Position numbers and translations under genes: made by a program
Shown here: piece after piece, positions 1-57,551 of the stretch
How the letters are laid out: every line of letters starts with the position of its first letter
Position numbering within the stretch: position 1 is the first letter of the stretch
Notes under the pieces: model-generated
What the model was told of the DNA's origin: nothing
The model's input: only the letters and a program-made list of their open reading frames with translations
Databases searched by the model: none
DNA from: a virus
Taxonomy: Duplodnaviria; Caudoviricetes
Reading direction: 5' to 3' (one strand)
IMG/VR virus record: IMGVR_UViG_3300009158_000060
Span: 1 to 57,551 of that record
DNA: 57,551 nt

Positions 1-645
1 ATGACACCACAACAAAACAAATACTATCGAATGCTGAAAGAGCAGATGATGGTGCGTGCGGCAGGGGAAATCATCAGCGCAGTCAACGCGGGTGTTGCGG
101 TAAACAAGCTGCTACAAATATCCTGCGGTGCCGCGTACACAGACGACAGGGAGGTTGTGGAGTTCGACGCATCTCCTCGCCTACACGTGCTGGACGAAGT
201 GCTTGAGGAGACTGAACGCAAAGTCATCATCTTTGCGTTGTTCCGTTCCAGCATCGACACCATAGTGACGCACCTCAGCAAGCAAGGCTATGCCGTGGGA
301 CAGATTCATGGCGACGTGAGCGCCAGCAAACGTGGACAGATCATCGGCGACTTTCAGACCACTGACAGGATACGCGTGCTGGTCTTGCAACCACAAGCAA
401 CAGCGCACGGGATTACCCTAACTGCCGCAGACACTGTTGTGTTCTTTGGGCCACTGATGAGCGTGGAGATGTACACGCAATGTATCGCTCGCGCTGATCG
501 CAAAGGTCAAGACTCTGACAAAGTTACTGTGGTACACATTGAGTCAAGCCCGATTGAGAAAAAACTATTCAAGGCTATGGAGGGTAAAGTTGACGAGCAT
601 AAACTGCTTGTAAACATGTTTGACAGCGAAGTAAAAAATATTTAA
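1..645 (+). CDS. SNF2-family helicase, C-terminal (HELICc) half; N-terminal half probably outside the window
   Basis: KVIIFA, IHGDV, AHGITLTAAD and QCIARADRKGQ match SF2 helicase motifs IV-VI; no Walker A/DExH part present. Confidence 0.85.
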   Translation: MTPQQNKYYRMLKEQMMVRAAGEIISAVNAGVAVNKLLQISCGAAYTDDREVVEFDASPRLHVLDEVLEETERKVIIFALFRSSIDTIVTHLSKQGYAVGQIHGDVSASKRGQIIGDFQTTDRIRVLVLQPQATAHGITLTAADTVVFFGPLMSVEMYTQCIARADRKGQDSDKVTVVHIESSPIEKKLFKAMEGKVDEHKLLVNMFDSEVKNI

Positions 646-654
646 AGAAAGGAG

Positions 655-682
655 TTGCATTGGATTTTGTTCCGTGTATGAT
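655..682 (+). promoter_or_regulatory. putative sigma70 promoter
   Basis: TTGCAT-16 bp-TATGAT in the intergenic gap, upstream of RBS AGGAG (705) and GTG (716). Confidence 0.5.
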
Positions 683-715
683 GTTAAACGTTAGACAAAA
701 CAACAGGAGAAGCAA

Positions 716-1165
716 GTGACTACAACAATAGACGATGACGCTCCCGCACAAGAGGAGCACAACGAATTAACCACTGTCCCTATGGACAAGTTGGCTAAGG
801 TGTACCGTAAGATGGCGGCTCGAATTCAAGAGCTGACTCAAGCGTACGAAAACGAAGTTGAGGAAATCAAGCGGCAACAAGACACCGTGAAGATCGCACT
901 CAAAGATCAGATGCTTGCACTGGGCATGTCCTCTGTGCGCACTGACCAAGGCACTGTGGTGTTGTCAACAAAGACACGCTACAACACACAAGACTGGGAT
1001 TCATTCAAGACATTCGTGCTTCAACACGAAGCCGTTGACTTGTTGGAGAAGCGTATTGCGCAGACCAACATGGCAACATTCCTTGAAGACAACCCCGGCC
1101 TCGTACCACCCGGATTGAACTCATTAACTGAGTACGCAATCTCTGTTCGCAAACCAACCAAGTAA
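716..1165 (+). CDS. conserved phage replication-module protein (coiled coil)
   Basis: 149-aa ORF with strong RBS AGGAG, between helicase and SSB-like gene. Confidence 0.7.
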   Translation: MTTTIDDDAPAQEEHNELTTVPMDKLAKVYRKMAARIQELTQAYENEVEEIKRQQDTVKIALKDQMLALGMSSVRTDQGTVVLSTKTRYNTQDWDSFKTFVLQHEAVDLLEKRIAQTNMATFLEDNPGLVPPGLNSLTEYAISVRKPTK

Positions 1166-1181
1166 TCAGGAGAAATATCAC

Positions 1182-2135
1182 ATGACTAATGTGACGCTTT
1201 TTAACAAAGCAAACGTACCCGCGTTTGCAAAGAATCGTGAGGGCATGTCCTCAGTTGCTAAAGCTCTGGCTGGCAACAACGTAGATACATCCAAACGTAT
1301 CTCAATCAGAGGCGGCGTGTTCCGTCTGTACAGCGGCGGTAAAGAGATCGCTTCAATCGAAGAACGCTATCTGGACGTTGTGTTCGTTGCCGCTGCGCCA
1401 GACATTGGCCGCGTGTTCTACGCCAAGTCCTACGATGGTGAGGTGTCTGCGCCTGACTGCTGGTCGGCTGATGGTAAGACCCCCTCTATTGATGCGGGTA
1501 ACAAACAGCACGCCAACTGCAAAGACTGCCCACAGAATATTGCAGGGTCTGGTCAGAACAACAGCCGCGCATGCCGCTTCCAGCAACGTGTTGCCGTAGT
1601 ATTAGCCAACGATATGGATGGCGACATTCTCCAGTTGACTCTGCCAGCTAAGTCCATCTTTGGTGATGGTGAAGGTGACAACCGTCCGTTGAAGGCGTAC
1701 GTCAAGTGGTTGATGGCGCAACAAGACCCTATTGACCCCAGCTTGGTCGTGACGCGTCTGAAGTTTGATACCAAGTCGGAAAGCCCGAAGCTGTTCTTCA
1801 AAGAGATGCGCTGGTTGAACGATGACGAGTATGAGACAGTCTCCGCAAAAGCCGCTTCTCCCGAAGCCCAGCGTGCCGTTTCTATGACTATGCCGAAACC
1901 CGCTACGGTGGCGGCTCCTCTGGCTATTGCTGGCAAACGTCCTGCCGTGGCTGAAGTGGCTGAGGAAGAAGAACCGCCAGCACCAGCACCCAAGGCAAAG
2001 AAAGCCAAGGCCGCGCCTGCTGTGGAGGAAGAAAGCGAAGAGCCTACTGTGCGTAAGGAAGAGAAGAAGCCGAATGCCGTGCCTGCCAAGAAATCAAACT
2101 TGGCGGCAATGGTTGACGATTGGGAAGAAGACTAA
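1182..2135 (+). CDS. ssDNA-binding/annealing protein
   Basis: PDCWS...CKDCPQN...ACR Cys cluster, Ala/Lys/Glu linker, acidic-aromatic tail DDWEED, replication context. Confidence 0.6.
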   Translation: MTNVTLFNKANVPAFAKNREGMSSVAKALAGNNVDTSKRISIRGGVFRLYSGGKEIASIEERYLDVVFVAAAPDIGRVFYAKSYDGEVSAPDCWSADGKTPSIDAGNKQHANCKDCPQNIAGSGQNNSRACRFQQRVAVVLANDMDGDILQLTLPAKSIFGDGEGDNRPLKAYVKWLMAQQDPIDPSLVVTRLKFDTKSESPKLFFKEMRWLNDDEYETVSAKAASPEAQRAVSMTMPKPATVAAPLAIAGKRPAVAEVAEEEEPPAPAPKAKKAKAAPAVEEESEEPTVRKEEKKPNAVPAKKSNLAAMVDDWEED

Positions 2136-2140
2136 GGAGG

Positions 2141-2158
2141 AGGGGGCTTCGGCCCCTT
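2141..2158 (+). promoter_or_regulatory. UUCG-tetraloop hairpin between SSB and HTH genes
   Basis: GGGGC-TTCG-GCCCC, lying between GGAGG and ATG 2164; no long U tract. Confidence 0.5.
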
Positions 2159-2163
2159 ACAAC

Positions 2164-2442
2164 ATGGCTTACTCACAACAAACAATCAACATGGTCATGA
2201 AAGCGCCGAAGACGTTGGGTAACCAACTCGGGCGCTGGGCTGTTCACCACAACTTTTCTGTCGTAAGAATCTCTCAAGCACTTGGTGTTTCACGCCAATC
2301 TGTTTACAACTGGTTCGGCGGCGGCGAAGTTTTTGTAGCTTACCGGCCATCGGCAAGCTCACTTCTCAAAATCCTACAAACATCAAGCACAGCCGACGAG
2401 GCTTGGAGAAAAACATGCAAGGCATTCAACCTAAGCAACTGA
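2164..2442 (+). CDS. Cro-like HTH DNA-binding protein
   Basis: VVRISQALGVSRQSVYNWF helix-turn-helix; start reassigned to ATG 2164 (MAYSQQ). Confidence 0.7.
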   Translation: MAYSQQTINMVMKAPKTLGNQLGRWAVHHNFSVVRISQALGVSRQSVYNWFGGGEVFVAYRPSASSLLKILQTSSTADEAWRKTCKAFNLSN

Positions 2443-2624
2443 GTAACAACGAACTTCTACGCTACATCTACATCACGGGCTTCGACAAAGTTCCACCGGA
2501 CTGGGTTGAGACGCTTGTAGAACGCTTGGCTGGTTTTATTGATGCCAGAGAATCAATCTACCAAGATGGCTTTGAAGAAGGTTTTCAGCAAGGCGTAGCA
2601 CACGCTAACGACGACTTCAAATAA
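2415..2624 (+). CDS. hypothetical protein
   Basis: GGAG RBS, ATG 2415, overlaps the HTH gene end. Confidence 0.6.
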   Translation: MQGIQPKQLSNNELLRYIYITGFDKVPPDWVETLVERLAGFIDARESIYQDGFEEGFQQGVAHANDDFK

Positions 2625-2638
2625 CCCAAAGGATAGAC

Positions 2639-5548
2639 ATGACTCCGCTTGAGTTCCTAGCGGTGGTTTTGCCGTCTCCGGGTTTAGGCTCGTATTGCGC
2701 GGTAGAACTCACGAAAAGAAAACAACATGTGTTCACGGACACAATCGAGGAACTGCACCCCCACATAGACAACTGGAACAACGATAACTGCGACATCTTC
2801 TACGCTGTCTCATGCTTCAATGGAAAGAAGCGCGAAGCTGACAAAGCTACGCACGTAAAGTCTTTCTTTGTTGACTTGGACGGGTACGCATCAAAGAAAG
2901 ATGCAGTACTGGCGCTGGATGCGTTCATGGCAAAGGTCGGGCTTGATGCGCTCGGCAAACCGTGGATTGTTGGTTCAGGTGGGGGACTGCATTGCTACTG
3001 GCCGATGTCCCGCGACATGACGATTGCTGAATGGCGACCTGTTGCGCAGAACATAAAACTTCTATGCAAACAAGAAGGTATGGTCATCGACATGGCTGTC
3101 ACCGCAGATGCGGCTAGGCTGATGCGGGTGCCGGGCACCAAGAACCACAAGAAGAAGTATGTGCAACCTCTTCCTGTAAAGCTGTTGATGGAAGGCGACC
3201 TGTTTGACTTTGATGCGTTTGCTGAAGTCATTAACTCCAACCTCAAGGAGAAGGCACCACCGCAAGCTGACCCCATCATGTTGCCGGGGGCGCGGCCAAA
3301 GAACGTGAAGACAACTGCACAGATCAAGATGATGCAGAACAGCCGCACAGTCTTTGCCGAGTTCCAACCTCACTGCGCCCAGATTGCTGACTACGTTGCC
3401 ACAGCCCAAGAGGACGGCAAAGAACCTATCTGGAGGGCGTTGCTGTCATGGGCTAAGGTCTGTGATGATGGTATGGAACACGCGATTAAGCTAAGCGACC
3501 TGCACCCGTACCCACACGAGCGCATGCACCAGAAGTTGGCTGAGATCAAAGGGCCGTACTCTTGCTTGGCATTAGACTCGCTGAACCCCGGGATATGCAC
3601 AAGTTGTCCACACTGGGGGAAGATTACAAATCCGCTGATCCTTGGCAGGGAGATCAAGGTTGACAACACAGAGAAAGTCATACCGCTAAATACTGTCAGC
3701 GAAGACTTTGTAGAAGAAGAATTCTTTGCGCTTGAGGATGCAGGAGACAGCGACGAACCAGAACACATTGATGCAGTCAAGCGCCCTCCTCCACCACGTG
3801 GGTACAGCTACGGCGAGAACGGCGGTGTGTACTTTGTAAGGATTGATGAAGACGAGGACGGCAAGAAATCCAAGAAGACTACGCAGCTTGTTCCGTACGA
3901 CTTGTTTGTGGTTGACCTGCTTAAGATGGAGGAAGACCATCTGGTTCACATGGCCGCTGTGCGTCCCGAAGGCGTGCTGACACTTAACTTCCCACAGAAA
4001 TCAATCGTGAGCAAGGACGAGACTCTCAAGTGGCTGGCAAGCCAGAACATCGTGTCCACATTTGCTGGCTTCGACAAACAGCTTTATGAGTATGTACGCG
4101 CTTGTGTAGGTGAGGCATCGCAGTCCAAGAAGCCCATCGTTGTGCCGTACCAATGTGGTTGGCAAGAGAACGACAGCTTTGTTTACAACCACCGCGTGTT
4201 CAGCAAAGATGGTGGAGAGACCCGCGTCCCGATGCCCGGCCTTGAGAACATCAACCGCAACACATCGGGGGCTGGCAGTATAGATAAGTGGCGTGAGTTG
4301 TGGCAGACCATATTCGTGAACAAGCCCGGCATGAATACCGCGCTGGCTGTGTGTCTGGATTCGTTCGGTGCACCACTGATGCGGTTCACGGAGTACGAGG
4401 GGTTTGTGTGGCACATTGGTTCACGCCATTCTGGTACTGGTAAATCACTGGTGCTGAGCGCAAAGGCTGGCGTGTGGGGACACCCACTGCGGTACAGAAC
4501 AGGTAAGGGCACATCTCCGGTTGCAATGCAGCAACGTGCAGGTCTGCTTAACAGCATGCCGCTTCTGATTGACGAGATCACAAACACCCAACGTGCCAAC
4601 ATGGAGTGGGCACCAACGTTTATCTTTGACTTTGCTGAAGCGCAGGGCAAGGAGCGTATGGAGTCTGGTGCAAACAAAGAACGCATCAACAACACGACAT
4701 GGAAGACAACGTGCACCATGACTTCCAACGAAAGCCTGACAGACTACATGGCAGGGGCAAGGAAGTTCAGCTCAAACGGTGAGCTTCTGCGTATGCTGGA
4801 GTGGAATCCAAACGTCAAACTGGAATGGACTCCGCAAGAACGTGAAATTCTGTTGGAGATGAAGCACAACTATGGCGTGGCTGGAGAAGCGTGGATCAGG
4901 TGGCTGACAAAGAACCAGCACGTTGCAGAACAAGTTGTAGCCAAGACGCACAAGCACTTGAAAAAGGTCATGGACTTCGATGATGACGAACGCTACTGGC
5001 ACGCTGGTTGCACGGTCATTGTTGCGGCGGCTGTGCTTCTTCGCAGGGACTACGCCGGTATCATTGATGTAGAGGTGCAGAAAGTTATTGATGCGCTTAA
5101 GCTTGTTGTTGAGAAAGCCCGTGGCATTATCCGTGGCAGTGTGCGCACCGCTGAGGATGTATTGAACGCCTACACCGGAGACAACTACGGAAGCTTCATC
5201 ATCATTAAGAAAGCTGAGGGTCGCCTGATGGCCGCATGGGGGGATGGCGAGTCTGTTGACAAGTCGCTCACCAGATCAAAAGTACTTGGACGTGTTGAGC
5301 ATGGGACGCTTGCAGATGGATTCAGAGAGTATTACATTGAGGAACAACTTCTCAGGAAGCATTGCGTCAGCATGAGCTTTAGCTACGATGACTTTAAGAA
5401 GCAGATGGAGAAGATGTTTCGCGTCAAGTACTCCAAGAAAGATATGCTGGGCAAGACCAACGGCCCATCCATGCGCGTCAACGCTATGCACATAACTTTT
5501 GAGGAAGAGCAGTTCAATGGAAATAATCTATCCGTGGGCGACACTTAA
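2639..5548 (+). CDS. primase-helicase (AEP/RepB-like primase, Cys-rich linker, DUF927-like SF3 helicase)
   Basis: FFVDLD, SGGGLHCYW and DAARLMRVPGT primase motifs; CTSCPH; Walker A GSRHSGTGKS; Walker B LLIDE. Confidence 0.85.
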   Translation: MTPLEFLAVVLPSPGLGSYCAVELTKRKQHVFTDTIEELHPHIDNWNNDNCDIFYAVSCFNGKKREADKATHVKSFFVDLDGYASKKDAVLALDAFMAKVGLDALGKPWIVGSGGGLHCYWPMSRDMTIAEWRPVAQNIKLLCKQEGMVIDMAVTADAARLMRVPGTKNHKKKYVQPLPVKLLMEGDLFDFDAFAEVINSNLKEKAPPQADPIMLPGARPKNVKTTAQIKMMQNSRTVFAEFQPHCAQIADYVATAQEDGKEPIWRALLSWAKVCDDGMEHAIKLSDLHPYPHERMHQKLAEIKGPYSCLALDSLNPGICTSCPHWGKITNPLILGREIKVDNTEKVIPLNTVSEDFVEEEFFALEDAGDSDEPEHIDAVKRPPPPRGYSYGENGGVYFVRIDEDEDGKKSKKTTQLVPYDLFVVDLLKMEEDHLVHMAAVRPEGVLTLNFPQKSIVSKDETLKWLASQNIVSTFAGFDKQLYEYVRACVGEASQSKKPIVVPYQCGWQENDSFVYNHRVFSKDGGETRVPMPGLENINRNTSGAGSIDKWRELWQTIFVNKPGMNTALAVCLDSFGAPLMRFTEYEGFVWHIGSRHSGTGKSLVLSAKAGVWGHPLRYRTGKGTSPVAMQQRAGLLNSMPLLIDEITNTQRANMEWAPTFIFDFAEAQGKERMESGANKERINNTTWKTTCTMTSNESLTDYMAGARKFSSNGELLRMLEWNPNVKLEWTPQEREILLEMKHNYGVAGEAWIRWLTKNQHVAEQVVAKTHKHLKKVMDFDDDERYWHAGCTVIVAAAVLLRRDYAGIIDVEVQKVIDALKLVVEKARGIIRGSVRTAEDVLNAYTGDNYGSFIIIKKAEGRLMAAWGDGESVDKSLTRSKVLGRVEHGTLADGFREYYIEEQLLRKHCVSMSFSYDDFKKQMEKMFRVKYSKKDMLGKTNGPSMRVNAMHITFEEEQFNGNNLSVGDT

Positions 5549-5735
5549 ACCGGGGGAGGGGTTTTTTGTTCCCGGGTTGGATGTCGTAAAGATAAAGGAA
5601 CTGGGGCTACGCGCCTCAGTTCCTTACAAGTACCGGACTCAATCCTTTATTGGTATCAGAAAGGGGTTGATAGGTGTATGGTTTTATCGGAAACCTGTCT
5701 CACAGTCTCCGCCACGGCGATCTTTATCTTCCTGA
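5517..5735 (+). CDS. small hypothetical protein
   Basis: ATG 5517, YPWATLKPGEGFFVP motif; overlaps primase end and the 3' end of the convergent giant gene. Confidence 0.5.
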   Translation: MEIIYPWATLKPGEGFFVPGLDVVKIKELGLRASVPYKYRTQSFIGIRKGLIGVWFYRKPVSQSPPRRSLSS

Positions 5736-8700
5736 TACTGTCGAGTTGCGCACGCTTTTCTTCTGGCGACATGTTTGATGCGGCAATCGCCCGTTCAGCT
5801 TGAGTCAACTTATTCATGTTGGCTTTAAACTTGTTGGCCATATCGGCTTGCATGTACTCATTGCCGCGACGTTGCAGTAAACCCATTGCGCCAGACATGT
5901 TGCCTTCTTTCACCATCTGGTCAAACGTGTGCTTAACCTTGAGGTTCTCGTTCATGCGCTCGTACACGTTGTTGATGATGCCGCCAGCGTCATTGGGTTG
6001 GAACGCACCACCAACAATAGGGTAGTCTGACAGCCGCTTAACAGCTTGCTCAGGGGTTTCACTTGCGGGTATGCCCACACTGAGTGCGTGCATGAACGCT
6101 GTACCCATAGTGCCGGTGTAGCCACTGATGAGCTGCTCAAACACAATGGGGGAGATGCCCAGTGCTTTACCAACACTTTTGGCCAACTCTGATGTGTTGG
6201 CGCGGAACTGTTCTTCCGGCAGTAGCTGCTTCTCACGCGCAGACAAAATATCCCTACCTGTGTAGAACGACTTGCCAAGCCCGGCTTCAATAGCGGGTTT
6301 CATTATCTGCGGTATGCCGTATGACGAACCGCCGGGTATTGTCTGAAGCAGAATTTGTTTGAACGCTTGCACAGCTTCTTCGCCGCCATGCTCATTGACC
6401 ATGCTGTTGTACAACGCCTCAGGCAACGCTTTGAAAATGTAACCAACTTCAAACGGAACTGGTATACGTACAGGCTCATCCAAACCCGGAATGCGCACAA
6501 ACCAGTTGCCGTATTTTTGGTCAGGGGTAGCGTTCTTGTACGCGTCGTCGTCCTGCATCAAAGCGGCATAGGCAAGGCTGGCCACGGCCATCATGGCACC
6601 ACGCTGTAACATCTTTTCACGGATACGCAGTTGATCGTTGAAAGGCATTTTGCCCATTGACGCTTTGTACAACACGTTCAGACCTTGAATCTGTGCGTTG
6701 AAGAACGGTATCAGTGCATTGGCTACATGTATTGATGGGGACGCGCCTCGCTTGTTGAAGTTCATTGACTCCAGCGCCAACAGTGTTGCCTCCATCTCAG
6801 ACAAACCTTGGTTAATGTAGCTGTTGTACTGCGCACGGCGTGTCGTAGCATCTGCCTCCATACCCATAGCTTCAAGCTTGCCAAGCGCAGACATCCAGCC
6901 CGGCTTGCCCTCAGACACATCACGCAGAATCTTGGTGAGGTCGGCGGCACCGCCAGTAAACTGCTGCCCACCGGTAATACCACGGCGCTCAAGTGTCTGC
7001 TTGGTTGAGGAGTTCAGTTCTTTCAGCGCACCAATGACCGGCATGAAGTCAGCACCCGAGATGATGGGCGCGGCCACAGAGTCACGGAACAACTGCTTCG
7101 CCATGTACAACGGGCTGATAGTAATTGCTTTACGCAACAACAAAGATGGCATCGCCATGACGCGCAACATTGCGGGCATCTGTGTAGGAATACCCTCCAT
7201 ACCTTTGACCAGTATGTCGGCGGGCACGCCAGTATCAAATTCCTTGTTGCCGATCTTGACCTTCTCGGTAGCCAGCACTGCGTAACGATCTTCCCCGTCA
7301 ACACGGAACTTGACCACGTTGGTGCCAGAAGATATTTTTACAAACTTAGCGGCGTTCAGATCAACAAGTTCATGCACAGCATTCTTGGTTGCCAAATTGC
7401 GCATGCCCATATCCATCAACAAGTTGGTGTTTTGCACAGAGCTTGTCAAAAAGTCAAGGATAGGGTTCTCACCGCCAACTAACTCATGTAGGTATGGTTG
7501 CTCCGCAATGCTGCCTATGCGGATAGGAGACTCACTACCAATCACAAGCTCGGCCACGCCGTTGCGTTCACGATAGAACGGAATGTAATCATTCTCGCTG
7601 AGCAGACGCTTTGCAACATCTTTAGATAGAGCGCCAGTGCTGACAACAAAGTTCACCAAGTTGCGGTTGTACGCGTTGTACTCATCTCGCGCACGTTTGA
7701 ACACATCTTCTAAGCCGGGTGTTGCCTTGATGGCGGCCATAGTGTCGTTCAGCAGTTCCTGTGTCACGCCTTCACCAAAGTTCAGTGAACTCAGACCTTT
7801 GTTACCTGCACGGATAGATGCCATATACATGGTGAATTGCCTGTTGACCGCTTCAGCATTGCCGACCATTGGCTGTGCGTCTTTCAGAATCTGCACCACG
7901 TTGTGGATGTTAGCGCTCTCTTTGCTCTCCAGTACGCGCTCAACGCGTCCGTCGGGACGAGTCTTCTCAGTGATTGCTGGTGCACCGTTAGAGATTGCCT
8001 GTGACACAAAGTTCATGCGCTGGTCGTACATGCGCAAGTAGTACAGCATTTGCGTACCCTTGAGCGGCTCCATGTATTTGGCCAGACGCTCGAAGCCTGC
8101 AAACCTATCAACAAGCTGTGTCTCAAAAGCTAGACCTGTGGCGTTGGCCTTAATCTTTTCAGACCAGCCTTTTTGTTTAGCCACAATCTTGTCAACAAAC
8201 TCACTGTGTTTGGCAATCTCTGGGTTGGTGTATTCCGCTGAACGCGAGAACAGCATCTCGCCTTTTTGCCTTGGTTGTGTTTGACTGACTGGGTTGATGT
8301 CAGTAGCGATGATCTGCGCACCTTCATCTTTGTCGCTGAAATCAACGTAATTGTATGTACCGGGCGCTGCTGTGTATAAGGAAGCGTGTCTTGATACAGC
8401 ATCAAAAAACTTTACACCCGCAACGCCTTCGGCATGCAACATTTCAGACGTAAACATAGGGCACAACTCACTTGGCATACCACTTTGTTCAAGCACAGCA
8501 CTTAAAGCGTTATATAAATCACTCCCGCTTTGCCGATCTGGCCGTACATGGCCTATTGAACGGTTAAATACTGCTTGCTGTCTGCTGTCTAACAAATCAT
8601 AGATACGTTTGAACGCATCTTTAACAACTTCTGTTTGTTTGTCTGCATGTTGATCCCAAAGAATGTATTCGTTTTCAGGCCGCGTGTGTAGTGTACGCAT

Positions 8701-11700
8701 CATGTAACCCGCTGGCTCAGGCACAGGCGGCCCAGATGGCGGGTTGTATTGAAAGTCGTTTACGTCAAGCGCGTCAATAGTGTCTAGAACTTCTTTTGCC
8801 GTGTTGTATGCGTCTTTTGACGCAGGGTTTTCAAAACCTTCAAAGTCTTTTAAATCCTTTTTAGCCTCAACTTTTGTTGCAGCAATAGCTTCTTTCCAAG
8901 TTGGCGGAGTGCCGTTGTTTTCTCTAATAGTATTTTCAAAAACATTTACTGTGTATGCGGCAGCTCTGTTTGTGTTCCACAATTCATGAAACTGTTTGCC
9001 CTTGTAAACCGCATTTACAAAAGGAACTTTTAAATGTTCATCCGCAGTTTCTGCAAACTTTTTAAGTTCTTTAATTTTCTTATCTACTTCTGCAACGGAT
9101 AATTCACGCATCCATTCAACACGCCAACTTGTAGGTTTGGCAATAGGCGTTTTTAACTTAGTGTTCACAACAATAGGTCTGGCAACAGTTCGTGCGGGTG
9201 TTGCAGTTACAGGCCCGTACCCATAGTCTTTAACTGGCAATGCAGATGCGGGTAAAGCTGCTAAAGCATGTTTTGGCCTTTCTTCTTCAATGTTTTCTAT
9301 TTCGCCTTGAACAGCTTCTTTAAAAATTTTATACGGGTTTTCACCGGTTTGCGCGTTATTAACTTCGCGCAAAGGCATGTTTAAAAACTGTTCTGGGATA
9401 CCCGCTGGCAGTTTGCCTGTAAATTCAGGTTCTTGACTTTTAAACCACGCTCTTATGTCTGAACGATCTACCCACTGGTCATACAGGCCACCTGTTTTTG
9501 TAACTGCTTCTACACGGTAATAATCGGCCGTTCCATATCTTTGCCCGCGATATGTTCCCCAACCAAAAGTTTGCATCCCTGAACCAGTACTCATATGTGT
9601 ATGGTCAAACATGTCAAAAGTAACGCCTGTACCGTGCCAAGTTCCTTTGAGTTCAATGTGCGCCGCGCCGTAGGCAAAGTTAACCAAGTCGCCAGCAGTC
9701 AAGTTCTTAGAAGTGATGCCAAACTTTTCAAGCGCTTTTTTAAACGCATCCACCACCATATTCAACCAGTTCTTGACTGCGTTGCCACCTTTAACGCCGA
9801 CAGGCTCAACACCCATCTGCATGGCTTCTTCAACAGCATATGCCAACAACTCATCGTCAATCTGGTGTGGGGGAGTGTTAGCAGCCTCAACCCTGCGCAC
9901 GGCGGCTTTACCAACACGCGCTTCCATTGAGTCTTCAGTTTTGTTTGCCCAGTTCTTAACTGTCTTGACCAACGCGTTGTACTGGCCTTCATTAAAGAAA
10001 TTGCGGAACCCCATGTGCACGCCAACTTCGTGGAGCAGCACGCCAAGTCCGTGACCTTTACCAATGTTGTTGGCAAACAGTACCGCTTTGCCGTTTTGAA
10101 CAAAGCCTTTGGCATTTGTTGGAATCTTGTTGCGCAAATCGTTTCGAGTGACTTCTTTAAACTTGCTCAGGTATTCGTCAAGATTTTCATACACTGCTAA
10201 CTTCTCGGAAACCATTGCCTCAATCTTGCGCCCAGTAACTGGCTCGCCCATACCGGCGGTGAGTTCTGCTTCAAGCTCCGCCTTGGTCAATCCTTTAACT
10301 GGTGTACCACGAGAAAATTCAAAGTCGTCAAACAATCCCATATTGGGATCAACCATTTTGCCTTGCTTACGCTTGCTTGGTTCTTTCAACTGCGGGGCTT
10401 TGGTGCCAAGAATTTGTTTGGCCAAAGCATTGGCATCACGCAATTCAGCGCGATCCATCTCATCCATTTCTGCTGGAGTAAACGCTTTTGCTACGCCTGA
10501 CCCAGTACGGAATGGTTTAGCCGCCGCCAACGCGGCAGTGCTTGGCACAGTAGCTGCCTTGGGTGCTTTAGCTGGCTTGCCTGTAAGGAACACTTCTTTT
10601 TGCGCTTCCAACGAAGCCAGCTTCTGCATAGCGCCCAGCTTGAGCGTTGCCTGTACACGTTTGACGTTGGTTGTCTTGGGGTCGGCCATGATGTCGGCCA
10701 ACTGATTTGTGTCTTCTGGCCCCATGAACGTCTGCACTTCACCACGTGCGTCAAAGATTTCGTCATCAAATATCTGAATCTGTTTGTCTTTGACTCGTTG
10801 AAGTACTGCGGCCTCATCAACTTCTTTTGCCGCCTGCATACCGTTGTCGCGCAAATCATCAAGACGCTTCTGTTCTGGCGTGTTGATGTCTGCAACCTTG
10901 CGGCCTTTTTCAAACACTGCGCCGGGCAAGTCTTTGACGCTGATGCCGTCCTTTTTGAACGCAGCAGTAACCTTGGGCCACCATACCTGCACATTTTTCT
11001 GAAACTCATCCGCACGTTTCTTGGCTTCATCCACAGCAGCTTGCTGTGCTTTTACTTGTGACTCTACGCGTTGTGCAGAGAATGGGTACTTGAGTTTGCC
11101 TAGTTCGCCTGCTCTGCCAGTTTCAACCGCAGTCAAAGGTTCTTTGCGCATGTCTGCCAACTGGCGCTCAAGTAGTTCTAGATACTCACGTTCTGTCTTG
11201 AGGTCTTTGTCCAGCATGGCTTCGGTGACAACAACGTCGTTTTCAATTTCACCAAAGCGGGTTTCTTGCAAGTCGGCCAGTTCTGTTTCAGCGGTCTCAA
11301 TGTTTTCAACAAGCCCTTGAACTTTTTGCAAGTTGTTAATTAAGTTTGGCGCTTGGCCAGTACCCTCAGTCATTTCTTTCTTGGCTGCTTCAATCTGTGA
11401 CTCAACAGTAGCCAGACGTGTCTTGGCCGCTTTCAAAGCACGACGTGCGCGTTCAATTTCAGGATCAAGCAACTCACCCAACGTATCAGACAAACGCTGT
11501 CGGGCTTTGCCCATCGCGGTGGCCATAGCCTTTTGATACGCATTACGCTGGTTCTGAAGTGAAACTTCTGAGTCAAGCATTGCGCGTTGGCCGTCAGTCA
11601 ACATAACTGAGTTACGCAAACTATCTTTGATGAGCTTTAACTTCTCCAGTAGTGGTTCAACAGTTTTACGAGCTGCTTCTGATTGTTTACGCACAGCCGC

Positions 11701-14700
11701 ATTGTTGTCTTGCATCAGTTCAACTAAACGGTTATTTGTGCTTTCAAGACGTTGTCCCAATGAAAGTGCTTGCAAAGCTTGCTTAACGTTCTTTTCGTAC
11801 TCAGGAATCTTGTTTGTGTTGAAGTCTTGGATTAACTTGTTTACTTTTTGTTTTTCTTCCTCAGTAAACACAGACATGTTTTTTTCTTGCTGTTCAGCGG
11901 TCTTACCAATGCCTTGCCTTGATACTTGCAAGTAACGATCCATCAACGCCTTATCTTCTTTGGTAACGCCTGCTTCTGGATATGACGCAAACATTTTTGC
12001 AATGTCTGCATTTGAATACTTGCCAATATTGAAGTCTCCCGGCTTAAGCAGGAAAAACTGCATTTGATTTTTAAGGGCTTCAAGCTGTTCTTCTATTGCT
12101 TCAATTTGCGCAAAACCTTGCTTGTCTCTGGTAGCGCGTGCTTTCTGATTGGCTTCTGTTTTTGCCTTGAGCTTGCGTGCCTGATCCAACGCCTCCCACA
12201 CGGGTTTAATCTCAGGGGACTTGGCAAAGTTGGCCGGTGTGGCACGGATGTAGCCAATGTCTTTGCGTGTTTCAGGGAACAACTGGCCTTGACCTTTTGC
12301 GCCTTCACCAGCAATCTCACCTTCTTGAGCTGTGCTTTCATACAGCTTTATGGCATCTTGAAGCTCACGCAATGAGCTACCCTCGGGTGCCAGCGCGGCT
12401 TCGTAACCTACTGATTTGTATGTACGGCGTTCTCCAAAACGGGTTTCAGCTTCTCTGCCGGGGACATTCTCTACAACGCGTTTGCCGGGGACAGCTTCAC
12501 GGCGGGTGTAAGTTTGCTTGCCGAGGTCTTCACCGCGCAGGATGCGTGCGGCTTGGTTCTGAGCTGCGTCCAACAAAGGCTTGCTGGCTTTGCCGTCTTC
12601 AATGATTTCCTTGACGCGTTCCAGTGCTTCTCGAATACCTTGAGTGCGGATCGGGCCGTCTTCAGTTTCTGTGACCGCGCCTTCTGGGATGTTCCGTGTC
12701 AGCGCCTTGTCAATCATGTTGCCCACGTATTCACGCAGGCGGCGCATCTCTCCACCCGCCGTCTTGGCAGTTTCACCCCGGGCTTCAGCAACCTTCTGAG
12801 CTTCCGTAGTAGCAAACTGCTGTTTTAGCAGCGGTGTTTCACGTGAAACCTGTGATGGCATCTGAGACAGGCTGTCAACAACCTTGGCAATCTGCGCTTT
12901 GAAATGCTTTACTTCTTTGTCACTCAGGCGTGCAATGTCGTTCAACGGCGTGGTAGCCAGATCACGGGTCTTCAAAACACGTTTGGTAACAGCGCCACGC
13001 ACAATCTTGTTGGCTCGCATCTGTGCAGGCTGCACAATTACTTCTTCAAGCTCTGGTTTTTTAGGCACAGCCTGTGCGCGGCTCAACCATTCACCCACCA
13101 CATCATGAATGCGCGACGCGGCTTTGATTGCCTCATCATAGGTTAGTGCGGGTTTACCCGCAACACGGCGGTGGATGGCAGCTTCTTCCAACACCGCAGA
13201 AATGTATTTGCCACGGGCTTCTTCAGCTTGTTGAGCCAACACCGCAGGAGAGGCCGCAGACGCGCCTTGGCCGTACGGCAGTAGTTCTTCTCTGTATTCA
13301 CCTGTTTTTTTATCCAGTATACGTTGACGTTCTTTACCCAACGCATCACCGCGACGCAGACGATCAATCTTGTCTTCAATCGTGTTTAAAGCGGTGTCTT
13401 GCTCGTTGCGTGTGCGCAGTACTTCTTGGGCGTAAACGCTGGCTTGTGGGCTTGTTGCGGCGCTTGGGAACTTGCCTTTTGTCAGGTCGCCAGCAGGTGT
13501 TGGTTCTGCAAAAGCGTTGAGTTGCTCAAGTGCCTGATTACCTCTTTCAAACGCAGCAGTTGCCGCATCGCGGTTGTTTGAGCGCAGTGCGGCATCTCTG
13601 TCCGTATTAGCTTGGTCTATTTCATCAAGCAGTGTGTTTATTTTGCTACGCACACGTTCAGCTTGCTTAGGTTGCGCAAACGGTTTCAACTCAGGGTTTA
13701 CAGCAATTACTGGGGGTTTACCCTCACTTATTTTCTCCAGCTTTGGCTCGACCATGTATTTGAAAAACATGTCATCGCCAACGTCATTGCGCGTATCTTT
13801 GAGGTCGTCCATGTACGAGGTGAACGCCTGCACATGTGGGGATTCTTTTTCTGCGGGTTTAGCGGCACCAAAAGCTGCTTTGCGTGTTTCCATCTCCTGC
13901 TTAAAGCCCGGAGCAATTTGCAACTTCAACGCATCTAAAACCGCAGAGTTACGCACACCGGTAGGCAACCCGGGTAATTGCATACGTTTACTGACAATCT
14001 GATCCGCCAGCATTGGGTTACGCATCAAGTATGAAACGTAGTCGGACACAGCCTCGTTGGGGGCTTTTTCACCGGAAAGTTGTTGGTCATTGGCCAACTG
14101 AATACTCTGGGCAGCATGCTGCGCTGCAATATCCTCTGCCTTCGGCGGCTCAGGCGGCTTGGCAATCTGTTGTTCGTACAGCTCAGGCTCAGCGGGTTTT
14201 TTTGCCGTTTCCTCAGGCTCCATGCCAAACGCATATTCTTGCGGGGTTAACTTGGCAACACGTGCCTGTTCTGCTGCTTGTTTCAGAATAGGTTTGACAC
14301 GCACATACTCATCAGCCAGTGGTTTAAGTTCTTTGTTTATGGCATCAATCTGGCGGTTAACTTCTCGATTGTTTGCGTAATCCGTTTCTGGAGACACGCC
14401 TTTCTTTATTGGAATTAACTGTTGTTTGAGCGCCGTACGCTGGGCTTCCAAGTCCTGCGTCTTCTGGAACACTTCTTGGGCGTACGCTGGGCTGTTGAGG
14501 CGAATCTTCTCTTCTTCCTGCCGCTTTTCTTCATCGGCGCGAAGTTTCTTGAACTCCTCTTGATCTGCGCCACGTTGTTTGCCGCGCTCTTCCCCGCGTT
14601 CAAAATACCTACCAGCAGGGGCCAATGTGCCGCCAAGAACAGCGCCCCCAATAAAGTTATCAAAATACTCACTTCGAGCTTTTTCGTCGGTAATAGACAG

Positions 14701-15504
14701 GCCCGCTTGTAAACGTTCAAACACCTGTTGGCCCGCTTCGGTCAGACCTTCGGTGCCCATTGCCTTACCTGTAGCAAGTGCGTAATCTTTGGCAATTTGC
14801 GCAGTAGATTGCTTAGTAGCCTCCAACAACACTTTCTCTGGAACTTCTTTACCAGCAGCCGAGAAAATTCCACGAATACCGGGGAGCATCTTTAAGCTCA
14901 GTACATCCAACGCAGCCTGAGGAATAGATGCCGCAAACGCAGAGCCAAGAGAAGTCTCACCCAGTTTCTTGCCCTCGTCCATCTGACGGGACAAGTTTGA
15001 ACCAGTGAACTGCGCAGCGGAGGTCAGGCCGGTAGCACCAATACCTGCGGCTTCTCCGGCAGTAAGTAACCCACCAAGCACAGGCGCAGCAGCCGCAGCT
15101 TCTGGTAATGCCAAAGCAGCCAGACCAGCGGCCACAGGCGCGGCCATGTACGGCAAAGACCCGCCCAACAGTTCAGTGGTTTTGGTTAAGGGGGCTTGGA
15201 GCCATCCTTCTTGGGTAGGCGCAAATGTGCGCTTCTTATATTCTTCTTGTTCTTGGATGTACTTCTCAGCCGCAGCTTCATCCATCAATCCGGTCTTACC
15301 GGCCAGCGCAGCAACGTCGCCTTTTAATGAAGCAATCCCTGCTTTGGCGGCAGGAATAAATCCAGACTCAGGTTTAGCTTGTGGTTCTGGGCGCTTAAAG
15401 GCTTCAGGGTACATCTGCTGCGCTCGGGCGTATGCCTGTTCCGGGGTCTCCCCGTCTCTAATTAATACTTGAGTACCGTCTGGTAATGGAACAGCTTGAG
15501 GCAT
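5656..15504 (-). CDS. giant virion-ejected polyvalent protein (zincin-like HExxxH, ART-like and LPD38-like domains)
   Basis: 3282 aa; LLHEVGVH; WHGTG..FD.F...GSGMQTFGWGTY; C-terminal IPFFNAQIQG and RIPVPFEVG..FKALPE; last gene of the structural operon. Confidence 0.75.
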   Translation of the reverse strand: MPQAVPLPDGTQVLIRDGETPEQAYARAQQMYPEAFKRPEPQAKPESGFIPAAKAGIASLKGDVAALAGKTGLMDEAAAEKYIQEQEEYKKRTFAPTQEGWLQAPLTKTTELLGGSLPYMAAPVAAGLAALALPEAAAAAPVLGGLLTAGEAAGIGATGLTSAAQFTGSNLSRQMDEGKKLGETSLGSAFAASIPQAALDVLSLKMLPGIRGIFSAAGKEVPEKVLLEATKQSTAQIAKDYALATGKAMGTEGLTEAGQQVFERLQAGLSITDEKARSEYFDNFIGGAVLGGTLAPAGRYFERGEERGKQRGADQEEFKKLRADEEKRQEEEKIRLNSPAYAQEVFQKTQDLEAQRTALKQQLIPIKKGVSPETDYANNREVNRQIDAINKELKPLADEYVRVKPILKQAAEQARVAKLTPQEYAFGMEPEETAKKPAEPELYEQQIAKPPEPPKAEDIAAQHAAQSIQLANDQQLSGEKAPNEAVSDYVSYLMRNPMLADQIVSKRMQLPGLPTGVRNSAVLDALKLQIAPGFKQEMETRKAAFGAAKPAEKESPHVQAFTSYMDDLKDTRNDVGDDMFFKYMVEPKLEKISEGKPPVIAVNPELKPFAQPKQAERVRSKINTLLDEIDQANTDRDAALRSNNRDAATAAFERGNQALEQLNAFAEPTPAGDLTKGKFPSAATSPQASVYAQEVLRTRNEQDTALNTIEDKIDRLRRGDALGKERQRILDKKTGEYREELLPYGQGASAASPAVLAQQAEEARGKYISAVLEEAAIHRRVAGKPALTYDEAIKAASRIHDVVGEWLSRAQAVPKKPELEEVIVQPAQMRANKIVRGAVTKRVLKTRDLATTPLNDIARLSDKEVKHFKAQIAKVVDSLSQMPSQVSRETPLLKQQFATTEAQKVAEARGETAKTAGGEMRRLREYVGNMIDKALTRNIPEGAVTETEDGPIRTQGIREALERVKEIIEDGKASKPLLDAAQNQAARILRGEDLGKQTYTRREAVPGKRVVENVPGREAETRFGERRTYKSVGYEAALAPEGSSLRELQDAIKLYESTAQEGEIAGEGAKGQGQLFPETRKDIGYIRATPANFAKSPEIKPVWEALDQARKLKAKTEANQKARATRDKQGFAQIEAIEEQLEALKNQMQFFLLKPGDFNIGKYSNADIAKMFASYPEAGVTKEDKALMDRYLQVSRQGIGKTAEQQEKNMSVFTEEEKQKVNKLIQDFNTNKIPEYEKNVKQALQALSLGQRLESTNNRLVELMQDNNAAVRKQSEAARKTVEPLLEKLKLIKDSLRNSVMLTDGQRAMLDSEVSLQNQRNAYQKAMATAMGKARQRLSDTLGELLDPEIERARRALKAAKTRLATVESQIEAAKKEMTEGTGQAPNLINNLQKVQGLVENIETAETELADLQETRFGEIENDVVVTEAMLDKDLKTEREYLELLERQLADMRKEPLTAVETGRAGELGKLKYPFSAQRVESQVKAQQAAVDEAKKRADEFQKNVQVWWPKVTAAFKKDGISVKDLPGAVFEKGRKVADINTPEQKRLDDLRDNGMQAAKEVDEAAVLQRVKDKQIQIFDDEIFDARGEVQTFMGPEDTNQLADIMADPKTTNVKRVQATLKLGAMQKLASLEAQKEVFLTGKPAKAPKAATVPSTAALAAAKPFRTGSGVAKAFTPAEMDEMDRAELRDANALAKQILGTKAPQLKEPSKRKQGKMVDPNMGLFDDFEFSRGTPVKGLTKAELEAELTAGMGEPVTGRKIEAMVSEKLAVYENLDEYLSKFKEVTRNDLRNKIPTNAKGFVQNGKAVLFANNIGKGHGLGVLLHEVGVHMGFRNFFNEGQYNALVKTVKNWANKTEDSMEARVGKAAVRRVEAANTPPHQIDDELLAYAVEEAMQMGVEPVGVKGGNAVKNWLNMVVDAFKKALEKFGITSKNLTAGDLVNFAYGAAHIELKGTWHGTGVTFDMFDHTHMSTGSGMQTFGWGTYRGQRYGTADYYRVEAVTKTGGLYDQWVDRSDIRAWFKSQEPEFTGKLPAGIPEQFLNMPLREVNNAQTGENPYKIFKEAVQGEIENIEEERPKHALAALPASALPVKDYGYGPVTATPARTVARPIVVNTKLKTPIAKPTSWRVEWMRELSVAEVDKKIKELKKFAETADEHLKVPFVNAVYKGKQFHELWNTNRAAAYTVNVFENTIRENNGTPPTWKEAIAATKVEAKKDLKDFEGFENPASKDAYNTAKEVLDTIDALDVNDFQYNPPSGPPVPEPAGYMMRTLHTRPENEYILWDQHADKQTEVVKDAFKRIYDLLDSRQQAVFNRSIGHVRPDRQSGSDLYNALSAVLEQSGMPSELCPMFTSEMLHAEGVAGVKFFDAVSRHASLYTAAPGTYNYVDFSDKDEGAQIIATDINPVSQTQPRQKGEMLFSRSAEYTNPEIAKHSEFVDKIVAKQKGWSEKIKANATGLAFETQLVDRFAGFERLAKYMEPLKGTQMLYYLRMYDQRMNFVSQAISNGAPAITEKTRPDGRVERVLESKESANIHNVVQILKDAQPMVGNAEAVNRQFTMYMASIRAGNKGLSSLNFGEGVTQELLNDTMAAIKATPGLEDVFKRARDEYNAYNRNLVNFVVSTGALSKDVAKRLLSENDYIPFYRERNGVAELVIGSESPIRIGSIAEQPYLHELVGGENPILDFLTSSVQNTNLLMDMGMRNLATKNAVHELVDLNAAKFVKISSGTNVVKFRVDGEDRYAVLATEKVKIGNKEFDTGVPADILVKGMEGIPTQMPAMLRVMAMPSLLLRKAITISPLYMAKQLFRDSVAAPIISGADFMPVIGALKELNSSTKQTLERRGITGGQQFTGGAADLTKILRDVSEGKPGWMSALGKLEAMGMEADATTRRAQYNSYINQGLSEMEATLLALESMNFNKRGASPSIHVANALIPFFNAQIQGLNVLYKASMGKMPFNDQLRIREKMLQRGAMMAVASLAYAALMQDDDAYKNATPDQKYGNWFVRIPGLDEPVRIPVPFEVGYIFKALPEALYNSMVNEHGGEEAVQAFKQILLQTIPGGSSYGIPQIMKPAIEAGLGKSFYTGRDILSAREKQLLPEEQFRANTSELAKSVGKALGISPIVFEQLISGYTGTMGTAFMHALSVGIPASETPEQAVKRLSDYPIVGGAFQPNDAGGIINNVYERMNENLKVKHTFDQMVKEGNMSGAMGLLQRRGNEYMQADMANKFKANMNKLTQAERAIAASNMSPEEKRAQLDSIRKIKIAVAETVRQVSDKTIHLSTPF

Positions 15505-15534
15505 AGTATTTTCCGAATTGTGCGGCAGGGTCTT

Positions 15535-15567
15535 ACAACCGCAGCAGGCCGAACTGCATGCGGTTGT
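15535..15567 (-). promoter_or_regulatory. hairpin in the leader of the giant gene
   Basis: ACAACCGCA...TGCGGTTGT 9-bp outer stem plus GCAG/CTGC inner stem in a 76-bp gap. Confidence 0.4.
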
Positions 15568-15580
15568 GGAAGTTTACTAC

Positions 15581-17182
15581 TTACGGACGAGCGTTGGGGG
15601 CTGCTGGTACGGCAGTTACTGTGGGCGACACACCCATTATCCGAAGATAGTCGTCGATGTTTGGGTACTTGGCTTGCAAGTAAGGGTCTGTTGCCCACTT
15701 GTCTCGGTGAACAGCATCCGCACGCATACCGGTTGCAGCCGTCTGTGACTCCATGTGTTTCTTGAACAGCTCGGGGTTGCGGTAAATGCGCTCCAAACCA
15801 GTAGGTGCGTTTGCTTGAACTTGTGTACGTTGCAATGCTGCGGCATCCGCTTGAGCTTGTTTGGCAAAATCTGTTTTTGCTGTGAACATTGTGCGCTCAT
15901 TCTGCGCATTCTCTTTGAGCTTAGTTTCAAAGATGCCTTTGGCAGTGTCCGTATCAACTTGGAATATCTTGGCAATACCCTCAATGGTGCGGTTCTTGGC
16001 GGTGCCAAGTGCATCAATACCTTTGGCTTGCAACTCAGTGTGCGCTTTAAGGTCACCACGTTTTTCAGCATTTCGGGCAGCTTCAATATCCCCAAAGGCT
16101 TTATCACGTTCGCGCTGGGCTTTCTTTAAGTCTTTCAACGCCGACTGGTAGTTATCCAGTCCAGCCAACGCGCCCTTGCCAATGTTTTCAAACGCGTATT
16201 GAGAAGTGCCAGACATCATGCCCAAACCTGCTTGAAAGATAGACATGCCCAAAGCTTTGTCTTTGTCGGTGGCGGCTTCGGCTTCTTCTTTTTTCAAACG
16301 CTCTTCATAGCCTTTATAGGCCTCAGGCATTTCAGAAACTTTTTTGTCGTAGTCACCAAGCAACTTGTCGTAGGCTTTGGTTGTGAAAGATTCGTTTGCT
16401 TCTAACTTGCCGCGCAACTCAGTTGAATCACTTAAAGCCGCTGCTTCAGCTTTTGCTTGTGCAGGAGTTTTTGCAGTGGTATCCAGCGCAGTTATTCCAG
16501 CCATTGGGTCAACAGGCTTTACCGGTTTAACTATTGGTGCTCCTGCGCTGGGAGGTGGCACTGCGCCCGCACCGGGAGGTGGAACTGCTCCTGCACCGGG
16601 AGGTAAAGTACCCGCGCCAGTCTGTGCCGCAGGCATTCCCGGAGGAGTAAAGGTTGTGCCAGCGGGGAGTGTGTTGGATGCATTCTCTTTAACGCTTTTT
16701 AAATACGCATCCGTGGCACTAAGCGGCATCGGGTTGTTTTTGTCGTACTGTTTTGCTTCGCGGTACGTTCTACGAACGCCAGACTCAGGAGGAAAAGCTT
16801 TAAGCCATTCAGGAAGGTCTTCTTCCCCTGTGCTGCCGCCGGGGCCAAACGCAACGATACCGCCTTCAGCCATACCCTGCATGTTCTGGGCTGGAAGTTG
16901 GCCAATGCCTTGATCTTCTGGAAGCATCTGTTGCTGCGGAGGAGCCATCCCTTGCTGTGGGGGAGGAGCCACCATCTGGGCAATCTGCTGGTCAGCCACT
17001 TTGGGCTGCGGCTGCATTCCCGCTTGGCCCTCTTGTCCGGCCTTCATCTGTTTCTTCTGGTTTGCAATAGACAGCGCCAGCGTCACAATGTAAGGATCAT
17101 TCTTGTGCAGTGCAGCATACTGCTGCAACTGCGGCAACTGCATGCGGGACATCGTATCGGTGAGGGTTTTTACGTTAAGCAT
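15581..17182 (-). CDS. internal virion/ejection protein
   Basis: 533 aa, Q/P-rich, MAEGGIVAF motif, amphipathic QAGLGMMSG segment, position before the giant protein. Confidence 0.6.
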   Translation of the reverse strand: MLNVKTLTDTMSRMQLPQLQQYAALHKNDPYIVTLALSIANQKKQMKAGQEGQAGMQPQPKVADQQIAQMVAPPPQQGMAPPQQQMLPEDQGIGQLPAQNMQGMAEGGIVAFGPGGSTGEEDLPEWLKAFPPESGVRRTYREAKQYDKNNPMPLSATDAYLKSVKENASNTLPAGTTFTPPGMPAAQTGAGTLPPGAGAVPPPGAGAVPPPSAGAPIVKPVKPVDPMAGITALDTTAKTPAQAKAEAAALSDSTELRGKLEANESFTTKAYDKLLGDYDKKVSEMPEAYKGYEERLKKEEAEAATDKDKALGMSIFQAGLGMMSGTSQYAFENIGKGALAGLDNYQSALKDLKKAQRERDKAFGDIEAARNAEKRGDLKAHTELQAKGIDALGTAKNRTIEGIAKIFQVDTDTAKGIFETKLKENAQNERTMFTAKTDFAKQAQADAAALQRTQVQANAPTGLERIYRNPELFKKHMESQTAATGMRADAVHRDKWATDPYLQAKYPNIDDYLRIMGVSPTVTAVPAAPNARP

Positions 17183-17191
17183 GAGTGTTCC

Positions 17192-18181
17192 TTACTGCAT
17201 TTTCATCAGTGCCAGCTCAGCCAAACCTGCTGGGCGTTTCTTTTCTTTGACCGCGCCGCCTTTAGCTTTTCCCACAGTTGAACTGCCCATCTGAGACAGG
17301 CCGTAGGCTGCGGTGCCAAGACCGGCCAGTTGAGACCCCACGCTTGGCGCAGCTTGATAAACACTTGTGCTGGTGTTTTGCATGGGCATACCCCGTGTCA
17401 AGGCGCTCATGTTGGCCAACTGCATCATCGGGTACTGCTGTGCAGTAGCGTAATCTTGAATCTGTTGGTTTATCTTTGACTGCTCAAGCCCTTGTTGCTG
17501 TGCACCAAGTTGGTTTTGCAAACCAATTAAACCTGTTTGTTGGCCAAAGCCAGTGTTGTACTGTTGTTGAGCTTGGTTGAATGCGTTTTGCATTCCCGTT
17601 GCCATGATGTTGGACTGGGTGTCGCCAAGAGCGCGTTCGCGTTCCGCACGCATGATCGCGTCGCGCCCACCACCAAAAGCGCCTGCTTGCGCGGCTTGGG
17701 CTTGCTGTTGTTGCCCTTGAATAGCAGATTGTCTTGCGGCTGCTTGCATTTGGGGTTGAAGCGCATACTCTGCGTACGGTGACATGTACGCGCCAACATC
17801 TTGCTGAAACCCTTGTGGCCCAGCCTGCATGTTTTGCGCCTGCTGTTGCGCCTGCTGTTGCATGGGAGAGAACCCAGCAAAATATGCGTTAGGGTCTGTG
17901 TTGAAAGGCTTGTACGCTTTTAAACTTGTCGGGCTTTCCGTAATTGGCGTGGTTCCGGTTTGTTTTCCCCGGCTGTTGTATATCGGGTCGCCGCCTGTTT
18001 TACCGTAGTTAAACAACTCTTTTTGCGCAGAGCCAAGCATCTGCTCAACGTACGGCTGCGCATACTCAGGAATGTTTGAAGTTTGGGAGTACGTAGTATT
18101 TGGCCCACCACCTCCGCCACCACCACCCCCAAAACAAAATGTGGGAATGAAAAAATTAATAATGCTGCGCAGCTTAAACAT
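17192..18181 (-). CDS. internal virion/ejection (pilot-like) protein
   Basis: N-terminal CF followed by poly-Gly; YMSPY and AGAFGGGR motifs; Gln-rich; Gly/Ala-rich C-terminal helix. Confidence 0.65.
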   Translation of the reverse strand: MFKLRSIINFFIPTFCFGGGGGGGGGPNTTYSQTSNIPEYAQPYVEQMLGSAQKELFNYGKTGGDPIYNSRGKQTGTTPITESPTSLKAYKPFNTDPNAYFAGFSPMQQQAQQQAQNMQAGPQGFQQDVGAYMSPYAEYALQPQMQAAARQSAIQGQQQQAQAAQAGAFGGGRDAIMRAERERALGDTQSNIMATGMQNAFNQAQQQYNTGFGQQTGLIGLQNQLGAQQQGLEQSKINQQIQDYATAQQYPMMQLANMSALTRGMPMQNTSTSVYQAAPSVGSQLAGLGTAAYGLSQMGSSTVGKAKGGAVKEKKRPAGLAELALMKMQ

Positions 18182-18626
18182 CTAAATGCTCCTTGCGGTA
18201 ATCGTCAAACCGCTCAAAAAAAATTGTTTTCCACATCTCAGGCAAACACTCTTTGGCTTTTTCTGGGCCAACACAGACATGGACGGCATAAGCCATGATG
18301 TTGCCAGCAGCGTACCGAAGACCGTGCGCAATTTCAAGCCCATGCGCATCTTTGTTTGTTTCAAAAAAGTTTGCCGTTTCGTACGCTGATACTACCGTGA
18401 GCCACATAGGTAGTATCTCATTCTGAATACTGCGGTAAAACGGGTTGGCAGGCAAGTACACAAGGCAAGTCAAAAACGCTTGGTTAATTTGATTTGCAGA
18501 TACAGGACTATCTTTGTCTACTAGATCGTCCCAAATATGTGCCAAGTCAGCAAAGGCGTGGAACATCCGCAAAGCATCTTCATTGCCTCCGAACCATTCC
18601 AACTTGCCTTCTTTTTGGTTGTTCAT
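18174..18626 (-). CDS. small isoprenoid-synthase-like (DDxxD) protein
   Basis: AHIWDDLVDKD resembles the first Asp-rich motif of trans-prenyltransferases; predicted helical; overlaps both neighbours. Confidence 0.5.
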   Translation of the reverse strand: MNNQKEGKLEWFGGNEDALRMFHAFADLAHIWDDLVDKDSPVSANQINQAFLTCLVYLPANPFYRSIQNEILPMWLTVVSAYETANFFETNKDAHGLEIAHGLRYAAGNIMAYAVHVCVGPEKAKECLPEMWKTIFFERFDDYRKEHLDV

Positions 18627-20251
18627 GCCAAGTACTTTTCAGGGTTGATCTGCTTGCCTTGTTTCTTGTTGCCAGTACGCGCCTGACGAACTCTATCCAT
18701 CATCTTGTACAGCACCTTGGCACCAGCTTCTGAGGAGCCATTACCGAGGTGGGACACGACATCGGCAGGTACTACAAACTCTTCGTTGGCCAAGCGTGCT
18801 GGCTGCTTGTTGGCGATTGTCGCAGGAATGTCGTCAGACATGCCATCTCCCGGCCCTTTGAGCATGCGCCCACCACGAGCATAGTCGGAGTAACCACCCA
18901 GATCAGCCAGACCGCCGTGTGCGTAGTTGGGTCTATACGGTGTTGGCTGCACGGGTTGGTATCCTGTGTAGTTGCTGCCATTCCATGTGGACTTGTACTT
19001 TTCTTTTTCGTATGGTTTGGGGCGATTCAGCATCTCGTATGCACTAGAAGCCAGCATGCCTGTCATCAACTTGTTTGGCAACGACATTTTTGTAAAATCT
19101 TGCCAAGCACTTTGAAGTCCACCAACTTCTGGGGCAAGGGCACCTGAACCAATTGTTTGTGGGTAAATTGTTTCACCTGAAACAGCTTTTACCGGTTCCA
19201 TTCCTCTGTACGCTTCTTTCATTGCATCAGCGTATTCCGGCGTTGTTTCAAACGGCTGCAACGTATTTGCGCCAAAGTTTGAAACATTGCCAGCAACTTG
19301 GGCGGGTGTACTACCGACAGGGGAAAACGGTGTTTTGGCTACCGCTTCCTGATAAACCCCCGGATTCATTCCTTCGCCTGTCAACGCCCCCCGTACTTGC
19401 ATTTGGGTGAACTGATCTGCGCCAACCGGATTAACCGCTTGAGTTACCGATGGTGGGGGTAGGTTGGAACCCAGTGGGCCGCTTAAATTTGTTTGCAACC
19501 CTTGTAGTCCCGATTGCGCATATGTGGGATTAGCCATTGGTGCCGCAGGATTAAAAGTTGTCGGTAGGGTAGACGTAGGCGCACCAGCGCCATACTGTGT
19601 CAGCGTAGATGCGGGGGTATTAAACGCGCTTGTTGCGCCAACTTCGTTTGCCAATGCTTGAATACCGCTTAGATTTTCAAAACCGGCAGTATCAAACCCC
19701 CCCGAAGTACGCAAGGGTGTAGATGTCGCTTGAACTGGGTTTGAAGGGTTAACTGGAGTAGTTGCCGCAGATTCAACAAGCGGTTCAGCAGGGGGAGCGC
19801 CCGTATAGCCATAGTTGGAAGGCGGCATAGCCGGTGGAGCAGGAGGCGGAGCAGTAGGAGCAACAGGAGGTGCCGCAGGAGGCCCAGCAACAGGAGGTGC
19901 CGCAGGCGGTGGAGCTTCAAACGGATTGACCACCTCTCCAAAGTTGCTCATTGAGCCGGGGCCGGTGTATGTATTGACCGCCAAATCCGCAAGCCCTCCA
20001 CCACTGGGAGAAACGGGGTTCAAATTTACTGCGTCAAGCACAGATTGGTTTGTAGCCGTTTGTGCGGCTTGCCCAGCAGCCTGTGTAGCGGCTTGTTCGG
20101 CGGCAGCTTGTGCGGCGGCTTGTTCGACTGCGGCTGCGGTAGCGGCTTCGGCTGCGGCTGCGGCAGCAGCTTCGGCTGCTGCAATCTCTGCGGCAGTCAT
20201 TGTGCCTGCAACGGCTCCTTCTGCTACTAATGGTATTGCTGCTTCTGGCAT
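18623..20251 (-). CDS. internal virion/ejection protein
   Basis: Ala- and Pro-rich N-terminus; C-terminal GPGDGMSDDIPA...ARLANEEFVVPADVV domain. Confidence 0.6.
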   Translation of the reverse strand: MPEAAIPLVAEGAVAGTMTAAEIAAAEAAAAAAAEAATAAAVEQAAAQAAAEQAATQAAGQAAQTATNQSVLDAVNLNPVSPSGGGLADLAVNTYTGPGSMSNFGEVVNPFEAPPPAAPPVAGPPAAPPVAPTAPPPAPPAMPPSNYGYTGAPPAEPLVESAATTPVNPSNPVQATSTPLRTSGGFDTAGFENLSGIQALANEVGATSAFNTPASTLTQYGAGAPTSTLPTTFNPAAPMANPTYAQSGLQGLQTNLSGPLGSNLPPPSVTQAVNPVGADQFTQMQVRGALTGEGMNPGVYQEAVAKTPFSPVGSTPAQVAGNVSNFGANTLQPFETTPEYADAMKEAYRGMEPVKAVSGETIYPQTIGSGALAPEVGGLQSAWQDFTKMSLPNKLMTGMLASSAYEMLNRPKPYEKEKYKSTWNGSNYTGYQPVQPTPYRPNYAHGGLADLGGYSDYARGGRMLKGPGDGMSDDIPATIANKQPARLANEEFVVPADVVSHLGNGSSEAGAKVLYKMMDRVRQARTGNKKQGKQINPEKYLA

Positions 20252-20252
20252 A

Positions 20253-20564
20253 TCAAACTCCTCGTTTCATCACAACAAGCCCTTGCTTGCGACTAAGTTC
20301 TTTGAAGCCAAACATGGCTATCAGTTTCTGTGCTTTGACATCGTTCTCAAAGGGTGTAGCATACACTTCCTTGTAACTTTTGTCTCTCAAAAATGGCAGG
20401 ATTTGCTCTGCAAAGATGCCTTTGTACCGCTTGAATTTGGCCGGTGACCACGCTCCGGGGTTGAAGTTCAGATGCAGGGTCACCTTTGTTCGGTTGAGTA
20501 TGTAGTCGCACAGGACTCGCGCATCTGCATCTTCGTATATCTTTTCTCTTACTGGCGGCATCAT
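20253..20564 (-). CDS. GNAT-like acyltransferase (T7 gp13-like position)
   Basis: VYATPFEND.KAQKLIAMFGF resembles GNAT motif B; lies between the tail stabilisation gene and the ejection genes. Confidence 0.5.
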   Translation of the reverse strand: MMPPVREKIYEDADARVLCDYILNRTKVTLHLNFNPGAWSPAKFKRYKGIFAEQILPFLRDKSYKEVYATPFENDVKAQKLIAMFGFKELSRKQGLVVMKRGV

Positions 20565-20872
20565 GTTTTAATCTTCAACACGTTAGATGCTGTTGTGTCG
20601 TAGTAAATATCGCCAACCCGCAAATTGGCTGTATCAGCTTGCGTTGGCAAGCTAAGTATAAACGTATTCGGCACTGTTGGGCTGGGCCGGACAAAGCTTA
20701 AAGCAGCAACAATATCTGCTCCGTTAATTTCTGTAGCCGCCGCAATCGGGCCAACGTTGTCTAGTTGGTTGAAATATAGCCGCAAGCTTGCAAGCAGCTT
20801 GTCCATATACTGGCGGTCGTACTCATCCGGCGGTAACGGTAGGTTGGGTGCGCGAACATTTTTTGCTGACAT
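20561..20872 (-). CDS. virion structural protein
   Basis: PNLPLPPDEYD..LRLYFNQLD; C-terminal GDIYYDT; coupled to neighbours. Confidence 0.55.
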   Translation of the reverse strand: MSAKNVRAPNLPLPPDEYDRQYMDKLLASLRLYFNQLDNVGPIAAATEINGADIVAALSFVRPSPTVPNTFILSLPTQADTANLRVGDIYYDTTASNVLKIKT

Positions 20873-20874
20873 AT

Positions 20875-23466
20875 TTATCTCCTGCCGTCAGGTCGGATGT
20901 CGATACGAGGCGCACCAAGCTGCCATGTCGTACCAATCTGATTAGATGAAATCTTCAAAGACATCTGGCGACCGCGCACTCGCGTGTAAACCTGTCCAGT
21001 GAACTGATCTACGGTGTATGTACCGATGCGGTCTACGTTGGCGTAGCTGACCCCGCCAACCGATTGGTTGGCTGACTCCACCGGGTCGTTGTACCCAGAA
21101 CCCGAATTCTGAAGCGGCAGTAAGTACATGGTGACCTGCGGAGTCAGTCCTGTAGTAGACGACCCCCGGAAGGTAAGGTCAGGCACGATGCGCCAGACAA
21201 ACCCAAAATTGTGTCCGTCTCCAATGTCATACTGCGATGAGGTGATGTACGCCTCTATGGCTTGAGTTGTGTCGGTGGTATTGTCGTCAATTCCATACTC
21301 ATGGAACACCAAGTTGTAGCTGTACGTTGCCGCCAGCGGGTAATTGGTCAAGCCAGAATCCAGCCAAGCTGTGCGGCCCATTGAGCCGTAGTACCAGACA
21401 TCTTCAGCATAGTTATACACAACGTAGCGGTCGATGACCGTAGAGCCTGATGTGCAGTAAAACCACCAGACTTCGTTAAAACCTTCATTCGTACCAGCAA
21501 AGAACTGAGATTGCTGGTCAAGGTTAATGTCGCCGTAGATAAATTGACGCAGGTCGCAACGGAGGGTGGCAACCCGACCATCGTACTTATAGAACTTGTC
21601 TACACCCATCCAGTACACCACACCAGATGCAATGATGGCTGTGTTATATCCGGCTATGGATGTGTTGTCGCCCAGAAGTTGTGTGCCCCACACATAGGGT
21701 GGGCCAAGGTACTGCATAGAGTAGATAGATGTGTCAGTGAACACAACAATCTCTTGCCGCGCCTGCACTGCTGTCAAGATTTGAGAGCCGTGTGATAGAC
21801 GCACAAACCCCGCCTGATTGGTTACCGCAGGAGTCCAGTTGACTACAGACTCTTGGTCAGACCAGCGGATCAGCATAGGGTCTAAGTCGCCGCCACCGTA
21901 AGGCGTGCAGCCAAATGCAATCGTGAACCGGCTGGTATCTGACACCATCATGTAGTTCACATAAGCAGGGACATTAGATGCCCCTGAAAGCTCGGTTACC
22001 GCAATGCCGTGAGGATAAATTGTGTGCGTGCCGGTCTGTGTTCCGGTCAGAACAATCAAGTCACCGCCTGATGTGGCTGAGATATTGAATGTACTACCAG
22101 AGAAGTTGTTGACGTAGTACGTTGTGCCAAGCGTCATGCCTGTGGGTAAAGTGCCTGTGCTGACAATTTGGATAGCCGTATTGTTGTTCAGCGTACCAAG
22201 CGCAGTGAACGTGGCGGGGGTAAAAATTGAGATCGTGCCTGTGCCTGCGCCTGTTATGTTGATTGCAGCACCGCCCACAGTCGTGGCAAGCTGCGCCGTA
22301 GCTGCTACGGGGTTCACAATGTAGTACACCGTATTTGCAGTCAGACCGCCCGGAACCGTACCGGTAGATGTGAGCTTGACGGGCGTGCCGGTAGCAATTG
22401 CTGTTGAGAACGTGATGTACTCGGTAATCGTATTGACTGCGGATACTGTTTGTGAGTTCAGCGTGATTGTGACGCCAAGCCCAGTTGTCCCAATATAGCC
22501 TGTCCAATAATACAGGGGGCCACCACGGTAACCAAAAACTAAGTCCTGACCAAAGTTGTTTTGATACCAAAGACGAGCCGCAGCAGTACCAGACTGCCCT
22601 GTGCCCCATGATCCTGAACCCCATGAGCCAGCGCCCCACCCAGTAATTGGCTGCGCATCGTCTGCGCCCACATGGATTTCATAATTGGCGTTGACTGTGC
22701 CACCAGCACCTGTGTCATAAGTTCCCGCCACAACAGGCGTGGTGATGGTGAATGAATCAGCATCAATGACAGTGACGGCAAAGCTGCTGTTCAGTACATC
22801 GGCTGTTAAGTTAGTGTTTACATACAGAGAGAATGTGCCTGTACCTGCTGTAGTTGTACTGACTGCCGCACCGCTTGGTACGTTGGCAAACTGGATTGTT
22901 GTGCCGGACACCACTTGTATATAGTACTGATACCCCGTAATCAACCCGGTTGGCAATGCGCCTCCCGCAGATACTGTGAGAATTACCGGCGTGTTGGCAG
23001 CAAGCGCAATGGACAGTACAAAGTTGGTGGCGGTCGAGCGTGTAAACGTCTGCGTACTGAGAGCTACCGCGCCCATGAAGTTGACGTAATCTCCTGTGGT
23101 TGCGCCATGCGCAACATTTGTCACAGTCACTACGGCAGAGCCAGCAGTAGCGGCAAACGGGCCGCTCAAGCCGTTTGCATAAGAGCGGATAGGCGTGATG
23201 TCGTTGTACTGACCGCCCTGCTCAATATAAAACTTCAGGTATGTACCAACCCCAACATAAACAATACCGCCCAGCGATGCCCATGACCACAATGATCGGC
23301 AAGTGCCTACGTATGTGTATGCAGAAATCCTGTCCCAGCCACCGATCTTCTCAGGCGTACCTTGGCGAAAGCGAATCTTGTCGCAGTCATACCAGCCACC
23401 TTCGTTGGTGTATCGGGTGTTCTCTTTGTTTACACCGGGCTTGAGCTGTATCTTCTGTAATGGCAT
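20875..23466 (-). CDS. tail/packaged-DNA stabilisation protein (P22 gp10-like beta-propeller) with inserted beta repeats
   Basis: PEKIGGW, IRWSDQE, NEVWWFY, RGRQMSLK motifs; three LPxGL..GTxYY inserted repeats. Confidence 0.7.
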   Translation of the reverse strand: MPLQKIQLKPGVNKENTRYTNEGGWYDCDKIRFRQGTPEKIGGWDRISAYTYVGTCRSLWSWASLGGIVYVGVGTYLKFYIEQGGQYNDITPIRSYANGLSGPFAATAGSAVVTVTNVAHGATTGDYVNFMGAVALSTQTFTRSTATNFVLSIALAANTPVILTVSAGGALPTGLITGYQYYIQVVSGTTIQFANVPSGAAVSTTTAGTGTFSLYVNTNLTADVLNSSFAVTVIDADSFTITTPVVAGTYDTGAGGTVNANYEIHVGADDAQPITGWGAGSWGSGSWGTGQSGTAAARLWYQNNFGQDLVFGYRGGPLYYWTGYIGTTGLGVTITLNSQTVSAVNTITEYITFSTAIATGTPVKLTSTGTVPGGLTANTVYYIVNPVAATAQLATTVGGAAINITGAGTGTISIFTPATFTALGTLNNNTAIQIVSTGTLPTGMTLGTTYYVNNFSGSTFNISATSGGDLIVLTGTQTGTHTIYPHGIAVTELSGASNVPAYVNYMMVSDTSRFTIAFGCTPYGGGDLDPMLIRWSDQESVVNWTPAVTNQAGFVRLSHGSQILTAVQARQEIVVFTDTSIYSMQYLGPPYVWGTQLLGDNTSIAGYNTAIIASGVVYWMGVDKFYKYDGRVATLRCDLRQFIYGDINLDQQSQFFAGTNEGFNEVWWFYCTSGSTVIDRYVVYNYAEDVWYYGSMGRTAWLDSGLTNYPLAATYSYNLVFHEYGIDDNTTDTTQAIEAYITSSQYDIGDGHNFGFVWRIVPDLTFRGSSTTGLTPQVTMYLLPLQNSGSGYNDPVESANQSVGGVSYANVDRIGTYTVDQFTGQVYTRVRGRQMSLKISSNQIGTTWQLGAPRIDIRPDGRR

Positions 23467-23468
23467 TT

Positions 23469-23810
23469 TTAACCCACGTTGCGCTCAAAGTGAGGGCAGT
23501 CTACAAGGTTGGAGAAATTCCCGCCCCAACGGTTTTTGGGGTGAAGTGACTCCCAGTATGCGCCCAACGGAGCAATGGTCGCCTTGTCCCAGATTATCTT
23601 CCCATCCTTGAAGAAGTTCAAGTCTCCGGCGCACCGCTTAAGGTGGATGGACTTCATGGTCTTTGAGCGGCCTGTCTTGAAGTAAATGGCCTGCTGCTCA
23701 GGTGTACGGGCAAGCTCACCAGCAGTCACAACAAAACCCTGCTCTGTTGCGTAGGTGACGAGTTTGCAGAAGTCCAGCAAGAATGCGGCTTGTTCGGTGC
23801 TTAAGCTCAT
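23469..23810 (-). CDS. endolysin, M15-family (L-Ala-D-Glu-type) peptidase
   Basis: RTPEQQ, SIHLKRCAGD (SxH..D), RWGGNF..VDCPHFE. Confidence 0.85.
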   Translation of the reverse strand: MSLSTEQAAFLLDFCKLVTYATEQGFVVTAGELARTPEQQAIYFKTGRSKTMKSIHLKRCAGDLNFFKDGKIIWDKATIAPLGAYWESLHPKNRWGGNFSNLVDCPHFERNVG

Positions 23811-24028
23811 TTTTCTTCCTCATCATGGGACAGTTTCACGCCAGCCAACAACCCAATAAACCCGCCCACAATGGTTTGAAATGCCGGGCTAATCAGTTTG
23901 AAGATTTCAGCGTTGTCCACTTTTTCGTCAAACAAGCCCATCATTAAAACGCCAACCATGCTGATGATGACAACGCACAAAGTGAAGCTGACCATCAGCG
24001 TTACAAAAAAAGTTAGTTTTGCCTTCAT
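23807..24028 (-). CDS. small membrane protein (holin/antiholin candidate)
   Basis: two hydrophobic segments, adjacent to the endolysin. Confidence 0.55.
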   Translation of the reverse strand: MKAKLTFFVTLMVSFTLCVVIISMVGVLMMGLFDEKVDNAEIFKLISPAFQTIVGGFIGLLAGVKLSHDEEEK

Positions 24029-24537
24029 TTTTTGCCTTTCAGTTCAGCCAGCTTTTCAATGGTTCTGCCACCGAAGTATGCGCCCATTATCAACATTCCC
24101 CACTGTCCAAGCAAGGAAACGTAAGACTCATTGGCGTTTAAACCAAAGGCCGACATCATGGCAAACAGGAAGTACCCGCAGAATATAGCAATCAGGGACA
24201 TGGGGCGGATGTTCTTGGACAGCCAAGAGTCTGATGCCATGTCGGCTTGCCAGCGATCCGTAACATTGTCGGCATCGCTTTGCGCAGCCTTGGCAAACAT
24301 CTCCATCTCAGCCAACTCCATCTTGGCCTTTTCAATGCCAAGCTCAAGGAGCTTCTCCTCATGGGCAAACTGCAACTCACGCAGCTTGGAAACATCTTCT
24401 GAGGTTGGATTGTCAGGAATCTTCACGCCCAGCGTGTTCTCAACGACTTCTTTGCCTTTGGCTTGGATGGCAGACGACAGTAAACCCAGCCCGTTTTCGG
24501 CAAGTGTGCCAAGAAGTGATGCAATTAAAGGCAACAT
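24025..24537 (-). CDS. holin (GTA 3TM-holin-like)
   Basis: SDSWLSKNIRP and AYFGGRTIEK motifs with transmembrane segments. Confidence 0.7.
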   Translation of the reverse strand: MLPLIASLLGTLAENGLGLLSSAIQAKGKEVVENTLGVKIPDNPTSEDVSKLRELQFAHEEKLLELGIEKAKMELAEMEMFAKAAQSDADNVTDRWQADMASDSWLSKNIRPMSLIAIFCGYFLFAMMSAFGLNANESYVSLLGQWGMLIMGAYFGGRTIEKLAELKGKK

Positions 24538-24695
24538 TATTTTTCCCGTTCTTTCTGTTCAAGCTCACGCCTGAGTTTCTCTACTTTTTCTACCTGCGCC
24601 TTGACCTCATGCTTGGCCTCAAGAATGTCCATGAACAACATTGCGTTCAACGGGAGCATCAGGCCAACCAAAATCAAGGCAGCGATCCAGCCCAT
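24537..24695 (-). CDS. small N-terminally anchored coiled-coil membrane protein
   Basis: ATG overlaps the upstream TAA (TAATG); MGWIAALILVGLML transmembrane segment then coiled coil; an upstream start at 24818 is possible. Confidence 0.5.
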   Translation of the reverse strand: MGWIAALILVGLMLPLNAMLFMDILEAKHEVKAQVEKVEKLRRELEQKEREK

Positions 24696-25375
24696 TATGT
24701 CTTCCCCCACCGATTCAGCAGCAGGAGCCACGCCCAGAGATACAGGAGGAATATAGTAGTCGCTACTAGGTACGCTGACTTTGCTTGGAAGCTTCTTTGC
24801 TTTTCCCGCCGTTGCCATAGCTTGTACCTCTGCTGCGCTTCCTGTTTCAGCCTTGCCTGTTCCTGCTCCTCTTGAATGATCTCCCGCATCTCAAACACTT
24901 TGCTGTACAACGCACCCATCTCGGGCGGGGATTGGTACACCATCGTTTCCCTGACAGTCACTATCAGTTCCGCCATCTGCTGCTGTGCCATCACTCGCTG
25001 CAATGCAGCTTCCATCAAGTTGGCATCAGGGTCGTAGACGTTTCTGGACTTCTCTTCTTCCTCTCGGATGTGCGTTGCTAACTGCTCTTCAAGCCTGAAC
25101 AGCTTGGTAAGCTGGCTGACAATGTCAGCCATGACTTGGGTTTCGTCAATGGCAACGAACTTCTCCGTCTTTTTCGCCACAGGCTTGGACGGCTCGGGGT
25201 TTGTTCCGAACAGCTTTTGCCAAAAACTCCGAACCTGCTTTGCATCAGAAACAATTTCATCAACAGTCTTCTTGACCTCCATGAAAGACGTTTTAGCGTC
25301 TTTGTACAGCTTGCATCCCTGCTTGATAGCAGCGACACAGGCATTGGCGGCAAGAAGAAGGCTGAGCGGATCAAT
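24695..25375 (-). CDS. lysis-cassette coiled-coil protein with C-terminal TM; probable ATT start
   Basis: frame stays open 31 codons upstream of ATG 25282 to ATT-GAT-CCG (IDPLSLLLAANACV). Confidence 0.6.
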   Translation of the reverse strand: MDPLSLLLAANACVAAIKQGCKLYKDAKTSFMEVKKTVDEIVSDAKQVRSFWQKLFGTNPEPSKPVAKKTEKFVAIDETQVMADIVSQLTKLFRLEEQLATHIREEEEKSRNVYDPDANLMEAALQRVMAQQQMAELIVTVRETMVYQSPPEMGALYSKVFEMREIIQEEQEQARLKQEAQQRYKLWQRREKQRSFQAKSAYLVATTIFLLYLWAWLLLLNRWGKT

Positions 25376-25378
25376 TTT

Positions 25379-26020
25379 TTACTGGTACATTATGTTGATT
25401 GAACCAGCGTCAAAGGTGTCTGTGCCGTTTGATGTGGTGACTCGCAATCTATCAAGCGTGCCGCCAAGCGCGATGCCACCAGCACCTAAAGTTGCCACAG
25501 TACCGCTTTTAGAAAAATAACCGTTACCAACCCAAGTATTGCCGGTCACTCGACTAAATGACATAGAGCCATATCCAACATCTGTTCCTGTGTTGTAGTA
25601 CAAAACAAAACCAGATGTACTGCTTGTAAAGTTAACAGCAGTAGCAGACTGGAGTTGAGAGCCGCTTACATAGCCTGTTGTTGTTACGGAGCCAGCGCCA
25701 AGTTGTATTAAGACAAACGCAGTTCCACTGGTTGACACGCCACTGAACATCAGGGTTACGCGATTAACCCAAGAAGGTATGCCTGTGAAGTCGATGCTTG
25801 TTCCGCTAGTTGATGCAACCGCAGTAGCAGGTGTAATAACACTGGATGCCATCGTAGTCATAACGGCACTGGAAATGCTCGGCCCAGTGATTGTCGGACT
25901 GGTCAGCGTCTTGTTTGTCAGCGTCTGAGTGTCGGTCGTGCCAACGACTGTGCCAGCAGGGTTACCTGTTCCACCTGCCGGGAAAGTTACGCCGGATGAT
26001 CCGCTAATTGTGGCTGTCAT
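25379..26020 (-). CDS. tail fibre/receptor-binding subunit
   Basis: TQTLTNKTLTSPTI motif; S/T/G-rich; C-terminal domain paralogous to 26175-27014. Confidence 0.65.
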   Translation of the reverse strand: MTATISGSSGVTFPAGGTGNPAGTVVGTTDTQTLTNKTLTSPTITGPSISSAVMTTMASSVITPATAVASTSGTSIDFTGIPSWVNRVTLMFSGVSTSGTAFVLIQLGAGSVTTTGYVSGSQLQSATAVNFTSSTSGFVLYYNTGTDVGYGSMSFSRVTGNTWVGNGYFSKSGTVATLGAGGIALGGTLDRLRVTTSNGTDTFDAGSINIMYQ

Positions 26021-26169
26021 GTTTGAACTCCTTGTTCAGCAGGCGGCTGCGCCTGTTGTTCGGCTTGCTGTGCGGCTACCGCTGCATCGTATGTAGCTTG
26101 CTCTTCAGGCGTGTACTCAATGAATGTGGTTTCGCCTGTTTGTACGTTAACTTCAATTCTGTGTGTCAT
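26017..26169 (-). CDS. small fibre-associated protein (not in ORF track)
   Basis: MTHRIEVNVQTGETTFIEYTPEEQA, 50 aa, ATGA overlap with the next gene. Confidence 0.6.
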   Translation of the reverse strand: MTHRIEVNVQTGETTFIEYTPEEQATYDAAVAAQQAEQQAQPPAEQGVQT

Positions 26170-26174
26170 GATTT

Positions 26175-27014
26175 TTACTCGTAGATAATGTTGATTGTTC
26201 CGGCATCATAAGTATCAGTTCCATTCGATGTGGTAATACGCAGCCGATCAAGTGCGCCAGACAATGCCACATTTCCACCAGAAGTTCTGGTTCTTGCGCC
26301 TGTTGTTTCTTGCAAATTTCCTGTTGAAACCCAAGTGTTTCCAGTAATCAAATTAAACACAACTGTGCCACTTGAAAGTTCAGATGCCGCAGAAGCATTG
26401 GTTAATATAAACCCGCTTGTCGATGTGACTGTTTGAGGAGATCCACCGTTATAAATATTTGCTGCGCCACTTGCATAACCAGTAGAAGTTATTGAACCCG
26501 AACCTAGTTGAATCAAAAAACTTGATATACCACTTGCACTTACCCCGCTGAACATCACAGTAATGCGCTTCACCCATGACGGGATAGAAGTAAAGTCAAT
26601 ACTTGTTCCACTGGTAGATGCAACAGCAGTGCCGGAAGTGATGATGCTGCCGCCAGCAGGTGTTGCTGGCACGTTGGTTGGTACTGACTCGTATGGATAC
26701 CAAGTCGTGTTTGACAGTCGGTATATATAGCCACCAGCTTGTCGTGCAGGCAGAACCGTTGCCGCACTGACAATGCTCTGACCAGTGTTTGCATTCACAG
26801 TCAACGCGGTAATTGTCTGGGTTGAACTGAACGTGATGGTCATGCCGTCAGCAGGAGCCGCAGGCATTGTGATTGTGCCTGTTGCCAGCGTACCAGCAGG
26901 GTTCATCACCAGAACAGTTGTTCCTGCTGCGAATGTGTAAGAGAACCCAGTCGTTGAGACTTGGTAGTCGTACTGCTGGAGAAGTCCCGAAGTTCCATCT
27001 ATTTTTGCTGTCAT
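26175..27014 (-). CDS. tail fibre/receptor-binding subunit
   Basis: S/T/G-rich; shares STSGTSIDFT.IPSWV and LDRLR.TTSNGTDT with 25379-26020. Confidence 0.65.
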   Translation of the reverse strand: MTAKIDGTSGLLQQYDYQVSTTGFSYTFAAGTTVLVMNPAGTLATGTITMPAAPADGMTITFSSTQTITALTVNANTGQSIVSAATVLPARQAGGYIYRLSNTTWYPYESVPTNVPATPAGGSIITSGTAVASTSGTSIDFTSIPSWVKRITVMFSGVSASGISSFLIQLGSGSITSTGYASGAANIYNGGSPQTVTSTSGFILTNASAASELSSGTVVFNLITGNTWVSTGNLQETTGARTRTSGGNVALSGALDRLRITTSNGTDTYDAGTINIIYE

Positions 27015-27017
27015 GGT

Positions 27018-27305
27018 TTACACCTTTGGATATTTAGCTTTGACCGCCAAGCAGTCAGCTATGTACTTGTCGATCTGCGCTTGGTTACCTTTGACCACGC
27101 CATCAAGGTAGTCAGTCATTGGCGGATATTCAGCCGCACGCTTCTGCGCGTAGGTTAGTACAGCAAATAAAACCGCTTGTTGCTCTGCTCGTATGGCATC
27201 AGCTTCTGCATCTGTGATTAGCGTTTTGTTGCCAATCAAATCATCCTGCGAGCCATCAAGCTCATAAGCAAAAATGTTGTTGTTAGCGTCTTTAAACAGT
27301 TTCAT
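27018..27305 (-). CDS. tail fibre assembly chaperone-like protein
   Basis: YAQKRAAEYP...AVKAKYPK motif, directly after a fibre gene. Confidence 0.6.
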   Translation of the reverse strand: MKLFKDANNNIFAYELDGSQDDLIGNKTLITDAEADAIRAEQQAVLFAVLTYAQKRAAEYPPMTDYLDGVVKGNQAQIDKYIADCLAVKAKYPKV

Positions 27306-27314
27306 GATCTGTCC

Positions 27315-27785
27315 TTATCTCAATTCAAGCCAAAATACACCGCTATTTACGCTTGCAATTCTGTATGTGTCACCGTTTGGAACTATAAAAGTTACAGGGA
27401 CAAATGCCGCAAATGTTTGCGTAGTTAGCCCGCCGATAATTACGCTATTACTTGCAGAACTGCCTCCCATAATAAATACAGTAATTGGCCTGCCTGAACT
27501 ATTTGTGTACGTTGTTGCAGCGGCTCTACTTGCGCTTAAGTTTTGCCATGTTTGACCAACGCCTACAGGCTGTACCGCAGTTGCCAACTGCGTGGTAGTA
27601 ACACTTGCTGCTACTAACTGTGAGGCATCTATTGTTTTGTTTGTCAGCGTATCGGTTGTGGCCTTACCTACAAACGTATCTGTTGCTGCTGGCAGCGTCA
27701 GCGTAAAGTTGCTTGCTGTGTTGGGCGCAGCAATGGTCAGGACACCTGCCCCGCTTGCGTTTCCTGAAATGGCTACTGAACTCAT
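27315..27785 (-). CDS. tail fibre subunit
   Basis: TLTLP, TDTLTNKT, GVGQTWQ...YTNSSGRPI...WLELR fibre-tip pattern. Confidence 0.65.
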   Translation of the reverse strand: MSSVAISGNASGAGVLTIAAPNTASNFTLTLPAATDTFVGKATTDTLTNKTIDASQLVAASVTTTQLATAVQPVGVGQTWQNLSASRAAATTYTNSSGRPITVFIMGGSSASNSVIIGGLTTQTFAAFVPVTFIVPNGDTYRIASVNSGVFWLELR

Positions 27786-27795
27786 GTTTTATCCT

Positions 27796-28395
27796 TTAAA
27801 CAACTGTCCATACAGAACCACTTGGAACTGTAACTGTGACACCGGAATTTATCGAAACTGGCCCGAACGTACCGGCGTTCTTCCCCGTGGGGATGGTATA
27901 GCTTCCAGTGACTGTCAGGTCGTTCTGGAAGAATATCTGGTTTGCGCCTGTACCGGCTGCACCTCCACCGCCACCTGCAATCTTTACAAAATCATTAGCT
28001 GTGGAATCCCATGCAACCAAGGCTGAACCCAAAGCCTCAATCTCAACGCCGGTAGTGTACGAAGACGATGTGCCGCCACGGATATAAACAGAGCTTTGAT
28101 CCGTACAGTTATTGACCACAACGTACATCTTGCTCAACTGCGGGGCGTAGATGTATCTTGTTGTTCCGGGCGCACCGGTAGCAATTAGGATAGCCAAACG
28201 AGCTTGGTTGGATACACCACCTGCGGTGGTCGTCAGAGTCCAGTCTCCGCCTGCGACTGACTGGCTCGCAGAGCCAGCAATAGAATCTTCAATCAGTTGT
28301 GTCAGGGACGAGTTTACCGTTGTCCCCCACGTATTCGTGAGTTCCCCGGTTGTGGGCAGTACAAGCCCTAGCAGTGTTGTGTATGAGGATGCCAC
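27796..28395 (-). CDS. tail fibre adaptor/structural protein
   Basis: TGELTNTWGTTVN N-terminus; C-terminal VTVPSGSVWTVV. Confidence 0.6.
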   Translation of the reverse strand: MASSYTTLLGLVLPTTGELTNTWGTTVNSSLTQLIEDSIAGSASQSVAGGDWTLTTTAGGVSNQARLAILIATGAPGTTRYIYAPQLSKMYVVVNNCTDQSSVYIRGGTSSSYTTGVEIEALGSALVAWDSTANDFVKIAGGGGGAAGTGANQIFFQNDLTVTGSYTIPTGKNAGTFGPVSINSGVTVTVPSGSVWTVV

Positions 28396-28427
28396 GTTTA
28401 AACTCCTTTTTGCATTCTATTGGTTTA

Positions 28428-28886
28428 TCAGACAACAGTCCAGACGGAACCGGACGGAATGGTCACCGTGATGCCTGAAGCTACCGTGATTGGCCCTGCG
28501 CTGATGGCATTCCTGCCTGTGTTGATGGTTGAACTTACGTCAATCTGAGCATCATTCTCTGTGTAGCCTTCGCCGCCATACACTGACCGGCCTGCCGGGT
28601 AGGTGACAAACACATCTTTTGTACCGGCGCTGAACGAAACCAAGCTGCCTGAATTGCTGGAAGACAACACAGTTGTCCGGGCCAGTGTTGTACCTGCGGA
28701 GGTGTACGTACCAATACCAACCTCCCACTCGGCTGTACCCTGTCCGGCGATGGTGTAGTACGTGGTGTTGGCGTTGCCAACGACCGCAAATGATTGGAAG
28801 CCAGTAACGGCTCCGGCAAGCGTGACTGTGCCTGTACCAGTGGTGGTAGTAGTTTCCCTAACTCGGTCAGCTAAAACTAAGGCCAT
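28428..28886 (-). CDS. tail structural protein
   Basis: MALVLADRVRETTTTTGTG; same C-terminal PSGSVWTVV as the neighbouring gene. Confidence 0.6.
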   Translation of the reverse strand: MALVLADRVRETTTTTGTGTVTLAGAVTGFQSFAVVGNANTTYYTIAGQGTAEWEVGIGTYTSAGTTLARTTVLSSSNSGSLVSFSAGTKDVFVTYPAGRSVYGGEGYTENDAQIDVSSTINTGRNAISAGPITVASGITVTIPSGSVWTVV

Positions 28887-28895
28887 GTCTTACTC

Positions 28896-29984
28896 TCAGG
28901 TTGTCCCAATTTTTGTCCAAGTATTGGGGTTGCTGCTGTCAATCTCTGCCCAGCCTGCGGTTTCTGCGGTATCAACAGTTGTCCAGCTTGCGGTTTGCGC
29001 AGCGTTGATTGTCGCCCATGTTGTGCTTTCTGCGGTATCTATATTGCCCCAGCCTGCGGTCTGGCTGTCGTTGATAAGCTCCCACAAGAACCGGGCAAAG
29101 AACGAGTCTGACGCTGTGATTGTCTCTTGAATGGCGCACAGGAACACCTGTGCCACCACAACTTCATCAATGGCAGAGCCAAATTCCTCAATCAAAGCCT
29201 CAAAGGTAGCGGCTGCGTCGATGGCATCTGTAGCTGCGGACGACTCAGAAATGTTGGTAACCCACAGGTTTGAGGCCACATTGGTATCTGTAGCCGTGGA
29301 TGTCTCGCTGACATTTGCAAGGAAAGCAAACGAGCTTGATGTTGCATCTGTGGCGGTCGCCGTCTCGGCAATCGTGGACGCGAATGTCTGTTTGCCAGCG
29401 GTGGAGTCCGTGGCTGTAGCTGTCTCTGCCACGTTCGTAGCAAAGGTTTGTGCAGCGGCAAACGTGTTGGTTGCTGTCGATGTCTCTGTGACCGCAGTTG
29501 GGAATGTAGCTGCTGCTGAGATTGAGTCCGTTGCCGTGGCAGTCTCTGTCACAGGCGCATTGAATGTGCTGGCTGCTACTGCATCGGAGTCAGTGGCTGT
29601 TGCCGTTTCTGCAATCAATGACAGGTATGTCTGTACTGCTGAGAATGTGTTGGTCGCTGTAGCCGTCTCAGAGACTGTGGTGGCAAATGTCTGCGCAGCA
29701 GACAGGGAGTCCGTAGCTGTTGAAGTCTCAGTGACCGTAGTTACGAATGTCTGAGCCGCAGCAAATGTGTTGGTTGCCGTTGAAGACTCAGCAATAGCCG
29801 TTGGAAATGTCGCAGCCGAAGACACCACATCTGTGGCGGTGGATGTCTCTGATACGGCTGAAAGGAAAGTTAAAAGCGAAGAAACGCTATCCGTCGCTGT
29901 GGCTGTCTCTACTATGGATGCGTTGTAGGTAGAGCTTGCAAGCGACGAAAAGGGGGACTGCGAGAATGCGGATATGCCGAACAC
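28896..29984 (-). CDS. Thr/Ala-rich repeat virion protein
   Basis: about a dozen ~24-aa repeats containing ET[AS]TAT[DN]; C-terminal W-spaced repeats. Confidence 0.6.
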   Translation of the reverse strand: MFGISAFSQSPFSSLASSTYNASIVETATATDSVSSLLTFLSAVSETSTATDVVSSAATFPTAIAESSTATNTFAAAQTFVTTVTETSTATDSLSAAQTFATTVSETATATNTFSAVQTYLSLIAETATATDSDAVAASTFNAPVTETATATDSISAAATFPTAVTETSTATNTFAAAQTFATNVAETATATDSTAGKQTFASTIAETATATDATSSSFAFLANVSETSTATDTNVASNLWVTNISESSAATDAIDAAATFEALIEEFGSAIDEVVVAQVFLCAIQETITASDSFFARFLWELINDSQTAGWGNIDTAESTTWATINAAQTASWTTVDTAETAGWAEIDSSNPNTWTKIGTT

Positions 29985-30003
29985 TCGTCATGCCCCGCTC
30001 ATA

Positions 30004-30180
30004 TCAGGCTGCTGCCAGTTCGGCTTCAGCGAACCAACGCTGTTGCACATGGCTTTCAACATCCGTCCACTCAATCAAGTAGGACACATTGCCGTCTTCA
30101 TCCATGCGCATACCGATCACCGGGCCAAGAGGCACAACACCAATCAGTTTTACGGTATCGCCTTTTTTAAATGTTGCCAT
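30004..30180 (-). CDS. small SH3-like protein (not in ORF track)
   Basis: MATFKKGDTVKL...QRWFAEAEL, 58 aa, fills the gap in the operon. Confidence 0.6.
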   Translation of the reverse strand: MATFKKGDTVKLIGVVPLGPVIGMRMDEDGNVSYLIEWTDVESHVQQRWFAEAELAAA

Positions 30181-30182
30181 GA

Positions 30183-30764
30183 TTAACCTGCCAGACTAAG
30201 GGTATACGTTACGTTCAATGTGTCGCCAGACACAACAGAGCGATCACCGGGGGATGTAAAGTCAGAAGCTGAGTACAGCGTACCAGTCGATCCGCTCTTC
30301 GTGCTGTTACTAATCAAGAATGCACCACCAACAGTTGAGGTTGCGTTAATACTGTAAACAGCGGGAGAAGCTGAGTTGGTCGCCACAGACGGATTGGCTG
30401 TGGTTGGTGTTGCAAATGTGCAAGCCGGACGGGTTGCTTGGCTGTAAGGAACGACTTCAGTCCAACCAGCGTGCGAGGCAGAGGTGTCTCCAGCGGCAGG
30501 GCTGTTGGTCGCGCCTGCACCGTACAAACCGATGTACCAAGTGGCAGTGTATGCACTGCCCAAGAAGTACTTGTTGTTCATGTCCTGCAAGCCGCCATTG
30601 ACAACCAAGTTGGGGCATTCAGCTTCCCACTTCAGCTTGCCGTCTTTGTCAAAACACTGCATCGTGTAAACGCCTTTGGCGGTAGCTGACTCGCCAGCCT
30701 CCAAGGCTTTGGTGATTGCGCTGCCGATGGTATCGGCTGCTTGGGCTTTTTCTATTGCTGACAT
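30183..30764 (-). CDS. virion structural protein
   Basis: NLVVNGG...WYIGL...GDTLNVTYT pattern; RBS AAGGAG. Confidence 0.6.
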   Translation of the reverse strand: MSAIEKAQAADTIGSAITKALEAGESATAKGVYTMQCFDKDGKLKWEAECPNLVVNGGLQDMNNKYFLGSAYTATWYIGLYGAGATNSPAAGDTSASHAGWTEVVPYSQATRPACTFATPTTANPSVATNSASPAVYSINATSTVGGAFLISNSTKSGSTGTLYSASDFTSPGDRSVVSGDTLNVTYTLSLAG

Positions 30765-30774
30765 TTATTGCTCC

Positions 30775-31194
30775 TTACGCAATGCGAATGATCGCTGAAG
30801 TGTTGGTACTAGCTGGAAACTGTACCGTGAAAGTTGCTGCCGAGGTCTTGTTTGAACCAAAATCTAAAACGCAAACAGCGCCGCCAGATGTGTATATCAA
30901 AGCTCCCCGAGCCGTAATAGCGCCTGTCCATTCAGCATTTGCAAACGAAATGTACGCTGTTGTATTAGGTGAATTGCCTATCGTAGGTGTCTGTGTAATC
31001 GTGAGAGCAAGACCGCCAGCCGTGTACCCGTCAGCCACAACTTCGCCCGTAGCCGTATAAGCCGTGGTAGCCGGATTAAGTGTGGCTTCATTGGTGTACA
31101 ACGCCATATAGAACGTGTCGGTCGTAAAGTCGAACGTGCCGTTCATCAGCCCAGTCTTGAAAGTGTTGCAAGCAAAGTTGCCAGTGAACGCCAT
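30775..31194 (-). CDS. virion structural protein
   Basis: FYMALYT, ARGALIY, VLDFG, FTVQFP motifs. Confidence 0.6.
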   Translation of the reverse strand: MAFTGNFACNTFKTGLMNGTFDFTTDTFYMALYTNEATLNPATTAYTATGEVVADGYTAGGLALTITQTPTIGNSPNTTAYISFANAEWTGAITARGALIYTSGGAVCVLDFGSNKTSAATFTVQFPASTNTSAIIRIA

Positions 31195-31895
31195 TATTTA
31201 ACCCCATTGTTCTGCGGTAACGGGGCCACACGTACTTGACCGCTGCGGTAAGCATCACTGCGCTCCATACCGTTGCCCAGACGAATGGCCAGACCAAGGG
31301 CTTCTTTGTACTTCATGTCGTAGCCGGTCATGATGTCAACTTCACCTTTCATATAGGTGTAAGCCTCAACCAAAGAACCGTATAACAGTACAGAGTCAAG
31401 GTTGTCACCCAACCATGTTGTGGATGCGGTGACGATTGACTCGGGGTAGTAGTAATAGTGCAGCTCTACGTCATAGGCCGCATCAGGTGTTGGGCCAAGG
31501 ATGAAGCTCAACTCATTGGTTACCACAGGGCTTGCACCAGAGGTTGTGGTCGGGCCAAACAAAGCGTAGTATTTTGGAATGGCCGTATCTGTTGGTGCGG
31601 GATATGCCTGCCGTATGAAGTTCACATCTTTGTTCAGCAGATACTCGTACGTACCCGCTGCATCAATTACCGCCAATGAATATACCGCCAAGAAATCGCC
31701 GGGGCAAGATAAGTACTTGTTGCTTGCAGTTGTTACACCTGTCTTATTTGCCCTCAGAGATGGGAACTGCACCGTGTTGTAAATGCGTTGCTCCGCCTGC
31801 TGAATAAATGTATTCATAGGCGTAGGATCAGTCGAATAGTTAAAACTATTCTCCGTGTAATCCTGAATTGCAATTACAAGCTGGGCGTAATTCAT
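31194..31895 (-). CDS. head-tail adaptor protein
   Basis: FIQQAEQRI, GPTPD..Y.VELHY, LLYGSLVEA. Confidence 0.65.
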   Translation of the reverse strand: MNYAQLVIAIQDYTENSFNYSTDPTPMNTFIQQAEQRIYNTVQFPSLRANKTGVTTASNKYLSCPGDFLAVYSLAVIDAAGTYEYLLNKDVNFIRQAYPAPTDTAIPKYYALFGPTTTSGASPVVTNELSFILGPTPDAAYDVELHYYYYPESIVTASTTWLGDNLDSVLLYGSLVEAYTYMKGEVDIMTGYDMKYKEALGLAIRLGNGMERSDAYRSGQVRVAPLPQNNGVK

Positions 31896-32092
31896 GCCAT
31901 CGGGCCTCTGGCCATCACGCCTTTGGTGGCTGCGCCAGTACCACGGATTTTAATGCCGTCAGTCTTGGTGCCCTTGTAGTCTCCGCTGCGCACGTTGGCC
32001 ACAGAGACGTTTGCTTCACGCAAATACTCTTTGTTGGGCTGGTTGTACACATCCACGGTCGGGATAGTTTTGGGTTGTTTGTATTCAGCCAT
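31892..32092 (-). CDS. small basic virion-associated protein
   Basis: GIKIRGTGAATKG motif; RBS GGAGG. Confidence 0.6.
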   Translation of the reverse strand: MAEYKQPKTIPTVDVYNQPNKEYLREANVSVANVRSGDYKGTKTDGIKIRGTGAATKGVMARGPMA

Positions 32093-32093
32093 T

Positions 32094-32291
32094 TCAGCCT
32101 CCGCGACCAACAGAACGCTGGTTCATGACCTTGGCCATGTTGCGTCCGTACTTGAGCATGTCGCCGTTGGTTTTACCGCCAGCCTTGAGCTTTGTCATCG
32201 GCTTGCCGGGGTGCATATTCTTTTCATGCTTACCAACGGCGGACTTAATCATCTTCTTGTCCTGTGCCAAATCTTTCTTGTCTTCTGCCAT
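32094..32291 (-). CDS. small basic protein
   Basis: Lys-rich; HEKNMH and LKAGG; RBS AAGGAG. Confidence 0.6.
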   Translation of the reverse strand: MAEDKKDLAQDKKMIKSAVGKHEKNMHPGKPMTKLKAGGKTNGDMLKYGRNMAKVMNQRSVGRGG

Positions 32292-32301
32292 GATCGACTC
32301 C

Positions 32302-32730
32302 TTATGTCGTTGCAATCGTAACTGTACCAAGTTCCACCACTAAAACCAAGTTATTTGGTGTTAAAGCTGCGTCAAAGAACGCTGCTCCACCAACCGGGTT
32401 CCAGCCCCACTGAAATATCCGGCTACCCCCACTGAGTATGCCCTGTGCATCTTCGGCAGTGCTATCCGTCTCAACCACTTGCAAACCTGTGCGCCCAGAT
32501 ACTTGGTAGCTCAGGTCAGGACGCGGATCACGCACCCCTTGCGGGTCATCCACTGGGTACATACCCAGCAACAACTGCGGCTGATCTGGTTCCCAGCACT
32601 CAGGGCACACTTTCAAGTCGTATGTCTTGGTTTTGACAACGAGCTTCTTGAGCGCCGTGAGCTTGAACCGGAAACCGCAACGGTCGCACTCGGCAATTGA
32701 GTTTTTGCCACTGGCAAACCGATTTCCCAT
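32302..32730 (-). CDS. Zn-ribbon structural-module protein
   Basis: CDRCG...CPEC; DPQGVRDPRPD. Confidence 0.6.
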   Translation of the reverse strand: MGNRFASGKNSIAECDRCGFRFKLTALKKLVVKTKTYDLKVCPECWEPDQPQLLLGMYPVDDPQGVRDPRPDLSYQVSGRTGLQVVETDSTAEDAQGILSGGSRIFQWGWNPVGGAAFFDAALTPNNLVLVVELGTVTIATT

Positions 32731-33659
32731 CAGCCGCCCCCAATGAACATCTGTCTGGGCACGAGACGCAACGCGGCGCGTTCTTGATCTTCATCCGCCG
32801 CCGACATCCAAGCCTCGTCATACTGGGCTTTCAGCACCACCAACCTATCCATGCCACCCGGAACCTTCAAAGCGATGTAGTAGGCCAATCCAGCCACCAT
32901 ACAGGGCACAAAACGGAAGGGAACGTCCATGACGTTGACACCACTGCCAGCATCCTGCACCCGGCGCATGCGCCAGTACACGAATTGATAGGTTTGGGAG
33001 CCATCAGGAGTGGGCCAGACAGTGATTCGGGGGAGGTTGGGTACGTAGACAGCCGCGCCAGCGGTGTGGGCTGCGGCGGTCGTGTTGTTCTGGGCACGGA
33101 AACAGTCACCCAAGTCGTTGCCGTCCACGTATGTGTAGTAGATCGTCTCGCTGTCCAGCGTGATGTAGCCCGATGTGGCCAGACCAACTGTGCTGGAGAG
33201 GGTGATTGTGGTGTCTGTGGACGTGATGGTGGTCGCCAAAGTCACGCCAGAAGGAGCATTCTGGCCATCCAGACGCTGATACCAGACCTGAATCGGTCTG
33301 GCTTGGGTCAGTTTGTTGGGGATGGTTGCGTAGGTTGACACGCTGATGCGTGTGATTGTCAAATCTGACTGGGTTGCGGCCACGTTTGCGTTGGTTCGGA
33401 TCACATGATCCAGCAAATCCACCGTATCGGTGGGGATGGCGTAGGTATTTAACCCCTGCTCAAAGGTAATCGTGCCCTGCTCAAACGTCCACATGTTGAT
33501 GCCACGGTTTGCCCAGTCAGCAAACAGTAAGTTCAGTGATCGCCGTGCAGTTTTCAAGTCATAACCGGTGCGCAACTCTGAACCAGCACGCTCAAAAGCT
33601 TCCTCTACCAGTTCGGTGAGGTCTAAATTGAAGCCTGTTGATCCAGAGGTGTTCGCCAT
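32730..33659 (-). CDS. head-tail connector (P22 gp4-like) with inserted beta domain
   Basis: EEAFERAG...ARRSLNLLFADWANRG, VWPTPD, GLAYYIA. Confidence 0.65.
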   Translation of the reverse strand: MANTSGSTGFNLDLTELVEEAFERAGSELRTGYDLKTARRSLNLLFADWANRGINMWTFEQGTITFEQGLNTYAIPTDTVDLLDHVIRTNANVAATQSDLTITRISVSTYATIPNKLTQARPIQVWYQRLDGQNAPSGVTLATTITSTDTTITLSSTVGLATSGYITLDSETIYYTYVDGNDLGDCFRAQNNTTAAAHTAGAAVYVPNLPRITVWPTPDGSQTYQFVYWRMRRVQDAGSGVNVMDVPFRFVPCMVAGLAYYIALKVPGGMDRLVVLKAQYDEAWMSAADEDQERAALRLVPRQMFIGGG

Positions 33660-33910
33660 TATTTAGACATCCGCATGTTGTCAATCAGATTGGGGTAGGG
33701 TCTACCAGCAGCTTTTGCCGCAGCCTTAGCTTTGGCTTTTTTGTCGGAAGACAGTTTCTTGGGGGCACCCAAATCCTTTGGCCGTGGTTTGTCCCACACG
33801 GCTCCACCCTTTTTGTACTGAGTGAAGTCGGTGTCATCGCGGCGTGATTTCTTCACACCGTTGGGCATTTTGGAGGGGTTGATGTCCCCCATTCCACGGC
33901 TGGCTCTCAT
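33659..33910 (-). CDS. small basic protein
   Basis: MRASRGMG, YKKGG, AGRPYPNLIDNM. Confidence 0.6.
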   Translation of the reverse strand: MRASRGMGDINPSKMPNGVKKSRRDDTDFTQYKKGGAVWDKPRPKDLGAPKKLSSDKKAKAKAAAKAAGRPYPNLIDNMRMSK

Positions 33911-33911
33911 C

Positions 33912-34280
33912 TCAGCACATCTTTCCGCCGGATTTCATGGTAATCATTTTGCCTTTGGTCTTGCCTTTGACAGCAACACCATCACGGCTGGGGGCAGCAG
34001 TTTTTACTGAACCCATCTTGGCAGAAGTGATGCCGCCAGAGGCCATCTTCTTCATTGGCATTTCTGGTTTCTTACCTGCTGCCATCGCTTTTTTCTTGGC
34101 AATCATTTCCATGAACGGGTTTGCTTTAGCCATATCACCACCTCTTTTAAAAGTTTTGCCTTTGTCGGCAGTTGAAAAATCCTTGCCCACAGACTGCGGG
34201 ACTCCGACTTTCTTGGCAAACGACGGGTTGTTAGCCACCGCCGCCATGAAATTGTGTTGCTTCTTACTCGTGCTCGGCAT
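33912..34280 (-). CDS. small basic protein
   Basis: MPSTSKKQHNFMAA; three xxxGG motifs; RDGVAVKGKTKG. Confidence 0.6.
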   Translation of the reverse strand: MPSTSKKQHNFMAAVANNPSFAKKVGVPQSVGKDFSTADKGKTFKRGGDMAKANPFMEMIAKKKAMAAGKKPEMPMKKMASGGITSAKMGSVKTAAPSRDGVAVKGKTKGKMITMKSGGKMC

Positions 34281-34470
34281 CGTCTGCCTTCTTTTTACTG
34301 AGCAGTTTGTAAAAATCTTTACCTGTGGCCATTTCGTAAATGCGCATGGCCCCCACTACTGCGCCAATCAAGGCAAACAGTGGGTTAAACATTTCCAAGA
34401 ACGCGCCAAACGTGCTGAAAATAGCCACGAAATCCAATACGTTTTTTACGTTGTCTGTGTGTTCTGTCAT
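34264..34470 (-). CDS. small membrane protein
   Basis: ATG 34470 overlaps the upstream TGA; two hydrophobic stretches then RIYE. Confidence 0.55.
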   Translation of the reverse strand: MTEHTDNVKNVLDFVAIFSTFGAFLEMFNPLFALIGAVVGAMRIYEMATGKDFYKLLSKKKADDAEHE

Positions 34471-34757
34471 ACCATCCGACCCTTTGTTTTGCCTTTGACG
34501 CAACAGCCGTCTGCACGTTTGGAAGCTGTCATGCCGCCTTTTGCCAGTTTCTGCATCTTCACGTCTTTACCCACATTTGCTGGAGCAAGACCTTTATCCA
34601 TTTTCAGGTTTTTTGCAGCATCGGGCGTAGCAATAGGCAACGGGGTAACCCGGATACCGCTACCAAGCATCTCAGGCATACCGGGTTCGTTTTTGCCAAA
34701 CTTTCGGCCTGCTGATGCGTCATCCGGTTCATCCGGTGCTTTGATGTTCTTTGCCAT
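34467..34757 (-). CDS. small basic protein
   Basis: LAKGG and RADGCCVKGKTKGRM. Confidence 0.6.
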   Translation of the reverse strand: MAKNIKAPDEPDDASAGRKFGKNEPGMPEMLGSGIRVTPLPIATPDAAKNLKMDKGLAPANVGKDVKMQKLAKGGMTASKRADGCCVKGKTKGRMV

Positions 34758-34765
34758 GATTTACC

Positions 34766-35020
34766 TCAACATTTCCAAGCCCGAAGGCTTTTGTTAATCC
34801 TCGAATCTGGGTCTTTTGCGGTCTTGGCGCTTGTCAGCTTCTTCTTCATGCCTTCCATCCGGGCGCAGAAAGAGTCGCGGCGTTTGCCGCCCTCTGGTTG
34901 AGGAGCTTTCAGACCCGGCTTGCCGGGGTTCGCCTTGTTGTAGGAAGCCCGACCTTTGGCGTTCAAGCCGCCCTTCTCGGATTTCCCTTCCTTGCGTGTC
35001 CATGCTGCTGACTTAGCCAT
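34766..35020 (-). CDS. small basic protein (DUF6321-like)
   Basis: GGLNAKGR...RRDSFCARM...SLRAWKC. Confidence 0.6.
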   Translation of the reverse strand: MAKSAAWTRKEGKSEKGGLNAKGRASYNKANPGKPGLKAPQPEGGKRRDSFCARMEGMKKKLTSAKTAKDPDSRINKSLRAWKC

Positions 35021-35294
35021 AGAACGTCGTAATTTTTGCGGTTGCGGGTAGCGTTACATGAATGTCTGTTGTAAACAAAATGCCCTCGCCCGGAACAGAT
35101 AGCGTGATTGGTTGCGTGCCAGTGCCAATATTAAATTGCAAACGAATCGTGCCAGAAGCACCCCCGTCTCGGAAAATAACATCTCCCGCTGTTCCGCCAG
35201 AAATGCAATGATATGCCTTTAGGCGGTTGCGCTCAGATACCACTGTGCCTGTAGCTTCTACGTGCGCGGCTTTTACGTCTGTCTGCATTGTCAT
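35013..35294 (-). CDS. small virion protein
   Basis: VPGEGILF motif; RBS AGGAG. Confidence 0.6.
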   Translation of the reverse strand: MTMQTDVKAAHVEATGTVVSERNRLKAYHCISGGTAGDVIFRDGGASGTIRLQFNIGTGTQPITLSVPGEGILFTTDIHVTLPATAKITTFYG

Positions 35295-35311
35295 AATCAA
35301 ACTCCTGATTT

Positions 35312-35332
35312 AACAGGGGCCGAAGCCCCGTT
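35312..35332 (-). promoter_or_regulatory. UUCG-tetraloop intergenic hairpin
   Basis: minus strand AACGGGGC-TTCG-GCCCCTGTT; same 14-nt core as 2143-2156. Confidence 0.5.
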
Positions 35333-35339
35333 GGGTTGA

Positions 35340-35882
35340 TTAAGAGTTGGCAAACGGTGTGGCAACAGAACCAGTAGCCATCACCAAACCATTGACCATG
35401 TACTTGTTGGCGGCGATTGCAAAAATCTGCACCCATGAACCAGCAACACCACCAGTGGTTGTGCCATTCAAATTGATGAAGTCGTTTGCGGCTGCGGCTG
35501 AGTAACCCAGCATAGTAGCGCCGTCACTGTCAGTGTCATTCAAAAGGATTGTGCCAACGTACTTGTCAGTGCCGTTTGTGCCAATCTTCAATGAGCTGGT
35601 AGCAATGGTTGTGGGAACCCAGATTGTGTACACAACGCCTTGGTTGTTTGATGTACTTGGGTCTTGGCCGGGGCCAGAGGTTGTGGGGTTAGTTGAAACG
35701 TCAATGGCGGGCAAAGTCAAAACGACATCTGCGGCCAATGTGCCACCAACAGAAATAATGCGGCCAGCGTGATCGGTGGGGTTTAATGTGGTTGAAGCAG
35801 TGATTGCAACAACAGCGGCTGGGCCTTGGTTGTACATACCCGCCAATGAACGAACTGGGCCTTGAAACGTAGTGCGTGCCAT
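35340..35882 (-). CDS. capsid decoration/fibre-like protein
   Basis: MARTTFQGPVRS N-terminus; LTLPA; LNGTTTGG; follows the capsid gene. Confidence 0.6.
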   Translation of the reverse strand: MARTTFQGPVRSLAGMYNQGPAAVVAITASTTLNPTDHAGRIISVGGTLAADVVLTLPAIDVSTNPTTSGPGQDPSTSNNQGVVYTIWVPTTIATSSLKIGTNGTDKYVGTILLNDTDSDGATMLGYSAAAANDFINLNGTTTGGVAGSWVQIFAIAANKYMVNGLVMATGSVATPFANS

Positions 35883-35893
35883 GATTTTTCCTT

Positions 35894-35960
35894 ACATGCA
35901 AGTTAGCGTATCTGTCTGCATGTCGTCAGCCGGGACTGTCAGATACACCGGAAACCCCGG
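35894..35960 (-). ncRNA. candidate pseudoknotted cis-regulatory RNA
   Basis: three interleaved complementary pairs CCGGG/CCCGG, GTGTATCTG/CAGATACGC, ACATGCA/TGCATGT. Confidence 0.4.
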
Positions 35961-35980
35961 AATGGTTTGAATATACCTCA

Positions 35981-36008
35981 AAAGAAAAGGGGGCGCTAGC
36001 CCCCTTTT
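35981..36008 (-). terminator. intrinsic terminator after the major capsid gene
   Basis: AAAAGGGGGC-TAGC-GCCCCCTTTTCTTT. Confidence 0.8.
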
Positions 36009-36018
36009 CAGCTTTTGC

Positions 36019-36948
36019 TTACGCGCCAGCAGAACCCCACATACCGAGGGGATCAGACCAGCCGAAGCTATAACGCTCACGAGCTTTGTAACGGACGTTG
36101 CCGGTATCAAAGTCGCCGTCCATTGAGTTAGCCAGAGGCATACGCTCAAAGTGCTTCATGCCGTTGGGAACGTCAGTAATCAAATACCAGCCGTTGACAT
36201 CGGTCAAGAAGTGATTGACGGTGTAGCCTTCAGGGATTGCACCCATCTGCTTCAACGCGTTGATGTCGTTGTCAGCAGTAGAGACACGCAGTTCAGTGTC
36301 AAGCAAACGCTTGGCAACGAACATCAGTGAAGGTGGAATAACCATCTTGCGAGGCTTGGCGGCGATCAACAGACCACGCTCATCAGTCCATGCTGCGATT
36401 TGAATCACGGCATTTTCCAAAGAGGTTTCGTTCAGGTCAACACCAGTGGTGGGGCTGTTGTAGTTAACAGAGCCGTTCACCAGCGGGTGGCCAACACGAG
36501 TGCTGGAGCTGTTGTTACCAAACAAGGTAACGCCGTCACCGCCCAAGTATGAACCGTTGAAACCGTTGTTGATAACGGAAGCGGCTTTGACTTGCTTGGT
36601 GTAGGACATGGCACGGGCCAGAGCTTTGGTGTAACGAGCAGACAGGCTGTCGTACAAGTTATCTTCGACCGCTTCTTCAGTGATCGAGAAACCCAGAGCA
36701 ATGGTTTCGTGGTTGTAACGTGCGGTGAAAGCTTCCTGCGCATTGTCATAAGAAATTGCAGAACCTTCATTCTTTACGGGAGCGGCACCGAAACCAGCAA
36801 GCTTGGTCTCTTCTTCAAAGCTACGCTCAGATTTCTCTGTTTCGTAGATTTCTTTGTGCTCTTCGCCGTAGCGTGCGTACTCCATACCAAACAATGCGTT
36901 CAGTCCGGGGAGCAACTCTTTCAGTAGTTGTGCGCGTGAAATTGCCAT
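36019..36948 (-). CDS. major capsid protein
   Basis: MAISRAQLLKELLPGLNALFG...DFDTGNVRYKARERYSFGWSD; strong RBS; followed by a terminator. Confidence 0.85.
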   Translation of the reverse strand: MAISRAQLLKELLPGLNALFGMEYARYGEEHKEIYETEKSERSFEEETKLAGFGAAPVKNEGSAISYDNAQEAFTARYNHETIALGFSITEEAVEDNLYDSLSARYTKALARAMSYTKQVKAASVINNGFNGSYLGGDGVTLFGNNSSSTRVGHPLVNGSVNYNSPTTGVDLNETSLENAVIQIAAWTDERGLLIAAKPRKMVIPPSLMFVAKRLLDTELRVSTADNDINALKQMGAIPEGYTVNHFLTDVNGWYLITDVPNGMKHFERMPLANSMDGDFDTGNVRYKARERYSFGWSDPLGMWGSAGA

Positions 36949-36961
36949 TTTGAGTTACTCC

Positions 36962-37588
36962 TTACAGGCCAACTGCGTTGGTAAATGAGTGATAGCCGGG
37001 GTTAATTTTGACAAGTATGTCGGTGTAAGCATCGCCTACAGTCGAGAAGCCTTGCATATTAACGAACCCAACAACACGGAAAGCTGCGGTGGTAGTCACA
37101 GCAGAGGAACCAACCACGACAGAAGCCGTAGAGTTACCTGTTGATGTGCTGCCTGTTGCCACAGCGCTGGTTGAGAAGAATATGTTTGCGCCCAATGCAG
37201 TTTGTGCAACAGTACCAGCGGACTGGACTTGGAACACAACACCGGGATCATCCACAACGTAAGCGTTAATTACGCCAGTAACACCTGTGGGGTAGTACTG
37301 TGCATAGATCACTTGACCTTGCGTGTTGATGTACGAACAGCCAACGAACACACCCACGATACCGGTATTAGCGGTGCCAGTAGGAAAGCCATTGGTGGTC
37401 GCGTCAGCGCCGGTTGCGGTTGCCACAGCCAGATAGCCAGACGAGTTCACATACACGGGCGAACCGTTGTAAATGCTCGAGGCAGTGCCTGCGGGGTCGA
37501 TGAGATAAGAACGGGTCGCACCTGCATATGGTGTGCCGCCCAACTCATTTACGGGTTTTAGGCCGTAAGGGGATGCTACTGATGCCAT
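36962..37588 (-). CDS. capsid cement/minor capsid protein
   Basis: PYGLKPV, GVFVGCSY, YVVDDP; directly upstream of the capsid gene. Confidence 0.6.
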   Translation of the reverse strand: MASVASPYGLKPVNELGGTPYAGATRSYLIDPAGTASSIYNGSPVYVNSSGYLAVATATGADATTNGFPTGTANTGIVGVFVGCSYINTQGQVIYAQYYPTGVTGVINAYVVDDPGVVFQVQSAGTVAQTALGANIFFSTSAVATGSTSTGNSTASVVVGSSAVTTTAAFRVVGFVNMQGFSTVGDAYTDILVKINPGYHSFTNAVGL

Positions 37589-37603
37589 TTAAGGACTCCT
37601 TGT

Positions 37604-38056
37604 TTATTTAGAACCTGAACCAAATCCGGCTCCGCGACTGACTGACGATTTTTTCTCGGCAAACAGCGGCATTATCGGATTGTTGTTTCGCATGAAGTGG
37701 TTGTCCACTGATTCCATCTGGTTCTGAGCTTGTTTGTCGTAGTACTCATTACGTGCATCCGCTTTATCAGAAGGCATCTTGCAAAGCATTAGGCCACCAA
37801 TTTCAACGTTACCCGTTTTTTCACTACCAACAATCATTAACTCAGGATGATCTACTGCTTTCACCGGCTCCCAGCCATCGCGGAACTTGCGTGACACGTT
37901 GGTCGGTTCGTGCTGACCCAAGACATGTGTAGCTACCCAACGGTAGATATATCCGGGTTCAGGTGTCGGATCGGGCAGTGCAGTCGGCGGTACGTATACA
38001 GCACGAGCTTGCTTTTCGCGTGACACATTGTCACGAGGGTTACGGTTTTCAGCCAT
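37604..38056 (-). CDS. head morphogenesis protein
   Basis: GYIYRWV, DGWEPV, IGGLMLCK. Confidence 0.55.
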   Translation of the reverse strand: MAENRNPRDNVSREKQARAVYVPPTALPDPTPEPGYIYRWVATHVLGQHEPTNVSRKFRDGWEPVKAVDHPELMIVGSEKTGNVEIGGLMLCKMPSDKADARNEYYDKQAQNQMESVDNHFMRNNNPIMPLFAEKKSSVSRGAGFGSGSK

Positions 38057-38999
38057 TTTGATTCTCCAATTTTAAAACTTCTGCAACATATTTTTTCGGG
38101 TCGAGGTTGTACTTTTTAATTAACGCCGCTTGTGTTGGCGTTAACTGTATCTTCCTTGTCCCGGTTGAACGTGATGCAGGGGCCACCACGGATGATGGAC
38201 GCCTCGGAGTCTCACTCGACCTAGGCCTTTCGTCGCTTCCACCGAAAACTTCAGGGAACTTCGACTTCACGCGAGCATCTATCTGCTCGAAGTAATCATC
38301 GCTGCGGGGATCGACCCCGTTGTTGACTAGTTTCTGGTGCAGCCCTAGTGCAAAGCTGGTAACTTCTTCAAACCCGTCTGTGCCAAACCACTGGTTTTTT
38401 GCTTGCCAGCGCAAGGTTTTTTCGTCAGCACGCACCGGTTCGGGTGCTTGTTGTCGCTGTTGTACCTCATAATTTTCGTTCTGTAAAGGGGGTGGACGAA
38501 AATTCTGCGCATTTTGCACTTTTGTTTTGGCTTCAAACAACGCTTCTTGGGCGGCAAGGATGGCATCAGAGTCAAAAGACTCCTGTGCGGCCTTGTAATC
38601 CCGGCGTGCTTTGTCCAATTCAGCCTCGGCAGCAGACTTGGCCATTGCGCCGTACTGTTCTGTGCCGTTGCTTACGTACTGCTTTAGTTTGTTGTTTTCA
38701 CTGACGTAGTGCTGTGCAAGACGCTCAAGCTCTTGCTTTTCCCGTAAAAGGGTCTCTTTGGCTCGACGTTCGTCGTGACGGGCGTGGGTCAACTCTTTGA
38801 TGCGTTTTTGGGCACCTTGGGTGTATGACTCAATCTCATCATCGGTTGGGTCTGCTACCTCTTTGTCAAGGGGGCGACGACCACGATCCTGTTCAGGTGT
38901 GTCGTCAACGATTTCAATTTCAACATCATCTTCGGTTTGAATTTCAACCTTCTGATTCTTGTCGTCATCAAGTTCGTCGGGGAACTTGTATTCGGCCAT
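38049..38999 (-). CDS. scaffolding protein
   Basis: acidic N-terminus, long coiled coil, W..KN.WFG, C-terminal LTPTQ...Y. Confidence 0.7.
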   Translation of the reverse strand: MAEYKFPDELDDDKNQKVEIQTEDDVEIEIVDDTPEQDRGRRPLDKEVADPTDDEIESYTQGAQKRIKELTHARHDERRAKETLLREKQELERLAQHYVSENNKLKQYVSNGTEQYGAMAKSAAEAELDKARRDYKAAQESFDSDAILAAQEALFEAKTKVQNAQNFRPPPLQNENYEVQQRQQAPEPVRADEKTLRWQAKNQWFGTDGFEEVTSFALGLHQKLVNNGVDPRSDDYFEQIDARVKSKFPEVFGGSDERPRSSETPRRPSSVVAPASRSTGTRKIQLTPTQAALIKKYNLDPKKYVAEVLKLENQNG

Positions 39000-39010
39000 A
39001 TCTACTCCTT

Positions 39011-39445
39011 TTAAGCGCGGGTAAGCCCACGAGGGTCTTGCACAACAGCGTCCACTTGGTCATCATTGATGAGCCGGAACTCTTTTCCGAAAATCTTAAA
39101 GCGCGTACCGGAATATGTACGCACGAGCACAAAGTCACCTTTTTTGCACCATGCTCCTGCGGGGAACTTGGTCTGGTCTTTGTACGCGTCTGGGCCAACC
39201 TTGAGCACAAACAGAACAGTTGTTGCATGTTCTTCTTGGCGCATGGAGGAGGTGGCTTTCACGAGATCAAGCTCAGTACCGTCAATCCTTTCGGAGATGT
39301 CGGGTACGGCACACAGCAACTTCCAGCCTGTCGGCTCTGGCAGCATGGTGGCTTTTTCATCGTCTGTTGCGTCTTGCGCTGGCGCTTCGACGGGTTGGAT
39401 TTCAGGCAGGGCAAATTGCCCCGGTTCTAGAACGAGTTCACTCAT
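39011..39445 (-). CDS. GroES-like co-chaperonin
   Basis: PTGWKLL, VLKVGPDAY, GDFVL..YSGT, FRLINDDQV. Confidence 0.8.
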   Translation of the reverse strand: MSELVLEPGQFALPEIQPVEAPAQDATDDEKATMLPEPTGWKLLCAVPDISERIDGTELDLVKATSSMRQEEHATTVLFVLKVGPDAYKDQTKFPAGAWCKKGDFVLVRTYSGTRFKIFGKEFRLINDDQVDAVVQDPRGLTRA

Positions 39446-39632
39446 CGGATTTTTCTACTTTCTCAGCAAGGTCAAGGAGATGGCGCTCTGCGATAGCTAG
39501 ACCCTGAATAACACCGCAAAGTTTTTGATACTCTTCAAAAGTGCGACACCCACCACCAGCGCAGTCATCTGCGTAGTTGTTCATGTCGGTACGTATTTTT
39601 TCGCGCAATACGCGTGCGAATTCGGAAATCAT
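39438..39632 (-). CDS. small protein between portal and GroES
   Basis: EEYQKLCGVIQGL; coupled on both sides. Confidence 0.6.
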   Translation of the reverse strand: MISEFARVLREKIRTDMNNYADDCAGGGCRTFEEYQKLCGVIQGLAIAERHLLDLAEKVEKSDE

Positions 39633-42115
39633 TGTTTAGGCGGCTCCTTTTGTTTGTTGGTCAGATCATGAATGCGCTGCACGGACTGCTGGCGCTCGGT
39701 CATCTGCATTTGTTCACGCTTGGTTTTTATGTCCCCCGCCTTGCCCATTGCAGAGATGTTTGCCGCTGACTTCTGCTGTTGCAGTTGACCGGCTTTGTTC
39801 ATGGCATCAATCTGAAGCCGCTTGTTGTCCAGCTCCAACCGACCCTGCATCTCTTGCGCCTTGAGTTGCAAGTCCTGCTGCTTGATTTGGAGTTCTTGTT
39901 GCTTGATCTGCAACTCTTGCTGCTGCATCTGGATCATCGGGTCTTGCTGTTGTTGCTGAGCTTGCTTCTGAGCTTGCTGCGCTTGGCTTTGCTGGAGCAC
40001 TTGCTGTGCAGCTTGGGCCATCATGCCGGAGAGTTGAATCTCCATCTCAGGCGGCAGCTTATCGTCTTCCGGTGGCAGGGGCATACCCATCTGCTGTTCA
40101 ATCTTCTGACGGTATGCGTACCCAACGTGCTCGGCAACGTGCGCCATCATTGCACCTTGAATCTGCGGAGCTTTGGGGTTCTGGCCAATCAGTTCCATGA
40201 CGATGGGGTCTTGCATCGCCATCATGTGCACCTTGATGTGGGACTCATGGTCTTGGTAGAAGAATGCCTTCAGTGGCTCCAAGCGCAGCGCAGCCATGTT
40301 CTCAGACACAGGGTCTTTTGGCTTCTGGTCGTCCGGCAGGGGCACGAGCTTGTCAGCATCCTTGATACCCAGCACCGCCAGCATCTGCCTGTGAAGCTGG
40401 GGCAAGTCGTAAATATCCGGTGCCATTTGAGCCATTTGTATGACTGCTTGGTACTGAACCACCCGTTGACTCATGGTGGCTGCGTTCGGATCGCTCACGG
40501 GGATGATGTCTACGTGGTCGTAGTCAGCAGCCTTGGCCTTGCGTGGGGCATCAATCGGATCGTAGTCATAGTCTGGGTCGGTGTAGTCGCGGATGATCGC
40601 GGCCAGCAGACGCAGCTCTTGTTTGAATGTGTAGTGCAGCCGCGCTTGCACGGCGCTCATGACTTTAAGCTGGCGCTCCAGCAGAGCTAGTGTGGTGCCC
40701 ACAGGTGCTTGGGCGGACATGTCCGACACTTTCATGTCGGCAGTGGCCGCAAACCTGCGGCCTTCTTCCACGATCTGGCCAAGCAGACCCATCAGAACTT
40801 GGCTTGGCTCCTTGTATGGCAAGGGCAGGATACTGTCGCGCAGCGCACCGGAACCAATATCTACGTCACGCCATTCTCCGGGAGCGATGGGGGTGTCGTC
40901 ACCTTTGATGCGCATGCCACGGGATTTGAGTCCCCCGGGCAAGTTTGAGAGAGTACCTGCGTCAACAAGTTGGCGCATGAGACTCGTGGCAGATTTGGCA
41001 TACCCTCCAATGAGATGGAAAAGGCCGAAGCCGTACGCTCCAAAACCCGGGATGTATTGATAGTGAACAAAGTGTTGTCGTTTAATTTCAAGTGGGTCTT
41101 CCTGTTCCCAGTTTCTACGGATGGCCAAAACATCGTTCGAGCCTTTGATTAGGGTAACTACGTATGGACGCGTGATGCCGGTCGGTTCGCCGTCGTCATC
41201 CTTGTCTTCATCACCCTTGAGCACCAAGTCAACATGTGACTCATATAGTGTGTAGCGGTCGTCATTTATATCAGAGAAGCCTGTTTCTTTGTCCTTGGCC
41301 TTCTTGATGTTGTCTTGTTCCTTGCTGGGGTCAGGCAACTCAATGTCGCGGTAAAAACCTGCCTGTTGCAGTTTGACAATCTCGTTCTTTGTCTTGCGCA
41401 TGACGTGCGTCAGGCGGTAGCAGGTGTCCAGATCGGATGTGCCGTAGGGCAGCAGAATGTCTTCAGCCGGTACAAATATTGAAATCTGACGGCCAATGTT
41501 GGGGTCGTAGTACACCTTCTTGAACGCCGAGCCGGTGGCTGGCAAGCTCCACAGCATGCGCTCATGCTCGGGACGGAACTCGCGCATGACTTCTGTCAGC
41601 TCGTAGTTCATGTCTTCTTCAACGCGGATGGACGCTTCTTTCTTCTCGGGGGTCTCTTTGCCCAGAATTTTTGTACGTACCGGCCCTTGGGCGGGGAATG
41701 TCTCGGTGATGGTCTCTGACTGGAACCGGACAACCGCCTCTGTAATCATGGGGTGGAACACACCAGATGCGCCGTTCCACGGCTCCGTGCGTTCTTCGTA
41801 CTGCAAGCCCAGCAGTTTGATGCCTTCTGTATATGCGCGTTCCCAGTCCTTGCGGGAACTCTTGTCTTGCTCAATGTCTCCAGCCAACTCAGAAGCCATC
41901 TCCATGATGTCATCTTCGGATAGAGTGTCGGCCAAGTTCTCATCAAAGGTGTCTTCCTCTTCACCGGGCTTGATGCTCAGCTCCAAGTCCCCTGCGTGGA
42001 TGTTTACCTCTTCCGGGTCAATGATCTCAATTTCAATCGGCTCCTCGTCTTGGGCAAGGTCGTCCATGCTTTGGGGTTGCTGGTACAGAGCTTTATCTAT
42101 ATTGGTGGCCATCAT
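39629..42115 (-). CDS. portal protein (P22-like, Gln-rich barrel)
   Basis: 828 aa after TerL; HPMITEAVVRFQ, GSAFKKVYYD, APVGTT; poly-Q coiled coil. Confidence 0.85.
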   Translation of the reverse strand: MMATNIDKALYQQPQSMDDLAQDEEPIEIEIIDPEEVNIHAGDLELSIKPGEEEDTFDENLADTLSEDDIMEMASELAGDIEQDKSSRKDWERAYTEGIKLLGLQYEERTEPWNGASGVFHPMITEAVVRFQSETITETFPAQGPVRTKILGKETPEKKEASIRVEEDMNYELTEVMREFRPEHERMLWSLPATGSAFKKVYYDPNIGRQISIFVPAEDILLPYGTSDLDTCYRLTHVMRKTKNEIVKLQQAGFYRDIELPDPSKEQDNIKKAKDKETGFSDINDDRYTLYESHVDLVLKGDEDKDDDGEPTGITRPYVVTLIKGSNDVLAIRRNWEQEDPLEIKRQHFVHYQYIPGFGAYGFGLFHLIGGYAKSATSLMRQLVDAGTLSNLPGGLKSRGMRIKGDDTPIAPGEWRDVDIGSGALRDSILPLPYKEPSQVLMGLLGQIVEEGRRFAATADMKVSDMSAQAPVGTTLALLERQLKVMSAVQARLHYTFKQELRLLAAIIRDYTDPDYDYDPIDAPRKAKAADYDHVDIIPVSDPNAATMSQRVVQYQAVIQMAQMAPDIYDLPQLHRQMLAVLGIKDADKLVPLPDDQKPKDPVSENMAALRLEPLKAFFYQDHESHIKVHMMAMQDPIVMELIGQNPKAPQIQGAMMAHVAEHVGYAYRQKIEQQMGMPLPPEDDKLPPEMEIQLSGMMAQAAQQVLQQSQAQQAQKQAQQQQQDPMIQMQQQELQIKQQELQIKQQDLQLKAQEMQGRLELDNKRLQIDAMNKAGQLQQQKSAANISAMGKAGDIKTKREQMQMTERQQSVQRIHDLTNKQKEPPKQ

Positions 42116-42121
42116 TTATCC

Positions 42122-43660
42122 TCAGTAGTACGCCGCCACGCGGCGCTTGAAAAATCGGGGTTCGTCCGGCTCATCGGTGTCGATTCTGATGAAGCCGCCT
42201 TGTCTGACGCGCAGCAGTGCTTGGGTGGTTGTGTCCACGTAGTCATCGTTCTCCCCCACAGGGAAGGCCGCAACTTCTTCAATCACTTCGCGTGCCCAGC
42301 GTGTGTCAGGTGCCCACACCAAGCCGGATGCAAACATGTCGGCCACGGCATTGACACGCACCATCTTATCGTTTCCACGGCTGGGTGTAAATTCCTGCAC
42401 CGGGATGCCCATCGCCCGAAGCTCTTGGATTAGGGGGCCACCAGCGGCTTTCTTCTCCACAATGAACGCATCCGGCTCCCACTCCGTCCAGTGCTTGAAG
42501 GCAGAGACCTTGAGTTCAGGAAACGCCATCCTGTCCTTAAACGCGTCCAGCAGGATCACCTGCGCCTTGTTGTTCTCTTCTTCGTTGTAGAACACGCCCC
42601 ACGTTGTGCACGCACTGTAGTCAGATGTGCTCTTTGTCTCGTGTGCCGTGTCCCAGCTCTGGATTATGTATTCACAACTGGGGGGTTCTTTGGGTTCCCA
42701 TATGCGCCAATGTTTTCTGGAGATGATCGCCGCCGTGTCGCTGGTTGGCTGCTGCATGTACTGCGCGTTCCAGTACCGTGGCTCCATTGAGGACTTGGCG
42801 CTCAGGAGGGACTCCAGTGGCCACTGCTCTGGCCAGAGTGACTTCTCGTTCTCCTTACCTTCGTTCAGAATGGCCGGTAGCTCCACGATCTCCCACTGGG
42901 GTGAGTCTGGGTTATTGGCTTGGTACTGTATTAGGCGACCGGTCAAGTCCAACGGCCCCCAGCGCGTCATGATGACAATGATCGCCCCGCCCGGCATCAG
43001 TCGTTGGAGTGGGCCTGTCTGGAACCACGACCACGCCGTGTCGAAGGCGAGTCGGCTATTGGCTTTAACATCTTGCTCAGAATGCGGGTCGTCGATAACG
43101 AAAAGATCAGCTCCCCGACCAGCCAGAGCACCACCAACACCGGCAGCATAATACTGACCACCAGCAGCAGTAGACCACTTTCCAGCAGCCTTCTGATCGT
43201 CAGCCACAAGCGTTTGAGGAAAAAGTTCATGGTATTGCTCATCGTCCAGTAAGTTTCTGACTCTGCGTCCGAAGTCCTCGGACAGCGATGCGGTGTGCGT
43301 TCCCATGATGATCTTCTTATTAGGGAAATTACCTAGGAAGAACGCGGGGAACAGATAGCTGGAGAACTCGGACTTACCCATCCGTGGCGCAATATTGATG
43401 ATGACGCGCTTCTTTTTACCGGCAATCACGTCCTGAAATATCTTGGCCAGCTTCCTGTGGTGCGGCCCGACTTTAAATCCGGGGTAGACGTGCATGGCAA
43501 ACTTAATCATGTCTGTGCGCCCGGCCACCAGCGCGTACCGTTTCTCACGTTCCTCCAACATGTCCATTAATTCCACTTTCTCTTTAAGAGAAAGCGTTGG
43601 GAGGGCGCGTTGAATCGCCTGCGCTTCAGTCGGGCTGAGCGTCAGTTCGTTCAGGTTCAT
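42122..43660 (-). CDS. terL: terminase large subunit
   Basis: APRMGKS Walker A, VIDDP Walker B, MTRW, SWDTA and DDYVD nuclease motifs. Confidence 0.92.
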   Translation of the reverse strand: MNLNELTLSPTEAQAIQRALPTLSLKEKVELMDMLEEREKRYALVAGRTDMIKFAMHVYPGFKVGPHHRKLAKIFQDVIAGKKKRVIINIAPRMGKSEFSSYLFPAFFLGNFPNKKIIMGTHTASLSEDFGRRVRNLLDDEQYHELFPQTLVADDQKAAGKWSTAAGGQYYAAGVGGALAGRGADLFVIDDPHSEQDVKANSRLAFDTAWSWFQTGPLQRLMPGGAIIVIMTRWGPLDLTGRLIQYQANNPDSPQWEIVELPAILNEGKENEKSLWPEQWPLESLLSAKSSMEPRYWNAQYMQQPTSDTAAIISRKHWRIWEPKEPPSCEYIIQSWDTAHETKSTSDYSACTTWGVFYNEEENNKAQVILLDAFKDRMAFPELKVSAFKHWTEWEPDAFIVEKKAAGGPLIQELRAMGIPVQEFTPSRGNDKMVRVNAVADMFASGLVWAPDTRWAREVIEEVAAFPVGENDDYVDTTTQALLRVRQGGFIRIDTDEPDEPRFFKRRVAAYY

Positions 43661-44234
43661 TGCGGCTTTCGTTTATCTCTATGTCTTCTATTGGTTCAGC
43701 GTCGGTCACGCCCATGAACTTGGCCAGCTTTTCTTTGAGCTTGCGGTCGATCTCTTCGTCTGTCAGATCGGTCTTTTTGATTTCAATCTTGTCGGTAAAT
43801 AGCCCGACTTCTGTAACTTTACCCAGTAAGCCTAAAGCTTTCAGGCGAATGTTGGCGTTGGGGGATTGCGTTTCCTCAAACAACTTGGCCACCGTGTACC
43901 CACGGAGTTCCTTGGCCATCTGTACAAATTCCCAGTCGTACGCTGTGAGCATGCCCGTGATGTGGCGCACAGCGGCGGGGGTTTTGAGTTGCAGGAGTTT
44001 TGTTTTCTGTTCGTCGGTGTCTTGGTCAGACACGATCATCTTAAAAGCGTCGCGTGCCAGATGGGTCTGGGTTTCTGTATGTATCTTCTCGTCAGGCGTT
44101 GCGCCCAATTCTTCTAGCCACTGCGCGGTGGCAATTTGCGCCGACAGAAGTTCCGCCGTATCTACAGCAGCTATTGTTACGAAATCTTCCAGACCGGTGT
44201 CGTCTGGGGAAAACTGCACCAAATGCTCCAACAT
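43626..44234 (-). CDS. terminase small subunit (probable)
   Basis: directly upstream of terL; RLKALGLLGK...VGLF. Confidence 0.6.
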   Translation of the reverse strand: MLEHLVQFSPDDTGLEDFVTIAAVDTAELLSAQIATAQWLEELGATPDEKIHTETQTHLARDAFKMIVSDQDTDEQKTKLLQLKTPAAVRHITGMLTAYDWEFVQMAKELRGYTVAKLFEETQSPNANIRLKALGLLGKVTEVGLFTDKIEIKKTDLTDEEIDRKLKEKLAKFMGVTDAEPIEDIEINESRNEPERTDAQPD

Positions 44235-44261
44235 TTTTATAAGCTGTGTTTTTACACAGGG

Positions 44262-44290
44262 TTGTTGCGCGTTGGGTTGCAGTGTACACT
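44262..44290 (+). promoter_or_regulatory. putative sigma70 promoter for the candidate sRNA
   Basis: TTGTTG-17 bp-TACACT, start about 44297. Confidence 0.4.
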
Positions 44291-44296
44291 TATTTC

Positions 44297-44371
44297 AAGT
44301 TGTGGGCAACCACTGCTTCTCCTAGACTGCAAAGTCTTTTAGCCCCCGTCAGCAATGCCGGGGGTTTTTTT
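44297..44371 (+). ncRNA. candidate sRNA with three GCAA hairpins and an anti-SD tract
   Basis: GTGG-GCAA-CCAC, AGACT-GCAA-AGTCT and CCCCCGTCA-GCAA-TGCCGGGGG-T7; CTCCT between hairpins 1 and 2. Confidence 0.55.
44343..44371 (+). terminator. intrinsic terminator
   Basis: GC-rich stem followed by TTTTTTT. Confidence 0.75.
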
Positions 44372-44603
44372 ATGGGCGGTTATTTCTAAATTTTATAAAA
44401 ATTTATGGGGGTAGGGGCGTTTTGACTTGACGGGGGGTGTTGTGGGATTGGAGTGGTATTAAGTATTACAGAAGTGCTGGGAATCGGAGGGGAATAGTGT
44501 TCACGGCCAGACGGGTCGTCGCTGTCCACAAAGGGGGATGGGGGTATGGTGGGGTCTAAGGTATACACATATACCATGTCAAGGGGATACCACAACCTGT
44601 TTG

Positions 44604-44612
44604 TGCTATAAT
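44604..44612 (+). promoter_or_regulatory. extended -10 early promoter
   Basis: TG-C-TATAAT upstream of the first early gene. Confidence 0.65.
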
Positions 44613-44648
44613 AGATTTATCGATTGGGGGAACTCAGTCGTTCTGTCG

Positions 44649-44675
44649 CCCCGCCAGTTGCGGGGTTTTTCTTTT
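44649..44675 (+). terminator. terminator-like hairpin in the early leader
   Basis: CCCCGC-CAGTT-GCGGGG-TTTTTCTTTT immediately before RBS GGAG. Confidence 0.55.
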
Positions 44676-44687
44676 GGAGAGTTAACA

Positions 44688-45080
44688 ATGAAACTTGCAA
44701 CACACATCAACAGCAACATCTATCAGGCTATCGTGCCTACTCTGAAACTCGCAGACATCACGTCTGCCAGTCTGCTAGACACACTGCTCAAGAACGGGAT
44801 AGGTACACGCAAGGATGCAGTGCCTTATGTCGTGTTCTATGTCTCTGAGTTACCTAGTGCCACACGCAAGCCTTACGAGGGTCAGCGGGGTTGGACATTC
44901 GGGCGAGGCACTGCTGAGCAGAAACGCACCGACAGGATTCTCGACAACATCTTTGTGGATGTCGAGGCAGACGCAAAGAAACCAAAGACAAGCAAGAAGA
45001 AGGACAAGGTTGCTCGCCTTGTGACAGCGTACGAGGGAATGACTGCGGCTGAGAAGCGTCGCTTCTTGGCTTCAATCTGA
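44688..45080 (+). CDS. first early gene, basic hypothetical protein
   Basis: RBS GGAG, ATG 44688 (MKLATHIN), Lys-rich C-terminus. Confidence 0.7.
   Translation: MKLATHINSNIYQAIVPTLKLADITSASLLDTLLKNGIGTRKDAVPYVVFYVSELPSATRKPYEGQRGWTFGRGTAEQKRTDRILDNIFVDVEADAKKPKTSKKKDKVARLVTAYEGMTAAEKRRFLASI
44746..44771. repeat. palindromic repeat copy 1 (inverted, intragenic)
   Basis: AACTCGCAGACA-TCA-CGTCTGCCAGT. Confidence 0.7.
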
Positions 45081-45107
45081 AACTGGCAGACAAGTTGTCT
45101 GCGAGTT
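45081..45107. repeat. palindromic repeat copy 2
   Basis: AACTGGCAGACA-AGT-TGTCTGCGAGTT. Confidence 0.85.
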
Positions 45108-45114
45108 TTTTCAA

Positions 45115-45151
45115 AGCGGCGTGGATGTCCTGTCCCGCCGCTGTTTCTTTT
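45115..45151 (+). terminator. putative intrinsic terminator
   Basis: AGCGGCG...CGCCGCT followed by GTTTCTTTT. Confidence 0.55.
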
Positions 45152-45225
45152 CTTGTCCATTCAGCCCCTGATCGTTCAAATAATTTGATCGGTCGCATTC
45201 AACTCAACTCAACTGGAAAGTCATC

Positions 45226-45360
45226 ATGACACAACACTACCTGCGACTCTTAACGCTTCAAGACTACTGCTTCCGCACGAACAAACGCCGTTGGGCTAAA
45301 GCCATTGGCGAAGAACTCAAAGCCTTCCTGCTCGACAACCCAACCTTCCGCAAATACTAA
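45226..45360 (+). CDS. small early protein, 44 aa (not in ORF track)
   Basis: GGAAAG RBS; MTQHYLRLL...FRKY. Confidence 0.55.
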   Translation: MTQHYLRLLTLQDYCFRTNKRRWAKAIGEELKAFLLDNPTFRKY

Positions 45361-45369
45361 GGAAACATC

Positions 45370-45477
45370 ATGACCAAAGCACAACTGAAAGAGATCCGCC
45401 AAATCATGGCGCATGAGTACCGCATGGCTATCGTCTGCAAGCGTAGCTTCACACCAATCTGGTATCTGTTCGTTTAA
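45370..45477 (+). CDS. small early protein, 35 aa (not in ORF track)
   Basis: AAGGA RBS; MTKAQLKEIRQ...YLFV. Confidence 0.55.
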   Translation: MTKAQLKEIRQIMAHEYRMAIVCKRSFTPIWYLFV

Positions 45478-45488
45478 GGAAGAACACC

Positions 45489-45656
45489 ATGAAACCATCC
45501 ATCAAAGCCAAACTCAGTGCCCTCAAGGCGCAACTCAAAGCCGACGAAGAACTCAGACTCAAAGACCCACGGCGTGCAGAGATACTGCGACAGGCACGCT
45601 GGAAAGAGGACTGGCACACCATAAAGACCCAATGCAAACAGCTAAACCTCCTCTGA
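45489..45656 (+). CDS. small early protein, 55 aa, ending QLNLL (not in ORF track)
   Basis: AAGGA RBS; MKPSIKAKL...KQLNLL. Confidence 0.55.
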   Translation: MKPSIKAKLSALKAQLKADEELRLKDPRRAEILRQARWKEDWHTIKTQCKQLNLL

Positions 45657-45665
45657 CAACAGGCA

Positions 45666-45691
45666 AACTGGCAGACACACTGTCTGCCAGT
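45666..45691. repeat. palindromic repeat copy 3 (perfect arms)
   Basis: ACTGGCAGACA-CAC-TGTCTGCCAGT. Confidence 0.85.
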
Positions 45692-45737
45692 ACAGTAACT
45701 AATCCTTCTACTGTGTTTAAATACAGTAGTGGGTATC

Positions 45738-46026
45738 ATACCCACCATTTTGCGCATCGTGACACACACGCGGGTATCGGCATCGTCAATACCTGCGGGG
45801 CTTCAAGCGTTGTCCAGCCCACAATACCTATATATATATAAGAGATTAAAAGATAGATATATATATATACGGGTAAGTGGGTGTGGTTTTGTTTGAAAAA
45901 AAGAAAAAAGGTTTTAGTATTCTGGAAATCAGGTAGGTATCGAGGTATGGAGTAGTAAAATTACCAATAACCACGGGACAATCCTGATACCCGCGTGTTT
46001 GTCCCCTCATGCAAAATGGTGGGTAT
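45738..46026. other. origin-like element: 43-bp inverted arms around an AT-rich core
   Basis: arms 45738-45780 and 45984-46026; (TA)n runs at about 45829-45869; repeated GGGTATC. Confidence 0.55.
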
Positions 46027-46074
46027 CACAAGGCAACAAGTGGGTATCTCCCACTAAAAAGAAAGGTCTTTCTC

Positions 46075-46713
46075 ATGCAAAAGGACTACAAAAAATGTGC
46101 TAAATGCGGGACAGAAAAGCCCCTTGCACAATTCAAACGCCGACTATCTCGTGCACAAATGCAAGCACGAGGTATGAAAGGTGCCGTGCTGATGACCATC
46201 AGTTCAAAGAATTGCAAGGACTGCCAACCCAAACGCAAGCCGCCGCGCAAGCAAACGCCCAAGCAACTACACAACATGGTGGTGAGTGGCGACATCAAAG
46301 AGGCACGCATGCTGGAGATACTGGCAGAACGCCAACGCATGGCGAGGCTTGTGATGAGCAAGGCGAGATATGAGGCGTGGGTTGACCAGTGGCGCAAAGA
46401 ATTAAAAGCGGTGTTGTCGCCAATGACATACGAGATACACAAGGTGCGGGCGCAGATACGCTACGCTGAAGAAGTAAACAATGACGAGTATTTAAAACTG
46501 CTGGAGAAGTACTTGTCAGTACTGACAAGGGAGAAGAGCCGCATCCTGCTCGACTACGAGGCAGACCCACATAAATATAAAAACGAGAAGAGAAACTGGT
46601 GGGACTTGGTGTCCGACTTCGGAGTCGAGTCCTTGCGTGACAGGTGGATGAGCATAAGAAAGGAGGACAAGGCGAGCATGAAAGTGCCCGAGCTGTTGGC
46701 TCGGCGTAAGTAA
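46075..46713 (+). CDS. Zn-ribbon basic protein
   Basis: CAKC...CKDC; ATG 46075 after AAAGG. Confidence 0.65.
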   Translation: MQKDYKKCAKCGTEKPLAQFKRRLSRAQMQARGMKGAVLMTISSKNCKDCQPKRKPPRKQTPKQLHNMVVSGDIKEARMLEILAERQRMARLVMSKARYEAWVDQWRKELKAVLSPMTYEIHKVRAQIRYAEEVNNDEYLKLLEKYLSVLTREKSRILLDYEADPHKYKNEKRNWWDLVSDFGVESLRDRWMSIRKEDKASMKVPELLARRK

Positions 46714-46738
46714 CTGGCAGACATGGTGTCTGCGAGTT
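46712..46738. repeat. palindromic repeat copy 4
   Basis: AACTGGCAGACA-TGG-TGTCTGCGAGTT. Confidence 0.85.
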
Positions 46739-46764
46739 TGTATAAACAACTTTGGGAGAAGTAA

Positions 46765-47037
46765 ATGAGTGACTTTGATTTCACATGGAACTACCGCATC
46801 GTCAACGCCAAGTCAGAGAACAACGGGGAGGATTGGTACTGTCTGAAAGAGGTGACATACAACGACGGCAAACCCACAGGCTATGGCAACCCATGCACAG
46901 GGTCAGAAACGCCTGAGTCCATGCGTGATGTGTGGCACATGATGGAGAAGGCAATGCAGTTGCCGCCGTTGCAAGAGGAGGACTTTGAAAAGGGGGAGGG
47001 GTACACATTCGAGGACTTATTCAATGAGGGGGTTTAA
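46765..47037 (+). CDS. hypothetical protein
   Basis: WNYRIV...EVTY..GKP; RBS GGAG. Confidence 0.65.
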   Translation: MSDFDFTWNYRIVNAKSENNGEDWYCLKEVTYNDGKPTGYGNPCTGSETPESMRDVWHMMEKAMQLPPLQEEDFEKGEGYTFEDLFNEGV

Positions 47038-47256
47038 ATGAAAGTCAGACAGATACGCCAAAGGGCTAAGACCCACTACATATCAGAGGAAGGCTTCAAG
47101 TTCTTGCGTGGTGCCATAGGCAAGCGATGCCGTACCTATGAGGCAGGGTGCGCTGTCTGTGATGAGTGGCGCTTTCGTGATGAGCATGGACGCTTCGTCT
47201 ACAACTTTGAAGAGTTGCGTAAATACATGGACATAACAGAGGGAGAAGCAGAATGA
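47038..47256 (+). CDS. hypothetical protein
   Basis: GKRC..YEAGCAVC Cys motif; RBS GAGG. Confidence 0.6.
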   Translation: MKVRQIRQRAKTHYISEEGFKFLRGAIGKRCRTYEAGCAVCDEWRFRDEHGRFVYNFEELRKYMDITEGEAE

Positions 47257-47675
47257 AAACAAATCAACTGACAGGACACGCCCTTAACTGGGCGGTGGCG
47301 CAAGCCGAAGGTGACAAGGTGTACCGCCCACGCTTGGGTAGACCCGAGGACTGGGACAAGGAAGCGTATCTTGCGGATGGGTCAGACGATAGGTGGGTGG
47401 TGCGTGTGGAGAACCCGACACTCGCTTACTTTGTGGACTGGACATACAACCCAAGCGGTAGCTGGTGGCAAGGTGGGGAGATTGTTGAGAGGGAAGTGCC
47501 GATGCTGATGAGGACGAACGGCGGCGACTGGATTGCTCAAGGCTGTTACGACATAGCCAACGACACAGAGGCGAAGAGGTACTACGGAAAGACGCTACTT
47601 GAAGCCGCCATGCGGTGCTATGTAGCAAGCAAACTCGGCGATGAAGTCGAGATACCCAAGGAGTTAACAACATGA
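47253..47675 (+). CDS. NinX/DUF2591-like protein
   Basis: LTGHALNWAVAQAEG, YNPS..W.QGG.I.ER, L.AAMRCYVASKLG. Confidence 0.65.
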   Translation: MKTNQLTGHALNWAVAQAEGDKVYRPRLGRPEDWDKEAYLADGSDDRWVVRVENPTLAYFVDWTYNPSGSWWQGGEIVEREVPMLMRTNGGDWIAQGCYDIANDTEAKRYYGKTLLEAAMRCYVASKLGDEVEIPKELTT

Positions 47676-47899
47676 CACACAAACAAATAACCTTAACAGT
47701 GGAACAAGCAGAGGCATTGTTCATCGCCATACAGGGACACATCTACAAAAGGGCGGGAGGAAATGTGCGCGAGTATGTGGACTCACGCTACGAAGAACAG
47801 GATGAGGCGTGGCGCAATGTGAAGATAGGCGAGATACAACGCCGCTTCGATGTACTCAACCAAGTGCGTGAGAAGTTAACAACGGTGTACACAGCATGA
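47672..47899 (+). CDS. hypothetical protein
   Basis: AAGGAG RBS, ATGA coupling. Confidence 0.6.
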   Translation: MTHKQITLTVEQAEALFIAIQGHIYKRAGGNVREYVDSRYEEQDEAWRNVKIGEIQRRFDVLNQVREKLTTVYTA

Positions 47900-48033
47900 C
47901 ACGCTTCAAACCAACACCAACATTCACACCAATACGCATCGCCTTTGTGGGTGCGTATCTGACAGCGTTCATCGTTCTCGCCCTCGACCTGTTCGTGTGG
48001 CGCGTGCATACAGGTGTGATGTGCTACTTGTAA
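47896..48033 (+). CDS. small membrane protein (not in ORF track)
   Basis: IAFVGAYLTAFIVLALDLFVWR transmembrane segment; ATGA coupling. Confidence 0.5.
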   Translation: MTRFKPTPTFTPIRIAFVGAYLTAFIVLALDLFVWRVHTGVMCYL

Positions 48034-48066
48034 GCCAAGGCACGTCGGGAACACTCATCGTAGAAA

Positions 48067-48093
48067 AACTGGCAGACATGGTGTCTGCGAGTT
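48067..48093. repeat. palindromic repeat copy 5
   Basis: AACTGGCAGACA-TGG-TGTCTGCGAGTT, identical to copy 4. Confidence 0.85.
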
Positions 48094-48139
48094 GCGTCGT
48101 TGGTGCGCTTCACCAACAAACCAGTAAAGGAAAGTAATC

Positions 48140-48700
48140 ATGAACCAAGTAAACCAAACCGAAATCAACGCAGTGGAACAAGTAGCACAACCAACCCCCG
48201 AGGTAACCCCTCAGCCAAAGACCACGCTTATCCACACCCTGCTTCACGCAATTAATGAGCACATTGACCAACAAGTTGACGCAAAGGTCAGCGCCGTGCT
48301 TGAAGCGCATAGTGCCGTGCGATATATCGACGAGGCGTTCAGGGAGACCATCAAGGACATCGCAGAAGAATCTATAAGCGAGCACAACGACACAGAGGAA
48401 CATCTGAACAATGACTCGGTGTTGGAGTTAATGGACGATAGGATTACCGAACAAGTACGCAGAGAGGTGCGTGACACCGACATCAGCGACCAAGTGCATG
48501 ACGCAATCACTGACTACGACTTCGATGACAAGTTTGATGCGTATGACGTTGACGACAAGATAGAGACATACCTCAGCGACAACGACTACCCTGACGCAGA
48601 CCGCGTGGAGGAGATGATTATTGAAACTGTGGAGGAAATACTTGAAAAGAAAATGGTGGAGGTATTGAAGAAACTACTGGAGAAAATGAATGGAATTTGA
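48140..48700 (+). CDS. highly acidic early protein
   Basis: Asp/Glu-rich repeats such as DYDFDDKFDAYDVDDKI. Confidence 0.7.
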   Translation: MNQVNQTEINAVEQVAQPTPEVTPQPKTTLIHTLLHAINEHIDQQVDAKVSAVLEAHSAVRYIDEAFRETIKDIAEESISEHNDTEEHLNNDSVLELMDDRITEQVRREVRDTDISDQVHDAITDYDFDDKFDAYDVDDKIETYLSDNDYPDADRVEEMIIETVEEILEKKMVEVLKKLLEKMNGI

Positions 48701-49334
48701 AGACCTCGACCAACGAGCAAAGGACAACGCCATACAACTGTATGGCGAGCCGCCTGATGATTGGTACGAGTGTGTGTACGCACGCTTCAAAGATGATGGA
48801 CTCGCTAAAGGGTTTGACCTTGATGACATTCAATTCAGCGGGTTCTATTCTCAAGGCGATGGTGCTTCGTGGACAGGGCGTGTGTATTTGATGACGTTCA
48901 TTGAGCACTTCGTCACACACGAACATCCTGAGTTCTCAAGGTACACAGTACTATTGGAACTACTGCGAAACGATTGGGTGGATACACGCATGGGCGTGCA
49001 ACGCAAGTCTTTCCACTACAACCACTCAGGGACGATGAGCTATGAGGGCATCAGATGCTATGCGTCTTTGGGTGAGGACAACGGCGACGTTATACAGCAC
49101 GGCATCTTGCAAGGTGCGCCAGTGTGTGAGTTAAACCAAGCAATCGACACCGAGCGCTTGGTCTGTGAGCTTGAAGAGTTTGCGATCAGTCGGGCAAAAG
49201 AATACGCCGATGAAATCTATGACGCTTTGAGAGAGGCGTATGAGGGCTATACAAGTGAAGAAAACTTTAAAGAACTCATTTACATCAATGGCTGGAGATT
49301 CAACAACAAGGGAGAGCTAACAGATGGGGTATAG
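48690..49334 (+). CDS. hypothetical protein
   Basis: FSGFYSQGDGASW motif; coupled start. Confidence 0.65.
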   Translation: MEFEDLDQRAKDNAIQLYGEPPDDWYECVYARFKDDGLAKGFDLDDIQFSGFYSQGDGASWTGRVYLMTFIEHFVTHEHPEFSRYTVLLELLRNDWVDTRMGVQRKSFHYNHSGTMSYEGIRCYASLGEDNGDVIQHGILQGAPVCELNQAIDTERLVCELEEFAISRAKEYADEIYDALREAYEGYTSEENFKELIYINGWRFNNKGELTDGV

Positions 49335-49725
49335 ATCAAACGTAGCGTATGTCATACGCTTTCACACAACAGATGAACGCGATGTGTTCACTGAGCTAGT
49401 CAGGCATCGTCGAGATGACGCACTGACAGAAGCAATCAACGACTGCGAGACAAGGTATGAGGCACCGATCATCACCTACTACGCGGAAGACATCAAGTGG
49501 TACGAGAGCTTTGATTATGTGGAAGCACACAACGTAATCATGGAGTGGGCAGTCGAGCTGTACAAGAACGCAGGGTATCGCATCATGCAGGTCGGTGAGG
49601 ATGGAGTTGAAACAATTAACGAGGGTGGGGACGATACCACTGAGCTTCACGAATACATCTACTCATCACACCAAGTACACACAGATTTCCCCGCACTTAA
49701 ACAAGCAGCAACAACACAGGAGTAA
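49324..49725 (+). CDS. hypothetical protein
   Basis: MGYRSNV, IKWY, VGED motifs. Confidence 0.65.
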   Translation: MGYRSNVAYVIRFHTTDERDVFTELVRHRRDDALTEAINDCETRYEAPIITYYAEDIKWYESFDYVEAHNVIMEWAVELYKNAGYRIMQVGEDGVETINEGGDDTTELHEYIYSSHQVHTDFPALKQAATTQE

Positions 49726-49730
49726 ACAAC

Positions 49731-50687
49731 ATGTTTGGAAACACAACAAGACACATGCCTTATGTACGCACATACGAAGAGGCAGAGAAACAATTCAATG
49801 TACGCGGTGCGGTGCGTAGTAAGACTTGGGCAGAGAACGAACGCCCCATCTATAAAACCTACCACCACTATCGTTTAGTCAAACACGCTGAGTACTATGA
49901 CTTGGTTCTGTACAGCACAGTGATGGCAAGGTACTTCACACCGCAGGTAATCGACGGCAAGCTACACGAACGACGCTTGTATATGGGCGACCAATCCATA
50001 ACGAGTAGAGACTTCATGTACCACGTGCTGGGTGTTAGTAGCGGCAAGAGAGAGATACTTGCGGATGAGAATAAGGTAGTGATAGCACCCATCTACCACA
50101 GGTCATCGCTACATCACGACGGCGCTAACTTCAGTGCCGACTACCACTACGTGGATGGCGTGTTGGATACCACCAACTCAGTGCACACCAAGCACTACCG
50201 CAAAGTCTCAAGCAAAGACGACAGAGCGGCGCGTGCTGAGGTGGTCAAGTTGTTCGAGCCTTACATCATGTTGGCGCAGATGCGGATGCCTGAGTTCCAC
50301 AACAACGCAGAGGTGACCCGCAACACTGGTTCTCCATTCAGTGGGGGCAGTGAGCGTAGGTATCAGGACTCGGTATGTGATATGGCAAAAGGTAGCACTG
50401 ACCAGCTAGCTATCAATCACTTCTTCGAGCTGTGTCAGAACGCATACGACGTGCTCGCATCCAAGCGTGCATACAACCAACGCGACTTCAACATGGGGTC
50501 ATGGCAGAACCGCACTGTTGACTCCATCGACAAGCTGGAGAAGCAGATAACCCCGCCCGAGTTTCGCACCGCCATCATTGGGCGTATCAACAGACTGACA
50601 GGAGGTGACCAACGTTCCGAGAAAGTAGAGATTCCACAATTCGTTGTGGAGAGTGACTACCCGCGTACCAACATCGTGTTCGGGTAA
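49731..50687 (+). CDS. hypothetical protein
   Basis: 318-aa ORF with RBS AGGAG. Confidence 0.65.
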   Translation: MFGNTTRHMPYVRTYEEAEKQFNVRGAVRSKTWAENERPIYKTYHHYRLVKHAEYYDLVLYSTVMARYFTPQVIDGKLHERRLYMGDQSITSRDFMYHVLGVSSGKREILADENKVVIAPIYHRSSLHHDGANFSADYHYVDGVLDTTNSVHTKHYRKVSSKDDRAARAEVVKLFEPYIMLAQMRMPEFHNNAEVTRNTGSPFSGGSERRYQDSVCDMAKGSTDQLAINHFFELCQNAYDVLASKRAYNQRDFNMGSWQNRTVDSIDKLEKQITPPEFRTAIIGRINRLTGGDQRSEKVEIPQFVVESDYPRTNIVFG

Positions 50688-50696
50688 GTCCTAGTA

Positions 50697-50736
50697 CTGT
50701 CAAGGCTGTCCAAGCTTTGACAGATTGTGATATAGT
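50697..50736 (+). promoter_or_regulatory. extended -10 promoter with upstream inverted repeat
   Basis: TG-A-TATAGT (50728-50736); CTGTCAAGGCT/AGCTTTGACAG dyad at 50697-50723. Confidence 0.55.
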
Positions 50737-50759
50737 GTTAAACATAACAGGAGAAGTAA

Positions 50760-51956
50760 ATGAGTTTCGAGAAGATGACCCTCAACCAACGCATACAAGC
50801 GGTCAACATAGACTGCATGCGGCATCCAAAGTTTGCACTGCTCAGCGCAGTGATCTGCATGGGCAAGTCTGAGGTATCAGACAAGGTGCCTACTGCATCC
50901 ACCAATGGGCGTGACAAGAAGTATGGCGTGTCTTTCATCACACCCCTCAACCGCAAGCAACTGCGGTATCTAGCACTGCATGAAAACTTCCACGTTGCAC
51001 TCAAGCATTGTGTGTTGTATCGCGCAGAGGTCAAGCGTATGCCTAAGCTGTGCAACATAGCGCAGGACTACGTGGTCAATGCACTCATCGAAGAGCTTGA
51101 CCCTAACTTCGAGTTTGTTGAACGCCCCACAAAGACGCTACTGATTGACCGCAAATACTTCGGTTGGTCTTTCCCTCAGGTACTCAATGACCTCATCAAA
51201 CAGGGACGTAAGGAACCCGAAGAAGGTGACGGTGATGGCGATGGTGACAACGGACACGATGAACCCATCGACGCGCATGAGGATGGCGAGTTTGCTGAGG
51301 ACGATAAAGAGAAGCTAAGCAAACAGATTGACGATGCCAATCGTCAAGGCGAGATGCTTGCTCGCAAGCTAGCGGGTCAAGGTGCAGGTGGTCGTGACAT
51401 CTTTGGTCATGCCAAGGAACGCATCACTGACTGGCGACCTGCTATGCAGGACTGGATAACTTCCATGTCCCAAGGCGATGACAACTCACGCTTCTGCCCT
51501 CCCAACAAACGACTGCTTGCGTCTGGCTTCATCATGCCATCGCACTTCACTGAGTCAGTCGGCGAGTTGATACTCGCATGCGATACATCTGGTTCGATGT
51601 ATCCCTACTATCGTTTACTCTTTGGCGAGGTTGCTCGCATCTGTCAACTGGTCAAGCCCGAAGCTGTTCGTATCCTGTGGTGGGACAACGCTGTATGTGG
51701 TGACCAGTTGTTCAAGCCAACTGAGTACGAGTTAATTGCATCTCTCTTGAAACCTCAAGGCGGTGGCGGCACAACTCCACAAGTTGTCGTTGACTACATT
51801 CGTGAGCACAAGATAGAAGCAAAAGGAATCGTATGGCTGACCGATGGGTACCTCGGTTGCGATACGCCTAGCACCCCGATGCCGTCACTGTGGGGTGTGG
51901 TGGACAACGACTCGTTCGTTCCCACTCACGGCAAGCTGTTAAACATCTCTCTGTAA
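50760..51956 (+). CDS. metallopeptidase-VWA protein (DUF2201-like)
   Basis: TASTNG, LHENFH (HExxH), NIAQDYVVN, DTSGSM (MIDAS), GGGGT, LTDGY. Confidence 0.8.
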   Translation: MSFEKMTLNQRIQAVNIDCMRHPKFALLSAVICMGKSEVSDKVPTASTNGRDKKYGVSFITPLNRKQLRYLALHENFHVALKHCVLYRAEVKRMPKLCNIAQDYVVNALIEELDPNFEFVERPTKTLLIDRKYFGWSFPQVLNDLIKQGRKEPEEGDGDGDGDNGHDEPIDAHEDGEFAEDDKEKLSKQIDDANRQGEMLARKLAGQGAGGRDIFGHAKERITDWRPAMQDWITSMSQGDDNSRFCPPNKRLLASGFIMPSHFTESVGELILACDTSGSMYPYYRLLFGEVARICQLVKPEAVRILWWDNAVCGDQLFKPTEYELIASLLKPQGGGGTTPQVVVDYIREHKIEAKGIVWLTDGYLGCDTPSTPMPSLWGVVDNDSFVPTHGKLLNISL

Positions 51957-51977
51957 TCAACTCAAAGGAAAGTAACC

Positions 51978-53102
51978 ATGAATCAATATCTCTCTTCTTC
52001 TCAGGTCATCAACCTCATCGCCGCTATCGGTCACAAGCGCACAGTAATCGTTGAGGGTGAGAACGGTATCGGTAAGACCGCGCTGTTCCATCAACTCAAG
52101 CGCATGCCCAAGTTCGCTGACCACATTGCCGTTGACCCTATCGACTGCACTCAGTTGTCCGATGGTTCGGTGTGGATGCCTGACCTTGACCGCGACAACG
52201 GCGTGTCGCGTGAGCTTCCCAATGAACGCTTCGGTGTCAGCAAGACTAATCAACGCGGTGTCAATGGCGGCAAGCCAATCATGGCGTTCTTAGATGAGAT
52301 CGCCAAGGCACCGCAGTTCATCAAGAACGTACTCGCGCCTATCGTGTACGAGCAACGCGTTGGTAACTACCACTTCGTTGAGGGTAGTGTTGTCTTTGCC
52401 GCTACCAATCTATCGGTCGAGGGTCTTGGCGATTCCATCCAAGCGCACTTGCGTAACCGTCTTGTGTTCGTCAAGATGCGTAAGCCGAATGCGGTCGAGT
52501 GGGTGCGTTGGGCTACCGATGCGGGTATCAATCCTATGGTCATCGCATTCGTTGACAACAACCCGATGGTGATGGACTCGTTCCTTGACTACGAGAAGGG
52601 TGGCAAGTTTGAGGGCAAGACGTTATCCAAAGATAACGGGCACATCTTCAATCCCAAGTCTGTGCAACTCGCGTATGCAACTCCTCGTTCACTCGCCGCC
52701 GCTGGTGACATCTTGGATGAGGGCATGCACGTACTTGACGACGACACTCTTGAGCAAGCATTGATAGGCACTGTCGGTATCGTTACTGCTGAGGCGATGG
52801 CATCGTTCGTTCGCTTCGGTCGTGACATCTGTGACTATGCGCGTGTGATCGCTGACCCTGCTAAGGCACCGCTGTCTGACAATCCCACCGCGCAGTTGAT
52901 TCAAGTCTTTCAGTTTGTGTCGCGTGCACAGACCAGAGACGAAGCAGCAGCAGTCACTGAGTATGTGTGGCGTATGCGTGCAGAGATGCAGTCAATCTTC
53001 TGCAACACAGTGTCTACATCTCAGCGCGTAGGTGTGTTCGTTACCAACACTAACTTCGGCAAGATGTTGGCTGAGCACAAAATCTTTTTCGGCACTAAGT
53101 AA
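51978..53102 (+). CDS. MoxR-like AAA+ ATPase
   Basis: GENGIGKT, FLDE, AATN, LRNR, TPRS. Confidence 0.8.
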   Translation: MNQYLSSSQVINLIAAIGHKRTVIVEGENGIGKTALFHQLKRMPKFADHIAVDPIDCTQLSDGSVWMPDLDRDNGVSRELPNERFGVSKTNQRGVNGGKPIMAFLDEIAKAPQFIKNVLAPIVYEQRVGNYHFVEGSVVFAATNLSVEGLGDSIQAHLRNRLVFVKMRKPNAVEWVRWATDAGINPMVIAFVDNNPMVMDSFLDYEKGGKFEGKTLSKDNGHIFNPKSVQLAYATPRSLAAAGDILDEGMHVLDDDTLEQALIGTVGIVTAEAMASFVRFGRDICDYARVIADPAKAPLSDNPTAQLIQVFQFVSRAQTRDEAAAVTEYVWRMRAEMQSIFCNTVSTSQRVGVFVTNTNFGKMLAEHKIFFGTK

Positions 53103-53127
53103 TCAACCAACCAAAGGAAAGCAAACC

Positions 53128-54015
53128 ATGAATACAAACACCACCCCTCGTTACAACATCGACACATGCGCGATGCTTGTTGAATTCAACGCGTCCGTAT
53201 GGACAGCACGTAAGCTGGACAAGACAACAACCGATGAGGTTGTAGCAACCAAGCATGCCGCCGCTAGAGATGCGGCGCGTGTCAACGTGCACCTGCTTGC
53301 AGGTCGCACAGAGTTGGAAGTTATCCAACAAGCTGTTGGTCGTGCGCGTCAGTATGTTTACGACAAGACATCGCCTTGGTCTGACTCCGGCTTGCGCTTG
53401 TTGCCGAACATATCGTTCATGGCATTCACTGAGAAGCTCGATGACTTCGAGCATGAGTTCACTGCGTTGGTCAAGTCGTTCGTGACAATCTATCCCACGC
53501 TGATTACTGCTCAGGCTATGGCTTTAGGTGACATGTTCAAGAGAGATGCCTACCCCACCGCGAATGAGATCATGACTAAGTTTTCGTTCCGCGTTAACTA
53601 CATGCCCGTACCCACAGCGGGTGACTTCCGCGTAGACGTAGGCAATGCCGCACAGGCTGAGCTGAAAGCTAAGCTGGACAAGCTGACCCAAGAACGTATC
53701 GACAACGCCATGTCAGATGTGCGTGAACGACTGAGTGCTCACCTGAAGCGCATGTCCGACAGGCTGACTACTGACTATGTGCAGGGTGAAGCTAAGCCTC
53801 GACGTTTCCACGATACGTTGGTAGAAGGTGCGCTTGAGTTGTGTGACTTGACTAAGGCACTCAACATTGTGAACGACCCCGCGTTGGAGACAGCGCGGCG
53901 TGACCTCGAACAAGTACTGGTTGGTGTAACACCGACTGAGTTACGTAGGAACGAGGCTGTGCGTCAAGATGTCAAGAAGAACGTCGATGCAATCTTAAGT
54001 AAATTCAGTTTCTAA
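53128..54015 (+). CDS. DUF3150-like protein
   Basis: WTARKLD, PWSDSGLRLLP, AYP, GDFRV; follows the AAA/VWA pair; ATG 53128. Confidence 0.6.
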   Translation: MNTNTTPRYNIDTCAMLVEFNASVWTARKLDKTTTDEVVATKHAAARDAARVNVHLLAGRTELEVIQQAVGRARQYVYDKTSPWSDSGLRLLPNISFMAFTEKLDDFEHEFTALVKSFVTIYPTLITAQAMALGDMFKRDAYPTANEIMTKFSFRVNYMPVPTAGDFRVDVGNAAQAELKAKLDKLTQERIDNAMSDVRERLSAHLKRMSDRLTTDYVQGEAKPRRFHDTLVEGALELCDLTKALNIVNDPALETARRDLEQVLVGVTPTELRRNEAVRQDVKKNVDAILSKFSF

Positions 54016-54030
54016 GAAGAGGGAACACTC

Positions 54031-54546
54031 ATGCCTGACATAAAGACGGCGCTGACCACGGCGCTTTCAACGTGGGAACAAGACGATAAACGAATTCAAC
54101 AGGAGAAGCAAGTGCCAAAAAATATATTCACCCCAACCAACAACGTGTCACGCGAGACGTTCAACTACGTCAAGAACAACCCTTTTCGTAGCAGCGGTGA
54201 GATACGTGCCGCACTGACAGCGCGAGGGTTCAACGCAGGGTCAGTGGGTTCCCTCATCACGCAGTTCTTAAAGCAAGGGCAAGTATCGAAAGATGCCAAT
54301 GGTAGATACAACACTATCGTGCCTGAGTACACACCACTGAAAGCAACCAAGCATTTTCGGGCAGAGGGTAAGCGTGTCAACAAAATTGTGAACAAGCCCA
54401 AGGCGGTGGTAAAGGGGCAAGGCATTGCCGCGCTGACACCTCAAAGTACAACAACTCCGTGGGACGTAGACACAGTGCTCGACACCATGAGTATTGTGCA
54501 GGCACGCACCCTGTACGATGCCCTCAAGAAAATCTTTGGAGGTTGA
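54031..54546 (+). CDS. winged-helix-like protein
   Basis: TFNYVKNNP..SSGEI...SVGSLITQF.KQGQV; internal RBS and GTG at 54101-54114. Confidence 0.5.
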   Translation: MPDIKTALTTALSTWEQDDKRIQQEKQVPKNIFTPTNNVSRETFNYVKNNPFRSSGEIRAALTARGFNAGSVGSLITQFLKQGQVSKDANGRYNTIVPEYTPLKATKHFRAEGKRVNKIVNKPKAVVKGQGIAALTPQSTTTPWDVDTVLDTMSIVQARTLYDALKKIFGG

Positions 54547-54547
54547 T

Positions 54548-54667
54548 ATGTGGGATGTACTAATAACTGTGGTACTGATGGGTTTCGGTGCAGTCGCGCT
54601 GATTACTATCTGCGCCCTGATTGGATGGGCGATATTCTGGATGCAGAACGGAGGCGGAGATGACTAA
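54548..54667 (+). CDS. small membrane protein (not in ORF track)
   Basis: GGAGG RBS; MWDVLITVVLMGFGAVALITICALIGWAIFW. Confidence 0.55.
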   Translation: MWDVLITVVLMGFGAVALITICALIGWAIFWMQNGGGDD

Positions 54668-54866
54668 ATACCGCATCACATACAGCGATGGTTGCTTTGC
54701 CGACTGGGATGCCATGCAGAAAGACCTTGCATGGGGGTACAGGTGGGGCATCTTTTTGTACGCAGTCCGTTTAAACATTGGCGCATGGAGAGCAGGACAT
54801 AAGTCATTTAAGTATTGGCTGTACGTCCTACGCAGGAAGCCGAAGATCACAAGGGAGAAAGCATGA
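54660..54866 (+). CDS. hypothetical protein
   Basis: GGAGG RBS, ATG 54660. Confidence 0.5.
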   Translation: MTKYRITYSDGCFADWDAMQKDLAWGYRWGIFLYAVRLNIGAWRAGHKSFKYWLYVLRRKPKITREKA

Positions 54867-55159
54867 CTGAATTCAACAGACCAACACCAGAGACATTGCC
54901 TGAGAAACCACAATTTGAAGCCATAACAACAAGGCTAGACAGAATTGGCGCTGAATCTGGTATTAAAGAAATGACAAATGAGCTATATCTTTATGGTGTA
55001 AATGTCAGGGAGGATTTGGGTAAGGAGTTTAATTACCTTTTTCACCTTACAAGAAACGACACCATTGAAGAAGTGGCGCTGCACGTTGAGAAGCTCAAGG
55101 GCTTTGGTAACGATACCACCAGTTCACTGGCTATCTACATCAGGGAGATGAAGAAATGA
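54863..55159 (+). CDS. hypothetical protein
   Basis: ATGA coupling; RNDTIEEVA...FG.DT..S.AIYIR. Confidence 0.6.
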   Translation: MTEFNRPTPETLPEKPQFEAITTRLDRIGAESGIKEMTNELYLYGVNVREDLGKEFNYLFHLTRNDTIEEVALHVEKLKGFGNDTTSSLAIYIREMKK

Positions 55160-55479
55160 GAGATGACATCATAGACAGCTTCAAAATCACGGGCTTTGTA
55201 ATTCTTGCAGCATTAGTTGCGCTTGGTTCTATGCTTGGTTTTATTTGGGTATTGCAGTCAACATTTGGCCCAAGCGATGAACAGAGGATCGAGATGCGTG
55301 TGCCGCGACTCTTGTCCGAATCGGATGGTTGCAGGGTTTACAAGTTTGTGGATGATGGGACGCACTACTTTACACGTTGCGGCGAACAGGTAAACACTGT
55401 GCGTCACTACACAGAATCTTGTGGCAAAAACTGCATACGCAATCGCACCGAAGAAATAACAACGGAAGGTAACAAATGA
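55156..55479 (+). CDS. membrane-anchored protein
   Basis: N-terminal TM; DGCRVYKF.D....YFTRC. Confidence 0.6.
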   Translation: MRDDIIDSFKITGFVILAALVALGSMLGFIWVLQSTFGPSDEQRIEMRVPRLLSESDGCRVYKFVDDGTHYFTRCGEQVNTVRHYTESCGKNCIRNRTEEITTEGNK

Positions 55480-55760
55480 ACATTGATGAACACAAGTTTT
55501 TACTTGAAGTAGAACACCGTGCAAAAGACCCAGAGACAGCAAGAGCCATCATTAACTTTGCCATCAATGGTATGCACAACAAGGCGGTGGAAAACCGTGA
55601 ACACGCTGTTGACATGGAAGTCGTGGCAAACATGGCAATGAACACACGCTTGTTCAAAGGCAACGAACGGTTCATAGCTGACAAGTTGGAGAAATGGAAA
55701 CACAGGAACGGACTTAAGTGGGACGACCACATCAAAACACTACGGGAGAAAGCAAAATGA
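55476..55760 (+). CDS. hypothetical protein
   Basis: ATGA-coupled ORF. Confidence 0.55.
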   Translation: MNIDEHKFLLEVEHRAKDPETARAIINFAINGMHNKAVENREHAVDMEVVANMAMNTRLFKGNERFIADKLEKWKHRNGLKWDDHIKTLREKAK

Positions 55761-55990
55761 ACATGACTGATGAAGAAATTATTGCAGCAGCAGAAGCTAC
55801 TGGCTTGAAGTTGTTCGGGCTTGGTATGGACAAAGCCAAGTTTGAATTTTGCATACTGGCATTTGCCAACCTTGTAGCCGCCAAAGAACGTGAAGCCTGT
55901 GCAAAAGTGTGTCAAGAGGCACAAGAGTATTGGGGTTGGGACAAGGTTGTTGATGCCGCAAAACTTATCAGAGCCAGAGGTGAAGCATGA
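55757..55990 (+). CDS. hypothetical protein
   Basis: FA.LVAAKEREACAKVC...IRARGE. Confidence 0.6.
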   Translation: MNMTDEEIIAAAEATGLKLFGLGMDKAKFEFCILAFANLVAAKEREACAKVCQEAQEYWGWDKVVDAAKLIRARGEA

Positions 55991-56217
55991 ACAAACGGAT
56001 TAAACAACTTTCGGAACAAGCTGAAAAATATGCTGATGAAAACTTTAGAGGTGAACCCACTTGGTCTGAAGCATTTGAGTCAAAATTTGCCGAGTTGATT
56101 ATTGTGGAATGTGCAACCTTGGTTGATGCCGCATTTGACATAGACGAACATAGCGGCGAAGTTGTTTCTTATGCAGATGGTGGTCAGTTGAAAGAACATT
56201 TTGGAATTGAATCATGA
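55987..56217 (+). CDS. hypothetical protein
   Basis: MNKRIKQL...KFAELII.EC...KEHFGI. Confidence 0.6.
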   Translation: MNKRIKQLSEQAEKYADENFRGEPTWSEAFESKFAELIIVECATLVDAAFDIDEHSGEVVSYADGGQLKEHFGIES

Positions 56218-56432
56218 AAGAAGCAGAGCAAATAATGAAACGGTGTCAGGTTGGCACACGCAATTACGAAGAAGCAAACAATCTTCATGCCGCTTGCTAC
56301 GGAATTATTGGCAAGCTGTTGGCGCAGACAAAGCAAGAACGTGAGTTGTGGCAAAAGCAATTAACCAGCGCACAGCGCAACGAGCTTAAACAAATTGAAG
56401 ACGGCACATGGGAGGCAGACAGAAATGGATAA
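56214..56432 (+). CDS. hypothetical protein
   Basis: ATGA-coupled ORF. Confidence 0.55.
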   Translation: MKEAEQIMKRCQVGTRNYEEANNLHAACYGIIGKLLAQTKQERELWQKQLTSAQRNELKQIEDGTWEADRNG

Positions 56433-57321
56433 CACTACTGAAGCATTGAAGCTGGCGCTTCCATTGCTGGAAGATTGCGTAAATAGCTATCGCTTGAAAT
56501 ATGAGCGCCCCGCTTTTGACAAAGCCATAACCGCCATCAAAAAAGCCTTGGCAAAAGAGCAAGAGCCTTGGTGCATGAAGATGAACGGCTGCAAAACGAA
56601 GTGCGAAGACTGCCCCGATGAGCCGCTAGATATTTGCTGTCAGCAATACGATACTTGTTTAAAGCCTTGTACACCAAGGGCTGTGCATCTTGCACAGCGC
56701 ACAGAGCAAGAGCCTGTGGCGTGGCGCACGTTTGATGGTGAAGGTGGATATGACTACCAGACTTACGAAAACAACGAAAGCTATGCGGATGACTGGAATA
56801 AAAGAAATCCAAATCACAAAGGTTGGGTTGAACCCCTCTACACCCACCCACCACAGCGCACAGAGCAAGAGCCTGTGGCGTGGATGACAATCAACGAGTA
56901 TGGGGAGGAGGATGACATCCACTACGAAAACCCAGAAGGGCATTTGCTTGATGGCTGGACTTACAAACCGCTTTACACCACGCCGCAACCAGTGCAGGAG
57001 GAGTCGCTTGAACCCTTTGAATACTGGAATGCGGTTGAAGGCTGGGTGAAGATTGACGAGGTTCGTAAGCATTTTGGTTCAGTTGGGTGCGGCACGATTT
57101 ACAAGACTGCGGGTGAAGACCGCGTACCCCTCTACACCGCCCCATCACAGCGCACATGGGTAGGGCTGACGGGGGAGGAGGCTATGGACGTAACACGCAA
57201 AGAAGGGCATGAGTTGCTTGATTTTATTTATGAATACGGTACAGGCTCAGAAGGAGTTGAAGAACGCATTGTTGCTATTTGCAAAGCCATTGAATCTAAG
57301 CTCAAGGAGAAGAACACATGA
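56425..57321 (+). CDS. modular EPVAW/PLY-repeat accessory protein
   Basis: repeated QEPVAW...PLYT modules; GGAGG RBS, ATG 56425. Confidence 0.65.
   Translation: MDNTTEALKLALPLLEDCVNSYRLKYERPAFDKAITAIKKALAKEQEPWCMKMNGCKTKCEDCPDEPLDICCQQYDTCLKPCTPRAVHLAQRTEQEPVAWRTFDGEGGYDYQTYENNESYADDWNKRNPNHKGWVEPLYTHPPQRTEQEPVAWMTINEYGEEDDIHYENPEGHLLDGWTYKPLYTTPQPVQEESLEPFEYWNAVEGWVKIDEVRKHFGSVGCGTIYKTAGEDRVPLYTAPSQRTWVGLTGEEAMDVTRKEGHELLDFIYEYGTGSEGVEERIVAICKAIESKLKEKNT
56693..56883 (+). repeat. 32-bp direct repeat pair
   Basis: CACAGCGCACAGAGCAAGAGCCTGTGGCGTGG at 56693-56724 and 56852-56883. Confidence 0.85.
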
Positions 57322-57551
57322 CACCCATACCACTGCAACCCAACATGCCTATGCCTACCGACTACAGTGGCGACCCTGTGCCGCCCAAGCAGTACTACAT
57401 TTGCCCACACTGCAAAGAACAAAGCCCACTGACAAAAGAATGGGTTGACTTAACTCAACAAGAGCTTGACGAATTAGATGAACAAAGCCCATCACTACAT
57501 GAGTTTGTTCAAAATTTAATGTCCAAACTCAAGGAGAAGAACAGTGCTTGA
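57318..57551 (+). CDS. hypothetical protein
   Basis: CPHC; WVDLT...SKLKEKN C-terminus shared with the previous gene. Confidence 0.6.
   Translation: MTPIPLQPNMPMPTDYSGDPVPPKQYYICPHCKEQSPLTKEWVDLTQQELDELDEQSPSLHEFVQNLMSKLKEKNSA

Follow-up and report, generated by a model that had tools for sequence, protein, structure and literature searches.

A large DDxxD protein family in an IVP-A-like slot before a presumed ejection-protein gene of an uncultured podovirus

Introduction

The first ejection-protein gene of podoviruses is preceded by a small acetyltransferase-like gene, IVP-A, or by a non-homologous substitute, as set out in the part of Hardies et al. 2016 (PMC4819975) cited here. The same part of that paper describes IVP-A as a small non-structural protein needed for morphogenesis that matches acetyltransferases by HHpred and that, in T7, does not remain part of the virion. 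It also reports that in phiRIO-1 IVP-A is replaced by an unrelated family, gp39, a novel sequence published as an 'alternative to IVP-A' and found only in phiRIO-1, PA11 and CW02. In the P22 record, gene 14 ('virion stability factor', 151 aa) immediately precedes gene 7, which is annotated 'N-terminal 20 amino acids cleaved'.

Two other described systems bear on such operons. In the section cited here, Iyer et al. 2017 (PMC5512222) described solo GNATs among late structural genes and suggested capsid deployment; a term search of that paper returned no mention of prenyl- or terpen-. The 2811-aa LPD38 protein of phi24B was detected in virions by proteomics and was proposed to be an ejection protein, according to the cited part of a preprint (10.64898/2026.04.10.717836).

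Here we describe an operon of this type in a window of 57,551 nucleotides (positions 1 to 57,551 of IMG/VR record IMGVR_UViG_3300009158_000060). An initial annotation of the window had proposed that two small genes and the ejection-protein genes that follow them form enzyme-substrate pairs of a phage lipidation system; it had missed the published IVP-A frame.

Results

The region is best explained as the start of an operon for internal-virion (ejection) proteins of the T7/P22 type in an uncultured podovirus, whose nearest cultured relatives by portal protein are the Pelagibacter phages HTVC027P and HTVC023P. All of the genes described here are on the minus strand. Upstream of the module, and given for context only, are an 863-aa virion structural protein (20875-23466; phrog_3287 'virion structural protein', E 6e-58) and, between it and slot 1, a conserved 103-aa protein (20561-20872), at least the N-terminal part of which follows the homologue of the 863-aa protein in the majority of related loci. 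Slot 1 holds a different 103-aa protein with a GNAT-like fold (20253-20564) and is followed by a presumed internal virion (ejection) protein of 542 aa (18623-20251). Slot 2 holds a six-helix protein of 150 aa (18174-18626; phrog_21390), which directly precedes a Gln/Gly/Ala-rich ejection protein of 329 aa carrying a Gly run (17192-18181). An Ala/Lys/Pro-rich presumed internal virion protein of 533 aa (15581-17182) is in the IVP-C position, and a giant polyvalent-type protein of 3282 aa (5656-15504; Pfam LPD38, E 5.4e-31) closes the operon in the IVP-D position.

The ORF list agreed with the initial annotation on the order of the genes and on their abutting or overlapping frames. The slot 1 gene and the 542-aa gene are separated by 1 nt, the 542-aa and 150-aa genes overlap by 4 nt, and an overlap of 8 nt joins the start of the 329-aa gene to the stop of the 150-aa gene. 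Such close spacing is by itself usual in phage late operons, and the genes on both sides show it to the same degree (with a 4-nt overlap for the gene at 20561-20872).

The presumed ejection protein of 542 aa is rich in Ala (17%), Pro (11%) and Gly (10%) and contains no Cys; it has a conserved C-terminal domain, and related loci carry a homologue of this domain immediately upstream of slot 2. In some loci, partial homologues of the 533-aa protein lie downstream of the homologue of the 329-aa protein; neither the 542-aa nor the 533-aa protein matched Pfam or PHROG. For the 329-aa protein, we infer the label of ejection protein from its low-complexity composition, its position upstream of the LPD38 protein and a homologue (L146:6550-7599, 42% identical) that matches phrog_4287 'DNA ejection protein' (E 2.5e-21).

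Comparison of 139 related loci, reduced to 89 usable ones by removal of 38 incomplete loci and 12 duplicates, showed that slot 2 was occupied by the DDxxD family of the 150-aa protein in 62 and by a 135-aa family in 27, and was empty in none, a count that partly reflects locus seeding and shared ancestry. The 135-aa family resembles GNATs: the named ESM-Atlas clusters closest to it were all viral Acetyltransf_1 (0.91-0.94), it matched phrog_1249 'acetyltransferase' (E 0.0015) and it keeps a GGKG loop. Slot 1 could be scored in 84 of the usable loci and contained the 103-aa gene in 28, no gene in 43 and other genes, including a cupin-like and another GNAT-like gene, in 13. In 80 of 80 viral loci the Gly-run gene started before the DDxxD gene had ended, with an overlap of 4-26 nt in 78; the downstream starts were those of the longest ORF, which favours overlaps. 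This coupling persisted in distant phages and prophages. The proposed pairing of genes was thus conserved at slot 2. At slot 1, most relatives with a 542-aa homologue lack the 103-aa gene, which was found in the 28 loci mentioned above.

The high variability of slot 1 is one reason to consider that the slots are cargo hot spots and that the small proteins are solo polyvalent enzyme domains, packaged and injected with the DNA onto host targets. The LPD38 polyvalent-type giant at the end of the operon, the solo GNATs of Iyer et al. and the methyltransferase fusions described below, which resemble mini-polyvalent proteins, are consistent with such cargo. Against it, slot 2 was filled in all 89 loci, the DDxxD gene stays coupled to the Gly-run gene in distant phages and prophages, and the cellular homologues adjoin secreted adhesins, not defence islands. 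The IVP-A of T7, moreover, is not retained in virions (PMC4819975, part cited). We consider injected cargo to be an improbable explanation.

The GNAT-like character that had been proposed for the 103-aa protein of slot 1 was borne out in its predicted fold. The AF2 model (pLDDT 85.5) has the order b-b-b-a-b-a-b-b and gave 45 matches with E<=1e-3 in a Foldseek search of the PDB, GNAT acetyltransferases being found at E 7e-5 to 1e-3; among the matches listed, all but an antizyme (4zgy_B) were GNAT acetyltransferases, with query-normalised TM-scores of 0.5-0.66. The model thus has the GNAT core, but the N-terminal b1-a1-a2 arm of a complete domain (~150-170 aa) was absent, as the protein has 103 aa and no N-terminal helices while the targets have 140-196 aa. 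The pyrophosphate (CoA)-binding loop of GNATs, between b4 and a3, is Q/R-x-x-G-x-G/A. The corresponding loop here is N-P-G-A-W-S, which does not fit this motif, and its G37, A38 and W39 were invariant in 31 sequences of the family. No GNAT Pfam profile matched the 103-aa protein of the window, and one of the 31 members touched Acetyltransf_4 (E 0.1).

Alignment of the 103-aa family (A1) with phiRIO-1 gp39 by hhalign gave a probability of 84.2% and an E of 7.3e-6 over 83 columns (query 8-93 on 3-86 of 96). As judged from sequence, the 103-aa protein belongs to the gp39 family; the homology is near full-length and both proteins precede an ejection-type protein. While gp39 was published from three phages, the family as collected here comprises 127 clusters at 90% identity and has a predicted truncated GNAT-like fold, so that it may be a cut-down IVP-A and not an unrelated substitute.

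In the 150-aa protein of slot 2, the DDxxD motif was found where the initial annotation had placed it, as DDLVD (residues 33-37, codons 18516-18530) at the C-terminal end of helix 16-37. Conservation of these Asp residues, on which that annotation had made its proposal depend, was found in an alignment of 77 diverse members (25-58% identical to the protein of the window): D33 and D37 were invariant, and W32, D34, D39, N61, E89 and R104 were kept in at least 90% of the 77. At the level of sequence, conservation of the Asp motif exceeds chance. The 150-aa protein, predicted to be compact and all-helical with six helices, is for slot 2 the founding example of a large undescribed family with conserved WDDLIDxD, E89 and R104.

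In five of the 12 longer matches scanned, the family domain is joined at one end or the other to a SAM methyltransferase domain (in one of the five, P0308, only below Pfam's cut-off). P0393, a relative at 58% identity, is also such a fusion, a Polaromonas prophage (L084) carries a fusion in the same slot, and P0261 is a tandem duplication in which both motifs are retained. The conserved residues, the methyltransferase fusions and the motif-keeping duplication make the family appear enzyme-like. Cellular homologues were found directly after a giant RTX/VWA adhesin gene in three bacterial loci (Halomonas, Billgrantia and Alcaligenaceae; L087, L091 and L092, checked with Pfam), and in L087 and L092 they also adjoin LapD- and LapG-type genes.

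These results can be set against a non-catalytic role, in which the 150-aa and GNAT-like proteins would be assembly chaperones that bind the neighbouring ejection protein and escort it into the procapsid, the acidic cluster being a binding or metal-stabilised surface and not an active site. No enzymatic function is given for T7 IVP-A, only a role in morphogenesis and its absence from the virion, in the cited part of PMC4819975, nor for P22 gp14, only 'virion stability factor', in its record. The conserved position of the slot, the missing N-terminal arm of the 103-aa protein and its NPGAWS loop also agree with chaperones. A chaperone gives no reason, however, for four near-invariant Asp plus a Glu and an Arg at 25% identity, and it has to accommodate several unrelated types of leader on its client. 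It also leaves unexplained the repeated fusion to SAM methyltransferases and the substitution, in other loci, of another enzyme fold with a conserved GGKG loop. We regard chaperones as unlikely, yet as the alternative to be taken most seriously.

Comparison of the 150-aa model with solved structures showed resemblance to trans-prenyltransferase cores only, in all of the top 10 VIA rows, and class I isoprenoid-synthase folds made up 31 of the best 50 VIA rows. The nearest folds include MoeN5, whose prenyl acceptor is not IPP; in the class I fold, about ten or more helices surround the cavity of the active site. The modelled fold hints at a diphosphate-bearing (prenyl) donor, and DDLVD would be the first Asp-rich motif of such enzymes, DDxx(xx)D at a helix end. 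A second DDxxD or an NSE/DTE motif was not found in the 77-sequence alignment, in which residues 138-143 gave only a loose [ED]xxx[DE][YF]. The 150-aa protein had no Pfam match, and none of the 77 members matched any isoprenoid Pfam family, even at E<=10; PF00348 (polyprenyl_synt) had no match anywhere in the record but was found in each of 14 control genomes. Alignment of the family (A2) by hhalign with 10, then 39 polyprenyl synthases drawn from genomes G001-G045 gave P 0.086 and 0.07, respectively, with a probability below 1%, although in the best local alignment the conserved motif of the family was paired with the synthases' first Asp-rich motif. Weak ESM neighbours of the 150-aa protein included HEPPP_synt_1, polyprenyl_synt and DUF2600 (0.76-0.77). 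The description of this protein as prenyltransferase-like therefore stood for its nearest solved folds, but not for a Pfam or significant profile match or a second DDxxD.

The 329-aa protein begins with a 17-aa leader that ends in CF (MFKLRSIINFFIPTFCF) and is followed by nine Gly (18104-18181), as previously noted. The relatives carry several alternative types of leader before the Gly run, and GGG was present in the first 50 aa of 87 of 106 distinct N-termini. A hydrophobic leader with the Cys of CF is not a general feature: Cys was present in 3 of 106 distinct leaders and Trp in 38, no leader column was invariant in 60 aligned N-termini, and the common MLIPNKFNGY type, as read from the printed sequences, is basic and hydrophilic, not hydrophobic. 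This type was found in 25 loci with the DDxxD protein and in 12 with the 135-aa protein. The sharing of leader types between DDxxD and GNAT-like loci and the lack of an invariant residue argue against specific recognition of the leader. ComQ is counted among the related prenyltransferases, and in ComX the prenyl acceptor residue is Trp; a conserved acceptor of this kind was not found in the 150-aa and 329-aa pair. The bacterial lipobox is L-[AS]-[GA]-C with a conserved Cys; it is absent from the 329-aa protein, which reads P-T-F-C-F in the window, and the Cys is not a conserved one, with 3 occurrences in 106 leaders.

In the dedicated lipidation system that the initial annotation proposed, each ejection protein would be modified by the protein encoded before it, with prenylation by the DDxxD protein and acylation by the GNAT-like one, for membrane targeting. 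In its full form, the interchangeable helpers of the IVP-A slot would lipidate ejection proteins before packaging, at a Gly-rich N-terminus exposed by removal of the leader. Acyl-CoA as the donor of GNATs and prenyl diphosphate as that of the isoprenoid fold would make the occupants of slot 2 interchangeable, as was observed; prenyltransferase cores including MoeN5 are the nearest folds to the 150-aa model; and removal of the leader could turn the Gly run into an N-terminal Gly, as P22 gp7 loses 20 residues. Against this, the leaders offer neither a conserved Cys or Trp, nor an invariant column, nor a lipobox, the 150-aa protein is half as large as any known prenyl synthase and lacks a second DDxxD, all homology statistics to prenyl synthases were non-significant, and the 542-aa protein does without the 103-aa gene in most relatives. 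A search by term of a 2022 review of ejection proteins (PMC8954989) gave no mention of lipidation, acylation or post-translational modification. Since both a conserved Cys and uniform hydrophobicity of the leaders are lacking, and since the two upstream families have leader types in common, lipidation is unproven; we find it very doubtful, both as a dedicated system and in its full form.

Discussion

The best reading of these data, which we hold tentatively and somewhat short of an even chance, is an enzyme-like helper that acts on the neighbouring ejection protein; lipidation would be a special case of it. The two small genes occupy helper slots before ejection-protein genes, in the position of IVP-A (T7 gp13, P22 gp14). 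The 150-aa protein would be a metal-dependent enzyme, probably made late in infection, and its target may be the ejection protein encoded immediately downstream, probably the region of its N-terminal leader and Gly run, with action before or during packaging. The 135-aa GNAT-like protein would do the same job in sister phages, and in other phages a fused SAM methyltransferase would add to this job. Together, the data hint that ejection proteins are chemically tailored before packaging. Under an enzyme-like helper, the adhesin loci would be a second context with the same logic as the phage slot.

Should the helpers prove to lipidate, the DDxxD family would be, among protein prenyltransferases of isoprenoid-synthase type, the smallest one known, and its homologues beside Lap-type RTX adhesins would lipidate secreted adhesins likewise. 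The picornavirus VP4 and the reovirus mu1N are N-myristoylated penetration proteins armed for membrane insertion. By analogy, lipidated ejection proteins would be armed in the same way.

Helper genes like IVP-A are of an already known kind; the large DDxxD family in this slot is new. The IVP-A genes T7 gp13 and P22 gp14 encode 138-151 aa directly before the first ejection-protein gene, and the 150-aa and 135-aa genes are in a like position; the 150-aa and 103-aa genes each lie upstream of an ejection gene, as in the T7 and P22 records and the cited part of PMC4819975. However, the 150-aa protein is predicted to be all-helical whereas IVP-A is acetyltransferase-like by HHpred. By hhalign, the 150-aa, 103-aa and 135-aa families showed no detectable relation to T7 gp13 or P22 gp14, the 150-aa family showed no sequence link to gp39, and PF11090 (T7 gp13) and PF11039 (P22 gp14) had no match in the whole record at E<=1, so that 'IVP-A' is a positional analogy for the 150-aa protein. 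Its presumed substrate also resembles that of P22: gp7 has a leader followed by KGGKGG and the 329-aa protein a leader followed by a Gly run, the same design, although no homology of the 329-aa family to P22 gp7, T7 gp14 or phiRIO-1 gp38 was detected.

Comparison with the trans-isoprenyl diphosphate synthases (HepPPS, HexPPS, MoeN5) showed that these have ~260-350 aa and belong to the isoprenoid pathway, while the six-helix protein of 150 aa comes from a virion operon and differs from them by the lack of a second DDxxD and of a Pfam or significant profile match. The locus is like the polyvalent-protein solo domains of Iyer et al. 2017 in having GNAT- and methyltransferase-type domains among late structural genes beside an LPD38 giant, and unlike them, as described in the section cited, in the tight coupling of the DDxxD gene to one ejection gene. 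For the cellular homologues, we know of no modification of Lap-type adhesins by a protein like the 150-aa family. The HlyC/ApxC-type acyltransferases that activate RTX toxins are encoded by a small transferase gene beside the large Gly-rich secreted protein that they modify. The 150-aa homologues likewise follow RTX/VWA adhesin genes and, with their different fold, may be compared with these acyltransferases by analogy only.

Two small genes in helper slots of the late operon

Two small genes of the window occupy helper slots of the IVP-A type, the position ahead of the ejection genes of podoviruses (T7 gp13, P22 gp14). Both are on the minus strand: a 103-aa protein (20253-20564) holds slot 1, before a 542-aa gene (18623-20251), and a 150-aa DDxxD protein (18174-18626) holds slot 2, before a 329-aa protein with a Gly run (17192-18181). 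The coordinates of the initial annotation were right, with the DDLVD codons of the 150-aa gene at 18530-18516. Across the module, successive genes are first separated by 1 nt and then overlap by 4 nt and by 8 nt; this abutment alone says little because the neighbouring genes are equally tightly packed.

The record (57,551 bases, viral, judged about 90% complete) carries a late operon, also on the minus strand, with terminase (42122-43660), portal (39629-42115), major head protein (36019-36948), holin (24025-24537), M15 endolysin (23469-23810) and an 863-aa virion protein (phrog_3287), after which come ORFs of 103, 103, 542, 150, 329, 533 and 3282 aa, in this order and on the same strand. The nearest cultured phages by portal were the Pelagibacter phages HTVC027P and HTVC023P (42% identity), and a nucleotide search of phage records with positions 17192-20872 gave zero matches.

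The 3282-aa protein bears the polyvalent-protein domain LPD38. An LPD38-type giant of phage phi24B was detected in virions and proposed to be an ejection protein, and a metallopeptidase-type domain was reported for it (preprint 10.64898/2026.04.10.717836). By eye, an HExxH-type motif, HEVGVH, was spotted at residues 1825-1830 of the 3282-aa protein (10015-10032, minus strand), which suggests a putative zinc metallopeptidase domain. The other 103-aa protein (20561-20872, minus strand) has a strongly conserved LRLYFNQLDN segment, and in relatives its counterpart forms the N-terminus of longer proteins (110-213 aa); it may serve as the anchoring part of a tail or fibre protein that is otherwise variable.

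Occupancy of the slots in related loci

Slot occupancy was scored in viral loci seeded by the 150-aa family (80) and by the 103-aa family (59); from these 139 loci, 38 without a match to the 542-aa or 329-aa protein and 12 duplicates were removed, leaving 89 usable loci. All 89 had slot 2 filled, 62 with the DDxxD family and 27 with a 135-aa family. Slot 1 carried the 103-aa gene in 28 loci and another gene in 13; no gene was present there in 43, and 5 could not be scored. The downstream longest ORF began 4-58 nt ahead of the stop of the DDxxD gene in 80 of 80 loci (4-26 nt in 78), the longest ORF being a choice of start that favours overlaps. In tblastn searches of phage records, the 150-aa protein had a match in a single record, a 157-aa homologue in Achromobacter phage CF418P1, and the 329-aa protein had none.

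The 135-aa family was GNAT-like by ESM-Atlas features (0.91-0.94, the ten best named matches all belonging to one clan), matched phrog_1249 (E 0.0015) and kept a GGKG loop; its hhalign comparisons with T7 gp13, P22 gp14 and the 103-aa family were all non-significant. The slot fillers of the window and its relatives comprise at least three unrelated enzyme-like folds: GNAT-like, truncated GNAT-like, and DDxxD helical, often fused to a methyltransferase. The 150-aa protein could be a plain chaperone for the ejection protein, which we consider unlikely; a slot pattern of three enzyme-like folds is easier to explain by chemistry on the ejection proteins.

Among the other genes in slot 1, inspection by eye suggested some for cupin-like proteins (about 116 aa) and one for a further GNAT-like protein of 125 aa. 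The cupin-like proteins, about 107-117 aa with an H-x-H...H pattern, were seen in five related loci (L012:3724-4074, L013:4164-4514, L015:4051-4401, L022:2805-3128 and L037:1872-2225), and larger proteins in L067, L075 and L078 resemble them. The 125-aa protein (L048:3471-3848, L076:3732-4109) ends in RFCERLGFVK.

The 150-aa DDxxD family

The 150-aa protein had zero matches in Pfam or NCBIfam, and its single PHROG match, phrog_21390 (E 1.2e-23), has no known function; no named PHROG was found for the family. The family is large: its 1217 candidates form 1206 clusters at 90% identity, and there are 665 representatives when the cut is made at 50% identity (E<=1e-3). The DDxxD motif was kept across 77 diverse members, D33 and D37 being invariant and W32, D34, D39, N61, E89 and R104 being conserved in at least 90%. 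The AlphaFold2 model of the protein is confident (pLDDT 95.5, pTM 0.88) and has six helices, the motif lying where helix 16-37 ends on its C-terminal side.

The initial annotation had called this protein prenyltransferase-like. A VIA search of 48,161 chains, independent of Foldseek, ranked isoprenoid-synthase folds highest: prenyl diphosphate synthases, prenyltransferase domains, MoeN5 and class I terpene synthases made up 31 of the top 50 matches and all of the top 10, in which the alignment covered 131-148 of 150 residues. Pfam-named ESM-Atlas neighbours included HEPPP_synt_1, polyprenyl_synt and DUF2600, at 0.76-0.77, a range often reached by chance. The best local hhalign alignment with polyprenyl synthases, taken from genomes reached via related loci, fell exactly on their first Asp-rich motif, with P values of 0.086 (10 sequences) and 0.07 (39 sequences) and a probability below 1%. 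Against these hints, Foldseek found nothing in the PDB (best E 1.6) and only four matches in BFVD, all uncharacterised family members; relaxing the threshold to E<=10 still gave no match of any of the 77 members to the isoprenoid families of Pfam; the profile of the 150-aa family gave nothing against PDB sequences (best E 0.058, Utp20); and a second DDxxD was absent from the 77-sequence alignment. The fold evidence is mixed, and the prenyltransferase likeness of the model stays a consistent but unproven lead because the VIA, ESM-Atlas and hhalign hints are set against the missing Pfam matches, significance and second motif. If the weak structural resemblance is real, the family would represent a minimal isoprenoid-synthase fold. 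A MazG-like all-alpha NTP pyrophosphatase was rejected, having one weak Foldseek match (2yxh_A, E 5.6) and none in the VIA top 50.

The 103-aa protein and the gp39 family

The 103-aa family is smaller than the 150-aa family (127 clusters). The GNAT-like call made for this protein agreed with a Foldseek search of its model (pLDDT 85.5, order b-b-b-a-b-a-b-b), which gave 45 PDB matches at E<=1e-3, those listed being GNAT acetyltransferases except for antizyme. The model is without the N-terminal arm, the NPGAWS sequence of the b4-a3 loop does not fit the CoA-binding motif generally known for the fold, and the protein matched none of the GNAT Pfam profiles. Comparison by hhalign identified phiRIO-1 gp39 as a homologue (probability 84%, E 7.3e-6, 83 columns), and the predicted GNAT-like fold of the gp39 family is new here. 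Solo GNATs have been proposed to act as injected effectors (Iyer et al. 2017, PMC5512222); that the small proteins of the two slots are such effectors seems rather improbable to us.

Leader of the presumed downstream ejection protein

A member of the 329-aa family matched phrog_4287, 'DNA ejection protein' (E 2.5e-21). Neither the 329-aa family nor the 542-aa family, the latter taken as separate N- and C-terminal parts, gave a significant hhalign match to T7 gp14, P22 gp7, P22 gp20 or phiRIO-1 gp38.

The 329-aa protein begins, as described initially, with a 17-residue leader ending in CF and followed by nine Gly. A GGG was present within the first 50 residues of 87 of 106 distinct N-termini of the family, while a leader Cys was found in 3 and a leader Trp in 38, and an alignment of 60 downstream N-termini had no invariant column. 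Leaders were of several types (MFKL, MLIPNKFNGY, MFNFLKWLF and others), MLIPNKFNGY being basic and hydrophilic by our reading of the sequences. Since leader types vary, Cys is rare and no column is invariant, the conserved feature, as read from these N-termini, is a leader and then a Gly run; neither its hydrophobicity nor its cysteine is conserved. A bacterial lipoprotein signal on the 329-aa protein was ruled out, there being no lipobox and no conserved Cys.

The MLIPNKFNGY type was found in 25 loci with the DDxxD protein and in 12 with the 135-aa protein, and it heads some 542-aa homologues too. Co-variation of the leader with the upstream gene, which would indicate specific recognition, was ruled out because leader types are common to both families. 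The 542-aa homologue that follows the 125-aa GNAT-like gene in L048 and L076 opens with MRIPNKFNGY or MIRNKYNGY, a leader type otherwise found on the 329-aa family. Complex prediction for the 150-aa protein and residues 1-100 of the 329-aa protein scored 0.01 against a mark of 0.32, with an uncertain fold for the partner, a score that carries no weight either way on binding.

The initial annotation had proposed a lipidation system in which the DDxxD protein prenylates, and the GNAT-like protein acylates, the adjacent ejection proteins. This is a special case of a tailoring enzyme and, to our judgement, a distinctly improbable one. Literature searches found no paper on ejection proteins and prenyltransferase, none that connects ejection proteins with prenyl transfer or with lipidation, and nothing relevant on phage DDxxD proteins with an isoprenoid synthase fold.

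Fusions and bacterial contexts of the DDxxD family

A SAM methyltransferase domain was present at either end in 5 of the 12 longer matches scanned (in one of them, P0308, only below the Pfam cut-off) and likewise in a 58%-identical relative (P0393), and a Polaromonas prophage protein with such a fusion (L084) occupies slot 2. The best NCBIfam match of the fused methyltransferases (P0322, P0341, P0381, P0387, P0308 and P0393) was 'DVU_1556 family methyltransferase', below cut-off (E 1e-7 to 4e-12), with weaker matches to the lipid and small-molecule methyltransferases CFA synthase, GPP 2-C-methyltransferase and UbiE. A tandem duplication of the DDxxD domain in a 315-aa member (P0261), with both WDDxIDKDK motifs intact, hints that the domain may work as a pair. 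In a 270-aa member (P0297) about 120 aa are added at the C-terminus as an extra domain, for which no family was detected; comparison of its C-terminal 121 aa with the 103-aa family by hhalign was not significant (P 0.068).

The DDxxD gene was also found at 18 loci of bacterial genomes, several of them prophage-like (Limnohabitans, Desulfovibrio with an adjoining T7-type portal, and others). At the Desulfovibrio loci (L094:5962-6474, L097:5935-6480), it lies between a terminase-sized gene and the T7-type portal (Head-tail_con, E 1e-122 in L097), and in L094 the ORF that precedes it, 90 aa long, starts hydrophobic and contains a GGG run. A second, non-phage setting was found in Halomonas, Billgrantia, Vreelandella and an Alcaligenaceae MAG. 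In L087:4324-4797, L091:5971-6456 and L092:1753-2250, as checked with Pfam, the gene directly before the DDxxD gene encodes a giant RTX/VWA adhesin, and LapD-type (LapD_MoxY_N, GGDEF, EAL) and LapG-type (Peptidase_C93) genes adjoin it in L087 and L092. By eye only, L086, L088, L089 and L090 have similar adhesin/Lap neighbours and L098 has at least a LapD-type neighbour.

The 150-aa protein may be a tailoring enzyme for the translocated protein encoded next to it. We favour this reading, tentatively and at somewhat short of an even chance: the acidic cluster is nearly invariant, members of the family are fused to methyltransferases, a GNAT-like protein takes the same place in other loci, and the family has a second context next to adhesins that are secreted. 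If chemistry on ejection proteins does occur, it would bear on the way in which soluble, capsid-stored proteins turn into a trans-membrane conduit, and the 150-aa and 329-aa proteins would form a testable pair for mass spectrometry.

Comparison with known podovirus helper genes

Hardies et al. (2016, PMC4819975) describe IVP-A (T7 gp13) as a small protein that morphogenesis requires but the virion does not retain; HHpred matches it to acetyltransferases, and it stands directly before IVP-B (P22 gp7), a pair found in both P22 and epsilon15, and in phiRIO-1 it is replaced by the unrelated small family gp39. The sections of that paper on IVP-A and the P22 record characterise T7 gp13 and P22 gp14 only by where they lie and by what they do in morphogenesis, and assign them no activity. 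That the IVP-A slot exists and can be filled by unrelated genes was already known; what is new here is a large DDxxD family as slot occupant, alternating with a GNAT-like protein. In the P22 record, gene 14 ('virion stability factor', 151 aa) lies directly before gene 7, which is annotated 'N-terminal 20 amino acids cleaved by host OpdA protease'. After its leader, P22 gp7 reads KGGKGG, so that gp7 and the 329-aa protein have the same layout, a leader and then a Gly-rich stretch.

Follow-up and report, generated by a model that had tools for sequence, protein, structure and literature searches.

The stretch between the small terminase gene (terS) and the early promoter of this phage raises the question of whether it encodes a small RNA and, if so, on whose mRNAs such an RNA would act. 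The window, i.e. the whole stretch of 57,551 nucleotides analysed (IMG/VR record IMGVR_UViG_3300009158_000060; Duplodnaviria, Caudoviricetes), had been described in an earlier note as carrying at this site a + strand RNA with three GCAA-capped hairpins and an anti-Shine-Dalgarno (anti-SD) seed, proposed to repress early/replication genes of the phage in trans and thereby perhaps to time development or maintain a carrier state. The features of the locus and its predicted targets are summarized in Table 1.

Table 1. Predicted features of the sRNA locus and predicted target sites in the window.
Feature	Position	Strand	Remarks
Small terminase gene (terS), divergent neighbour of the sRNA	43626..44234	-	designated terS because it precedes the large terminase gene
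Sigma-70-like sRNA promoter	44262..44290	+	TTGTTG (44262-67), 17-nt spacer, TACACT (44285-90)
sRNA gene, match to covariance model R1	44291..44371	+	53.6 bits, E 1e-9; sole R1 match in the window
Hairpin 1 (SL1)	44297..44318	+	outer pairs AAGU/GCUU; inner GTGG-GCAA-CCAC at 44302-13
Seed UGCUUCUCCU (DNA letters TGCTTCTCCT)	44314..44323	+	CUCCU (44319-23) unpaired; GCUU paired at SL1 base
Hairpin 2 (SL2)	44324..44337	+	AGACU-GCAA-AGUCU
Linker and terminator module	44338..44371	+	U-rich UUUAG, GC-rich hairpin 44343-64 (loop GCAA), U7 tail
Start region AGGAGAAGCAAGTG of gene 716-1165 (weak Pfam DUF7307 match)	705..718	+	ranks second among 78 start regions (duplex -21.1 kcal/mol)
Start region GGGAGAAGTAAATG of gene 46765-47037	46754..46767	+	duplex -18.3 kcal/mol
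Start region GGGAGAAGCAGAATG of gene 47253-47675 (NinX-like)	47241..47255	+	ranks first among 78 start regions (duplex -22.2 kcal/mol)
Start region AGGAGAAGTAAATG of gene 50760-51956 (DUF2201 metallopeptidase/VWA-like)	50749..50762	+	duplex -15.5 kcal/mol
AGGAGAAGCAAGTG before GTG 54112, within ORF 54031-54546	54101..54114	+	predicted target

The predicted sRNA gene divergent from terS

The three GCAA hairpins, the seed and the promoter were all verified in the window letters at the coordinates first assigned to them. RNAfold predicted three hairpins followed by a U7 terminator for the + strand of 44291-44371 (-29.6 kcal/mol; z -3.02, with 0 of 200 shuffles equally good), whereas the - strand gave a z of only -1.15, with 27 of 200 shuffles equally good. 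As had been suspected, the seed is not wholly single-stranded in this fold: its GCUU pairs with AAGU at the base of hairpin 1, and CUCCU is left free. The terminator hairpin reads CCCCCG..(CA-GCAA-TG)..CGGGGG at 44343-64 and is followed by T7 at 44365-71, a T-run being present after the hairpin on the + strand only; the terminator scan missed it because its loop exceeds the length that the scan permits. Judging from the position of the promoter, the -10 of which lies within the palindrome AGTGTACACT (44281-90), the RNA likely starts at around 44297. The promoter fits the consensus at just 7 of 12 positions and was not listed by a simple promoter scan. A second seed in SL1 was also considered and rejected, as its matches of 10-12 nt occurred at chance level only.

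The neighbouring terS showed no PHROG or Pfam match and no SD within 12 nt of its ATG. A - strand terS promoter on the same palindrome is possible; the spacing of its -35 is inconsistent (17-19 nt), and no -35 is seen in phages lacking the RNA. No tRNA genes were found in the window.

A search of IMG/VR yielded 212 relatives of terS, and 80 loci were retained for comparison. The element was found in 64 of them at the same position and divergent from terS; it was absent in 15 and cut off in one. The window and its relatives represent 39 distinct sequences, all of which fold as SL1, unpaired CUCCU, SL2 and terminator, and CTCCT is kept in 37 of 37 distinct aligned sequences. SL1 ranges from 12 to ~90 nt in length, and the hairpin loops of the relatives are not uniformly GNRA. 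A blastn search of GenBank phages with 44100-44800 yielded no match.

Covariation among relatives of the terS-upstream region, the check that the earlier note had called for, revealed that the hairpins are conserved together with the seed. In a plain MAFFT alignment of 12 sequences with the structure set by hand, 89.2% of cells pair, compared with 75.1% in shuffles (0 of 500 reaching the observed value), and both sides have changed in 14 of 29 pairs; slid controls reached 51.5% at most. In the model alignment (64 matches, 37 distinct), 90.5% of cells pair vs 70.0% after shuffling, again with 0 of 500 shuffles reaching the observed value, and compensatory changes on both sides were seen at 25 of the 29 base pairs, including 11 of 13 in SL1. 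All five pairs of SL2 carry such changes on either alignment. Applied to 38 sequences aligned with MAFFT alone, RNAalifold detected only the terminator because the hairpin lengths vary. G·U cells far outnumber A·C cells (118 vs 5), which identifies the + strand as the RNA; pairing falls from 90.5% on this strand to 79.0% on the opposite one.

The promoter follows the same distribution. Among the loci with the RNA, 30 of 31 distinct promoter strings have a TTG -35 at exactly 17 nt and 31 of 31 fit TAnAnT, whereas the six distinct strings from loci without the RNA include one with TTG-17 and none fitting TAnAnT. The promoter is thus decayed in loci without the RNA and intact in those with it. 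The comparison of relatives therefore strongly supports the proposal of a + strand sRNA gene with its own promoter and terminator. These two elements, a conserved seed and a structure maintained by compensatory changes are the general features of a trans-acting sRNA gene, and the element is very probably a real RNA gene.

Probable relationship to the RF02278 family

The RNA resembles Rfam family RF02278, the toxic/double-hairpin sRNAs of Betaproteobacteria, which include ncS03/05/27/62 (bdhR) of Burkholderia cenocepacia and S17S of Bordetella pertussis. Both contain a single-stranded UUG..UCUCCU that lies upstream of a hairpin and is complementary to ribosome-binding sites (RBSs), and both share the order of hairpin, U-rich linker, GC-rich terminator with a GCAA-type loop, and U tail. 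The GCAA of the terminator loop is common to the phage RNA and the host RF02278 RNAs, and the linker and terminator of the window are almost identical to those of one RF02278 RNA from a host-family genome (L119). The two differ in several respects. The phage RNA has an extra 5' hairpin, SL1, which the host RNAs lack, and 2-4 extra bases between UUG and UCUCCU (phage, UUG+CU+UCUCCU; host, UUGUCUCCUCC). The loop of the first shared hairpin is GCAA in SL2 of the window and CUCCUCC or CCUCCG in the host RNAs. The second CU-rich loop site (Site 2 of S17S; both regions of ncS03), described in the available parts of PMC5688073 and PMC11722255, is missing from the phage RNA.

A search of Rfam at the gathering threshold gave no match in the window or in 20 related loci. 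The RF02278 model aligned to the window RNA over all of its 64 positions and scored 20.5 bits, below the gathering score of 50; with a lax E-value it listed 3 of 12 relatives (L081, 29.8; L022, 24.2; and L009, 23.5 bits; threshold 50). Since the phage RNAs fall below the threshold, the resemblance could also reflect convergence on a simple design.

The reverse comparison used R1, a covariance model made from the phage RNAs. A Limnohabitans-labelled metagenome-assembled genome (MAG) holds a fragment with terS and the sRNA, a host assignment that consists of one 1.7-kb binned contig. R1 matched 50 of 151 genomes in the family of this MAG, and all seven R1 loci tested from host-family genomes were RF02278 above threshold; in these genomes, R1 and RF02278 coincide at 36 of the 58 places matched by R1. 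RF02278 occurs in 128 of the 151 genomes and in none of 14 control genomes. R1 gave no match in the MAG itself, the sole sRNA copy of which is cut by the contig end.

According to the available part of PMC5688073, the unpaired CU-rich regions of RNAs of the RF02278 family are reverse-complementary to RBSs, with start regions accounting for 55-80% of the predicted interactions. In the available part of PMC11722255, S17S is reported to co-precipitate with Hfq, RBS or near-RBS matches are given for 70 of 92 de-repressed genes, and a reporter confirms one target. As the family is reported to repress via RBS pairing, this kinship lends support to an anti-SD, trans-acting reading of the phage RNA. 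On the basis of these sequence comparisons, the phage RNA is probably related to or modelled on RF02278 and probably acts by RBS pairing. No phage-borne relative of RF02278 was found in the literature searched.

Seed complementarity at start regions

The complements of the seed previously listed are all present in the window: AGGAGAAGCA at 705 and 54101, GGGAGAAGCA at 47241, AGGAGAAGTA at 50749 and GGGAGAAGTA before ATG 46765. The 18 nt before GTG 54112 are identical to the 18 nt before gene 716. With one mismatch at most, the seed matches the window 10 times, one match being the antisense strand of the sRNA gene itself; 3.87 matches were expected, and a count of 10 was attained in 0 of 100 shuffles. 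Further nulls were run because this shuffle ignores the enrichment of SD sequences at gene starts.

The claim that early and late RBSs differ held both within the window and beyond it. GGAGAA[AG] occurs in 10 of 34 + strand start regions and in 0 of 44 on the - strand, and the late-gene (capsid-region) RBSs do read AAGGAGT. Duplex energies differ modestly between + and - strand start regions when the window only is considered (p = 0.054). In 11 phage genomes or fragments, each scored with its own seed, contiguous matches of at least 9 nt were found in 51 of 378 + strand (early) and 0 of 343 - strand (late) start regions, counts in which the repeated ends of G003 enter some sites twice, G006 and G011 are near-identical, and gene starts come from a heuristic caller with strand territories that includes some spurious ORFs. 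When the flanks of the seed were shuffled with CUCCU kept, 0-13.5% of 200 shuffles per genome equalled the observed number of strong duplexes, a proportion that did not exceed 5% in 8 of 10 genomes. These shuffles, the own-seed matches and the seed swaps indicate that the complementarity extending beyond the SD core is real, as had been proposed.

The relationship between seeds and sites varies among the phages. In G003 (seed CAUUUGCUUUCUCCUU), AAGGAGAAAGCAAAUG is found at 13 of 48 own start regions, where window-type seeds match 0-1. The own seed of G001 (..CUCUCUCC..) matches 2 of 38 own start regions, of which the seed of the window would match 5, and that of G011 (..CUAUCUCC..) matches 1 of 19; in G008, AAAGCA sites exceed the prediction from its AAG-type seed. 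To judge from these sequences, seed and sites have changed together in one lineage, and two seed variants are not mirrored by the RBSs of the phages that carry them. Because two start-region motifs are common to all the phages, the seed-swap matrix has no clean diagonal, and we therefore make no claim of strict co-evolution between seed and sites. R1 had no match in the complete phages G004 and G014, which retain AGGAGAAGCAA at 6 and 3 start regions, respectively; the motif must therefore have a reason of its own. Overall, the matches moderately favour the phage's own early genes as the main targets of the RNA. The best matches of the phage RNA are phage start regions rather than host ones, unlike the situation in RF02278.

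Proposed mode of action and alternatives

The best explanation of these data, and one that we consider somewhat better than an even bet, is that the phage carries a re-tuned relative of a host sRNA and uses it to repress its own early genes. A + strand RNA of ~75-80 nt would be made from the sigma-70-type promoter pointing away from terS and would end at the intrinsic terminator. Its unpaired CUCCU would nucleate on the SD, and pairing may then extend into the spacer, sometimes reaching the start codon, with the base of hairpin 1 opened. Binding of the 30S subunit would thereby be blocked on a set of early mRNAs, and late genes with AAGGAGU-type sites would be spared. The 2-4 extra bases in the seed allow 10-16 nt of complementarity to the start-region motif AGGAGAAGCAA(A)UG, a motif found repeatedly at early/replication genes of the same phage and at none of its late genes.

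The T4 proteins RegA and RegB silence early-gene start regions selectively, and GGAG is the mark of RegB. A wider scenario, which we offer tentatively and hold to be possible rather than probable, is that a global sRNA of the host directed at RBSs was acquired by these phages and became established next to the late operon, where it shares a symmetric -10, and that an insertion of 2-4 bases re-tuned the seed to an SD-spacer-AUG signature confined to the phages' own early genes. In that case the RNA would serve as an early-to-late translation switch, a counterpart of RegA/RegB, and the signature a self-addressed tag half-readable by the host sRNA. The likeness to the T4 system is a functional analogy only, with proteins there and a proposed RNA agent here, and implies no membership.

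Several other explanations were weighed. It is rather unlikely that the RNA is real and acts mainly on the host, either mimicking RF02278 via the UCUCCU core or competing for Hfq, with the phage matches being secondary. Such a role would fit the module common to the phage and host RNAs (seed core, hairpin, U-rich linker and terminator), the regulation of many host genes by the RF02278 family (PMC5688073 and PMC11722255, available parts), the phage sRNAs that target host mRNAs and compete for Hfq in the available part of PMC12197685, and the retention of the same start-region motif by RNA-less phages. However, the conserved flank GCUU adjacent to the core is unlike the host seed and fits the phage motif, and the full 10-mer complement is dense in phages (3 copies of AGGAGAAGCA in the 57.5-kb window) and shows no enrichment in the four host-family genomes examined (1.9-4.0 Mb; 1-7 copies each vs 4-8 for the control pattern), a weak test, as these genomes stand in for that of the true host. 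Action in cis, whereby the seed would pair with the G-rich loop of the early-leader hairpin (GGGGGAAC, ~44627-44634) and alter termination at 44648-44672, seems improbable. In the window and most relatives, the same strand does carry a conserved promoter-leader-terminator unit 250 nt downstream, and its loop could form ~7 pairs with UUCUCCU, but two of these are G·U, the pairing is short and weak compared with the 10-16 nt matches at start regions, and a similar leader is retained in sRNA-less phages (L050).

We regard the remaining two explanations as very improbable. If the function lay on the opposite strand, AGGAGAAGCA would be the RBS of a small upstream ORF or N-terminal extension aiding terS, which itself has no SD, or would be part of a late promoter. 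An ATG, GTG or TTG does follow AGGAG by 4-10 nt on the - strand in 22 of 35 distinct sequences, a 27-codon ORF ends 8 nt within terS in L074-L078, and the ORF is in frame with terS in L047, L067 and L081. Against this, 13 of the 35 have no start codon, and the ORFs range from 4 codons to open, lie in frames 0, 1 and 2 relative to terS and encode unrelated peptides; no - strand ORF is conserved among the relatives. A seed that mirrors SD-to-AUG regions would in any case be expected to place a start codon on that strand. Owing to the variable length of SL1, the motif lies at distances from terS and from the -10 palindrome that differ by ~70 nt between loci, and the excess of G·U over A·C cells and the T-run point to the + strand. 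The unit might alternatively be a mere insulator, in which the symmetric -10 (AGTGTACACT) fires both ways and the terminator stops the divergent transcript before the early promoters. The palindromic -10, common to the sRNA promoter and a possible terS promoter, and the strength of the terminator agree with this idea, but insulation needs the terminator alone, whereas SL1 and SL2 pairing is kept by compensatory changes, CUCCU is invariant (37 of 37) and the + strand -10 has decayed in RNA-less phages.

A repressor of early phage genes would have partial counterparts among known phage RNAs. VpdS of vibriophage VP882 and PreS of lambda are likewise short phage RNAs with their own terminators and are said to act with Hfq, VpdS affecting phage and host mRNAs alike (PMC12197685, available part); they come from temperate phages of Gammaproteobacteria, the same part describes no kinship of either to a host sRNA family, and that review of phage sRNAs does not mention Betaproteobacteria or Burkholderia. 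The c4 RNA of phages P1/P7 also stops translation by pairing with an RBS region (PMC12197685, available part) but acts on one mRNA (ant) via loop sequences, whereas here a linear seed faces many start regions; the C4 family had no Rfam match in the window. In cis-antisense phage RNAs of the sar/OOP type, the RNA controls an overlapping transcript from the opposite strand; opposite the present element, no conserved ORF was found.

Few phage sRNAs have been characterized, and those in the available part of PMC12197685 are from phages of enteric bacteria and vibrios. The present locus adds an RNA gene that is conserved across a large set of uncultured freshwater phages and likely stems from a known host sRNA family. 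With the RNA and its predicted targets encoded by one genome, a small number of reporter fusions would suffice as a test, and the phage need not be cultured. If confirmed, it would mean that a phage can borrow a translational regulator of its host, re-aim it at its own genes and so time its development, and the start-region signature could be used to mark early genes in unknown phages.

Structure, strand and conservation of the candidate RNA gene

The window comprises an entire IMG/VR virus record (57,551 bases, estimated completeness about 90%), and the element is located in a 454-base divergent gap between the ATG of terS (44234, − strand) and that of the first + strand gene (44688, + strand). 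An earlier note had described a three-hairpin candidate phage sRNA here, and all of its coordinates proved correct on checking the sequence. RNAfold of 44290–44375 (+) returned three hairpins and a free CUCCU (−29.6 kcal/mol; z −3.02; 0/200 shuffles as good), with a z of −1.15 for the fold of the opposite strand. The seed is unpaired, as had been claimed, in CUCCU but not in GCUU, which together with AAGU forms the base of hairpin 1, a caveat that the note itself had raised. The U tract is indeed confined to the + strand, where alone a T-run lies behind a GC-rich hairpin. Simple promoter and terminator scans picked up neither signal, as the sRNA promoter fits 7/12 positions and the loop of the terminator is over the scan's size limit.

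Features of the window bearing on the candidate sRNA gene
Feature	Position	Strand	Content or remark
+ strand gene block	44688 to record end, then 1 to 5548	+	helicase, DUF927 primase-like protein, NinX-like protein, ATPase
− strand gene block	44234 down to 5656	−	small and large terminase, portal, capsid-region genes, 3282-codon ORF
Single ORF, 3282 codons	5656–15504	−	end of late block
Perfect palindrome AGTGTACACT	44281–44290		contains the −10 of the sRNA promoter
Candidate sRNA gene	44291–44371	+	
G-rich block	44395–44560	+	e.g. GGGGGATGGGGGTATGGTGGGGTCTAAGG, AATAGTGTTCACGG
Second promoter-to-terminator unit	44600–44687	+	directly before first early gene
Extended −10 of second unit	44604–44612	+	TGcTATAAT
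Intrinsic terminator of second unit	44648–44666	+	followed by T-run
Best window duplexes (energies)	genes 47253 (−22.2), 716 (−21.1), 46765 (−18.3), 50760 (−15.5)	+	duplex ranking

In total, 212 relatives of terS were found in IMG/VR, and 80 terS loci with protein identities of 59–100% were kept. The element occupies the identical position and orientation in 64 of the 80, is absent from 15 and is cut off in one, and it is represented by 39 distinct sequences, including that of the window. Stem sequences diverge widely among the relatives, and the length of hairpin 1 varies between 12 and about 90 nt. Each of the 39 sequences folds into hairpin 1, an unpaired (U)CUCCU, hairpin 2, a U-rich linker and a terminator with a T-run. 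Two element-less loci, L043 and L044, have at this position upstream of terS a short stem-loop, GGGC-AAGC-GCGCCC, with TATTTTC behind it, possibly a vestige of hairpin 1.

Covariation in the terS-upstream region, which the note had suggested checking, was found in two alignments. In a MAFFT alignment of 12 diverse sequences, made with no fitting to structure and with the structure set by hand, 89.2% of cells pair versus 75.1% after shuffling (reached in 0/500) and at most 51.5% in slid controls, and both sides change in 14 of 29 pairs, including all five of hairpin 2. A covariance model (R1) built from this alignment matched the window once (53.6 bits) and 63 loci once each, missing L045; it matched none of the 15 element-less loci, nor two complete phages of the same kind, G004 and G014. 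In the R1 alignment, which leans towards the model, both sides change in 25/29 pairs, and 90.5% of cells pair on the + strand, versus 70.0% after shuffling (0/500) and 79.0% on the other strand. The paired cells include 118 G·U and only 5 A·C, and the structure therefore holds better on the + strand.

The promoter, TTGnnn-17-TAnAnT, is retained despite a diverged spacer. Among 31 distinct promoter strings accompanied by the RNA, TTG is found in 30 and a fitting −10 in all 31, whereas of six distinct strings from RNA-less loci, five have GTG in the −35 and all six have C as the last base of the −10; promoter and RNA are thus present together and absent together. Because the site containing the −10 is palindromic, the same −10 (TACACT) is available in both directions, including towards terS, and a divergent terS promoter may also make use of the site. 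The sequence in sRNA-less phages is AATGTACACC, giving TACATT in the terS direction and TACACC in the direction of the early genes.

We consider it very improbable that the conserved stretch instead acts on the − strand, as an SD in the context of terS. The seed does read there as AGGAGAAGCA, a strong SD, terS itself lacks an SD, and a start codon lies 4–10 nt downstream of the motif in 22 of 35 distinct sequences; in a few lineages (L074–L078; L047, L067 and L081), the − strand ORF abuts terS or joins it in frame. However, the other 13 sequences lack such a start codon, the ORFs range from 4 codons to open, lie in frame 0, 1 or 2 relative to terS and encode unrelated peptides, and a seed that mirrors SD-to-AUG stretches would in any case lead one to expect a start codon. 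In L074–L078, the ORF opened by the seed antisense has 27 codons and ends 8 nt inside terS; in L047, L067 and L081, the in-frame ORF is a possible N-terminal extension. Returning to the + strand RNA, the in silico analyses show its gene, strand, structure and conserved seed.

Complementarity to early start regions

In the start regions of the window, GGAGAA[AG] occurs in 10/34 on the + strand versus 0/44 on the − strand, and AGGAGT in 2/34 versus 8/44. Across 11 RNA-bearing genomes or fragments, some of them near-duplicates and all with gene starts from a heuristic caller, contiguous complementarity of at least 9 nt to the own seed region was found in 51 of 378 + strand and none of 343 − strand start regions. 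The twelfth RNA-bearing genome, G010, was left out of this count as too small; it has one − strand match, of 21 nt, probably to the antisense of the sRNA gene itself. In nine of ten genomes, G013 being the exception, + strand start regions give lower duplex energies than − strand ones (p 4e-6 to 0.054). With the seed flanks shuffled and CUCCU intact, the observed number of strong duplexes was reached in 0–13.5% of 200 shuffles; for eight of the ten genomes the figure is at most 5%. In most genomes, a generic 16S-tail probe discriminates less well between the strands.

Eight of the top 10 window duplexes are on the + strand. An identical 18 nt, CAACAGGAGAAGCAAGTG, precedes GTG 716 and GTG 54112 (697–718 and 54093–54114); the latter codon lies inside ORF 54031–54546, so this gene may have two starts or be mis-called. 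In four host-family genomes of 1.9–4.0 Mb, AGGAGAAGCA is present in 2, 1, 7 and 4 copies, versus 4, 6, 8 and 7 for a control pattern, and the 57.5-kb window contains 3; these counts weakly favour phage targets, the four genomes standing for a probable host family. The complementarity is, in silico, specific to early start regions.

That seed and sites vary together is suggested by phage G003 and its kin, in which the seed reads CAUUUGCUUUCUCCUU. Thirteen of the 48 start regions of G003 contain AAGGAGAAAGCAAAUG, a 16-nt match to its own seed with the AUG included, and window-type seeds match 0–1 of them; in its counterpart of window gene 716 (by position and size), AGGAGAAGCAA is changed to AGGAGAAAGCA. 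Other phages speak against it. The seed inserts of G001/G002 and G011 are not mirrored in their own start regions: the G001 seed matches 2/38 own sites versus 5/38 for the window's seed, and the G011 seed matches 1/19. In G008, AAAGCA sites are more numerous than its own seed predicts, and AGGAGAAGCAA persists in the RNA-less G004 (6 start regions) and G014 (3). The unmirrored inserts and the presence of the motif in RNA-less phages indicate that the start-region motif has a life of its own; the RNA is therefore matched to this motif and not strictly co-evolving with it. Given a one-base bulge, all seeds would still pair with their sites.

Likeness to the RF02278 family

Rfam at the gathering threshold gave no match to the element in the window or in 20 relative loci. 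Weak matches include RF02278, the Betaproteobacteria toxic small RNA family (20.5 bits versus a threshold of 50), RybB and sroB, and RF02278 scores 23.5–29.8 bits in 3 of 12 relatives. A terS profile scan of bacterial genomes found one locus, a 1.7-kb contig with terS and a truncated RNA copy in a MAG titled uncultured Limnohabitans, which is a weak hint of the host. R1 matched 50 of 151 genomes of this MAG's family, and RF02278 was found in 128 (over threshold in 99) versus none of 14 control genomes; without G161, a tallied genome flagged as unpublished, the numbers are 49/150 and 127/150. All seven R1 loci tested against RF02278 were above its threshold (56–68 bits), and 36 of 58 R1 places are also RF02278 places, among them nearly every one with E below 1e-3 (R1 E-values are rough, its calibration having been shortened).

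The host RNAs consist of UUGUCUCCUCC, a hairpin, AUUUAG, a GC-rich terminator with a GCAA-type loop, and U6, and the window RNA of (C)UGCUUCUCCU, a hairpin, UUUAG, a terminator and U7; its terminator differs from that of L119, a host-family RF02278 RNA, at one stem position. The relatives' seed UUGCUUCUCCU equals the host seed with an inserted CU, and the remaining variants differ only at the insert (CUU, CUC, CUUC or CUA). The phage RNA is predicted to act in a like manner but falls below the family score threshold and lacks the family's second CU-rich site, the likeness being, in silico, a kinship of design. Our literature search found no phage-borne relative of the family, and a 2025 review of phage sRNAs (PMC12197685) mentions neither Betaproteobacteria nor Burkholderia.

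According to published reports, four Burkholderia cenocepacia homologues are ‘double-hairpin RNAs’ whose CU-rich unpaired stretches are the reverse complement of the RBS, with 55–80% of predicted interactions no more than 20 nt from gene starts; over-expression of ncS27 slowed growth, and antisense of its CU-rich region had the opposite effect (PMC5688073). S17S of Bordetella pertussis, a near relative of bdhR1 (RF02278), is pulled down with Hfq. Of 92 genes up in its absence, 70 match its single-stranded sites with sequence at or near the RBS, and a lacZ fusion confirmed one target (PMC11722255). The ‘toxic’ of the family name derives from toxicity in E. coli (PMC4603805).

The divergent gap and a proposed mode of action

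The second unit in the gap has a leader of ~55 nt with the hairpin CGATTG-GGGGAACT-CAGTCG, and its terminator is followed by the SD GGAGAG and ATG 44688. Leader and terminator are kept in L005, L013, L018, L029, L039, L040, L047 and L061, and the unit resembles an attenuator or else another short RNA. The G-rich block beside terS, conserved in all relatives examined, including the sRNA-less L050, is possibly a packaging or replication site. In most relatives (L013–L081), an operator-like palindrome, TGTCyAAnGTTTGACA, lies ~10–30 nt past the sRNA terminator, its right half forming a TTGACA −35 17 nt apart from a TATAAA −10; the lineage to which the window belongs (window, L002–L008) has lost it by deletion. 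Similar palindromes occur upstream of some + strand genes, e.g. GTTAAACGTTAGACA before gene 716 (about 685–700).

We propose that the sRNA is transcribed by the host RNA polymerase and would bind Hfq via its linker, terminator and U tail. CUCCU would nucleate a pairing that then extends into the spacer and AUG, and initiation would be blocked on a subset of early mRNAs. As for timing, since the −10 palindrome reads the same towards terS, the RNA might, speculatively, be made together with the late mRNAs.
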